NCBI GenBank assembly: GCA_050230475.1
Contig: JBFLGF010000038.1
Coordinates: forward strand, 1-64,000
Direction: 5' to 3'
DNA from: Ancylonema sp.
Taxonomy: Eukaryota
DNA length: 64,000 nt
Part shown: positions 1 through 64,000 of the stretch, piece by piece
Position numbering within the stretch: the stretch's first letter is position 1
Layout of the letters: each line of letters begins with the position of its first letter
Program-made: the position numbers and the translations under genes
Notes under the pieces: generated by a model
Database searches by the model: none
Seen by the model: the letters and a program-made list of their open reading frames with translations, nothing else
Told to the model about the DNA's origin: nothing

Positions 1-189
1 TACTCAGGGATCTGCACCTGACCCTGATGCATTGTTCGCATTATTCACCACAAGATTACCTACTACTGGTGATCATGTCTTATCTTCACCTCCTAGTTCT
101 CCCACTCAACCACGGCAGACTTTTGTCATGTTCTTATACAAACTCGTATGCTGCTGTTTCCTAGCTACTTCACAAGCGTTCCACAGCTT

Positions 190-370
190 GGGGGGGGGGG
201 AGTGAGAGCAGCCGGACCACCAAGTCCACCTGAGACCCTTCGATCACCTACGAACATCAACAATACCAACCCAGTCGACATCATCACTACACCATCGCGT
301 GCACATGCATCATTCTGAGAAACATCCGGGAACATATCATTTTAGGCGGCCGACTCCAAACAGCACGTCA
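190..370 (+). mobile_element. Possible polypurine tract plus 3' LTR of an LTR retroelement entering from the left
   Basis: G11AG run followed by TG at 203 and a CA end near 370. No partner LTR in the window. Confidence 0.25.
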
Positions 371-514
371 TGAGTGCTACTATGGGTAGAAGAGGACAAT
401 TAGGGTAGAACATGTACGGAGTGGGACCAAATAGATAGGGGTAGGAAATGGTGGTGGGAATAGGGTTACGTAAAATGGAAACAAGAATACCATCCTACCA
501 CTTAGGCCGGAATA

Positions 515-1080
515 CCATATTGGGCACCGAAAATGATTTTTGTTTATTGAAAAAAAAACAGTAACGAATTTTAATATAAATCAATCCAGGATTCCGCTAG
601 TTGATATCGATGATTTCTGAAAATGATACTAGGAATCCGTTAGTTAGTAGCAATGATTTTTTTGGGAATGATCCCGGATTGTAGGAGTAAAAAGCATATA
701 AGATCTCCTCATTCGTGAACTACAATTCAAATGATTCGCCCATGTCGACCCGCATATGGGTGACTCTATTTTTTATAACGTAGATATGGACGAAGATATG
801 GAGTGCACGTGGTAGGCACTCGTACTAGTCGCGAGTGCCTACCACGTGCACTTACGACGTCAAAATCTCGTTCAGAAATGTGCGTTTTGTGCGTGTCGTG
901 TAGCCCATTATATCACACTTAGAGTCACATATAAGTGACCCCAAATATCCCGAAAATGATTCCTGAAACGGGATTTATTAACAATTTAAGTATCCTTTCT
1001 CTACCTTTCTATAATTTATATAACCGGTCACTTTCGGGTTTCAATGATCCACTACAAATTATTAACGGTGCCTAGTACGG
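515..1080. mobile_element. Non-autonomous Tc1/mariner-type element (TA TSD)
   Basis: TA|CCATATTGGGCACCG ... CGGTGCCTAGTACGG|TA imperfect TIRs; same family as 35019-35290. Confidence 0.65.
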
Positions 1081-2405
1081 TAGGGTAACCGCCGTCCTAC
1101 GAGGGAGGAGAGTGATTGAAACCGAGGGTAGGTAGGAAAACACATACACTTCGAGGACCTCGCGGTTGTCATCGATGAGCAATGGGACAAGTCAACCTCA
1201 CCGTTCCCCAAATTTACAAGCAGGACGGCAACAATACCAGCAACAACAAAAAATAAATTACAAGGTAGACACTCGTTGCCAACCCAACAAGATAGTACCA
1301 ACTGGTGGCTTCCATTAGACACGCAACATGCTAAAATAGTGAGTTGGTCAATCACAGTTGCGTCCCGGACCGTCCGAAGATCTCCGGACGCGTCCGGGAC
1401 GCATCTGGGCCCGGATGCGTCCCGAATGCGTCCTGGACCCGGACGCCACAGCCAAAATCTGATATCCATACATTTGGAACCTCCAGATTTGTGCAAATTG
1501 ACCCGCCTAATGGCCTACCAGTAGCAGTAATGGTAAACCTAATATTCGACCAATCAATGGTCGGAAGTTGAGGAAACGTGATTGTGGCCTGAGTCCAGGC
1601 CCAATCCATCCAAACTAAGCATGCTGGACTTCTTAGAGTGGTTGTAGGACACGGAGTATCAACTCTTGTTTATGCCTTGTTTTTTGGCATCTCTGTATAC
1701 AGTCTAGAAGTTCTTTATTTTACCCACACGTCTTGACACATAGATCTGGCTGAAAGAAAGCAACTCAAGTGGGAGACAAAGAAAGCTTGGAGTGGGAGTT
1801 CGAAGTCACACTCTGATGGCCCATCAGAGTGTGACCCATCAAGTAGTGACCCATCAGTGATGGGTCACTACCCTGATGGTCAACAAAGATTACCACACAA
1901 TATCTTGATAGATAGAGAAAGAAGGACAAAAGGCTAAATATATATGGTCAAACAATTTAGTGTCTTCCAAAGTTGTTGCAGAAAAAATCGAGAAGAAATT
2001 GGATGCAAGTTGCTCATTCATCCCCCATACCTTAACGATTTAAAGACCTCTATAGATAAGACCTCTATCCATTTAGCCCAAAATAATGCTGAATAATTTG
2101 ACACTCCTGCATTGCATGCAGCTCAAAACGTAGATCCATCAACACTACTACAATCCATGCCAAATAAAGAAACATTGCTGCACATCCCGCCATAGCAAGC
2201 CATATTCGTACTTCATACAATGACGTGGTTCCTCTCGATGGCTGATGGTTGATGCTGTATTCCCGTACCATATCAAAAGCAAATGGCGCATGCTCTCTCT
2301 AAAGGACTGTTGTGACGGTTCTCTAGTCTAATGCTCCTTGATTTCTGTAAACTAGTGATCCTTGAAGCTCATGATTGCTGGCAGTTCTCTTCGACTCTTC
2401 CCCAT

Positions 2406-5400
2406 CTAAACTGCTTTAAGAACAACCGGCATTCCAAAATTCTGAAAAACTTGGATCTCTCCACTGTGGCTGGCTGTCAATATAACAGCACCGAGCAGAC
2501 TTCCATGAGCTTCCTGAACATCGCCTGCCCCCGACTGTCCCAATGCTTGCTTGGAAACAGCCTCTGCTTCTTTGGCTGCTCTTTCTCCGGGAAATTGAAA
2601 CCCAGGCCAGAACATTGTACACACAACCTGGTCGACAGCAAATCTTTCGTGTCCCTGACGTGTCTCCTTCTGTTTGCTGCTGTATCGCGAATGAAGGTCA
2701 TGGCTGTCTGAAGTACTCCATACGAAGACATTAGAGTCCTCGCTCGCACATGCAATATGGCTCCCACTGGGACTGAACACAGCCTTTGTCATGGTGTGCG
2801 TTGACTTGTGCCCTGTCAATCAGCAAGACAGCAAGTCAGCATGTTAGATGCCTACTAACCAAGAACGTACCAAAGTGATTTCTGAAGACTTCGCAAGTTA
2901 GCGGCTTAAGGTCGGAGTATTTCACATGTTGCCCTGCTGGGCGACATATAAATGTATGCAGTGATCCACAGCACGGGATCACTATCCGAACTTATCTCCT
3001 CCCACTTAAAGGACCAATCAGCTTTACGGCAACAGAACAGGCACCGGCAAGGCAATCTGCACCTTAAGCTCCCATCAATGACTCAAACTAGCTCAACGCT
3101 ACAGCTCTCTATGTGTGGCTTCAGATATGACACCTTTGTACTTGCAGACCAACTTCGTTTCATCATATACGCGCAGCCTTGAGTCAATTGTAGTCATAAG
3201 CGTGAGATCTCGATAGCACTGCACCCAAACACATTGTCATTTTAGACACCTGATAGATCACTCATATTTTCACCCGCATACATGCGAATGAGAGGCAAAC
3301 CAAGGGCTCAAACCACATGCAGTTGAGCAACAAGAAAAGCAGACCGCTCAGTATTTGGCAAAAACTGACCTCCAGACCAACAACTCTGGGTCCTCCGCCC
3401 TCCATTGCACTGGAGCCCCTTACTTCAGTCTTGCTAATGAGTTTCAGCTCGTGGCCTGCGACCATTTGCATAAAGGAAATTGAAGTCAAACCAACATCAA
3501 AGACGGTAAGAGGACTTTCGTTCACGCTTCTCACCTTCCAGATCGTAATTGCGTAGGATTCCTTGAGCCGATCCAACGACAATACCCTGCAGGTGACGAT
3601 GACAGCTTTGAAGAAGAAATTCAAATGTGAAGTACAAGGATTGGTGTACAACCTGTTTATTAACAAATCTTCAACTATAAGCCAGATACTCTTGGCCGAT
3701 TGTCCTTGACCTGTGAATAAATACAGGCAAGAACACTAATCGCCATCTGCATGCTTTTCAACTTTTGTCACAGTCATACCCCAATTCGCACACAATTGCC
3801 GTCACTTGCATGGGAAAGCTCAGATGCTCAGCTCACCTGACCCTCTGGTTTGAACGCAACAGCTGTGTGCATCTCTTTGAAGTCAGCAAGTGCCTCGACA
3901 GCACCATTTGTCCCATTCCACACCCGGGTACTTTTATCCAGGCTTGAGCTTGCGAAGATGCTGAAATCTGATGGACTGAAGGCCACCCTCGTCACTGGAA
4001 TACAAAGAAAAGAAACGACGATGTCAGGAAGTAAACTTCGAAAGATTGATACAGTTGCAATACTTCAGTCATCGATCCCATCAACATTCCATCATTGCCC
4101 TCTGCACTGCCAAAGCTTACCGTAGTCATCATGTTCCAATTTTCGAAAGCACTCTCCTGTGACAACGTGCCAAAGGTGCACATATTTATCCATACTGGCT
4201 GATACCACCCAGTCCTGCAGAAAGCCAGGAGTTCGCACACAATTATTGAATTTGCAATATCAATAAGACATTGCAGATATACTGTCACGATTGGCAAACT
4301 GGGGGCTACGGTGCAATATCACCTGATACGACATCGCTACAGTAGCCAACTTGACATCCATTCTCCAATAAATCTAGCAACTTCAATGCCGGCCAAACAA
4401 GGGATAATTACTTTAAATGTTTACCGAAGGAATCGCAACATTCTCACCGAGTTGTGCGACCAAGCAACATCTACAATCTCCTCAGTGTGTCCTTTGTAAC
4501 ACTGGCGCGGCTGCTCTTTCAGGCTGAATGGCGTGCACAGAGAAAGTGAACCCCAGTGTCCTTCACCTTCCACAGGGCTAGGACCACCTTCCACCTTAAA
4601 ATCACTTGCAATTACTCGGAGTGGGATATTTTTCCCTGCAGATGGGATATTTTTTCCTGTTGCTTGCTTCTCATTGAAGCTGCTCTGGTTGCCAGTTCCG
4701 TGGCTCCTGCTCCAGGACTTTCTGCCATCAGATGTGTCAGAACTGGTTTTTGAAGGACTGGCATGTCCGGATTGGGCAGGGGACAAGCCAGCGGGAGCAA
4801 TTGGTGACGCAACTTCCCAAACACGGACCACACGGTCACGACCAGCCGTGGCTAATAATCTACCATTGTGGTTAAAAGCCATCGCCCAGATTGCCCCATC
4901 GTGCCCCTTGATTCTCTGCATATTTCTCAAATCTGTCAGTTCTTTGCATGATTTCTTATGCACTCTCACACCGACTTTCGACTGCTTCATGTCTCCTATT
5001 CCCTCTCCTGCAAAATCTACCTCCACACTATTTTGACAGACCAAAGTTCCAGAATCTCCACCATCTGTCACCCCGAACTTTGCGTTGTAGACCTCCCATT
5101 CACTCTCACTGACTGCAGATGTTCCTTTTCCGGTGTTACTTGTGAGCCCTGAATTTTCCTGTGCTGATGGTCCACTATCTTGCATGGCTTTCGGTTTGGC
5201 TGATGATCCATAACCTGTTGCACCACGAATGACTCTGAACTGACTTCTTAACCACCCCCGTGGCTTCTTCAGTACTCCGCCTTCCCTCTTCCGGATGCCC
5301 CTACTCAGTGCTGTAGGAGCATCTGCACGATCGCCTGCTCTCGACTCACTCCCTCGGCCCATAGAACTTTCATTAACAGCTCCCATTCCCTCTTCAGAGC

Positions 5401-6250
5401 GAACGCCAGCGGATTCAGAATAAAGCGTTGTGGATGCATATGGAGATTCTAGCAGTTCGCTGTCGGTCGGGTCGGGATCTCTGCGGTGGAACCCTTGTAA
5501 CAAGTCCGCCCTGTCAATTACCGCTGCTCTGCCACTGGCCAATGCATCCGTAACGGATGCATCCGAAACATCCCCAAACGTACGTCCTTCCTGTCGCGTA
5601 AAGTGGCTTGGTAACCCAGAAGCTGCTTTCCTGTCCTCGCTCTGGCGGTGATAATTTTCTCGACGCATCTTCCACAATGTGTTCACAGTTAAGTCGTCGT
5701 TTAGTATGTTCACCACGCTCTCCTCTGTGACACGAGCGTGCTGCTGAGGTGCACCAAGAGCAGAATGCACTACTCGATTGGACCTGATGGCCGAAGTGGA
5801 CGACAAAAACTCGCTCTCATCTTTTGTTGAGAGAGGGTGAAGTTTTGGCGACGATACCCGAAATCTCCTCGGTGAACATGCCTGAACTTTTGGAGAAGCT
5901 GCGCGAGGACTCGGAGATTGCATGCCTAATGATTTCAACTGCTTCTGGACATCTGGAATCAGCCATGCTTGGAGAGACGGAGTGAAACCAGGATCCAAGG
6001 ATTCCTCTGCAGAAGAGTGTCCTACTGTTACGTCGCGGGTACTCAGACTTCTTGGCAGATTCTGCGCAACGCAGACGTTTTCACGTTCCTGTCCTGACTC
6101 GGCTTCAGTTTGGCGGTCGGGCGCTCGGGGTAATTCGGCTTCAGTTTTCTTCTTGCCATCACCTCGCTTCCACATACCAGTTGAGAGACCACGGACACGA
6201 GACCAGGCTTTCTGCACCAGGTCCCCATACGATTTCCCTTTTGGCTCCAT
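2406..6250 (-). CDS. WD40-repeat protein, WDR44/rabphilin-11-like (~894 aa, 7 exons: 6250-4448, 4214-4121, 3994-3837, 3586-3535, 3455-3370, 3218-3134, 2812-2406)
   Basis: Long low-complexity N-terminus followed by WD repeats (GHDGAIWAMAFNHNGRLLATAGRDRVVRVW; GHTEEIVDVAWS..SASMDKYVHLW; HDDYVTRVAF..SSSLDKSTRVW; DSRLRVYD; GHKS..ASEDSNVFVW). Also KVGVRVHKKSCKELTDL and C-terminal IQVFQNFGMPV, typical of plant WDR44-like proteins. All introns GT-AG with consistent phases. Confidence 0.88.
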
Positions 6251-6640
6251 GCCAACGTGGCGATCCTTCTGCTTGTCTGCTTACCAGACAATTTAGTCAA
6301 CAAGTCCTTCCTGCATCCAGTCCGATGTGGCTATCACTTTTGCTTAGCTGTTTCAGCAAAAGTGACATGGCTATCGTACTACAGACCCGGTGGCGATTTT
6401 GCTCCCCTGCATGTCAGCTCAGATGAGAAAGGACAAAAGCGCGAACTAAAATGCCACTACCCGTAGCAAGGCCCACGCAAAATAAACAACTTGGGCGCCC
6501 GAAATAACAAATCACTACCCGGAGTTCAGGGGCGAAATTGCAAACGAAGGCTAATAATCTCGGCTTCTTACTGACAAATGTAATTGAATGTACAGATTTC
6601 AAAGATGAAGCGTGCATCGGGATCGATGCTCCATGATGTG

Positions 6641-6701
6641 CCACGTGGTAGTTCACCACCAGAAACATCTGCTCACGTGGCAAGAATTTGGACTACGTGG
6701 C
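6641..6701. promoter_or_regulatory. Cluster of G-box/ACGT elements in the divergent WD40/HY2 promoter
   Basis: CCACGTGG (6641), CACGTGGC (6674) and TACGTGGC (6694) within 60 bp, about 270-330 bp upstream of the HY2 ATG, inside the 716-bp head-to-head intergenic region. Confidence 0.4.
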
Positions 6702-6966
6702 CACTAGAATTTATTGGCGTGGTCCAGGTTTTAGGGTCGCATTAGTTTTTAGGGTTAGGCTGGACTTCCGTCGAGAGGACTGGACAATAGACTACGGGGC
6801 GCCTGCTCTGACATCTGACAGGGCTGGTTAATGTCAGACTCTTGACACGGCCACTGCATCGACTGCAGCGCTGCTCATAGTTTCTGTACGGTGTGCGTTT
6901 TTTTTTTTTTTTCACACCACAAAATTTCAGCTTGTCAGGGCATGCCACGGATTTCTCGGCACAAAT

Positions 6967-9900
6967 ATGGATGCTTCTGCTCGCTTAGGTAGGATGAATG
7001 CGTTCGCACCCATCACCTATTCGAGACCAGCGTCTGTCCGCACCGAGGCCCTGCTGTCACGTATTCAGAAACGAGCAACAAAACTGCAGTTGAGGCCTTT
7101 CGTGCATCGGCGTTCTCATTTTCGAGAGTTCAGTTCTCTTCCGAGCACGACTCAAACTTGCGCCCCCTGCTCTCCACGTCTCCGCTCGGAAGCGACGGCT
7201 GAATCACCCCTCAGTACAGATTCCTCGCCGACTGACCATTTGACCGAATGTGAAAGGGATCCTCTCGAGAGTGCTGGCGAGGGGCTGTACACTCCGTTTG
7301 TAGATTACTGTGTCAGAGCCATGAGCGACAGAATGGATGTCACTCCTTTTCCTATAAAGGTACAGTATGCTGCGGGGAGGTGGACAATTCGTAAAATCGG
7401 TCCATATACAGACGTTTCTGCCTTCAGTAAACATATTGCCCTCGCCACCGTATGTTCACTGTAATCCACTACACTACATGGACTGATATTCTCGTCCGAT
7501 ATTTTTTCTTCTTAGTTCCTCTGCTTCGTTTCCTCACGGCGTTTCCTTGTGCGTTCTTTTCTCCTCTTCTGCAGCCATCCCACCGAGTGTTGCATGGTGT
7601 GGATGGGTCAGTGAGTCGAAGCACTGCTCTACAGTCGCGAAAACTAAGGATGATGCGCTCAGCTGACATCAGCGCTGGGCCCAACTTGCAGGTCTCACTA
7701 CTAACCATGGGCCAATTTATGTGTTTGGCTCATTTTTATTTAATTTTTTTGTTTGTTTTCGTTTTTTTTTTTTTTTTTTTTTTTTCCTCCCTCCTTGTTT
7801 ATGAGTACTTTGTTCCTTCTTACATTATCCGCGATTTATCAAATATATTTTTATTTCGTATTTCTCACCTCCTTTTTAATGTTGTTTTTACTCCTTTTTT
7901 ACATTCTGTCCATAAACTTAATGCGGTGTCATGTAAACCTCTCTTTGTGGTAAAAAATCGGCTTTACAAGCATGCAGAATACGAGTGTTCATGCTCTCCC
8001 AAAAACAAAAACATATATGTATTGTTTTTCAACGCATTGCTGCATTCTCACCGTATTGAATACTGAATTCATACAGTAGTTCTCAGTTTTTGCTTATGAT
8101 AAGGCATTGGTTTCGGTGGTACTTCTTTCATATATTCCTGTACGGATGCATATGAGATGCCACATAATGCCCTATCTTCATCTTCATATGTGTGTGTATC
8201 TCTATGTGCAGCTGTTCATAACCATCTCAGAATCGCTCGTGACAGCTTATCTGTATAAAAGTATGCATACGTAGGTGTTCTGTATGAAAATATGCAAATG
8301 TGTGTTTGTAGGTATATGTGTGTATGTATTTATATCTGTGTGTGTGTACGTATGTGTTTGTGTCTGTGCAAGGGGAACATGTGTGTATTATGTGTGTACG
8401 TATGTATGTTGGAATAAAATTATTCATGAATGTTTTTATTATTGTGCTGGTGTGTATATCCGTATGCATGTGTGTACATGTGTATGTATGTATGTATATA
8501 CGACATGTGTATATGTGGGACTCCATACTTATATATTTATACCCACATGTACTTCTATGACACGACTCTATTTCTTTTTTTCTTTCATCCTTTCCGTCAC
8601 CTCAGGTTCTAAACCTCGTCATCTTCCCCCGCCCCGAGTACGACCTCCCCTTCTTCTGCGCCGACCTCGTCACCTTCCCCAAAGGACACCTTGTAGTGCT
8701 GTGAGTGACGCACACGTGGCACGCTGGGGCTCATGCCACCTGTCCTCTGCCACCTGTCAACTATGCACTCACTCTCTTTGCGGTGAAGAAAGGGGGAGAT
8801 TGTTCAGTTCCCAAACCCCCTCTGTTTCTTTCACCTGGTCCCATCGCTATCCCCACCCCCCCCCTTACTTTCACCTGGCTCCCTTCTTATCGCTGCCCCC
8901 TCTGTTCACCACTATCCACCTCTGCCCCCTTCCCGTCCCTCCCCCCCTTGGAATGATACCCAAAAAAAAAAAAAAACCCAAAATGAAAAAAATAAAAAAC
9001 AAAAATAAACATGAAAACTGAAAAAAATAATAAAAAATGTGAGGATAACGAATTCCTGTGTAGTGCATCCGACCTTAACTCACCCCAACTGCTGTGGTGG
9101 GTGGCGGGTGGTGTGCAGTGATTTGAACCCCCTCTTCTCTTCGGAATCCTACTTGTCGACATACATCGCTCCCGTCCTGCCAGCTTGCGCGAGACATGCA
9201 CAGGTGGCGTGCCCCATTTGCCACCTGTCGCCTTCTCACACGTCCAAACGTGCTCATAGATGGGACCTTTGTTCAGGGCGGTTTTTCTCTTCCTCTTTCT
9301 TCTCTTATTCTCTGTTTCGCCCCCTTTACTGACGTAATCATGGATGATGGACTCTGAAGTTGACCTGAACCTGAACTAGAACCCACAACACAACCAGAAC
9401 CTGAACCTACATCAGAACCTGAACCTGACCCTGAACCTGAACCGTAACTTTCCACCTGGTCCCTGCAGCACCTCCCCTGGGGAGGGGAGTTCACTGCCGA
9501 AGCCCTCCAGTTCTTTTCTCCTGCCCTCATCTGGGCTCGCCTCCCCCTAACGGACGACGTCCAGACGTCCGTTTTCGATTGTTACAAGGAATACCTCCAG
9601 GTAAGCACCCTCCCCAAACTAGCTCTCTACTCTACAATAAAAAACCTTTATAACGGGTACCCGTATCTGTGTGCAGCTGTGGCTGGACATGGTGGAAAAC
9701 GCGGTTCCGGTTACGGACCCGGAACGGATAACCGCGGTGAAAGAGGCGCAGCACCGATACATGTGCTGGAGATGCGAAAAGGTGTCCATTTTCGGACCCT
9801 ACCCCTGAAAAAAAAATCCGGAGTGAACAAGGACCCCTATAAAGACTATCCGTTATATTGAATAACCTCAATACCGAATGAGAGTTGTAACGTATAAATT

Positions 9901-11191
9901 TTATCACATATGACTCTTGTCATGCATTCACACTCCAACAGATGACCATTACAACGAGTGGTTACAACAAGTGATTGGTATAACGAGTGATTGTTATAAC
10001 GAGTGACCGCTGGCCAGACAGGATACAGCGAGGGAAACGCGTTGGCAAGTGGGCCAGAAATGCACTTTTTCTGTTGGTAGTCATTCACGCCAAGGAGTGG
10101 CGTAAATGGAGGCGCATTGTGTGCGCATCTCCCACATATCAATACCGTACATATACTTCACACGTGTGTATATTACCGTCCGTCCGTCCGTCCGTCCGTC
10201 CGTCCGTCTGTCCGTTTGCACCAAGCACGTTATGTACACACAGCAACGGGAAGAGCAGTTTCATCCTGTGACCATCCATTTGTGGTACACGGGTAGCGGG
10301 TGTGATAGTTGAGCCCCGCCCCTCGGGGATTGACATAGCCACGTGTCATCTCGTGGTTGGCTCCAGGATCCCGGGCGTCCCGTGCTGACGAAGCTGTTTG
10401 GGGAGGAGAGGTGCGAGGTGAGGAGGGGGGGGGAGAGAGGAAGGGTGGGGAACGGTAGTGTGGGTTGTCTATTGGGAGGGAATGCGTGTCTGCATCGGGG
10501 TTTACGACGAGATGGAGGGGGAAGGGTGCGGTTGGGGGGGGGGATGGCGATTCGGTTTGTGAGGGGGATACAGGAGGAGTCTAGAGAGGAAACCGTTGGG
10601 AATGGTTATTGGTCTGTTGGGTATCATGCTAGTTATTATTTTGGTTGTTACGGTGGTATGTTGGTCATTAAGGTGGTTTTTGTGTTGGTTTTTATGTTGG
10701 TTTTTATGTTGGTCATCATGTTGGTTATTATGTCGGTTATTACGTTGGTTGTTATGTTGGTTATTATGTCGGTTACGATGTTGGTTATTACGTTGGTTAT
10801 TATGTCGGTTACTATGTTGGTTATTACGTTGGCTGTTATGTTGGTTACTCTCGTTGGCTGAAGGTCGTGGCCTTGAAATGAGTTCGATTTCACAGATTCG
10901 ATGCTTGTGAGGGATTGCGGTCGCCCTTCTTTGTACTCCTTCCGCCCGTCGTTGCATTCATGTGTATGTCTCTTCATGCGTTGACCTCGAATCATTCCGT
11001 TGCAGGACTACATTCACAACTTCCTTTTCGACGGCTACCAGGACTTGGGAACAAAGACCTTTCAGGACTACGTCCCGTTGTACCGCGGTCCGGATGGGTC
11101 CGTTTTGAAGAAGAGGAGCGTGGCGGGACGAGCGTACAGCACGCGGCCGTGGGATGATGAAGGGCGATTCATAGGAAATGCGGAAGAGTAG
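6967..11191 (+). CDS. HY2: Ferredoxin-dependent bilin reductase, HY2 family (phytochrome chromophore synthase), with plastid transit-like N-terminus (~387 aa, 8 exons: 6967-7359, 7575-7691, 8606-8700, 9119-9203, 9469-9600, 9677-9781, 10367-10417, 11006-11191)
   Basis: Spliced product contains FDBR motifs [57 protein letters not shown], and the HY2-type C-terminal extension [32 protein letters not shown]. All introns GT-AG, frame preserved. Confidence 0.92.
10655..10848. repeat. Intronic 12-bp minisatellite (GGTTATTATGTT-like)
   Basis: Tandem 12-mers in HY2 intron 7; these explain several spurious repetitive ORFs. Confidence 0.8.
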
Positions 11192-12461
11192 ACGTGGATC
11201 TCGATTTTAGTTGTAGACATAGATGTGAATGTAGGCGTATGTCGATAGTTCATGAAGTGTACAACGATGCACTATTACGTTTACATGTGTGTGTAAACGA
11301 CCAACTTGGGGCCCTTTTGGGTGTGTATTCACGGTTAACCGTCGAGGGGGTTCCATGTGGACGGTTGGGATATGAAGTATTGTAGTCCTAGGCAGGGGTG
11401 CAATTTGGAAAAAAGGGACAGCTTGGGAAACGCCCAAGCTCCTTCCTTGCCGAGCGTGTGTGCATGATGTAATCTTGTAGGATCGCCAATCCCTCAAGGT
11501 CCTACACTATTGCTGACAAGACGAAAAAGTAGTTCGCACTCACTTAGAAATCATAGCTTGGTTGTGGACGTTATTGTTCCAAATCCATAGCCGGAAGCGG
11601 TCCATATTCTTCCGGAATACAGAGAGAAAACAAAGGTTGGGATGGATGAAAAAAACAAAACTCTCAATCATAACCCTTGTGCTTGTGTATGTCGCTGAGT
11701 ACTTGCCATTGCACATGAGAATGCCATTTCCCTTAAGAAGTTTTCCATCATGTAAAAAAAAAAAAGTCCGATTATCATTGTGTGAAGGATACGGAGATGG
11801 TTATTGCAATGAACGCTAAAGAGTTGCGCATATGATAGCATAAGTGCAATGCGCCTTACAAATCCCTCTCTGAACAATGCATGCAGGCGGCCGAGCTCGC
11901 GGACGGCTTGTTTGGAGGGAGGAGAGGGTTGCCAACTTGGAGGATATCGATAAGTGTATCATGGTCTCATTATATCCTGTGTTCGAAAGAAGCATTGTGC
12001 CAACAATACACCATCTGTGGAAATCAAACATCGACCCCCTGGTCATTTCAACTATACCCCAAAATCACCATTCCCGGATACACAAACCATTCCAAAAAAA
12101 AACAGTGGGGTGCGAAAAACACTCGTTGGGCCTGATAGCGTGCGGCCAGGCGTAGCGTGGCGCAAGAATGTTCCGCCCGCAAGCGTGTTCATATGAGTTA
12201 GTGTGTCCCATATGTACAACATAAGTCTATTATTTTGGTAACCTCGGTATGCCATCTCCAAATTCCCAGATTCCAACACTACAAGGGTGACAGATGCTCA
12301 ACTCATCTAAATACCGTTGGAACACAAAACCCTTTCTGACTTACAGATGCACCATTAATAGTCTCCATTCAAATGTGCAAAATCGACAGCAAACATTCAG
12401 ATGCTCAAATGACGCATAGACGCATGGACGCATGGACGCATGGACGCATGGACGCGATCCA

Positions 12462-15400
12462 TCACGTGTTGTACGGCTTCACTCTCATCCATTTTGTCGC
12501 CGACCACTTGCTCCCTTGGAGGACGGGACAACCGGCTGCACACAAGGAATTACAACCCCCAACCAAGATAAAAAAACAATCACAAAAGAGACATACACAC
12601 GATATTAAATCATACACATTTGGTTTTTTTTTGTTTTTTTTTTGTTTTTTTTTTGTTTGATGTGTGTGTTTGCTTTTCTCTGTTCTCAAAAGTAGCCAAA
12701 CCAACAAGTGTAAATCGACAAACAGATGGGGTCCGTTGTGTGGCACGGAGGCCAATAAAATAATATAAAGTATCACGTGTTTCACGTTTATCAGGTGCGA
12801 AACAACAATAAGCATTTAGTCTAAGACTCGCGATCACTTGGTGAGAAGCCAAAAAATATAAACCAAAGAATTTGATGTGGCCACATGTCATTTCCGTGGT
12901 CCAAGGCTGTGAGGATGTTTGCACATTCAAAATCTGCATACTATCTATGACCCATAGACCCCTATACACAATATTGAGTTGTATACAAAAAATAATAAAA
13001 ATAAAAAAATCAAAAAAATAATCCTACCATGCAAGGCCTTGTCATCAAGGGAAGTGTCCGGCTTGAGGCTCCAAAACAGCAATGCGTCGCCCCTTCTTGG
13101 CCTCACAGCAGCCCCCCCCTTGCCACACTCCGAGTACTCACTGAAATCCGGCTTGGAGGTATCTGCATCCCCCGCAGGGAATACTGTTTCGCCCCCAGAC
13201 TCCACATCCGATCTGCGGTCCGATGCACAACCGCAACCAAGGCCCGGTAATCAAAGTCAGTAGGCGAGACACACTCAGGGGTGACGCTGAGGCTTCTCGG
13301 AACTTCACTCCCAGCCGTGGATTGTTGTCAGAATAAGGGTTGAGAAAAACATATTGGCCGAAAAAAAAATCAAACGAGGTCCGGTAAAGTTTTTTGTCGA
13401 GTGTCACACCAAACTCACTCACCACACTCAAACCACTCTATAGGCACAACTCCGGTTTTTTTTTTTTTTTTTTTTTGGTGCTTGTACAGTGTAGTCTTGA
13501 TATAGTGACAATTTTATAGACATGGGGATTTAATGTCACTACATCGAATGCTACGGCTGTCACTACACACTGTGTAGTGACATTTGGCAACGGGAAGCAG
13601 TTTAAGTTTAAGTTTTGTTGTTTATGGGTTTGCCTTTCGAGGGTGCGCTCTCACACAAAGGAGAAGAGAGGTACTACAAGACAAAAAGGGATTGTGGGCT
13701 TGTTTTCGATCAACTCCTCACAAGTACATGAGCAGAGTGGCCACTCTTTGCCCCCCGTTCCTCGTGTTGATGTCGTCGTGGAAGTAGTCGTAGTGCCCTT
13801 CGTACTTTTGACCCAACTCGTAGTGGAGGACTTGGAAACCCTCACCGTGCTCTGGCAAGGTGGCAAGACACGAGGCAATGGTAGGCAAAAGTGGGCAAAA
13901 GTGAGCAACAGTGGGCAAAAGTGGGCAAAAGTGGGCAACAATGGGCAAAAGTGGGCAAAAGTACCCGAGAGCGTGCAATTGTGGGCCATAGTGGAAGGAG
14001 AGAGGGCGAAAATGTGTGGAATGGGAAAGATGTAGGCAAAAATGGCAAAAAAAAATGACAAATGAAAGTGGGCAAAAAAGTGGGCAGAAAGTGGGTGGAG
14101 AAGGCCTAAAGTGGCCAAAGATGGAAATCACACGCTTTTGCCGAGACTGGCAATGCGAATTCGTCACTTCGAGTGTTCTACAGAGATAACAGTGGGCGAA
14201 ATCTCAAAATATTGGGCAATATTGGTGAAACACGATAAAAATTGCAATAACCACACAAGAGGGGTCCTTATTGCAAATTGATACTAAGAGACGGGTGATT
14301 ATCGCGTCATTCCCATCACTCACCCACTGGAATGAACGTGAAATCCGCGATTCGCTTCTCAATTTTTCTGATCACATCGTCTTGGCCTCTATGAAGGACG
14401 GTTCCGGAACTTGTGCGCACCCTGGGGGAACAATCCGGTATAGGCACATACTCGATATAAGCACATATTCGATATAAGCAAATATTCGATCTACGAAAAC
14501 CGGTTGTTGGAAAAGAGGCATGGTGAATTGAGAGGAGTTATAGTTGTATTACCAAGGTATTGATTTACAGTATTGTGCATTGTGGCTAAGTGCTCAAGTT
14601 TTTGTTGGCACTCTTGGTATGGAGAGCACACCTCCTGGGGCTTCACATATTATGAGAGCTTTATATATTTACATATTTTTAGCTCAATATTTATGAGATA
14701 TTAAGTCCCACGTTTTTTAACATGTGGCACGCATTTTCAGTGATGTAGCGGGGAAATACGAGCCTTAAAATCACGCCCGCACTCAAGGGACTCATTCGTA
14801 CAATCCCAACGCTCTACAAGCACTCTCCATACAGACCCATTTCACCGTAGAGGGGCAAATGTTGGCTTCGCAGAGTCTTACAAGTGTTTGGTATATGTTT
14901 TAAGGGAACGAAGATCATTCATAAAATATGTATTATTATTACAACGACAAAAAAAAAAAAAAAAAACAAAAAAAAAAAAAAAAAGAGCCACTGCTGTAAT
15001 GAAACTGACTTGCTGGGAACGCTTCCCCCCGTGGCGCTATCTACCACGGTTGACTTTTGCATGTGGGGGGCGGCCTTGTGGATGAGGTAGAGGCACTCCT
15101 TGGGACTCTGAACCCAAACCCTCCGAACTTAACAGGTGAGAAGGATAAAATCCGTACAGACACACTCGAGTGCTTGAAAGATTGAACACATTACCCCCCC
15201 CCCCCCCCTTCGAAATAACCACACTGGCCAGTGATAGTGACCAAGAAATCATCCGGGTGGGTCGGGACAATCTACATTTTTTTTTTTGAGGAAGTGGGTC
15301 TTGCATTGAATTCCGATTTTCGCAAAAAAAAAAAAAAAAAAAAAAAAAAAGGGTCATTATCCTGAAACCAAACACACTCCCCTCCCCTCCCCTCCCCCCC

Positions 15401-16477
15401 CCCTCCCAAACATAGGCACATGTAGCACGCGAGACGGTGAGGGGGTCGAACGAGGAGAAATATGACGTCATCAATGCACACAACGAATAAAAGGGGGTGG
15501 AAAACTGCAATGGATGGGGCCAGTGCGGAAGTTTCCGGGAAGCTGCGGGGTGGGATGGGAGGTGGGGAGGAAGTTACGAGGAAGTTGTGGTACAGAAACG
15601 CCCGGGGCTCCCACGCCACCACCTCCACCCAGTGGGCACGCGCGTTTTCCGCCCGGGGGGTGTGGTAACCGCGCAGGGTGTCGGCCGGTTTGTATCTGCC
15701 ACGTGAGCGGATGCCACATCAGCAGGTGGCAATGCGCGCCAGGTCAGCAGTTGGCCCAATTTACTGGCAGATTGGCCATACTGGTCAGTGCTGATGTCAT
15801 CCGAGTGGGACAGAGGGACAGAGGGATATGAAGTGACGTCATGAGAGTGATGTGCCGGGGAGAGGAGGTGGGAGGTATTGTGTACGTCTTTACTGCCATT
15901 GGCAGGCACGGAGTCGCCACGTCGGATTTATTATTGCAATCCCTAATCATGGTACAGACACGTGGCCGCCACTGGTAGAGCCTCTGCTTCCATAAAAGCA
16001 TGAGTGCGATGAGTGCGAAATGACAATTCCATATGTTTAAAGTATGTCAAACTTGTGTGCACTAAATTGGTATAAAATGCGATTCTGACTCTCTAGGCGC
16101 TTCGAGTCGTGCCACGTCGGCCCCCGTACGGCACACATTGGGATCCACGTGTCTTTGACAAGCACAAGTGTGTGAGACTGAGACAAGTAGTGAGGTGTAG
16201 AGGTGGAGAAAGCTTATGTCGAGGCACTTCTGGCATCCTGATTAAGCATTCGGAGACAGCATAGAGCCCCAGTCTTCGGCTCCTAGGACGCTGAAAATCG
16301 AGAATTTACAGTCAACGGGTTTCTTCACAGTTCAGAAAGTCATTGTGGCACCTGTGGGAACACATCATGGCGCACTTACGTGGCGCCTTGCCATCCAATC
16401 AGCCGTTCCTCCAGTGCGTCTGTTGCCCCAAACATCAGCGAAAATACCATTGCGAACCTCAGCACCGATGATGCCAT
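12462..16477 (-). CDS. P4H: Prolyl 4-hydroxylase (2OG-Fe(II) dioxygenase), plant/algal P4H (~266 aa, 7 exons: 16477-16380, 15695-15578, 15107-15010, 14421-14324, 13851-13722, 13212-13028, 12535-12462)
   Basis: VEVVAWEPRAFLYHNFL, STVVDSATGGS..VRTSSG, QVLHYELGQKYEGHYDYF (HxD), RVATLLMYLSDVESGGETVFP, GDALLFWSL, LHAGCPVLQGSKWSATKW. Hydrophobic N-terminal signal/anchor MASSVLRFAMVFSLMFGATDA. Confidence 0.93.
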
Positions 16478-17577
16478 GCCTTCAATATCGCAGAGGCACA
16501 ATTCGAGTAGGTCAGAGCTGCAAGCGGGACAAGTGGCAACTTTTGCCCCACATTGCGAGGGACAGGGTGCGGCTTAGATGCGCACGGATTGTCGTGCACC
16601 AGGAAGTCACAACTGCGATATTATGAAGACGTAATTGTCGACCACCATTCCGGTCACCTTGTCACGTGGGTTTTCAGACAGACTTGAAAGAACCCTCTAT
16701 AAGTCATGCCTTGACAGAGCAATAGCCATGACATGTGAAGGTTGGCGAGGTTGTTGCTGTAACGCGAGATCTCGCTATAACGAACATGAAAATTGGCGCA
16801 CAGTACAGTATACCACTCATCATGACAGTGCGATCCGAAGTTCTTCACAACCCCAAACGCCAATATTGCCGTACCATAGCCGTACTATCGAATGGTCAAC
16901 CTTGTTCGAAGTCAGAGAATTAAAATGGATACTTCGGGAAATAACGTTTATATCTTTAATGATGTACCATTTTTGAGTTTTAACCGTTTTGCAAAAAACG
17001 ATTCAGATACTGCCACATGGTCTTGTACCACGTGCTTTTTGAAGACTTGTCCTTGTCCTGTCCTGTTGCCGCGTAGCATTGACAAAATCCGATCCGACGG
17101 CGTCCATGTCTGCGTTGCGAACTCCCCTCCAGATGGCACTGCAAGTAGGCCGGCCGGCGGTCCCGATGCGCTGGTTCTGACGTGCACGAGGGAGGCAAGA
17201 AGACGAGGATGGCTTCGCTCGGGGTACTGGAGCAGAGCCACAGATAATTTGCATGCCACCGACAATCGAGGTGAGGAGTTAGACGACCTTGAGGACCAGT
17301 TTTGGCTGGGGTGAGGCGAAACTTGAACTAGAGTAGCATGAGACACTGAGGCTGGATCTGATTTACAATTTCGGCGCAGATCTGGTTGCACCTCACGTCA
17401 AGGTATTTTTCCGCGACGGAGGCGGCAACAGCCTTCATGCCTTCAGCACGACGGGTAACCGCACTGTGAACAACGAATTGGCTGCCATCAGAGGCTTTTG
17501 AACGGATCACGACCCGTCTCGTTCTGCCAGCGCTCTTCTGATCACGAGAATCCTTCGCCAGCTTCATTCGTCGAGTC

Positions 17578-19367
17578 ATGATGGCGGACGCGGCGGCTTC
17601 GTTCAACTCCTCGATGACGGCGCAAATGACTTCCCTCACCGCCCAACTGGCACAAACACGTGCGGATTTGGCCGTGAACACCCTCGTTACAAGCTACATC
17701 TGGAGGCTGACATGCGGCGCCCTCGTACTCTTCATGCAGGTCCGGCTCTTCTCACCTAGACCAACCCCAAAATCCCAGCTTGTATATTCTCGCAGTTGTG
17801 CAAGCGAACCGACTACCTCCCCCACTCCAATTGGTGTCTTAACCGTACGGATTCCGGGAAATTTACGGAGATGACGTATTGCCTGCGGATAACCGTGCGG
17901 AATAACCGTACGGACTTGATCCCTCTCACACGTCTGGTCCCAGATTCTAAGCTTGCAGCTGCTGAGTTATGCCACACACACACGAAACGAGTAGCAGTCT
18001 CATGCTGACGCATCCGTCCGTCCATCCGTCCGTACGTGTGCGTCCGTACAGTTGGGGTTCTCCCTCCTCGAGGCCGGCAGCGTCCGTTTCAAGAACACGC
18101 GCAGCATCATGGTGAAGAACGTGCTGGACACGTGCGTGTGCGCCCTCGCGTTCTGGCTGTTCGGGTACGCGCTCGCGTTCGGAGACGGGTCCAAAATCAT
18201 TGGGTGGGCGAGGCCCTTGGAACCTTCCGCGGTGAGTTTGTGGGGCCCATCTGTCAGGGGACACGTGGCAGTGCCAGGTGGCGGTCCAGTCACATAATTG
18301 ATGCAGTGGTCTCTTTACTCGTGTGCCTTGCTGTTACCGGTCAGATGGTCAAGGGGTAAGACTTGTTCGATTTTCTTACTTCCTGAAATACCGCTCGTAG
18401 TGGTTCGGATGTAGTGTGCGACGTCCTTTCAAATACTTGTTTTATTGTAACCTCTTATACCCCTCCCCATCCTCCCACCCTTCCAACCTCCCACCCTCCC
18501 AGCCAAAAGAGGTTCCAAACCCCAACTGCCGCCCCCTACCCGCCCCTTCCCCCTCCACATATACCTCCACCACATTGAATATAACATAACATAATACAGG
18601 ATGATATGAGATAGTGTAAGATCATGTAAGATAGTATAAGATAATATAAGATAATATACAGTAATATAAGATTATATAGGATGACTGAAGATAATATAAA
18701 ATTATATAAGATAATGTAGGATAATATAAGATAGTATAAGATAATGTATGATAATGTCAGAAAATATAAGAAAATATAAGATAATGTAAGACAATGTAAG
18801 TCATTGTAAGATAAGATAAGATAAGATAAGGTAAGATAAGATGAGATAAGATAAGATAAGATGAGATAAGATAATATGCCTTGCGCAAAATAGAAGGCAT
18901 ATCCATTCCAAAATAGAAGACAAATCCATTCATCACTTACTCACCTCCTTTCCTCCTTCCACTCCCCTCTCTCCCATTTCCCCCTTCCAGCCCCCATCCT
19001 CTTCTGCCTCTGATTATCTTTTTGCCGGATCCATGCCCATGAGTCAAGGCATTCAGTGGTTCTTCCAGTTCACTTTTGCCGCCACCTCCACCACAATTAT
19101 TGCCGGGGCAGTGGCAGAAAGAACGCACCTGTGGGCCTACCTGCTCTACAAGTGAGAAACCGCCCGCCCCCGCCCCTGCCCCCGCCCCCGCCCCCGCCCC
19201 CCCCCTGCCCAGCCTGTTGTTAGTTGTAAACATAAGTAGGTCAGGCCAGTTTAGTAGGTAAGTACCTACACGCAGCAGTAGGAACAAAAACAAAGGTTTG
19301 CAAACCCCAGAATATCCGAGGAGAAAAAATAGTAGAAATAGGAAACCTGAAATGACCCCACCTTACC

Positions 19368-19419
<52 letters not shown>

Positions 19420-22400
19420 AGGACATTAAATACAAAAAGAATGAAAAGAATGAAGACGTTCTCATATCGGGGGGGGGGTGTTTTGTGTTGATGCAGTTTT
19501 TTCCTCTCCTCCCTTATCTACCCCTTCATCGCTCACATCGTGTGGTCCGAAAACGGTCTCCTCGCCGCAAGAAGCTCGGGAACCATTCTGGCCACCAATG
19601 GGATTCTGGACAACGCAGGGTCGATGGTCGTACACGTGACAGGTGGCGGCCAACCATCGGTGCACAGAAATTATGCGTCGGGATGGGGACGAGGAGGGAC
19701 TTATTCGTGCTTGTCTTGGGATGAGAGACTGTGAATATCCTTTTTATGGGTCTGGGCCGAAGTAGGGTGCCTGAATTCTGAATGTCCTGAACCCTGACTG
19801 TCAACTCCTTAAACCCGACGACGGATACCAGGGCAAACCAGGGTTTTATTGACAGGCACATAACCCCTAGATTATCTATCTCTGTATCCGGGTGTCGTTA
19901 TATGAGGGGTAACTGTGAATAGAACTTGCAAAAAAGGTGTCATTATAGCGGGGTGTCACTGTAACGGGGGTCCTTATAACGGGGCTTCACGATGACCGAC
20001 GAGACAACCGAAGTCAGAATCTGGAGAGTACCCCCAACCCCCACTGACCCCTACCCCCCCCCCGTGGAAACCTGACACGTGTCGTCTCCTTCTTTGCTGT
20101 CTAGGTGGCGTGACGGCATTGGCTGGGGCATATTTTGTGGGCCCAAGAATCGGACGGTTTGATATCGACGGAAACAAAGTCCCCTTTAAGGCCAACTCAG
20201 TGGTACTCATTCTATGTCGCATTCGCTTCCGCATTCCTATCCCATCTCCGTATACATTTCTTGCGATCCCACACCCTCTTCTTCTGTTTCTTCACCTCTA
20301 CTTCTTTCCCTGCCTCATCCCCCAACCTCACCCAACCACTATTATAATCCCACCCCCCCCCAAACCACGCACCCCAGCCCCAAAAAGGCTTATCACACAA
20401 CCCTCCCCTTATCGAACGCAGCCCATGCCAATCACCCCACCCACCCCCCAACCCCTCCCACCACCCCCCACCCCCCAACCCCCCCCCCACCCCCCCCCAA
20501 CCCCCCCCCCAGGTCTACCAAGCCGCCGGCACCCTCGTTTTGTGGGCGGGATTCTACGGGTTCAATGGCGGATCCGTGTCCCTCACCACCCAGGCCCCCC
20601 TCGAATGGACCTTCGCCGTCGCACGTGTGATCGTGAACACCACGCTCTGCGCCGCCACGTCAGGGGTCACCGTCTTCGCCCTTCAGAGTCTGTCGCGCAG
20701 GGAGGCCCTCCCAGGAGACATCTTCAACGGCGTCATAGGGGGCCTGGTGTCCGCCTGCGGGACTGCAAGCGTAGTAGAGCCTTACGCCGCTTTTGTCGTG
20801 GGGGCGGGGGCGGGGGCGTGCTATTTGAGCGGGGTGTGGTGTGTAGATAGGTTGGGGATCGATGACGTGGTCCAGGCCACCCCCACCCACCTCTTCTGCG
20901 GCAGTTGGGGGGCTGTTGCGGCTGGGCTGTTTGCCACGCAGGCGGGGATACGGGGGACGTATGGGATTGCGAAGCCGGCTGCGTGGGGGCTGTTCTATGG
21001 GGGGGGGTGGAACCAGCTCGGGATACAGGTGGGGGGGGGGATAGGATTTGGTGGAACCATAAGTATTGGGTATTCTAGTAGGGGAGAATTTGGATGCTTT
21101 TTATACTGGGATAGGTTTTTTTTCTCTTTTTTTTCCCGAATCAGGGGTTTGATCTTTAAATGTATGTGTGGAACCTACGTATCAGAGAAGCTGACATAAT
21201 TTTGGCCTCTGTTTTCTTTCCCGACGGTATTCAAGTCAGACAGGTTTTACTTTGTGTCCAATCAAATGAGGGAGCAGAGTGCTGTGCTGTTTTGGGCACG
21301 ATGTGGAGGGTGTGCGAGAGGAGACGAAGAGAGGAAGAGTATTTGCTTGTGATGAACAAATTTCAGAAAGCTGGATGAAGCAAAGTGTGGTCGATAACAG
21401 AGCCACTTATCATTGCACCGATAAGAACCAATGTGATGACGTGTCACTCTCTGGTTGGTCGATAGCAGAGCCACTTGTCATTGCACCGACAAGAAACAAG
21501 GGGCAGCAAGATTGATCCGTGCTGACGTGTCACTCTCTGGTTGGTGGCAGCTCCTCGGGTTGTGTATCGTGTACGCGTGGGTTGGGCTCACCTCCTCCCT
21601 CATGTTTGGGCTCATGAACCGTTTCGGCGTGCTGCGGGTGCAGAGGCAGGAGGAGGAGGTGAGAAAAAGAAAAAGAAAAGGGGAAAAGTGAAATGAAAAA
21701 GGGAAAAGGGAAAATTGAAAAGGGAAAAGGGGAAAGGGGAATGGGGAAAAAGAAAAGGGAGCAGGGAACAGGATGGGATCTCGTTCTTTTTCAGGTCTTT
21801 GTCTGACAGCTCGTATTCTGCTGCACGCCATTTTTTTGTCGAATGTTTTTCCCCTCCAAATACTCCTCCCCCCCCCCCCCCCCCTTCTTGTTGTTTCATG
21901 ATAATCATCATCATTTTTTGCAGATTTTCCTCGGTCCCCCTCCTTTTTTTTTTTTCGTCTTCTTTTCTTCTTCTTCTCCTTCTTTCTTTTTTCTTTAACC
22001 GTTTGGTTTATCTCGTTGCTCTGAAGATGCCACTCAAAATCCCCTCCCCCTTCCCCCCCCCCCCCCAGGTCGGTCTCGACATCGCTTTCCACGGCGTAGA
22101 CGAAAGAGAAGCTTTTGGCGGAGAGCGTTCTTACGACGAGGAGGCAGGGTTCAGCAGAAACTTTTCGACAAGATTCGTGAAAAAAAGGCTGCAAGGATGG
22201 ATCGCCTTCGCACAGAACGCGGTGCCGTGGGCGAGAGGGGGGGGGGGGGGGGACGGGGAAGGGGGCGGGGGCGGGTGGGGGTTGACGAGCAGGAAGAGGA
22301 TGGAGAATGAGGAGCTGTCGACTACGATATTTGGCAACTTCTCGTTGGCTACTTATGAGGCGAATTTTATTATGGAGGATGTTGGGGAGGTGGGGGGGGG

Positions 22401-25400
22401 GGGGGTTGGGGGGCTGGGAGATGGGTGGGGGAGGGAATCTGGGTATTATTTTTTGGCCTGCGAGTTGAAAGGTGGTCGAGGTTGGCGTATGATGCTTAGG
22501 GTTTTTTTTCCCCCTTTCCTTCTCTTGTTTGTAAGCTTTTTTCCTTCCTTTTTTGGGCTGTGTCATTCTTTTTGGGAAAAAGGAGTAGATGGTTGAATGT
22601 GGTTTATAGTCAGTTGCTTTCTCTTCACAAACGACCTAGGGGACGGAGGGGAGGCAGCTGTGGGGATATCGTTATCCAAATGAATCCTGCAGGGATGAAT
22701 TGCAGACAAAACGGGAGGAAAAAAACAAGCCCCAAAAAAAGCCCCCAAGAAAAGCCCCCAAAATATTAAAACAACCGCCCCCCTCCCCCCCCCCTCAAAA
22801 GGAAAAAAAACCACTTGTTAGTCAACCGCCCATCAGATTCTGGACCCTTACGAGATGGGTGAGGGGTCGTGATTGGGGTTGGTACCAGGTGGAAGCTTCC
22901 AGCAGCGGTGTATACATCGGGGTGCACGACGGGCATGGAGGGTACGAAACCTCCATTTTCTTGAGAGAAAATCTGTACAACAACCTGAGGAGTGAGTGGG
23001 GGGGGGGGGGGGATGGGTAGTCTTGTGTCTATGTGCTTTTCGGTACCATGTTTTATATATTGGGTTCGTGTACGAATGCAGAGGGCTAGGTAGGGTCATG
23101 GGATTGAGGTCTGTTATTCCATCACAGGGAATGTCTTGATAGGAATGGAAGGGAGGCTGATCCAAGGCCGAATATCATTGGAATTCTCATATAATAACTC
23201 ATGAAACGCGAAACATGAGTAGAGACCATGAGCGTACATCCAAATGCAAATACCCACAAACCAAATTAAAAAAAAAACTAAGGGACCGACCTCAGTCTGA
23301 CCTCCCCCCCCCCCCCCTCCCACCCGCCCAGACACCTTCCTCCAACGCGAAGGCCGCGTGACCGCAGAAGGCCTTAAGACGGGATTCGTAGTCACAGAGG
23401 CGGCTTTCAAGACGTACGCGCGTCAGGTGTTCGCGGACAGCCCCCAGGTGGCGACCGTGGGCTCATGCTCGTGCGTCGTCATCATTACGGCGACAGCTGT
23501 GTGGTCCGCGAATCTGGGGGACTGCAGGGCGGTGATTGGGAAGGTGAGGGGGGGACTGGAACCCTGGACTCTGAACCCTGGACCCTGGACCCTGGACCCT
23601 GAAACTCTGGACCCTGGCAGGGTCCGGGCCTGGGGTTTTTCGTAGACCTGAAAATCCTGAAAACTTGGAAATACGTGGAGGCCTGGTAATCTGGGACCGG
23701 AAACCTGGAAGCGACAGCTGGGACTTGGAATTTGGAAGTCGTCAATCTGGAAGCTAAAACCCGAACCTGAAATATCAAAAGCTGGAACTGAAAACCTGAA
23801 ATTCGAAACCTGAACCATGGACTTCCCCCCCCAGCAATAACGAGCACCCCTGCTAAACTCAGAACCCTAACCTTAAACCTTAAACCCTACACCCTTATCC
23901 CTAAACCCTAAACCCTCAACCTTAACCCTAACCCCAATCAGGATACAGCTTCGCCCACCCTCCTCTCTGGCTACTTCCCCCCTAATGGTCCAAACGTGAC
24001 CCCAAACCTCTAAATAGACATCTGACAGTCTCCCATCCCCCAACCCCCCCGCTCCCCTCCCCTCCACTCCCCCCCGCCGTCCATTCATCCTTGTTCTAGA
24101 TTTCGAGTGGTTCAGACAGTTTGACAAAGGCTATCCAGCTGTCCTCAGATCACAATCTGGGGGTGGAGGAGGAGAGGGAGGCCTTCCAATTGGAACATGC
24201 AGACACGCCCGATGCGGTGCAACAGAAGGGGGGGAGCTACCGAGTGAAGGGGAAGCTGTCGGTACGGGGGCAGAAAGGCAGAAATGCAGAAAGGCAAAAA
24301 GGCAGAAAGGCAGAAAGGCAGAAAGGCAGAAAGGCAGAAAGGCAGAAAGGCTGAAAGGCAGAAAGGCAGAAAGGCAGAGGGGCAGAAAGGCAGATGTCAA
24401 CTCGGGTCAAGGGTGAAGAGTTAAGGGTGGCCTCGGAAAACCTGTGCTCACCCTTTGAGGGGGGCACAGGTTGATTTGGTCATGGTTACAGTTACGGTTA
24501 CGGTTACGGTTACGGTCAGTGTAGAAGAAGAAATGAGTATCCCACACTCCCCACACCTCCTCCCCTCTTGGGACTGATTCTGAATCCTCACCTTGTGACC
24601 ACAATGCTTTCTTCCCATTTTGGAGCACCAAAAATAAATCCCAAACCTCATACCCGGAACCCCAAGCCTCAAAGCCCAAAAAAACTATATTCAATTGTTA
24701 GCTTCCCCGAAAGCAAACCTCCCCCTTCCCCCTTCCCGCAGATCACCCGTTCATTTGGTGACCTCTACATGAAAACCCACGAGTTCAATCAAGAGCCGTT
24801 GCTGACACGGTTCCGGGTATCCGAACCGTACCACCCCCCCCTCCTGAGCGCTGAACCCCACATCAACGTGCAGATGCTGGAGGAGGAGGACATGTTTGTC
24901 ATCGTGGCGTCCGACGGCATCTGGGAATACTTCAGCAATAAGGAGGCCGTGGAGCTGGTGGCGTCCGCTCCTGCAAAAGTGAGGGGGGAACGGAGGACGG
25001 TTAACGGTGGATCTGGATGGTCCTCTCGCCTCCTCGTCGGTTCTGTCGGAGTTGTCGTTTTTGTCGTTTTTTGTCGTTTTTGTCGTTTTTGTCGTTTTCT
25101 GTCGGGTTTTTGTCGTTTTTGTCCTCCACTTCTCTCGATCTGCACTCGGTCCTCCTCCATCCACTACCCTCCTGCATTTTTTTGACACTTTTTTTTTTGT
25201 GTGCATGGGGGCTCTTACTTTAGGTGGTCAAATGAACACAGATAGACACATAATTCGCTTTTCCCCTTATCCTTGATGCAATTCACTACTCCTCCAACTC
25301 CGTCACTCGCCAAACATTATCCTCATCCATTCCTCGCTCATACCCCAACTACCCCCCCCCCGCCCCCGCCCCCTCAGGGCGCCGCCCGCCTCCTCATCCG

Positions 25401-26209
25401 CACCGCCCTCCAACGCGCCGCGAAGAAGCATGAGTTGGGGTACGCGGATATCCTGAGATTGGAGTCGGGGGATCGACGTCGTGTCCATGACGACATGACC
25501 GCGGTGGTCTTCTTTTTCGACCATGCTTCGAGGAAGAGCGCGAGGGAGGATAAGGCGTGGATACGAGTGAGAGCCGCGCCTTTTTATTTTGTATCTATTG
25601 TGTGTTTGTTTATTTGGTGATTGGATTTGTGGTTTGGGAATGTTGTCTCGCTTGTATGTCTCGTGGCGTGTCAGTGTTGTTGTTTTTTTCTTTCTTTCTC
25701 TTTTGTTTTTCTTTTCTTTTCTTTTCTTTTGTGTGTTTTGCGGTTTTGTTTGCGTTTACGTGTGCGGCTGATCGGGGAAAAGGTACAAGCAACGCAATGA
25801 ATCTCCCTGTCGGCCTTTTTTTACTCGTAACACAAACCATGCATGTTTGAAAGACACCTGTCACGTGCTTTCACCGTGCACGTGGCCCTCCACCCATATG
25901 CCAAAACTGTGAAGCTCTTAATTGGGTTCCGTTTGCAAACCCGTCTTGCGCAAGAGCAACCGTACATGACTCGAGTATCTTCCTATTTTCTTCAATCCTA
26001 TTTTCGTATTTTGTTCTCACTTGCAGACCACCTCAAAATCTGGAGGGGCAACCGCGAGGAAGATCCGGGAAACTCTCAATTTCCGAAAACCCAAAACGTA
26101 TCAAGGAGACGGAACCCTCAAAAACCGTGGCGGGTTCGGAACCTTGCACGGAATGGAACAGTTGCAACCTGGAAGGCCGTACCAGGAAGAAGAAGAAGAG
26201 GAGGGTTAA
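17578..26209 (+). CDS. AMT1: Ammonium transporter (AMT1-type) - clade D PP2C phosphatase fusion protein (~925 aa, 14 exons: 17578-17739, 18052-18231, 18991-19151, 19497-19642, 20105-20202, 20513-21028, 21551-21658, 22069-22389, 22889-22991, 23332-23543, 24100-24261, 24742-24978, 25378-25566, 26027-26209)
   Basis: AMT motifs: FMQLGFSLLEAGSVRFKN, WFFQFTFAAT..GAVAERT, DNAGSMVVHVTGG, GPRIGRF, GFNGGS, GIDDVVQATPTHLFCG, EEEVGLDIAFHG. Exon 8 runs without a stop from the AMT C-terminal motif into FGNFSLATYEANFIMED. PP2C-D motifs follow: GVHDGHGG, TVGSC, ANLGDCRAVIG, LSSDHN, YRVKGKLSITRSFGDLY, VASDGIW, RRRVHDDMTAVVFF. The last exon is the least certain. Confidence 0.85.
18600..18877. repeat. Intronic (ATAAG)n-type microsatellite/minisatellite
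   Basis: Degenerate ATAATATAAG / ATAAG units in intron 2 of the AMT-PP2C gene. Confidence 0.8.
22330..25566 (+). other. PP2C clade D (PPM) phosphatase domain portion of the AMT-PP2C fusion gene
   Basis: Aligns by eye with plant PP2C.D proteins (GEFSMAVVQAN..LED, DGHGG, AVGSCC, AQLSxEHN, WRVKG, FRLxEP..PILSAEP, ASDGLW, ARRLVKAALQEAAKKRE, RRHFHDDITVIVVFLD). All metal-binding acidic residues appear present. Confidence 0.9.
24269..24394. repeat. Intronic (GGCAGAAA)n octamer repeat
   Basis: About 15 copies directly after the donor of exon 11 of the AMT-PP2C gene. Confidence 0.85.
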
Positions 26210-26736
26210 GTTTTGGACGACATTGGCATCGAATAGTTTATTGTAGACGCGATGATGGAAGTCTCGGGGTATTCGTTTTTCCGTAACAGGGATGACGAGG
26301 GGTTTGAAGATTTCCGAACGTCCAACCGTCAAGAACACCAGAATTATGGACAAGTTAACCAAACCGATGATGATGGGAACACGTTCCCAAAACAAACTAT
26401 CGGGCCTCACCTATGGTTGTGAGCTATTATGCTAGTTTAAAATATGTGGTGTTTTCATTTTGGTCACGTTGATAAATTATTTACATACCGAGTGATGCAA
26501 TAGATTTGTTTTGGATATGGAGGTTTTAGGTTGTATATGTTGTTTAGGCAAACCTTCAAGGCATATCAACATGTTGAGAGAGCTATGGCGGACTCATTTG
26601 GTTTCTTTCGCGAAGTTGATTTTTATGTACTCTTTATAGTTTGTTATATGTACGAACTTGTGTGTGAAGTTATGTGGGCATGACAAGTGTTCGAAGAAGT
26701 CAAATCGTAAGCGTGTTTGCAAAATGGGGAAACTTT

Positions 26737-27819
26737 CTTAGTTGCATGGACCGGCAAGATTTGAATTTCGGACCCGGTCTGACCGGGGATCTTTTAGGTT
26801 TTTTCGCCTAATTTTTTTTCGCGGGAAAAAAGAGCGTAGGCCTTTTATTTTTTCCCACTCTACCTCACACGTGTGATGTACATGTGACATTTTTGGCATG
26901 CAAATTTGTAGGAGGAAAGGCATGATTATGTCCATTGATTGAAATTGTAAACTCTAAAATGAACAAATGGTGGGAACTTTGGCCTTAAGAGTGACCATCC
27001 GATAGCAGGTAATCAAAGGGGATGAAGATATTTATAATTGCCTAACCTGAGATTCATAGGTCTGTAAAAATAAATTTTCGTGATTTATCATTTCAATAAA
27101 CCTAGGGAATTGCTTTGTCAAATTTGTACACGCCTTACTTTAACCAACGTATTTAAGAAACGTTTGGCAACTCATTACATAGGCAAACCGCACTGGCACC
27201 TGAAATAATAGAGAGGGAAATTATCTTTTATGTAGAATATGAAAGTCAGGAGTGAGAAGTGTTCAAAAGGTGTATTGAAGAGTGAATGTAAGGTTGTGGG
27301 CGTGAAATACAAATTCAAGATAGAAACCGTTAATGATGGGTATTTTAATTTGTACAAATCATTTCATTAAACGTTTGACCGTCACCACGTTATTTGGTAC
27401 CTCACATGTGCATCACGGCATCAATACATACTAACAATTCAAGACAAGAAAGGAAAAAAAAGGCGTAATAACAATTATTTCAATAGGCCTAAAGCATTTC
27501 CCCAAGTGATTTCCTTGGAAATTTGTGAAAAACGCTACATACTATGAAGCATTCCACGTTTTCATTACTTATTTGTTCAATCAAATATTTTTGTGCCATT
27601 TTCGCACGGTTACAAAATAATATAATTAAAATTTTGATTTGTGTAATTTTATTCGCGAAAAAAAAAAGTACTCGGAGTTTTTCATCCAAGGAAAACTCCA
27701 TTGAACCCCCAAAACCACATATTACCCTAAACAGCCGGTCCGGATTTTAACTCTAAAAGGACGGAACCCGGTCAGAAACCGGAACCTCGGGACCCCGGTC
27801 CGCCGTCCGTGCAAGTAAT
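26737..27819. mobile_element. Non-autonomous hAT-type element
   Basis: Imperfect TIRs CTTAGTTGCATGGAC / GTCCGTGCAAGTAAT, 8-bp TSD GAAACTTT on both sides, ACCGG/CCGGT subterminal repeats. Confidence 0.65.
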
Positions 27820-27848
27820 GAAACTTTTCCCAAATTTCACTGTGTATG

Positions 27849-29028
27849 TATCGTTGTGAATGTTACGTTTACACCTTACCCTTACATTCGTACATAAGGT
27901 GAAACGTAACGTAAAACGTAAATTTACATGTGATATTTACGTATGACGCATAATAGGTAGGTTACACGTTACAACAACCGAAATTCCCTAGAACGTAATT
28001 TACTCTAAAGTCGAGTCATCTAAATTAATAAAATATTAATTTTTGTAATGAATTATTATTTGTTTTTCAAAAAAAAAAAAAAAAAACGATGCATTTTATA
28101 ATAGTCATATATCATTAAGTTACAAAATATTTTTTCCTAGTACATTGACATTATTTTTTGATAAAGTTTACATCACCATTGAGTCATTGGATTCCTACGC
28201 ATCAATGACTCAATGTCGTAAAGTGATGGTAACTACCTTCGTTACTTGCAAAGTTTGCTAGTATTGGTAGTTGTATATTTGTATTCAACGTTATCATAAA
28301 TTATTTCCCTTTGATGAGAGTGTATATTTGGGGCAACTTGATTACTAGGGCCACATTTAAAAGAAAAATACTTATCCGCCGCATTGTGTCGTTTCTCGTA
28401 ACCATAGTGCACCCAACAATATTGGGTGCACGCTTGTATATAAATAATATTGGGCCAATATTATTTCATATAGCCAACTCCTCTTGGTTGTTGGACTTCT
28501 TGCAACCCCTGACGTAGAGCTCCAAGAGTCGCTGATGTTACGGCAGGTAATCTTGTGGAGCCGTCCCTAATAGTTGCACTTGGGACTATGTTCAATGAGT
28601 ATGAACCGTGAGCCTCGTTTCCAAGAATTGGTAACTCGTTATCTGACAATCAATCACCTTGAATACTACCGTACAGTGAATGGCTTCAACGGACTCGAAC
28701 CTCGTCGAATATAACGGCTCGCGAAACGTCATTTGTCGATGTAAGATCGATGGAATCCTTGCAATCGTAATTTAAAGTAAATGCATGCTTAAATATCCTA
28801 ACCGTAATGTACACTTCCAAAGTAATCATCTCCTTCACCCGTAAGTGAACCAATATGTTAATTTACCAATATATGTTTTCTTTCTTTTTTTTTATCTTAA
28901 TTTACCAATATCTTACACTTTACGTTTGAACCAATGGTAATTTACGGGGGGGGGGGGAGTAATCTCACGTTACGCTTAATATTACCGTAATTAGTCAAAC
29001 CCAAAACTACGGTAATTTCACAACGTTA
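27849..29028. mobile_element. Non-autonomous hAT-type element
   Basis: TIRs TATCGTTGTGAA / TTCACAACGTTA, TSD TGTGTATG vs TTTGTATG (7/8), TTAC/GTAA subterminal repeats at both ends. Confidence 0.6.
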
Positions 29029-29176
29029 TTTGTATGCGTCTCATTGCATCTCAATGTTGTTTTCATCGAACGAGCTGCGACATGTTCCGTCATACATTGA
29101 TATACGTGAAGTCGAATTGTCACATCGGCCTCCCTTATCTCCTCTTTGAAAAGCTGCATAAAGTAAAACATGTCTA

Positions 29177-29784
29177 CAGTGCTCCCTCGATATAACGACC
29201 AAAAAAAAACCATGAAAGTGTCGTTATATCGAGGTGTCGTTATACACTGTATAACGACATTTACTACTAGAATCTGAAATCTATGTCGTTGTATCGAGGG
29301 ACTTTGCGAATGAATCAAAGTGAATAAGAAAAAGTGTTTATTATGTGTTTCCTAGAGTAAGTTGCCTTGGCATGATTATTAATTTCAGCGTGTGTATTGA
29401 TATACGATCTATACAAGTGCGTCATGATACCAATACATGCGGATGGACAAAATATACCATAAAATTTTACAAGGAGAGTTGGGGAGGTATTAAGGTCGTT
29501 ACAAAGCAACACCGGACACGCACATTCTGACCTACATAGAGTTCATCTGAGGTGCCGTTCTATATTCTTCTCGATTTCCATACATCGTTATCTTCGAGCA
29601 ATAACGTTATATACACAGTATTACGACATTCAGTAACAAATTTGTGAAATATTTTGTCATTATATAGAGTGTCTTTATGCTTATATCGAGGGCGATTTCA
29701 TATTGATTTTAAAAAAGTTCCAAAATACTGTCGTTATACCGAGGTTGTCGTTATATCGAGGGTCGTTATATCGAGGGAGCACTG
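29177..29784. mobile_element. Tc1/mariner (pogo/Tigger-like) MITE
   Basis: Perfect 24-bp TIR CAGTGCTCCCTCGATATAACGACC, TA TSD, internal GTCGTTATATCGAG repeats. Related fragments near 13490, 19890-19990, 47215 and 51830. Confidence 0.85.
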
Positions 29785-31724
29785 TAAAAGAATACTTTTG
29801 GGGCGGAGAAAAATATACATTTAGACAATTGGATTTTACTGTACTTATCGTAATTGCGGTTCCGGACATTACATGAAAGTCAAACTGTATGTGCCGATAT
29901 GCCAATCATTGATGAATCCGTCCGTTCGGAAAGGATTGCTCGGCACATCGTTTGTAAACCTAACGGAATCAAATGGTGCACTAACTAGTGAACAACAAGC
30001 AAAGATTGGGTATGTGAATTTTCGCAAAGCATAGTGAAGCGAGCATACCTTTGAGAGCATCGCGGCGTACCTCGACGATCATCGCGAGACATAATTAGAA
30101 ACGAACAAAATTGTGGGGTATGGATTCATTGTGCGCCGCATGTTAAACATAATTTATTGTACACTCTTTTAAATATTCGACGAAATGTATCACCCACATG
30201 GCATCTAGCGGCACTCGTGTTCTAGTGCGTATATCACTCGAGAATGCATTGTGAAGCTTTTTATGAGTAGAACCCATAATTGGATGCGGACGTGTCCTGG
30301 GAGCTTCGGACACGTCCCGGACACGTTCGGGCCCGGACTTCTTTGCCAGATAAAAAGGCTTGTAAATCAGCTAGTAACGACTGTAAAATTCAAAAACAAA
30401 AACCAAATAGTGTGGTTATAGTTTTCCCTTGCTGGCCCGGACGTGTTTAGGGATCTTCGGACACGTCCCGGACACGTCCGGGCACGGACACAATTGGGAC
30501 ACGTCCCGGACAAGCGCGTCCGGGACCCACGACTTGGAATGGCGGAAAATTTACAATATTCAATATTCAATCATGAAAAGTCTTTGATCTAGTTGTACAT
30601 AATTTATTTGACAAATTTTGCAATTGTACATACAAATTACAACAACGAAACTTCCTAAGCATACCACCAAAAGTGGACCACTCGAAAGCTTTGGTGGAAT
30701 TGAAAGTAAACTTAATCGAGGGATAAAGAAAAACTGTAAATTTTTAAATTTCCTTGATGTGAGAAATTTTGTTTTGAAAGCGGTTCCAACAAGAAATAAT
30801 GGCCACCACTTGCAACTTTGTTATGGATTATAACCGTTGAGAGTTCCAAGCGAATAGACGAGTCCCGAAAGTTCAGGATTTTGCGATTGCATGTCTTAAA
30901 TAGCTCATCATCTACTACACGTGTGTGTTCGGACTTCATTGTTGTATCGTACATATGTGCAACAATCATTACTTCATACGTTCAAAAGAGGGTTCTCATG
31001 ACATGGGGGGGGGGGGATCCACTTCTCAACATATGCATGAATGTTCCTTGACTTCTGCCCAAAAACAATGTGTAGTTGCAACTAAATGACCCAACTATTA
31101 TTTATAACGGTAAATTTATAATAACTTACATTTTCCCTGCAGTGTGCTCATTCTGTTAGCCGAAAGATTGTGTCGTGGCATTCTGAACATTGAGTGCATA
31201 TAGAAGACAAAAATGAGTGTGCCCTCGAAACAATTTGCGATCTTCAACCTTATTTCACGTGTACAAGTGAGAGTCCATTGAAACCACAAATTTCAAGCCA
31301 TAGCATAACAACTCATGATCATTGCATTATCGTAAGTAGCTACAAGAAAATAACTTCACACTCACACCTCATAATTTGAGCGAGACACTCACTTGAGCAA
31401 TGCATACCAAGTTTTGCACCCGCCTTTAAACACACACGAGTGTCAACGAGATCATGTGGACACCACAACAACGCAATCTAAGGTATACCTTGTTGGTGGC
31501 TTCGTCAGGAGCCACGTCCACATTCAATGAAACTCCGAATTTCGCATATCATGCGATTGTGTCAAAATATCGACACGTTTTTATAAAAGCGGTACATGGT
31601 CAAGGTTGCACCAACCAATTGAAAACCCCTAAATTACTATCTACCAATTCTCCTCAATTTTTATTATTGTTTTCGTGTCCTCACTGTTACTCTTCATTCA
31701 TACAGGTCTTCTCCACATTACTCC

Positions 31725-33212
31725 TCACCACATTCCATGTGGTATATCCTTTTTTTCTCGTGTGAACAAGTGAGTGTTCAACCACGTCATCTGATGAAAC
31801 AGCAAGCTCGAAAACATGATTGAAATCGAATAGATGTCTGGCACCTCTTTATATCCACCAATTTCAAGCCTCGTGACATTTGGGCAGGCCCCGAGCATAC
31901 GAGGCACCCGTTTGTATGTTCCGGACTCCCATTGCAACTCTATTTTTGTCAACTGGAAACACACGAAGCGAATTGAAGCGTATGGAAGATTACAAGCCTT
32001 TACTTCCTCTAGTGTATCATGAAGCAGCTCCAGACAGAGTCCCTCTCCCTCTTCTTCGCTACCCTGTGACTCTTCTCCGATAGTTGGGCGATCTTGTATG
32101 GACAGTTGTGTGAGTCCGGGGCACGAAGTGTTGAGATTCTCAATCACTTGCTTTCCGACTTTGCATCCCCGAATCGTCAGTTTCTTCAATGAGGGGCAAG
32201 CGAGCCCGGGTGAACTAGACAGTTCGAGGTTTGCAATTGACAGAGTTTGCACCCGTTGATGGCATATCTCGAGATTCCGAACGCTAATCCCCCAGTCAAG
32301 TCAAGGGATTCTAAAAATGGCAATTGCGCGAGAGTTTGGATACAGTGTCGGTTTGTAGCTTGAGAGTCTTTAGGGATCCGAATCGTGGCCATTGACTTAC
32401 TCGTCTATGCCGTCTCGCAAGTGGGTCACGTATGTTTGGAAAGTAAACGGTTTGGGAGCATCGGAGGTTAGGAGCATGCGCAGCCACAAGCTCTATAACC
32501 TCAAATGTACAGTGGAGACCCGAGAGGCAGAGAAAAGTGAGGCGAGGGCAATTTAGGGAGGGGACGATGGGATCTTGACCTATACTGAACCCGCGCTCCT
32601 CTTCCGCACCATTTGTGGAGAGGTGAGTGAGGCTTGGGCAATGGACGAGGAGGTCCCGGGGTTTGCCGCACAACAGTTCTAGAAACTCTAATTTCGGGTG
32701 AGAGATTTGAATGGGGTTCCTGCCCCTACATTCGCCCTTGACTATAACCAAAGAGAGGAGCACGGGGCACATAGCCAAGAAAGAAGAAAGGGAAGTCGGA
32801 TCAATACACTGGCCACAGAACTCTACACGCTTTAGATGCGGTCCAGACACCCTGCCTGCCCACAGCATATGCTACTTGGCACGTCCTAAGCTTTCCAGAA
32901 ACCGGACGCCCTCTACCACTTTCAGCAGCCTGAGAACGAGCTGATTGGGCCCTTTCTTCTCCTCTGTTTCCCCCATCTCCCACTTCTTGGCCACCTTCAC
33001 CTTCTTCCAGAGCACACTGCCGTCTCTTACAGACTCGTCCCAGTTCCTACTCACTAGTATCACCTCGAACAGATCCTTCTCAGGGAGATCCGAAAATACT
33101 CGTACGAGTATGTCAGAATCCAGATTTCCCCACTCCTTCCACTCTCCATTACCTCCTCTCTCCTCCTCCTGCTCCTCCTCCTCCTCCTCCTCCTCCTCTT
33201 CGTCTTCCTCCT

Positions 33213-33243
<31 letters not shown>

Positions 33244-33447
33244 ATCCTCGCCTCCTCCTCCTACTTCCCCAGGGACCACTTCTCTTTCCGGTGACTCTCC
33301 CTCGACCGGACCACCGCCCATCCCAACCCCAACCTCAGTATTCGTAGCTGCAGATGCCAGAACCCCATGCAATTCTGTCGACCCCTCCTCCTTCACAGAA
33401 TAAGCCGGTCCTGACCGATTACGCTTGCTTGACTTTTCAACTTCCAT
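31725..33447 (-). pseudogene. F-box/LRR-repeat protein pseudogene (poly-Glu N-terminus)
   Basis: F-box WGNLDSDILVRVFSDLPEKDLFEVILVSRNW followed by CPxLxxL-type LRRs (CPVLLSL, CPSLTHL, CPRLTFL, CPSLKKL, CPGLTQL, CPNVTRL). In-frame TAG at 32872-32874, frameshifts near 32320 and 32255, and further decay below 31800. Confidence 0.75.
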
Positions 33448-34244
33448 GGTGGCTTTTACTCAACTCTAATTCCTCTCCTGTGCGATGCAGGAGACATAGT
33501 TGGAGACGCAGTGCGATGCCGCGCATTCACACCTGAATCACAACAAGGGGTCGTTCATGCTCACTCAAAGCAGGATGGAGATGTATGAGAATGTTCAGAA
33601 AATTCCGAAGATTCAGAGCGTGATAGAAACGCAACGAATGCAACTCAGAAAGGAGGATCGCTAATCTGCGAGAAACAGGCGGATTCGCGTGGCTGCATTT
33701 TCATATAAATCATGAAGAATATATTTTTGTTTAAAAGACTCTAAACTCCTTTCGATCAGTGGCAATGAGGAAATCCTCACCAACAACAGCTAGCAACAGC
33801 ATCACAATACAAACTTCGGTAGGCGTTATCCGTATCCAGGTGTGGTGAAGCTTCGTCGGGCTATGAACTCAGCGTATTTTGGATTCCAGACAAATTAGTC
33901 ATGGGGACACCTAAAAATGACGCCAGGGTGCCAGCCTCCGAAAGACGAACGATGGATGGGACTTAGGGTGGGACCCGCCCGCCAAAGAATACCGGCGTCC
34001 GGTGGGCGGCCTCCCGCCGACCGCCTCCGACCGCCACCCAGCTGCCCAGCCGCCACGGTAGATTGTCGGTTGGGCCAGTTGGACAGTAGTGGGAAAAATA
34101 CAAAAAAAAAAAAAATCGAGGCGTTTCTTAAAATGTTATGGAACAGTGAACATATTGATGGTAGGCCTGCATCGGTCATACGAGTATTGTGCACACTGTG
34201 TTTTTCGCGATTCTGGATGTTGAGTTGTGATCCCATGTACCTTA

Positions 34245-34577
34245 CCACCCAGAGACAACGCGCCACAAACTTGTTACTGTTTTGCCTGTCGCACACGTTT
34301 TTGGAGCGTATATGAAAAAAAAAAAAAAAAAAAAAACACGCTGGCGCGTAATTTTAACGCATATAAATAAATAAAATGGACGAACATCCAGCGCTTCAAT
34401 ACAAAAAAAAAAAAAAAAAAAAAAACATCTTGTGCAGTTGAAAATATCCATTCACAATATGTCAAGCGCACACTGTTGGCGCGTACTAATTGAATAAAAA
34501 AATTATGGCGCAAATTTCGATGGAGCCTACTTCTAATAATCAACTTTTCGATTTGCTGGCGCATTATCTCTGGTTGG
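34245..34577. mobile_element. MITE with TA TSD
   Basis: TA|CCACCCAGAGACAACGCGCCA ... TGGCGCATTATCTCTGGTTGG|TA imperfect TIRs. Confidence 0.65.
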
Positions 34578-35018
34578 TACGGTATTGCGAATCATCATGA
34601 TGTTTTAATTTGAATTATATGTAGTTTTGAACTGGTTGGCATTTGAAACCGGTTTGCATAAAGAATGTAGTTATACATAAGTGATTGACTTTACTCTCAT
34701 CGTGAAAACATCGCAGCGTACACATTTATTTTTGCCCATAACTTTTTGTCCATAAGTATTATATACTACAACTTGTAGTCTACAAGATGGTGAAAGTGCG
34801 TCATTTTATTGTAATCGAGCAACTTTTTTTCGTTTTCAGTTTTTCATGGCGTTATGATGTCCATTCATAAAAATGGCAACGATGGCACCTTAAGAGGCAC
34901 AACGTTGGAACTTTGACCATTGTTTAGGCGTAAATTTTAGTATTGCACATCACCGCCTTCCAATTACAATGGGCAGAATAAGTTAATCCGAACATGTAAC
35001 CAAAGGAATGAGAAAGTA

Positions 35019-35290
35019 CCGTACTGGGCACCTGATATGATTTTTAATTAATTATTGAAACCCGAAATCAATCATTTATATTAATACTTATGAGGTCGGA
35101 ATCATTAACCTAAAATCATTGATATTAATACCACTTTTGGATTTGTTTTGAATTTTGTTTGTAGGTTACCAGAAATCATTGCCAAAAATCATCAATAATA
35201 ACTACCGGATTCCCGGAATCTTTCTTACAAATCATTAACAAATTAACTCGTTTTGAAAAAAAAAGAAATCATTTACGGTGCCCTGTACGG
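35019..35290. mobile_element. Tc1/mariner-type MITE (family of 515-1080)
   Basis: TA|CCGTACTGGGCACC ... GGTGCCCTGTACGG|TA; internal AATCATT repeats shared with the copy at 515. Confidence 0.7.
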
Positions 35291-37338
35291 TATTTTAAAA
35301 AAACAAGAAGTGGCACACCCACTAGACTTAGCTCTCGATTATTCTCTTTATCAATTCGTTACATCGGTTATAATCGGTATATAATTAGATAGTTTGAGTT
35401 GAGTAGTATTATTGGTTTTGGCTTGATTTTAGAAGTGTATTTTTTCTTCGAGTTACTCTGTTTTAAACTTAGTTTTCCACCAAACCTACAAACTAAATTG
35501 TCTTCAACACATTAGATGATAATGCCTTGTAACATTTTTTTTTGAAGTAAAACCGCATGACAAACATCGGTATGACAAATGGCTTGCCTTTTGTTTGTTT
35601 TACTTTGTGGTATTTGTTTTTGATGTATATATATATATTTTTTAAGTTTTTGAATATTTTTTTGAAACCAACATCAAATGGTTCATGTACAACTGACGAT
35701 TGATAATGATGATGATGATTGATGGTTGATGAATTTTTTCGACATGATTTTTCGTTTTGGTGAATGTTTTTTTTTTTTTTTTTTGGAGAATAATTGTTTT
35801 GGAGAGTTTTGTTCTTCTTTTATATGTAATCAGATTTATCTTGGCCTTCCGAAAATTTGACGCGACGGAAAAGAACGTGCGAAAGAGGCCAAGCATGTAG
35901 GAGCGGTATTGCTCGATTTTTGTTCAGCTCTAGTCATAGTGTGTTGTAGGAGGCAACATACATTGGTGTTAGAAGCTTAACTTTGTTCTTAATTTTGTGA
36001 ACCACATATTCGCTATTGAATACAATTGGTTTGTTAAAAAAAAAATGTTGTTTTTATTGTTTTCGGAACCAATGTATATTCTTCTTGTGTGTCCAGCCAC
36101 TATAATTAGATTTCGTATTGAATTCGTTATCAACTCGTTAAGAATTGGTTACTTTCTATTTATATTTTTCAAATTACTGATACATCACTCTTATAAAGAT
36201 CCCATTGGCTTAGATAACCGTTTACAATACCACACCACCGCTGCACCACGGCACTTAGCTCTCCGTTTTCATTATAATTTGGGTATGGTAATATTCGTTT
36301 GGGCGTTATTTTTTACAATTCATATTTTGTGGTTGTTGAATGTAGAATGCCCTTGTATGTTTTTCCGGGAAAAAAAAACGATTAATTTGGTGTTTTTTAT
36401 TTCTCAAAGTTTGTATTCATATTTTCTTCTTGTCTTTAGTTTTTTTTTTTGTTTTTTTTTTTTTTGTTGTTGTATGCTTGTGATGTTGATTTTTTGTGCA
36501 ATATCTTTTTGTAACATTTTAAGGCTTTTAGTATTGTGTGTTTTTTTATTAGAGTATTGACATGTTTTTGTTTTTCCAAAATTTAGGAGTCAACGTTTCA
36601 CTATTTCGTTTCTATATTATAACCCCGAGGGATAAAGTCCACATATAATGCATGTAGCGTATGATATGTCGGTTTTATAATAATAAAAAAATTTATTTTG
36701 AGAGTTTTTTTGTTTAAGTTTTAGCTAAGTTTCTTAGGCCATCATTGCCATTTGGCCTTGTTGCAACTTATCATTTGTGCATTTACAATTTACGTGCCAT
36801 GGGTTAAGGTTTTTGGGGTTTTTATTGGGCATATACCCTAAGATGTGACCCAAATAACATTGTCTATGGTATTTGTTAGTTTAAAGTTTAACTTAATTAG
36901 TTTTCTTTTTCTTTTTGTTCTTCGTTATTCGACTCTTTTTTTTTTTTTTCTTTTTTTTTTGGTGTTTTGTTATCTTCCTTATATTTCATGGTTATAATTA
37001 TTGTGATCGCGTTGTATTTTTGATTGGTTTATTTATATGTATTTTTGTTTCTAGTCATGTTTTTTTTTATTGTACGCGCCATTCCATTCGGTTCTTGCAA
37101 TTACCACGTCACATAATGTACCATGTCTGAGCATATGCATATAGCATACTATTAGTCGGTTTAATATACATTTATATGTTACTTGTTTTACGATGTTTTG
37201 GTTTATGTGGAGGTTTTTCTAAATATATTGATTTATTATTGACATAAGGGATTTAGTAATGTCACATGGTGTCATTTGGAAAATTGCATGGATATCCATG
37301 CGCTTTTAGGGTATCCAGATGACGCTACCCCAGCTAAT

Positions 37339-37780
37339 TGTTGACTTCCAGACATTTTCTGGAAGTGGATCGACTAAGTTCAGGACTAGAACTCAACGAT
37401 AGTAGACTTATCCATGCAAATACACGCAAAGCAAAGAACACTTGCAAAGCCGCAATTCTGGTGAGACAGAATTATTGAGTATTAGTCGAAAGCCGACTTA
37501 TATACTCCGAGCAATGTCTGGCACAATCGTGCCCAACCCTATCGATAGAATGACATGTGTGACTAGATATCCGCTCTATTCAAAACATCACCACCTTTTG
37601 ATGCTATCGAATCTAAGCCCCTAACTTGGTACCGACCTTCACACATGTGTCTTATTTGCTCACACCAAATTACTTAGCAACTTATCGACATATCAACAAC
37701 TTATTGCAATATCGATGAAGACAAATGGCAAATCGAAAACCCGTCGACAAATCAATGTTGCGACATTATTCATTGTAACA
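37339..37780 (-). repeat. 3' LTR of the copia element (442 bp)
   Basis: TGTTGACTTCC...CATTGTAACA; near-identical to 42217-42687 apart from substitutions and a ~28-bp internal deletion. Confidence 0.92.
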
Positions 37781-40700
37781 CACCCTCCTAATGTCCACAC
37801 ATTGACAACCCAAAGAAACTTAGCGATCAAAAATCACGAAAGAAAAGTTTCCAGTAGCTCAAAAGTCCAAAACAACAATCCTCGATCCTACACCATCCCA
37901 ATGAGCCTCTTGTTCACTTTGAATACTCCCACACTTGCATGCTTGGTAAACATGTCAGCACCGTTTCCTCACTTCGAACCCACTTCAAGACTATCTCCCC
38001 AATAGCCACCCTATCTCGGATGAAGTGATACTTGGCCAGAATATGCTTCGTACGAGAATGGTAGATTGGATTCTCCACTAGCGCGCCTTGGCACTCTCAC
38101 TGTCTGTTTTCAGCACAATCACCTGCTTCCCCCAACCTCAGGAACCACTAGCTCTCCCCCTTTCATCTCAAACTACAGAGTTGACTAAGGAAACTAGCTT
38201 CTTGGGCGGTCATGGCCAAAGCTAGGTACTCTGTCTCGCAACAACTCAACGTGTTGTTTCCCACAGCTTTGCTCTGCCAGCTAATAGCCCCTCCGGGTGA
38301 CATGAAGCAGTAGCCTGCCCTCCCCCTCATAGTGTCTGGACAGCCATTGTGACCTGCATCTACATATCCCCAAATATCCGTATCTACTCCCCTTCGATAC
38401 AAAATGCCCTCACCTACTGTTTCCCTCAAGTAGCGCAACACCCTCAAGACACCCAATGCTTGAGTTCTGGATTCTGCGCGAACCTACAAAGACTACTCAC
38501 AGCCTCTGCCAGATCTGGACGAGTGCCACCTCAAAGGTACAAGAGACTCCCAATAGCCTGCTTGTAAGGGTATACTGACATCTTGTGGATCTCCTCCACT
38601 GTGGACGGAGCATCAGCCATAGACAGCTTGACCCCAGGGTCAAGTGGAGTGGATTCTGGCCTGCAGTCCTCCATGCGGAAACGCTTCAGCACGTCGCCCC
38701 CATACTTCTCTTGGCAGATAAGGATGTCCCCATTGGGCTGCCTCCGCACCTCAAATCCCAGCATGTACTTTAGTTCCCCCAAATCTTTCATCTTGAAGTT
38801 TTGCATCACCAAGGCCTTCACAATGAGCAAGGTAGCCAGGAACTTGGAAAGCATCCCCAGATCGTCCACGTAGAGACTGAGGAAGATCCGCTTCTCTCCC
38901 TCTCCCATCACATACACACCGAAGTTAGTTGTCAAGCATAAATTTGATCTTCTCGAGGACAGCATCAATGTGGATGTTCCATAGACGACTCGCCTGCTTC
39001 AGCCCGTAGATGCACTTCAGCAGCAGCAGCATCTTGTCTCCTGGGGGGGGCTCCATACCCTCTGGCATCTCCATGAAGACCTCCCCATCGATGTCTGCGT
39101 AGAGGAAGGCAGTCGTGACGTCCATCTGCTGCATCACGAGCCCCTGGGAAGCTGCATAGGCGAAGAGCAGACGTAGACTCTCATGGCGCACCACTAGCGC
39201 AAAGGTCTCGTCGTAGTCAATCCCCTCGCGCTGGGAATAGCCCTTGGCCACCACTCGCCCCTTGTACCTCTCCACCCCTCCGCTAGACAACATCTTCACC
39301 CGCATCACCCAGCGCACTCCAATGACCTTCTTGTGCTTGGGGCGATCCACGATGCGGTAGACGTTGTTGTCAACAAGACTTTGCAGCTCCTAAGCACAGG
39401 CCTCACGCCAGGCCTTGCCATTAGCACCACGGACAGCGTCACGATAGGTGGCTGGAGCATCAGGGGTGCTGGTCGTGGCAGAAGCCAGCAGAACATCGGC
39501 GAATGACCGCCAAGGAGGGACACCGAGCTCCTCAATGGAGAGTGAGGAAACATAGATCTCCTCGTCGAACCTAGTCGCAAGCACTCCTCGATTCCCCCTC
39601 TCACTTCGACGAGGTTGAGGTGGGGGGGCGATATAGGGTAGGTCGTATGCGGGCGCCATATCCCTAGGCTCCTCCCCCACAGCACTTGCGTCAACATCAG
39701 GGACAGCAGCCCCCCCATTCGGATCCGGATCAGGAGCACCAGCAGGGGCACGGGGAACAGGCATAGGAGGGAGGCCATCAAACTCGAAAGGCTCATCATC
39801 ATCATCAGCATGACAATCTGGCTGGGAATCTGGCTTCTTCCACCAGCCAGGGGCTACATCCTCATCAAAGTCTAGCCCCCCCGCAGCATACACCTTCCTG
39901 GATTGTGGGTCCCAGATGCGATAGCCAAGAGAGTTAGAGGTCTAACCCACTAACACCCTCTCCCAAGCCACCGCACCCCACTTTCCACCCCGTGCCGACT
40001 TCTCCGAGTTGCAAAAGGCTTTGCAGCCAATGACTCTGAACTTGGAGACCGTCGGCACTTTACCATTCCACATCTGGAGTGGAGTCTTGGGCTGGCCGGA
40101 GACGGGGGTCACGTTCCGCAGTGATGACCTCTCCCCACAGCGGCTTAGGCAACTCCATCTCAAGAATGATAGCTCGGGCCTTCTCCTGCAACGTCTTGTT
40201 CATTCGCTCAGCTATGTCGTTGCTCTTTGGATTGCGAGGTGGAGCATACTGCTGGTCAACACCCCTCTTCATCAGCGCCTGCTTGAAACTTGCATAAATA
40301 AATTCCCCCCCTTTATCCGAGCGCAGCACTTTCAGCCGTTTCCCACTCTGACTTTCGACTACTGGCAGCCATAAAAAGAATTGCTCCTCAGCATCAGATT
40401 TCGCTTTCAACAAAATGACCCAAGGGCGACGACTAAAAACATCCACGAGCACCATATCATAAAGTGCTCCCCCCAGAGTACAAGGCTCGTTAGGACCAGC
40501 GAGATCCATCACAACCAAATTCAGAGGATTGCGAAGCTTAGGGTCAGGGACTGCAACGAAGTGAGGGTGGCGAGTCATCTTCGCCAACTTGCAAGGGGTG
40601 CAGAAATCGAGTTTTCCCACCACGTTTTCCATACCATGCAGCATCCGCTCCCGCACCATCCGCTCCATCATGGCGACCCCTGAATGCCCCAACCGTCGGT

Positions 40701-42216
40701 GAAGCAGATTGAAAGTTAGCTGCGTTGCGAATCCCTCGAAAACGCCAAGGGGAAATGTTGTCGACGCCCACGTGCACCACCCGGCAGTCCAGAATCGGCC
40801 GACAAAGCTCGCTCTCTGTCATCGTAGCAATCTGAACTTTTTTGTCGCCCACCAATTTCTTGATGACGATCTTGTTAGGCAGCTCGTCGTAGACGGGAGT
40901 GAAACGAGCCTGAAGCTTCTGAATCGAGAAGAGGTTCACCCGCATGTCCCCAAGACATAGAGCACGTCGGTCAGTTCCAACACGCTCAGTCGATTCTGGT
41001 CGCCTACGCAGGCTAGCTGAACAGTCCCCCATTGAGTCACGGCAACCGTGCCGCTGACTTGATGAATTGTAGCTGAATTCTCCAACTCCCGAAGCGAACT
41101 GAAATTGGCAATGTCGGTGCACACATGATGGGAAGAGCATGAATCCCCCAAAAAGGGCTTCTTCAAGCTCTTCTCGTCTTGTGAAAGCTTTCCGACATGC
41201 ACTTCAACGTCGATCGCACACGACTCAAATTGACCCGCTTCAGAAGTGTGAAACTTCAGCCCTCTTACTTGGACATGCCTTCTCGATATGACCGACCTTG
41301 TTGCAATTGCGACATGTCAGCTTCTTAAATTTGCATTGATTTTCGAAGTGACCTGTGTTGCCACAAGCGTAACAAGTCTTGTCCGTTTTGCCTTTGTAAC
41401 CTCCGCCATCGTCAGCCCTTCCCTTTTCCTTGCGGTCGAACCCTTTTTCCGCTACCGGTGCCACCTTTGCCACCGTACTGGTGCCAGAAGGCCTCCATTT
41501 GCGTCTGCAACGCTTCATTGTCAGTTGTAACCGAACTACCCGAACTGGAGCCTTTGTGGGCGCGAAACTCTGAATCGTCGTCTCGCATACACTCTTTGAT
41601 CCAATCGATGTCCGGCACGGAAGTCGCGGGGCCAATGTAATTGTTGATTGCCTCTTTAACGCCTTTGTATTGATCATTGCACCTTGCAAGAAGCGCACGT
41701 CACAAAGTACCGGCACTTAAAGCACACCCCTGCGTCTTCGCCTTATTTTCGATGATGTCCCATCGGGTAATCGTCTCATCGGCAGATTCACCTCGCTTGT
41801 GCTCGAAAGAGAGCACAACCTTCTCAACTCGATCCGCTTCGGTTGCCGTGATACGCTCAAAACGAGCCACTAGCCGGGTCCATATTTCTTTGGGATTCAT
41901 GCTAACCGAGTCGATGACCATGTATAAGTCGTCACTCAGACTCTGCACAATCAAGCTCGCTGCCTTTGCAGCTTCTCGGTCCCAATCTGTTCCGGCCTTT
42001 TTCATCGTGTCGATCGCAGCCTGATTGTTCGTGACCACACCACCTGTGCCTATGATGGCGGTAGGTAGTGGGCCCGGACGCACTCTCGTCCCGTCGACAA
42101 TGTCCAGGACTCCATTGACTAGGAGCCTAGCTTTCATTTTGCCGTACCATGGGGCCCAGTTGGCCTCCGTCAAAACCAGGCCGGCTCTAATGCCGCCTTC
42201 ACTCGCTCTGATACCA

Positions 42217-42687
42217 TGTTGACTTCCATACATTTTTTGGAAGTGGATCGACTAAGTTCAAGACTAGAACTCAACGATATTAGACTTCTCCATGCAAATA
42301 CACGCAAAGCAAAGAACACTTGCAAAGCCGCAATTTTGGTGAGACAGAATTATTGAGTATTAGCCGAAAGTCGACTTACATACTCCGAGCAATGTCTAGC
42401 ACAATCGTGCCCCAACCCTATCGACAAACTGGCATGTGTGACTAGATATCCACGTCGGCAGACTCTAAAGGATAGGTCCGCTCTATTCAAAACATCACCA
42501 CTTTTCGATGTTATCGAATCTAAGCCCCTAACTTGGTACCGACCTTCACACATGTGTCTAATTTGCTCACACCAGATTATTTAGCAACTTATCGACAATA
42601 CAACAACTTATTGCAATATCGATGAAAACAAATGGCAAATCGACAACCCGTCGACAAATCAATGTTGCGACATTATTCATTCTAACA
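42217..42687 (-). repeat. 5' LTR of the copia element (471 bp)
   Basis: TGTTGACTTCC...CATTCTAACA, immediately adjacent to the PBS. Confidence 0.92.
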
Positions 42688-43559
42688 TATCCATGCGCTT
42701 TTAGGACCTTTGTATAGTCATTAGGGCTAATAAGGTCTTCACACTTCAGAGTGCTACTAGTGTACTTGAGATGACCATTATTTTTCCAAACTTCATTCAG
42801 ACATTTCCATCTAACTTCACCGCTTTTTGCTTGTACCTTCTTTTTCTCCTCAGCCATTTGACAATCCAAGCCATTTGACTTGGATCTACAGACTTCGCTC
42901 GAAACGGATGTAGAGACCATTCTTGATCAATTCCTCGTCAACTCTCAGCTCCTATTCCCGCCCCCACTCGAGCCGAGCAAAACGTAGCAAATTCCAGAGC
43001 AACCGCTCAAGCCGCCTGGCGTGATCACAAGGCCGACTACATGGAAGCTAATCGGGGGGGGGAGTAGCATGTATAAGTAAACGGTCGTGCAATGAAATTT
43101 ATTTCATTTATTAAATCATTTAAACAAAAATTGTATCGCTACATCATCATGTCCCTACAAAATGACGCCTATTACATCATTTAGGACCACAAGTGTCGAC
43201 ACAAATATTGCCGAAATCTCCCCTTTCATCAAGGTGCCGGCGCGCTTTGAGATGCCTCAATCATTGTCGCTACGCCTTCCAATGCGAATCCACCCAGACA
43301 ATTGTTTGCTTTCGCAACGAGGCACTCTTGGTCGAAAATGAGGCCGGGGATCGTGATGTCACTCAATTTTGTGCGCCCCGGTGAGAGGTCACCGTTGCTA
43401 AAACATTTTATGCTAAAATATTGTCGAAGTTCATGGCAGCTATTATCCGATTGAGCTCCACAAGTTCGTGATAGGACGAAACTTGTTGTCCTATGTCCAC
43501 TCAAACTAACCGGAATGGTGGCGCGTCACTTACTATTTACCCTGACCATTTGTCATTAC

Positions 43560-44044
43560 TAGGGTGGGCCCCAACCACCAGAATCCCAACCGCCGTCCTA
43601 TCGCCGCAACCGCCACCCAACCGTCCATCCGCCGTCCAACTGCCCTATCTCCGTCCAACCGCCGAGTTGCACCCTACCACCACCGAACCGCCCGACGGCC
43701 ACGCTTGGACGACGGTTGGACCGGTGGGACACCGGTTGGGCCGGTTCGACGACGGTGGTTGGACCGGTTGAACGGCGGTTGGAAATAAAAACCACACCCG
43801 CACCCAATCCTTCCATCTATTTAAGAATATCATATCCCGTTACAGCAAAAAAAACCCGCTACTCCCATACAACCGTACCGTGCGTCCCAACCGTCGCCCA
43901 ACCGCCGTCCAACCTCCATCCGCCGGCTCGGCCGCATGGGCGGTTGGGCGGCGGTTGCTTGGTTGGATGGAGGTCTAGGGGAACTGGCGATTGGCCCACC
44001 GGTTGGTTGGTAGTCGGCGGTTTGGATAACGAGTGCCCACCCTA
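43560..44044. mobile_element. hAT-type MITE
   Basis: TIR TAGGGTGGGC/GCCCACCCTA, near-TSD GTCATTAC / GTCAATTAC, many CAACCG/CGGTTG subterminal repeats in inverted arrangement. Confidence 0.75.
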
Positions 44045-44378
44045 GTCAATTACGCTGGGTCAGAGCTTGGGTCAGAGGCCTCCAGATTTATTTATTTTTC
44101 CTTGCGGTGCAATTAAAGCCCTAAATTGACGGTTGGGGTGAAAAACTGCCCCTAAACGGCCCTTCAATTATAATATATTTTCATTTATAATTTTTAGGTG
44201 TGCTTTCCGGGCGCTTCGGTAATTACGGCCTAGTAAAGACCCCTAATGCCCTCGAGGGTTTTTACATCCCTGGCTATTACTTCAAAGCGCGTTGGGACTG
44301 GAACTATCTGAAAAGAGATTGCGGAGCAGGTTGGTTTGCAAACGTTTTTTTATTTTATTTAACATACGAGCCGCTCAA

Positions 44379-47344
<2,966 letters not shown>

Positions 47345-49058
47345 AGGTGTGTAGTTGGTGGTTGATGATGTTGTGGAAGTCAAAGTATGATTATGTAGGT
47401 GTGATTGCAAGATGTCGATTGGTCTCGTGTGTGTGACTGGAGAAAGTTGCGGAGCAGTGGGTAGAGAGAGTCTATTGAAGAGACTCAAAGAGGTTCTTCT
47501 AGGTCGTTCGCAGTGGCACTGGTAGTGTTGTGGTGTTGTGTCATTGAGTAAACGCCCCGGAAGTGGAAAAAGGGGTAGTGTACATAGGCAAGCCAATAGC
47601 ATTTCAGGTGATTTATCTTAGGAATCATGGGAGGGCATGAAGGCTGGAGACTTCACCTTATTCTTGTATGGCCGTAGAAATGAGATTTACAAACATATGG
47701 ATGCTATATTTATTTGTCAACATGCAACTAGTATGGGGTGTCGTCTGCAATTGATTGAAGATGATGTTAGGTCTATGTTTAAGTGTACAGTCACATCGCT
47801 ACAGTTATATCTGGAAAGTTTTGGTCACTACAACGTATGTCACTATAGCGATTGTCACTATGCTTCTTCGGAACTACGTTACTTTCTATGATACGGATGA
47901 AAAAGTAATGCGACTGCCCGAAAGCGGGTTTTTTTTTTGACATTCGTCCAATTCGGCGGGGTTCCGTATCTCTTCAGAAATACTTCACTTTCGGGGGGAC
48001 GGTAGATCTGGGAACGGCGTCCGTCGTTCCCGGACCCGAAATTGTTGAGATAAACATGTATTTGTCTATAATTTCGCTCTCTTCAGGAATATAGGGGGGG
48101 GCGTTACTCTCGATGTTCAAAGAAATGGTATACAACAAGCTTGTTCAATGCAGACCTAGCAAACTCGCTACGTTTTTTCGTTTACGTCATTTAGAAGTTG
48201 TGATGGAAAGTGACGCAAACAACGCATTCGCATTCTCATGGCCAAAACTGATGGGTTTTTGACCCTCGTGTGTCACACTTATTCTCACGGAGAAGAAGGT
48301 AACGTATTCCCAAAAAGGCTTAGTAGGTTTTTCGTAGGATTAGAGACCGGGCAAAAAAAATGTAACTATATCGAGAATGTCACTAGAGAGAGTGTCACTC
48401 TATCAAGAGTGCACTTTACCGGCCGATATGGCCGCCCTTTTTCGGCGTCAGTCCGGCCCATAGTTGGCTCCGCCCGGGCGGAAAAAACGGGGCGGAGCCA
48501 AAGGCCTAAATACCCGGAAAAAGGATCCGGTGCAATGTGGAGATATGGTCGATGTTTGTTCACAAAAGACTTCATGCCGAGTGTGGCTGCAGACGCCATA
48601 CGCCACACTTCACACATCATAAGTTGTCAACCACTTCGACTTCGTGCGCGGCGTCGCATAATGCGAGAACAATGAATAAATAAAAGTTGTAAATTGAAAT
48701 ATACAACATAAAATTACACGGATGAAGATGGCAATCGTACCGATAAGTGTCATAATAAATCGAATACTTGTCGGATTTGATTTTCAAAAAGATGTACATG
48801 ATGTGCGTGGTCTTGGGATGCTTCTACCGAAGACCTTAAAAATCTGTGGGACTCCGCCCGGGGCGAAAATCGGGGCGGAGCCAACTTATGGTCCGGCCTC
48901 CGTCCGGATGCGCTGGCCGGACGGCCGGGCAGTGGCTGCGCGGCAGAACCAGCGGCCGGCTGGCAGGAACCAATTGGCCTGAAACGGCCGGCGGGACACC
49001 GGTCGCCGGCTATGATCATGCCGCGGGAACCCCTCCCATACGCAGGCCATCCCACATG

Positions 49059-49558
49059 TAGGGTTGGCGACACCGCCCTACCGCCCTACTCCCTACCGTT
49101 TCACCGCGGTAGCTACCGCGGTAGCTACCGATGCTCAAATATGCAGTAGGGGGTAGGGAAATTAGCCCAACCGCGGTTGGCTTGGTAGGGGGTAGAGCGG
49201 TAGGAAATAATCGGTAGGGAACGGTACGGAACGGTAGGGATCGGTAGGGAACGGTAGGGAACAGTAGGGATTCCCGGAAATATTCGATTCCATACTAGGG
49301 AATCGAATATTTCCCTAGTTTTGTCTGTTTTTTTTTTTTTTTTTTGGGTCGCAAATTACATCGTAGACTTTACGCTGGAAAAAAAATCCCCTACCGTTTC
49401 CTACCGTGTTCCTACCGATTTCCCTACTGCCTGCCGCCACACAAGCCCCGACCGATGCCCGGCCGGACTAAATCCGAAATCCGTAGGAAGCGGTAGGGGG
49501 AGAATACCGTGGTAGAAACCCTCTACCGCGGGCCGAAAATGCGGTGTCACCAACCCTA
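49059..49558. mobile_element. hAT-type MITE
   Basis: TIR TAGGGTTGGCGACACCGC / GCGGTGTCACCAACCCTA, perfect 8-bp TSD CCCACATG, CTACCG/CGGTAG subterminal repeats. Confidence 0.88.
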
Positions 49559-50000
49559 CCCACATGACGAGGAGCTCGTGCGGCTGCTTCCAGCCTGAAG
49601 TACAGCTGTCGCTCGCTTTGAGTTCGTCAGCAAGCAGGCAATCATGAGCGGCCGCCAAGTACGCTGCTTTGCTGACCCGATTTGGGTAGGGCGTCTGCAT
49701 GGCTTACAACAACAAACGATTTAACGACTCGGATTAGCCGGATCGGAGCCAGCCGGCAGGTATCAATTCGATAATTTACCGTAAGGTTTTGTCGTATTGG
49801 GATGCGCACGCCGCAAATCAGGTCTGGAAGTCGACCAACTTTTGGAAGATGGGCTCCAAATATCCAGGTTTTGGGCGTGCCCAGACGCATGCGATTTTCT
49901 GTAGCGGACATATGTGCTACGATTGAATCCAATTGATACGAGCCGCAGTACGGTCATGAGCCGGGAAAAAATCCCAATGCGCGACAAAGTTGACTTTGGT

Positions 50001-50119
50001 TGTCGGCACGTGGGATCGCGCGTGCCCAGCAGTAATATCTGCCGTCTATGTGCCATCTGTCAGCACGTGGGATCGCGCGTGCCCAGCAGTAATGTCTGCC
50101 GCACATGTGCCATCTGTCA
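50001..50119. repeat. 57-bp tandem duplication, each unit carrying a G-box (CACGTG)
   Basis: GCACGTGGGATCGCGCGTGCCCAGCAGTAAT..TGTGCCATCTGTCA occurs twice. Confidence 0.8.
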
Positions 50120-50502
50120 ACAATAAGATATCTACCGGTCAATGTGCAATCCAATCCCGAATGCCGGCTGCTGCGTCCTGCTGTGGCCGACTTTTTGACT
50201 CTGTCCCACGGCGGATGGAAAGTGGCGCCACCAGACACAGCGCCTCTCCGTATTTGTTTGTTGCCCCAACATAGTACAGCGGCGGTAAATATTTTTCCAG
50301 GCTTCCTTGTCACAACGCCCACCTGTTTCCTTTCATTCCTCCGTTCGACTGTGAGAACTTGTCTTGTTTCGTTCGTCGTTCAATTCACTGCTCCATTTCC
50401 TCAGTTGTAGGGGGTTGCTGGTGACGGAAGAACGGGGCTGAACTCTCAAAAAGGCGTAGTCACCTTAATTATTAGCCAGGTCTTGAAAGGTTGGGAGAGG
50501 TG

Positions 50503-52633
50503 ATGAATATGGCTCCTCGAAACAATAAATCAAGTCATTTTCTGGGACTAACTGCCATGAACCATATTTCCAGAAACTGCACCAACGTACAGAAGTCGAT
50601 TGACTTCTATTGCAACGTTCTAGACTTTATCGAAATAAAACGACCGCGCTCATTCGACTTTGATGGCGCGTGGTAAGCGAAGGAATTTTGGGCTTCATGG
50701 TGGAACTTTCAGCTGGAAATTCAATTCAATTCTATTTGGCGTGTATCTTGAGTCATGAGAAAGCATGACATGCTGGAATTCTCAGCACGTAAACTTAGAA
50801 CGTCAACTAAGGAACACGTAGTGGCGCCCGTCGAATATAAAACTGGCGTGTTGAATTATATACTATTGGTAACCTTCATTCTCGATAGTGACGAAAATGT
50901 TGAGCTCGGGAGCATGTTGTTGGACAGCTCGAATGGAACGATATTTTCCACTGGTTATTCTGAGAATTTTCATAAGTCTTCGTTCAGTAGCTGGCGCCAC
51001 GGGCACATAATTATGTGCATACATTAACTTGCAAGCGCACCTGAAACAAATTTGTTGTTTCTGCGATGAAGCCGTCAATTCTCTCCTCTCCGCGTGTCAT
51101 TTTTCTTCTTCTTCACCTTTTCCTCGTGTATGCTGAATGAGCGGCATGATGACCATTCACGCTGCTTCCGAGCTGGTGCAGCGGAAGTCTCTCTCTTATC
51201 AGCATGCATAGCCAGTCGGTTGTGCTGACGGCCGGTAGCTGACGGTTGTGCAACCACCTGTCTTTCAGGCTATTCAATTACGGCATCGGCATCCACCTCC
51301 TCAAGGATGAGGCAGCAGTCACGGCGGAGGTGGCAGAGCGGAAGATTAATCATCGAGCAGACCATATTTCATTTCAGGTACGGCTTGTGTCATTTCTCCA
51401 ACCCAGACCCTCGTGGCCTCAGGGCCTCATGGCCTCATGACCTCGTGGCCGGCATTGCATCCATTCATAACTGCTCTGACTTTTGGTCACGGGGAGTAGA
51501 AGTTATAATGTGCCCAATTTTATTACTGACCCCCATAATTGCCAGCATAATGTCACCTATGAGAAAGTTAACACTTTATCCACAAGAAGAATATAATTGC
51601 TATCAAACAGGTGGAGCAAGCAGACAGTGTGTACGTCAGCACATGCTAAGAGTTTACATCAGCACATACTAGGAATAGTAAAATACCGTGAAACCTTTGT
51701 AAAAGGACATGTAACCCAGGTTTTTGGTCACATAGTATCATGACACTAGAATTGGTCGCACAGCTTATAGAATCAGCTGAATTACTCCCCCAACCAAAAT
51801 GTGAACCTCTGTACTGTCATCGCAAGGGGTCCTATATAACGAGGGTCTCTGATTATTCAGTGCAAAAGGGTCCTCCATAAGTGGGTGCTCCGTATTTTCA
51901 GTGCGAAAGAGTCCTTTATGACGAGGTTTTCCCCGTCCGTACCTGTTGCCCCCGTTTCCAGTGCGAAGACATGCAAAAAGCGGAGCGCGGCCTGGAGGCC
52001 CACCACGTGCCCTTCATCCGCCAGGTGGTGGCCGAGGGCGGCATCCTCATCGACCAGCTCTTCTTCCACGACCCCGACGGCCACATGATCGAAATCTGCA
52101 ACTGCCAGCTGCTCCCCGTGGAGCCCCTCCCCTGCCCCCGCGCCTGCCCAGTCTCCTCCGCCTCCCCCAGCCCCCGCTGCACCCCCGCCACCTCCCGCAA
52201 CTGCTCCCCCAAACTGTCGCCCACCCTCGCCTGCTCGGAGGCGGTTGGGGCCAAACTGGCGGCGGCGGGGGTGGGCCTCAGCTCCAGCAGGTTCAGTACG
52301 GGTAGAGGGGCGGGGGCGGGGCCAGGGGCGGGGGCGGGTTCCCCCTCGATACTGATCCCCTGGAGAAGCTCTCACGGGAGTGTGTGGAATCCGGAGCCTC
52401 GTGACTCCACCCCCCCGGTGATAACCGGAACCGTGTGGAAGCCGGAGGGGGAGGCGGGGGAGTATGTGGGCGGCTTCAAAGGGGATGCAATCTCATTGGC
52501 TGCTGCTGCCGCCGGGGTGGGGAACCTATCAGAATTCCGCACCTCTCAACACGGGCTGTTTATGGAGGGATCCGTTTCGCAAGACATGCAGGATGCGAAG
52601 AGGAAACGAGATGAGATTTCAGCGTGTGCTTAA
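50503..52633 (+). CDS. Glyoxalase I-like / VOC-superfamily protein (plant GLXI-like), with long C-terminal extension (~316 aa; exons 50503-50672, 51269-51377, 51962-52633)
   Basis: MNHISRNCTNVQKSIDFYCNVLDFIEIKRPRSFDFDGAWLFNYGIGIHLL, DHISFQCEDM, DQLFFHDPDGHMIEICNC are the plant GLYI-like family motifs. Start may be ATG 50503 or 50509. Confidence 0.9.
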
Positions 52634-54432
52634 GGGGGAAGGGGGGGGCTAACGCCATTTGTACATAACCAGAGTGAGCATCGGATTCGTGATGCGCCAA
52701 TGCGCCTACACCCACTCCCGAAATTGACAGTGGCCGAGGTGAACATTTGATTCGAAAGCATTGTGTGATTAACATCGAGTTTTTGCATCCAAAAGAGGGA
52801 TTCGCGTATAGTTGTTGCAAGTGGCTGCAGCAAGTAGTCGACACGTAGCGAGTGCGTTCCCAGGACGTGTAGATATAAAGAATGTACGGAATATTTGAGA
52901 TGGTGCAATTAGAAAGTAGTTGGGTCGCATGGTCGTCTTTACCCGGAACTCTAATGTCGCAACATGATGGGTATGATTTAAAAAAAATAAAATCGCAAGA
53001 GTGATAGTTACGTTGACATTTGGAAAGCAATATCGAAGAATGCATGCTTTTTACTCATTGTCATTTGTTGCCGTATTGTGGATCTGGTACGATCATGATG
53101 TCAAAGTACTTTTTGGTTGTATGAGACTTGCATTGGCATCGAGGCTTTTTCCACCCAACCATGATGCTCATGATGGATTTAAATTTATGGTTTCGGAGGG
53201 TTTCGTGTCGAAAAACTTCGTATAGTGGAAAATAATTGTTACGGGAGTGGGGTGTTGTGGGGTGTTTCGACGAAATTGGTTCAATAAAGCTTTCAACCGA
53301 TTGGGTACAATCGATAGTGGGTACCGATTATATTGCATGATAACGCAAAGTCAAGATACATGTTTAGGTAACTAACATATTACTGCGGTAGAATTCCTCC
53401 ACCGCTCCCCAAAACGTTGTTGTTGACGGCGCCAACCCTCTACACGATCCCGCACATCGTGTCTGCACTAGTGCATAGCGACGTCCGCATGGAGATCAAC
53501 GAGGGAAAGCGTGGAGAGCCAGCTTGAGGCGAACCCAGAATCAACTATAGAATTGGTACCGGATTCATTTAACATGTTGATGATACACTAAGCCTTCCTA
53601 CCAAAAAAAAAAAAAAAACAAACAAACAAAAAAAAACACTAAACCTTCTTATAAAATTTATTTAAAAAAAAAAAAAAAAAAACTTATTTATAGGTTTTGA
53701 TTTTTTTCAATGAGCTCCACCCGGTTGCTTGACGTGCCTCAAGAGTCACGCCGCAAGTTAACGGAATGTAGCTCCAAAGTTTTTTTCCCATATCTCCATC
53801 GCGACTCCGCGAGAGCGATGCTCCGTCCCGAATTTGGGACCCCCCTAAATCTCGTTACTCGACATGCGACCTTCTTCCCGTGTGCTTTGCAAATTGTTGC
53901 CCTTTGGGTGACGTGTCCGCGTGTGATATGCACATGTAAGTACTATGCACACATTTTCAAACAAAAAAATGCAGAACGGCACGAATCATTCTCCCTTATA
54001 AATATGTTATGTAAAAAACCTCCAAGAATGTCTCAATCGTCCCCAACAAAAACCTTCTTAGGTAGATAACCAAACACTCGGAAGTACGGGTGTCAGGGTG
54101 TCACTTATTTTAATATTTACTTGCGACATGCGCGTGCATGACACGGAAACAAGCTCTCTTGCTTGTTCGAGCATATATGGGTGGTCGACATGGTGCTTTA
54201 TCCGCATCACTGAACCCATCCCGCATGAACAACGGGCTAGGATTCGGGTTGCGGCAACCCCTTCAACCTAAGAACTATGACGATTGAGGTCGTTTTAAGT
54301 ACACACTATTAAGGTAGAGCTTAGGTACACTATTCGCACAATTTGATCACCAGTTTGGTAAAAATTCAAACGTCTTCCCAACATAGACACCACGTTATCA
54401 ACTACACGCGCACATTCCAAATCCCCGAAAAC

Positions 54433-55303
54433 CTGGATTGCACAATACGCAATACGCTATCAGTACGTTGGGGTCACAATACGCCGTATTTCGCGTATTG
54501 GAAAATTTCGCGATTTGAAAATACGCGTATTGTCAATAAATCTGCGTGTTTTCACGATTTTAGACCCCACACATATCCGGAAGTAGGATGGTAACATCGG
54601 GTTCCTAATCTAAATCAAATTGGCCGTCAAGTACGGAGACATTTATCCTTCACGAAGTACACGATAGGCGCATGTTTCAATAAAACATGTGCAATAGTTT
54701 TATTCATTTTGTTTGTGAGAGAATGGGGCATTTGTTAATAGACCCACTCTTCTCATCTTCTCTCTTCTTTAAATTTGATTGAATGTGCACACGTTTTGAT
54801 CAATCTTTACTCCTTTTTCGTTTTTACCAGTCCCAAAAATGGATCAACCGGGGCTTCCGGTTTTACTTGAGTATGGCAAAAGTGGAATGCTATAATCTAA
54901 TAACGAATGCAATACGTAAATCCAAGAAACAATGATTCACAATAACAATTCAACGAGTCCTACTTTTACTTCTACCCATAGTTTTGCTGCTCCTACTCCT
55001 AACTTGAACTTGGGCGGTCGGATGAGGTTTACTAGCGAGAATGAAGATTATTTTTGCCGTGCGATGCAGTACCGAACGAAGTTCACTTTTGTTATTTCAC
55101 TTTCAAATTATGTGGACCTTGCTATGTCGTTTGCCTCCGAAAAATCAGCCATACCTGCAATTACATACCGAAAATTAATACAAATTGATACAATTAATTC
55201 AAACTTATTTTTAAGCGTATTTCAATTTATTAATACGCTGGGAACACAATACGCGTATTTAGCGTATGATAACTCATCGTATTGTGCGTATTGTGCAACC
55301 CAG
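54433..55303. mobile_element. Non-autonomous hAT-type element
   Basis: TIR CTGGATTGCACAATACGC / GCGTATTGTGCAACCCAG, TSD CCGAAAAC vs CCGCAAAC (7/8), AATACGC subterminal repeats. Confidence 0.65.
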
Positions 55304-55955
55304 CCGCAAACGTATTAGCACAAAACGCGTATATTAGCACAAAACAAAATTCGTACAAAATGGTTTTGCCGTCAGAGCGTCCTGTCTAAGTCCGGGTATT
55401 CAAGAATGGATCCCAATAATAACCAAATAACTTCAACCGCCACGTCCATGAGCTTGGGATGGCACCTCCTAGCCGTTAAGACCATTGATGTCTTAGTCTA
55501 GCCGTTAAGACTGACTAGGAGTTGGGGCAAGTGTTGCGTTTGGAGTATGCTCTCACAACATGGACAGGTTGTGAAAGAGATTTTGTGTGATATCCACTTT
55601 GCGAAAAAAAAAATGTCATTCAATACTGGAGGATTTTACTTGCCATCGGTGAAATGAGAGTTATCTATGTCCATCATTACTTGCATGGTTTGAACATCTC
55701 CTCAGATGATGCCAAGCTGCCAATTAAAGATGACGAGTCAGTAGGAGGAGTAATTTTGAGTCATAGTTATAATGTTTACATCACTAGAGCGGTTGCTTTG
55801 TTGTGTTTGGCACGACTAATTTTTGAGTGGTAAGGCCGGTTTGGGGCTTGCGCCTATTCTAATCGTGTTCAACCGATTGGCGCACGCATCGCAAACATCG
55901 TAATTGATTGATATTTATGTTTAGCGATTCCGGATTTTTTTGGTGTATTCACACG

Positions 55956-58174
55956 TAGGGTTGGGTTTAAAAGCCTTTAAAACCCCCCCCTGTCCATTTA
56001 TAACCTTAAAAACTTTAAATCTTAAAAACCTTAACTTGTTAATAACCCACCAAAGAGGTGTCTTCGGAGCCGGATCAAACCACTGAACTCATTGGCGACC
56101 TTAAAAACTATCAATTATGAAGAAAAAATAACGTTTGACAAAAAATCATATGTGTTGATTTGATTATATCATCTCTTCATACATCTTTGTTATTCTCATG
56201 CACATACATGTCTACGCAAAGCATTGACTCTGTTGGTAGCCATAACCACTATGTCTTGAGGCAATTCCACGATGTGGATAAATAGTGATAAAAGTCATAA
56301 TAATGTTTGTAGACCACGAAAGGACATCACAAATTCTCTTGCTCTCATTTCTATCTCATCCTACAAATTAAATGACTCTCGATCTTCATAAGACGAGTCT
56401 TTAAAATAAATAAAAAAACTCATGAAATATAAGTTTAACTTACTCTCTAAATGTGTTATACCATCTTGCAAACACATGCACCCTCGTTATCGACAGCGCA
56501 GAAAGACCCCACAAATGCATCTTCCTATAATCGATAGACTTTGGCTCCTTAAACAACAACTCTTGAACTACGAAAGGCATTAGATTAAACAACAAACTAG
56601 GGCTCAAGGACGACAGAACCATGTTTACCCACGTACTCTTGTCCCTATACGTTGTCCACGTTTGTATCATTCAAGACCGATAGCGGCCCAAATATTTTTG
56701 ACAACTTCGTCTTCCTAATCACTTGTGAAACATTCCGGACGCTAGCTTCGACAGCTATGTCTTCTGATCCTTCCAACTCAAGCTCATAAGATATCTCGTT
56801 CACAACAGCATCAAACCCTTCTTGGTCTTCGACGACCGAGGGGGACACATGCGATTCTGGGTCCCGTTCTACAACACCCGGATCTGCACTCTCCTCTTGA
56901 GGGGAATCTGATGACGCCCTGTCTGCCATCGGTATCGCCTCTGCCGTGGCCGAGGATGACCCCGCACCCACTTCCTCCGCCATTTCCGCCACTGACTCCA
57001 CCCGGTGCTTCTTCCGTGGAATGGGTGGGCCGTGTAACATCACCTTCACTTGAACCATCTTTGTGACCCTCTCATGATACAATCTGTTCCGAAATTTTAA
57101 ATGTGCGATCCCAGATTGAGAGAAGCGTTCGTTGCACGGTGCATTCACCCCGAGTTTGAAGAGTCGAAGTGCGAGCTTCGAGAGATCTTCTATCCGTGCG
57201 TCACTGGCAGCAAAACGCCACAACCTATCAGGATTGCGAGTGTCCTCCTTCGCTTGGTCCATGATTCCTGCACATGTCATCGACCTTGCATTTGTCTCGT
57301 CTTTGTTAGTCTCATGGGAGTGGTATGATAAGTTCAAATGTGCAAACTTGACAGAAAGGATGGGCTGGTAGCCTCCACGTCGAGAAGGAAAGCGTCATGA
57401 AGGGTGGTCGATTCTGAGCCAAAGAATCTAGTGAAGAGCTCCTGAAAAAGTAGCATAATTTTCGCCCACAACAATATGAAACAGCCGGGGTTGATCAAGT
57501 TTAGACGTCGAGGAGGGTTGAGCACATAGACTGCAATGAAAATCGGCTGATCATAACCGTTCCACCGCTTCTCCAGTCTCTCGGTCATGTACGCTGCCAC
57601 GGTCTCATCTTCGATCCCCCGGAAAAAAAAATTGCACCACCCCCGACTCTTGTTTCTCCTCCTGCATTCCCCGGGTTTCGAATTAGTACATGTTGCGAAG
57701 GCGACGATATTCAACATGACGACAATAATGCGACGGCGAAGACAACCCAGTTTGGAACTACACATATAAACTCCGCCCAACGTACCCGCCTTCATGCATG
57801 CGGTACATGACGCCCAAAAATGAACTTTTGTTATTGGCCAACTTTGTGAAGTGTTCCCACATAGTCCCCAATGGCCTTCCCCCTCTTCGTGCGGCAAGAG
57901 ATTGACGAACCATCTAAAAAGCATCAACGGACTCGGCACTTGACATTTGATGATTTCAGGACCCACTAAGATCTCATTGCCCGACAAATGTGCAGACAGA
58001 CAGCCTCTAAGGATCGAGGTAGCCGAGAGAAATATACGATCTGTAGTCTAAGTGGTTACGTGGCATTTTAAAGGGTTTTTAAGGGTCCAAAAATCCAAGG
58101 GGTTTAAAACCTTAACTTAAAAACCTTAATTGAGGGTCTTAAATTGCTATAGTTTTTAAGGTTGCCCAACCCTA
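55956..58174 (-). mobile_element. Defective hAT DNA transposon carrying transposase C-terminal remnants
   Basis: TIRs TAGGGTTGGG/CCCAACCCTA and perfect 8-bp TSD TTCACACG on both sides (55948-55955, 58175-58182). ORF remnants 57987-56645 with AVYVLNP and a hAT dimerisation-like LSKLALRLFKLGVNAPCNERFSQSGIAHLKFRNRL. Confidence 0.88.
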
Positions 58175-58940
58175 TTCACACGGATGCATTCCCACCGCGG
58201 ACTCATACCAATCGTTGAGCGTGTTGTCTTCTAGAGTGGAACCTCATTATTGCGTACGCATTAACGACGCCTATGAAGAGCTTGCCTTTTCAGCTTGACA
58301 TTTTTTTTAAAAGTTTTTCAATCATTCGATATAACAAACCTTGTAACTACAGTCATCCTTTAATCTAATGATCCTCGGCTGACCAAAAAAAAAGTTACAC
58401 TTTCTTTGATTCCTACACACAAGGTCCCTCGATATGAGTACAACGACTGTCGTTGAACGACACTCCAAATGATGGCATTCAAGGATACAAAATTATTATT
58501 TATTGTCGTTATACAGTAAATATCACGGTATACTATGTGAAGAACGAGAAATCGATATGTTTAAATCTTAGAAACCTTCACTGTTTTGCAAATCTCGAAA
58601 TTCCTTGCTCTCTACTGATCCCGGTGCGTACTTGCGTAGCATAAATTACAACACACATACGGAAGTTGACAGCACCACTAAGACAAATTATGAAACTTAA
58701 CATTTTCCTATACACAAAGAGATGTTGATATAATACATTATCTGGTAATAGTAGTCCATACATGAATGATATATTGAGTGTGGCCGTTCGTGGGCTCCTA
58801 GAAGTTGAGTCTTGCTTTTCCTAACCATTTTGAGAGTGTGGTTCAAACACAAACTCTTCAGAATCTGAAGATTTTAGGGGCATCACTGTTTTGAAAACTA
58901 CCACAAGATGCAGGAAACATGTCTACCTTTGGTGTTTAGC

Positions 58941-59188
58941 AATTGAAGGGTAGTCATAATCAGGGGTTTACGTTTTTAATCCCCCGATGGGCACATTAGG
59001 GCCTCATTTGCCCATATGAAAAATCTGGAAAGTCGTCGTAATATCAAGGGTCGGTGCACATTTCAGCATATGAAAAATTGAAGGGTAGTCATAATCAGGG
59101 GTTTACGTTTTTAATCCCCCGATGGGCACATTAGGGCCTCATTTGCCCATATGAAAAATCTGGAAAGTCGTCGTAATATCAAGGGTCG
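58941..59188. repeat. 113-bp direct duplication upstream of the B14.7/OEP16-3 gene
   Basis: 58941-59053 and 59076-59188 read as identical (AATTGAAGGGTAGTC...ATATCAAGGGTCG). Confidence 0.85.
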
Positions 59189-59522
59189 TTATATGGAGAG
59201 GGTATCGAGGAGGTTTCGGCCTTCACCTCTGGAGCTGGCTGACGGGAGAAACAAGAAAATCTGTCAGACAAATTCTGTCTCACCTTGCGGCAGTCTGAGT
59301 GATTCTAGCAGTCTGAGCGATCTTGATTGTGCCGATTACATCCCTTTTCCAGATGTGCGCAATATCTCTCAAATCTTGATTTTCTGGATGTGCAGTGAGG
59401 TAATTTACGTGCATCTGAAACACTTTGGGACAGTACGTCTTTGGGCAGGGTTTAAGGATCGTTGACAGAGCGATAAGGCGCGTGCTTTTCCGCCTTAAAT
59501 CCGGTAAACAGTTTTTCTAGAC

Positions 59523-60788
59523 ATGGAAACTCCAGATGTCCGGAATCTTGGCGAATACGACACCGTGGCATTCAAAACTTTGTCAGCAACAGGTTCCAGT
59601 TTAGCGTTGGGAATGATCGCTGGCGCTGTAGCTGCCACATGGAATGACGTGCCAGCAGTTGAGAGAAACCAGGCATTGCCTGCTCTTCGAAAGACTGCCC
59701 GCGTCATGGGTAGTTATGGAACCTACTTTGCTGCTGTCGGGGGCGTTTTCGCAGCTACGGATGCGATTGCGCAGGAGATAAGAGGCAAACGGGATATCTG
59801 GAACGGAATGTTGGGAGGACTTGCTGCTGGGGGTATCGTTGGACTGAGAGGTGAGATGTGGTCCTCGGGGTTCCGCATGCCGATGAAATTCTCGAATAAT
59901 TTCGGCGAGTGGATGCAATCAAATGGGCGTTTTGCTTGTAGTGCACAGGGTTTCATATGCACCAAATGTTCTGGTTAGCCTTGACAATATAGTGTAGGCC
60001 CCTACATGGAAGCACAGTGTGCTGACTACGTACGCACGAAGCCGTACGTAGTTTTCCGCATATACGTCGTCTGTTCACACTCTCAAGTTTAAAGTTGGTT
60101 CGGAATAGTTGTTTCAGGGTTCGGAATGTGAGTTGTTGGGAGGTCATTGTTGGGACAACATCAATATGTTGTCTTTCCACTACCCTTCTGGATATTCTCA
60201 TACTCTCTAGTTTCTTGTATGGTGACATGGAGTGACAGAGAGGGGTTATCCAAGAACAATAGCAGGATCACTCACCCGCGTTGTAAAGCATCACGATTCC
60301 CGGCCGTCTTGTCTGTAGCAAACATTTCGTGATAAGGGGGTGGTGTCGTTAGTTTGTAGGGCGCCCCCTTCTTGTTGAAAGATGTGCCACGGTATCAGAT
60401 TGATGTTCCCAAGACAAAGAAAGACTGATGACGTGGTGAACTGTACATCTGTGGCACTGCACTTCCTTTCCGCTCCTTCCATTCAAGAATTGCGTCAGTT
60501 TCGTGTCCTGTCCGTTGGCTGTCAGGAAACCCGACGTTCCGTTTCTATGTCCTACAGCTGTCAGCTGCCTTCTGTGCGGCAGCTCCTTATTCGCTCCTAA
60601 CACACTCCTCATCCCGTTCTTCGTTATTGATTGGTGCAGCCGGCAGCCTCTCTGCGGGTGTGGGTGCGTCCGTGGCGTTCGCTGCGATTTCAGGACTCGT
60701 AGACGCCAGCGGACAGGTGTCACGGACGCCTATAGGGAGGGAATATCTGCCCAATAAAAGAGAAGGTCCGGCTCCATCTGACGCTTGA
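59523..60788 (+). CDS. OEP16-3: Tim17/22/23-family protein, complex I subunit B14.7 (NDUFA11) / OEP16-3-like (~158 aa; exons 59523-59850, 60640-60788)
   Basis: ATWNDVPAVERNQALPAL, FAAVGGVF, RGKRDIWNGMLGGLAAG and exon 2 LVDASGQVSRTPIGREYLP match the plant B14.7/OEP16-3 pattern. GT-AG intron in phase 1. Confidence 0.88.
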
Positions 60789-61569
60789 GAGGCCAGCACT
60801 ACAGTCGGGAACTGCGTTTGTTTCTGAATGGTCGCTGGACCGCAGCTCTTTCTCCACAACGGTGTTGTTTTTCGTGGTGTGGAGACGCAAGTACAAGTGC
60901 ATCATGTGATAATGTACTTTTTGTGTGACTTTACGGGATGGGTTGTATGTGTTCATGACAACAAATGTGTGACACATGTTCGAGTGTGTGTGTGAAGGAT
61001 AAGGAAGGATCAAGAGGATATTGAGGTTCACGTATAGAGATTACGAATTCCGGGAAATGGAGATGGAGTAGGACTTGCACATCACACAATTGTTGATGCT
61101 CGCTAACCTCCAATAGAGTTGGGGAAAGCCACACATGTCCTCATCGGGTTGTGAAGTTCTCCGACAAGGTTTTGTTTGCCTATCTGCAAATCTGTGGTGC
61201 ATTGTTCAACAAGATGATTTGGATGAGAAAAGTATCGCAAGAAATCAGGTTCTCTTACGGCATTATTCTCTATTTCTTTAATGTTTTTCTAGCGACCAGG
61301 ATTGTACGTTGCAATGCAACAACATGTCATTAACGAGTTATTCCTCTCCCCCCCGAAAAGCAGTGTGTAGCGGCTACAGAATGCCTTTGTGGGGGAGAGG
61401 ACTACACTGATTAAAGGACACCATCATGCTCCTCAAACCGTTTCCGTACACAACAAGAAATCCGAAAACCCATGCATACAATTTCTTGTCAAAATGTGAC
61501 AAATCCCATATTGAATGAAGTTGGTAATACGTCAATCACAATGTCATTGCTCCGCATCGGAACCAACTA

Positions 61570-61819
61570 CCGTACTGGCCACACGATGACCCTCCAATAA
61601 TTATGAAGAGGGTGGGTTTGGTCTAAATAAATTAAATAAATTGAATAATTCAAATTTCAAAAAAAGTGGGTCATTCTATAATGTGGGTCACCAGATAATA
61701 AATATTTTTCAGGATTTTGGGAAATTTTATCTTTGGTGCGCGGGTTGGGTCGAGTGGTGGTTTCTTGGCTAAATTAATTCGTTTTAAAAAACCCGGGTCA
61801 TTATATATGGCCACTACGG
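61570..61819. mobile_element. Tc1/mariner-type MITE
   Basis: TA|CCGTACTGGCCACACGATGACC ... GGTCATTATATATGGCCACTACGG|TA imperfect TIRs. Confidence 0.6.
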
Positions 61820-62468
61820 TACACACATTTTTAAGGTTTCACTCATCGAGATGTTTAAACCCAAAACTGGCTATGGGGGGTTTCAAAGGTTACAAACTTG
61901 AACATCAACATCGGCTCACAACACTTGTGAGCCAAAACTTATTGTACTTCGAAAAAGGGTGTATCCGATATGTTAATGACCCTCCTAAACGGCATGAGGA
62001 TAGCCCCATGACTCCCTCAAGTGGCCTCGTTTTTTTGAGGAAGATGCGTGCACTACGATGGTCAAACGATGCCTTGCAATACAATCGATTATTCTGCGGA
62101 CTACGGATGCAACAAGGAATGGTCGATCTAGTATTATTATGCGGACTACGGATGCAACAAGGACTAGCCGATCTAGTATATCTTGCAAGATTGCACAACC
62201 AGGCACAAACCTACTCAATGTTTCTACCACGCATGTTTGTGAAATACGCTCACATTTTCAGAGATGGATCCAATTAAAGTCCAAGAATGTGGAGGCTCAA
62301 ATTCCACCACTTTTCTACTGCATGATTGCACCCACCAAATTCGACGGGGATGCATGTTCTCCATTGTTCTCCATTGCAAAAAAAATAGCACCGCCTCTTA
62401 TTGACGAAAACCCATTTTCTTTATTGCACGTGAAACCTCCACACTTTCACACTATCTAGATTTTCCAC

Positions 62469-64000
62469 CTAAGTGAAGAAGCCCCCAAGCTCCTTGGCCA
62501 AATCGTCATCATCCTCCAAATCATCATCATAATTTCCGGACCCATCGCTGCCATCTTCTCCTAACCCACCCACTTTCTCGTCATCCTTCCCCTCCACAAC
62601 CACCTCCTCCTTCTCTCCCCTCTCAACCCCCCCTCCCCCTTCCCCTCCCTTCCCCTCCCTCCCCAAACCTTCATTTTCCAATTTCGCATCCCCCAATCGC
62701 GCATTTTCTTCAGACTCCCTCAGGCTTTGTTGCGCCGCCCTACTCGCTATGGGAGGGGCGCTACTTGCGCCCCCAACTTCCCTCTCCCTACCACCCCTTG
62801 AGTTGGCTGCTTCTACTCGTGTAGCTTGTTCCCCGCCCATACTTTCCTTATGGTCCTCACCCCCAACATGTGTCCTCTCCCCCGTTTGCACCCCTGCTGT
62901 TGGAACCTCCAGTGATCCCTCCCCAGTCCCCAACCCCCCCGCCCCAACCCCTCGTCTCTTTGACGCTCGTTCCCCTCCTTCCTCCACCTCCTTTGCCTTC
63001 CGTTTCTCCCTCAATATCTCCTCCAGCGATTTCGGCTTCTTGTCAAACCCAACCGCCCCCACCCCCCCCGCAAACCCCATCGGTCTCCTCACCCCCCCTC
63101 CTATCTCAACCCGCACCTCCTTCCTCCTCACAGGAACCCCAATCGGAACTGCAACCGCAACCGCAACCGGAACCGGGTTTCTTCTCCTGTCGACTCCTTC
63201 CTCCCGCACTCCACCCCCTGCCCCACATGACGTCACAACCCTCGCTCCTGCTCCCGCTGACGTCAGCGGAAGGCTCCTATTGGCCGCAGGCTTCTCCGTT
63301 CCTTTCCTCTTCTCCGCAAGAATTTCCGAGAGGCTTTTGGGCGCAGAAGAAAGGGCAGCTGAGCCCAAAGAGCCCACGGTGCGAACCCGTGGTTGATCAG
63401 CTGCCGCAATCACCCTGCCACCTGGCATTGCCTCAGCCACTCGTTGACCCCCTACCCGTGTTGCGGACCCGAACCGGGGTACCCCGTTTTCCGCCATAGC
63501 AGAATCCTGAGCGCTTCTACCACCCCCCATCCTGCTGTCCACTCGACTCCCATTAAACCCAAGAAACTGTTGCACTAGCCGCCCGCTACCGACCCCTTCC
63601 CCTTGCACCATCCGTCTTGCTCCCCCTACCCCTCCCCTTCCCCCCTCCATCTGATTCCCTGATAAGGGCTTCCTGAACAGACCATCTCTCAGCAAGTCCC
63701 TGGGCCCTTGATTTGACCCACCCATCAGGTACCCACCCGCTCCCCCAACCCCCCTACCCCAACCGGGCAGTTGCTCCTCGACGTCCCCCCCATCCCCTCT
63801 TTGCCTCTTCAGCACATTCCTCAGGTCCGCCCCTCCCCCCATTCTCTGCCCCTCCTCCCCCCCTCCCTGTTTCGGGTTTGTGACAATAACGTCAAACCCT
63901 TCCTCCCCTCCATCCCCTCCCCCCAACGTCGCGTTTCTACTCGCCACCTGTCTAGACTCCGCATGCCCTGATGCTCGGGCTGGCTGTACTGCACCATACA
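62469..64000 (-). CDS. 3' portion (partial, continues beyond window) of a low-complexity protein, probably plant CCCH zinc-finger C3H17/ZC3H11-like
   Basis: Frame is open from the window end to the stop at 62469. Motifs DLRNVLKRQR, two PKSL(S/E)EIL.EKRK repeats and acidic end DDDDLAKELGGFFT resemble the C-terminus of plant C3H17/C3H34-type proteins. No zinc fingers lie in the window. Confidence 0.6.
   Translation of the reverse strand, partial: YGAVQPARASGHAESRQVASRNATLGGGDGGEEGFDVIVTNPKQGGGEEGQRMGGGADLRNVLKRQRGDGGDVEEQLPGWGRGVGGAGGYLMGGSNQGPRDLLRDGLFRKPLSGNQMEGGRGGVGGARRMVQGEGVGSGRLVQQFLGFNGSRVDSRMGGGRSAQDSAMAENGVPRFGSATRVGGQRVAEAMPGGRVIAAADQPRVRTVGSLGSAALSSAPKSLSEILAEKRKGTEKPAANRSLPLTSAGAGARVVTSCGAGGGVREEGVDRRRNPVPVAVAVAVPIGVPVRRKEVRVEIGGGVRRPMGFAGGVGAVGFDKKPKSLEEILREKRKAKEVEEGGERASKRRGVGAGGLGTGEGSLEVPTAGVQTGERTHVGGEDHKESMGGEQATRVEAANSRGGREREVGGASSAPPIASRAAQQSLRESEENARLGDAKLENEGLGREGKGGEGGGGVERGEKEEVVVEGKDDEKVGGLGEDGSDGSGNYDDDLEDDDDLAKELGGFFT

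Follow-up and report, generated by a model that had tools for sequence, protein, structure and literature searches.

Within the window, the whole stretch of 64,000 nucleotides of Ancylonema sp. DNA that was analysed, a gene of 14 exons lies on the forward strand at 17578-26209. Its exon borders were placed by script, and the product predicted from the DNA is a 925-aa protein that runs from an Amt domain through a linker into a PP2C domain and ends at a single stop codon (Table 1). All 13 introns (310-759 nt) have GT..AG borders and matching phases, which agrees with the phase compatibility and the length of about 925 aa proposed in an earlier note on this DNA. When exons 1-13 were scanned against Pfam, each alone, Ammonium_transp was matched by exons 2-7, with E between 4e-31 and 0.06 and in the order of the profile, and the PP2C profile by exons 10 and 12, so that both domains were recovered as the note had expected; exons 1, 8, 9, 11 and 13 as single exons matched neither profile. 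Structure prediction for the relative P0121 placed a helix over residues 6-60, the counterpart of the exon 1 region. The mis-predicted model of a Mesotaenium relative lacks exactly the counterpart of exon 7, and those of Closterium relatives break at the 7/8, 10/11 and 12/13 borders of the window gene. Because these faulty models skip or gain sequence at exon borders of the window gene, its intron positions are probably shared with the Mesotaenium and Closterium relatives.

Table 1. Exons and selected positions of the Amt–PP2C gene
Feature	Position	Strand	Content
Exon 1	17578..17739	+	Start codon; N-terminal amphipathic helix (heptad-like, predicted extracellular); start of TM1
Exon 2	18052..18231	+	Amt TM1-TM2; F57, E61, K76, N77, D80, T81; PF00909 E 1.5e-13
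Exon 3	18991..19151	+	Amt; F139/F143 (AmtB F103/F107), T149, A152 (codon 19102-19104), Y164
Exon 4	19497..19642	+	Amt; W184, D206, N207 (AmtB F161N, codon 19612-19614), H214 (first pore His)
Exon 5	20105..20202	+	Amt TM5 and cytosolic loop; weak Pfam match, E 0.05
Exon 6	20513..21028	+	Amt TM6-TM10; Pfam E 4e-31
Exon 6 residues			F263 (AmtB W212F, codon 20552-20554), F266, S270, N321, C331 (AmtB T273C), D366/D367, H375 (second pore His)
Exon 7	21551..21658	+	Amt TM11 and start of cytosolic tail; weak Pfam match, E 0.06
Exon 8 (junction exon)	22069..22389	+	Amt C-terminal motif; linker of ~79 residues; T543; first PP2C strand with E560/D561
A463 codon	22084-22086	+	Exon 8; AtAMT1;1 Thr460 position
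G16 run	22237..22252	+	Within exon 8; translated as a Gly stretch; the assembled length keeps the frame
Internal ATG (M535)	22300..22302	+	Exon 8
Exon 9	22889..22991	+	PP2C; DGHGG motif (D578)
Exon 10	23332..23543	+	PP2C; GD motif (D662); PF00481 E 8e-5
Exon 11	24100..24261	+	PP2C; DH motif and flap region
Exon 12	24742..24978	+	PP2C; D730, SDG motif (D781); Pfam E 1.4e-15
Exon 13	25378..25566	+	PP2C; HDD motif (D840/D841)
Exon 14	26027..26209	+	C-terminal tail, little conserved (1/75 positions invariant); stop codon

With only the junction exon as query, no homologue was found at E<=1 among 938 candidates because the linker is too divergent, and the family was retrieved with exon 6. Both Pfam domains were present in 17 of 74 homologue matches. 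The window protein gave single end-to-end BLASTP alignments (44-56% identity, E=0) with each of the 11 full-length fused relatives tested, which came from Klebsormidium, Chara, Mesotaenium, Closterium and Marchantia; thus, the search of streptophyte algae suggested beforehand did find the same architecture, in Klebsormidium, Chara and Zygnematophyceae, and also in Marchantia (BBN10952.1). The best identity to any relative was 67% for the Amt and 58% for the PP2C domain. Since full-length alignments were obtained with all 11 fused relatives, chance resemblance was discarded, and it is virtually certain that the gene belongs to the Amt–PP2C fusions named AMPC and described in charophytes and bryophytes by Zeng et al. 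(2024, PNAS; PMC11665922). The supposition of the earlier note that no such plant or algal fusion had been described was therefore mistaken. The gene has the domain order and diagnostic residues of the published AMPC, is placed in one clade with it by both domain trees and represents a further orthologue; four others (GAQ77789.1, GAQ84673.1, GBG59851.1 and ME000184S02161; as a set, and in the order reported, our relatives P0128, P0130, P0129 and P0005) are listed under PP2C.D in Dataset S2 of that paper. Two fused relatives of 904 and 911 aa lie on contigs of 2811 and 3684 nt, respectively, which are too short for such an intron load, therefore these sequences are likely mRNA-derived. Single-domain annotations among the relatives were P0001 and P0132 (one Closterium strain), Chara GBG91364.1 and a PP2C-only ORF of Netrium.

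The two domains meet inside exon 8, which has no stop in the gene frame and three and two stops in the other two frames, confirming the uninterrupted in-frame passage from Amt to PP2C within one exon that had been proposed. Two in-phase donors are present, after 22380 and after 22389, of which the latter, giving 925 aa, was chosen in agreement with the spacing in relatives. By manual count, 79 residues separate the HG motif from the first PP2C strand, close to the ~78 aa estimated earlier; this linker is acidic, then has a basic patch and the Gly run, and the frame matches that of relatives on both sides of the G16 run. Across 13 sequences, the linker spans 61-102 residues with none of 69 positions invariant, it was predicted to be disordered in P0121, and no HAMP-like coupler was found in the AMPC linker between Amt and PP2C. 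The column of the internal M535 holds Met in Marchantia and one Klebsormidium AMPC and Val or another residue in the remaining AMPCs. That exon 8 conceals an intron, or frameshifts that compensate each other, was rejected by eye, as the C-rich tract typical of most acceptors here is missing and the frame follows that of the relatives.

The metal-binding acidic motifs ED, DGH, GD, DG and DD are present in the PP2C domain (E560, D561, D578, D662, D781, D840 and D841), and the motifs from DGH on align with ABI1, ABI2 and PDP1 in the relative P0133. The Glu and Asp residues of these motifs have catalytic roles in PP2C enzymes, and the domain is presumably an active metal-dependent phosphatase. The nearest non-AMPC phosphatases, stand-alone proteins of plants and Closterium with 34-41% identity and the same catalytic motifs, are presumably D-type, as judged by their motifs. 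Zeng et al. (PMC11665922) assign AMPC orthologues to PP2C.D. The earlier claim of a genuine single gene encoding an Amt–PP2C fusion, probably of PP2C.D type, with intact catalytic motifs was upheld.

Separate trees of the two domains, as advised in the earlier note, both united the AMPCs at 100/100, with the window protein nested among them and joined at 99/97 in either tree to sequences from Mesotaenium, Closterium and Netrium; this placement suggests a charophyte or bryophyte host, probably an alga near the land plants. In the careful 37-row Amt tree, on which we relied, the AMPC branch has a long stem (0.92), and the partner of land-plant AMT1 is a Volvox AMT, not AMPC. Land-plant AMT1 was represented by one row, P0312, taken as AMT1-type from residue spacing matching AtAMT1;1; with this row, a sister position of the AMPC Amt to land-plant AMT1 was rejected (AU p 0.0034). 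Thus, 'AMT1-type' is correct for the Amt domain in the wide sense, but neither the clade nor the regulatory Thr460, which is absent, fits this name. In the PP2C tree, which had no clade C or outgroup rows, the AMPC phosphatases are united at 100/100 and set apart from the stand-alone PP2C.D proteins. Derivation of flowering-plant stand-alone PP2C.D from a Marchantia-type AMPC was rejected (AU p 2.5e-5), and the former is likely a sister lineage, not a trimmed AMPC.

Amt proteins have 11 helices, form trimers and expose their C-terminus to the cytosol (PMC11152129). The Amt/Mep/Rh features of the window protein include the 11-helix fold (seen in the relative P0121), twin His, Phe gate, Trp/Ser vestibule and Asp160, and the pore gates are retained (H214/H375, Phe gate, W184, D206, S270 and D366). 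Residues were counted in 10 less-redundant AMPCs and compared with 292 other Amts (158 for F161N). Both pore His and D206 occur in 10/10 AMPCs, and 16 of 22 pore and pocket positions are invariant in these sequences versus 98 of 404 (24%) other Amt positions; on these counts, the AMPC pore is under constraint, which favours a phosphatase gated by ammonium. Three positions (AmtB numbering) set the family apart: W212F is found in 10/10 AMPCs versus 21/292 other Amts, F161N in 9/10 versus 0/158, and T273, which is Thr in 261/292 other Amts, is replaced in 10/10 AMPCs, by Cys in the window protein. As W255A, at the equivalent position of AtAMT1;1, lowers transport only modestly, W212F need not block transport.

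Other residues speak partly for and partly against gating. The switch residues E61, K76 and Y164 and the side-pocket opening F57/E61 are present in the window protein and in 10/10 AMPCs. This Glu/Lys/Tyr set is the ON/OFF switch of Sd-Amt1 (PMC11152129), and AtAMT1;1, with Cys at the Glu position, has no ligand-dependent switching; however, the three residues are common in other Amts too (E 244/292, K 272/292, Y 241/292), and on this distribution the switch of AMPC is ancestral and nothing special. The strict AmR signature of Pfluger et al. (2024), Q-x6-E-x15-N-x2-D-[F/T]-x54-60-T-x2-[S/T], the last two residues of which are T104 and S107 of Sd-Amt1, was found in 0/10 AMPCs versus 31/292 other Amts. 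The window protein departs from it at the last position, where it has A152 instead of Ser107, which is a ligand in site N1. The same cluster takes in about 30% of all Amts, plant transporters included.

By sequence and fold, the best solved structures among the matches listed were two receptors (PMC11152129): Sd-Amt1 (PDB 8qj3/8qj4), an Amt-HAMP-diguanylate cyclase, and Ks-Amt5 (6eu6), an Amt-histidine kinase. Like AMPC, both carry a cytosolic signalling enzyme at the C-terminus; no plant AMT1 structure is among the matches listed, and the ranking may reflect clade only. The equivalents of Sd-Amt1 Q22, F25, E29, K44, N45, D48, T104, Y119 and N269 are kept in AMPC (F57, E61, K76, N77 and D80 of the window protein correspond to F25, E29, K44, N45 and D48, and T81 to Ks-Amt5 T51). 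In contrast to these receptors, AMPC has Ala for Ser107, an altered W212 and DFAG Phe, a flexible linker instead of HAMP, a Ser/Thr phosphatase as output and a separate branch in the tree. Land-plant AMT1 (AtAMT1;1, PMC13745463) and AMPC fall in one wide AMT clade and have in common the twin His, Phe gate, Trp/Ser vestibule, D364 equivalent and C-terminal GxDxxxH; AMPC has 37% identity to one plant AMT1-type protein and is not its sister. It differs in having Glu/Lys where AMT1 has Cys/Thr, in the fused phosphatase, and in lacking Thr460 and the Cys ahead of TM1 that serves the N-terminal disulfide, which is absent in 10/10 sequences. Bacterial Amt-SpoIIE fusions likewise join Amt and a PP2C-like phosphatase in one chain, but Zeng et al. 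(PMC11665922) state that they arose independently. A search of the ESM Atlas with P0121 gave no usable match, and the full-length model of this relative (pTM 0.71) offers only a hint on whether PP2C might dock to Amt.

Considering these results, our preferred, though tentative, reading is that the window AMPC may be an ammonium-gated phosphatase at the membrane. The altered pore suggests that ammonium is probably sensed by AMPC, which would then switch its phosphatase. The trimer would sit at the plasma membrane. Entry of ammonium into the retained pore would shift the cytosolic face, and the tethered phosphatase would change its activity or reach; the coupling may involve the Glu61/Lys76/Tyr164 switch together with the GLDxxxH tail, with transport slowed or secondary. 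The likeliest substrate would be the plasma-membrane H+-ATPase, by which proton pumping would be tied to ammonium supply; a stand-alone, non-fused PP2C.D isoform of Chara binds a Chara H+-ATPase (PMC11665922).

A working transporter might instead bring to the membrane a phosphatase that is constitutively active, co-locating uptake with dephosphorylation of neighbours (H+-ATPase, other transporters) without ligand gating. We hold this to be rather unlikely, although it accommodates the fully retained gates, the long, variable linker predicted to be disordered, the unmatched receptor signature and the modest effect of W255 loss in AtAMT1;1; it leaves the three family-wide pore substitutions and the long stem branch unexplained, and AMPC is accompanied by stand-alone D-type PP2Cs in Closterium (PP2C tree) and, per Zeng et al. 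(PMC11665922), in Chara. Zeng et al. (2024) suggested that an inhibitory phosphate on the Amt tail is removed by the fused phosphatase itself, so that the channel stays open. This idea draws on the closure of plant AMT1 by C-terminal phosphorylation, and T543, just ahead of the PP2C domain and invariant in 10/10 sequences, could be another site. However, the Thr460 position, mapped via the plant AMT1-type protein with AtAMT1;1 residue spacing, is Ala (A463) in the window protein and Ala or Val in 10/10 AMPCs and 23/23 redundant rows, and no other Ser/Thr in the tail adjoining the Amt motif is well conserved among AMPCs. Self-dephosphorylation at the canonical Thr is thus impossible, which makes this mechanism improbable. 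That Amt is a mere anchor and trimerising scaffold, neither binding nor moving ammonium, would suit the pore substitutions and the loss of the N1 ligand, but appears still more doubtful against the invariance of the pore and pocket positions, both His and D206 included. Misjoining of adjacent Amt and PP2C.D genes, or a junction faulty through the homopolymer or the assembly, could appeal to the internal ATG and the few single-domain annotations, but can practically be dismissed given the stop-free junction exon, the fused relatives, two of them likely mRNA-derived, and the family described in print (PMC11665922).

The locus adds one more orthologue to a fusion already known from Zeng et al. 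(2024). The available part of that paper treats AMPC in one paragraph, tests one non-fused isoform only and gives no pore analysis; no further description of AMPC and no functional data on any AMPC were found in our literature searches, and the words 'phosphatase' and 'fusion' are absent from McDonald and Ward (2016; PMC4814505). Set against the available text, the separate Amt lineage, the pattern of pore and switch residues and the relation to flowering-plant PP2C.D are added here. The options are narrowed because AMPC lacks the canonical Thr and flowering-plant PP2C.D is likely a sister lineage. On a broader and more speculative view, which we put forward with some doubt, AMPC would be a eukaryotic one-component ammonium receptor, derived from an Amt lineage apart from plant AMT1, with its pore remodelled (W212F, F161N, T273C) after fusion of a D-type phosphatase; in streptophyte algae and liverworts, it would set the activity of the plasma-membrane H+-ATPase according to the ammonium outside, and the whole lineage would have been lost in vascular plants, not trimmed into PP2C.D.

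To our knowledge, ammonium sensing in plants is an open question. In AMPC, one chain holds both a candidate ammonium sensor and a candidate phosphatase of the H+-ATPase, and the existence of a Marchantia orthologue makes this idea open to genetic testing.

The gene claimed in the earlier note was present in the sequence: 14 exons at 17578–26209 on the forward strand form a single open frame. With the exon borders placed on the window sequence, all 13 introns are of the GT..AG type, measure 310–759 nt and agree in phase, and we infer from the sequence that the gene is spliced as modelled. The junction exon (exon 8, 22069–22389) has two in-phase donors, of which the one after 22389 yields a protein of 925 residues that fits the relatives. 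This exon has no stop codon in the gene's frame, versus three and two in the remaining frames, thus the G16 run at 22237–22252, the point where the earlier note saw a risk to the frame, is in frame as assembled. When 13 exons were scanned singly with Pfam, exons 2–7 matched Ammonium_transp in the order of the profile, exons 10 and 12 matched PP2C, and five exons matched neither. Many introns open with a run of G and close with a run of C, and three carry tandem arrays of a 7-mer (23863–23935), an AT-rich 10-mer (18581–18877) and an 8-mer (24269–24394); the first of these resembles the plant telomere repeat. None of the 132 stretches scanned with Pfam pointed to a cluster of nitrogen genes near this gene. 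The direct repeats flanking the Ty1/copia element (~37339–37785 and ~42217–42692) are 94% alike.

Other features of the window
Feature	Position	Strand	Basis
Ty1/copia LTR retrotransposon	37339–42692	−	fragments of gag, zinc knuckle, integrase and RVT_2 spread over several frames (Pfam)
WD40 repeats	2409–6280	−	Pfam
Ferredoxin-dependent bilin reductase	9448–9858	+	Pfam
2OG-Fe(II) oxygenase	13721–14203	−	Pfam
LRR/F-box type	31728–32871	−	Pfam
Tim17/22 family	59508–59975	+	Pfam
Stop-free stretch of 509 residues, Gly/Glu-rich, acidic tail at end	62472–63998	−	zero Pfam matches

The junction exon used alone as a homologue query gave zero matches. Exon 6 retrieved 1826 longer proteins at E ≤ 1e-10, and six of its best eight matches (Closterium, Mesotaenium and a Logan contig) have both PF00909 and PF00481. 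A full-length search with one fused relative gave 74 matches among 7996 scored candidates, 17 of them two-domain, and added fused proteins from Marchantia, Klebsormidium (two) and Chara. The window protein aligned singly with 11/11 full-length fused relatives over 858–948 columns at 44–56% identity. Two fused proteins (904 and 911 residues) are encoded on contigs that are 2811 and 3684 nt long, respectively; these contigs are likely spliced transcripts. Mis-predicted gene models of relatives break where the window gene has exon borders, which suggests shared introns. For a few relatives (P0001, P0132, Chara GBG91364.1 and a Netrium ORF) the annotation shows a single domain; these may be split gene models or partial transcripts. 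GBG91364.1 (P0220) is an AMPC-type Amt without phosphatase; the PP2C.D list of Zeng et al. (2024; PMC11665922), as far as accessible, includes GBG91369.1, five accession numbers away, and P0220 may be part of a second, annotation-split Chara AMPC. Several long eukaryotic proteins (1000–2800 aa) with two Amt-like stretches also ranked high in the representative search (P0136, P0202–P0206 and others; P0202 is from Artemidia motanka).

The earlier note knew of no described plant or algal AMT–PP2C.D fusion, and its claim to novelty falls: the accessible text of Zeng et al. (2024; PMC11665922) reports an N-terminal AMT domain on many charophyte and bryophyte PP2C.Ds, names these AMPC, and regards bacterial AMT-SpoIIE fusions as independent in origin. 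Four proteins of their PP2C.D list (Dataset S2) are relatives recovered here. Literature searches, with limited coverage of subscription papers, found no further paper on the fusion.

Both trees were built from rows hand-picked among those fetched, and both constraints were set after the free trees had been inspected. In the careful Amt-domain tree (37 rows), 11 AMPC-type rows group at 100/100 on a stem of 0.92, with the window protein inside a six-row subgroup (99/97) that also contains Mesotaenium and Closterium rows. The single plant row, P0312, taken as AMT1-type since the spacing of seven residues fits the AtAMT1;1 numbers in the accessible part of PMC13745463, pairs with a Volvox AMT (100/98), and forcing it with AMPC was rejected (AU p 0.0034). 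We read this tree as placing the AMPC Amt in a lineage separate from plant AMT1, and the position of the window protein as that of a probable zygnematophycean alga. The PP2C tree (25 rows, with neither outgroup nor clade C row) splits 14 AMPC-type from 11 stand-alone rows at 100/100; the latter, ten from flowering plants and one from Closterium, were labelled "D" by motifs that we assume to be diagnostic. Forcing the Marchantia AMPC with the ten flowering-plant rows was rejected (AU p 2.5e-5). From these sequences the AMPC lineage was likely lost in vascular plants, where the accessible text of Zeng et al. (PMC11665922) leaves undecided whether the domain or the whole lineage disappeared.

Residues of the window protein and ten less-redundant AMPCs were compared with 292 other Amt domains, using AmtB numbers from an alignment, Sd-Amt1 numbers from PMC11152129 and AtAMT1;1 data from PMC13745463, as far as these papers were accessible. 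In the window protein and in 10/10 AMPCs, AmtB W148, D160, both His and F215 are retained, as are F107 and S219 in the window protein and 9/10 and the Sd-Amt1 set Q22, F25, E29, K44, N45, D48, T104, Y119 and N269 in it and all ten. Invariant positions make up 16/22 of the pore and pocket versus 98/404 elsewhere (Fisher p 5e-6), which shows constraint without telling which function is constrained. Three pore positions of the window protein are changed: W212F occurs in 10/10 AMPCs versus 21/292 other Amts, F161N in 9/10 versus 0/158 in a separate Amt set, and T273 (Thr in 261/292) is C, S or G in all ten. The pair W212F and T273C is also present in seven of the eight W212F-bearing Amts in the set of 158, namely nematode (Aphelenchoides) and Oikopleura proteins (P0144, P0145, P0149, P0150, P0165, P0172 and P0181); it may be a compensated change of the pore that has arisen repeatedly. 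Ala stands in place of the N1 ligand Ser107 in the window protein and 7/10 AMPCs, and the strict receptor signature was found in 0/10 AMPCs versus 31/292 other Amts; an earlier count of AMPCs passing it was rejected for wrong register. The missing signature makes it less likely that AMPC is an ammonium receptor (AmR), but not that it works like one. The window gene is an intact AMPC-family Amt–PP2C gene with a constrained yet altered pore.

The PP2C acidic motifs of the window protein are intact. The AMPC linker spans 61–102 residues with 0/69 invariant positions. A short basic patch in it (22150–22200 in exon 8) recurs in most AMPCs' otherwise variable linkers, forms the sole predicted linker helix of the fused relative P0121 (residues 484–491), and is a possible membrane-binding or docking element. 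The AlphaFold2 model of P0121 (96-row alignment, pLDDT 87, pTM 0.71) shows a long helix at the N-terminus, two domains modelled with confidence and a linker without order, and its best fold matches are the bacterial receptors Ks-Amt5 and Sd-Amt1, then Af-Amt1 and AmtB.

The mechanism proposed in the earlier note, coupling of ammonium to dephosphorylation, is plausible, and we tentatively favour an ammonium-gated membrane phosphatase. Amt proteins are trimers with cytosolic C-termini (PMC11152129, accessible part). Ammonium would enter via the vestibule and His pair, be retained in a partial N1/N2 pocket and shift both the cytosolic tail and the switch formed by Glu61, Lys76 and Tyr164, which would alter how active the three tethered phosphatases are or how far they reach; their likeliest target would be the plasma-membrane H+-ATPase, by analogy with the Chara stand-alone PP2C.D. 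Tight coupling is made less likely by the loose linker, and a transporter with a merely co-located phosphatase is a less likely but serious alternative. Self-dephosphorylation, close to the autoregulation of AMT activity suggested in the accessible text of Zeng et al. (PMC11665922), would act at a site other than the canonical Thr, for example T543 just before PP2C, and is rather improbable: the Thr460 position of AtAMT1;1 is Ala or Val in 10/10 AMPCs. Since these residues are common outside plants too (Ala 41, Val 21, Ser 109 and Thr 24 among the 292), they show only the absence of the plant switch. An Amt domain serving as anchor only, set beside the constrained pore, is more improbable still, and an artefact is hardly credible. 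The feature is real and adds one member to the known, barely studied AMPC family, in which the gating of a phosphatase by ammonium is directly testable in Marchantia.
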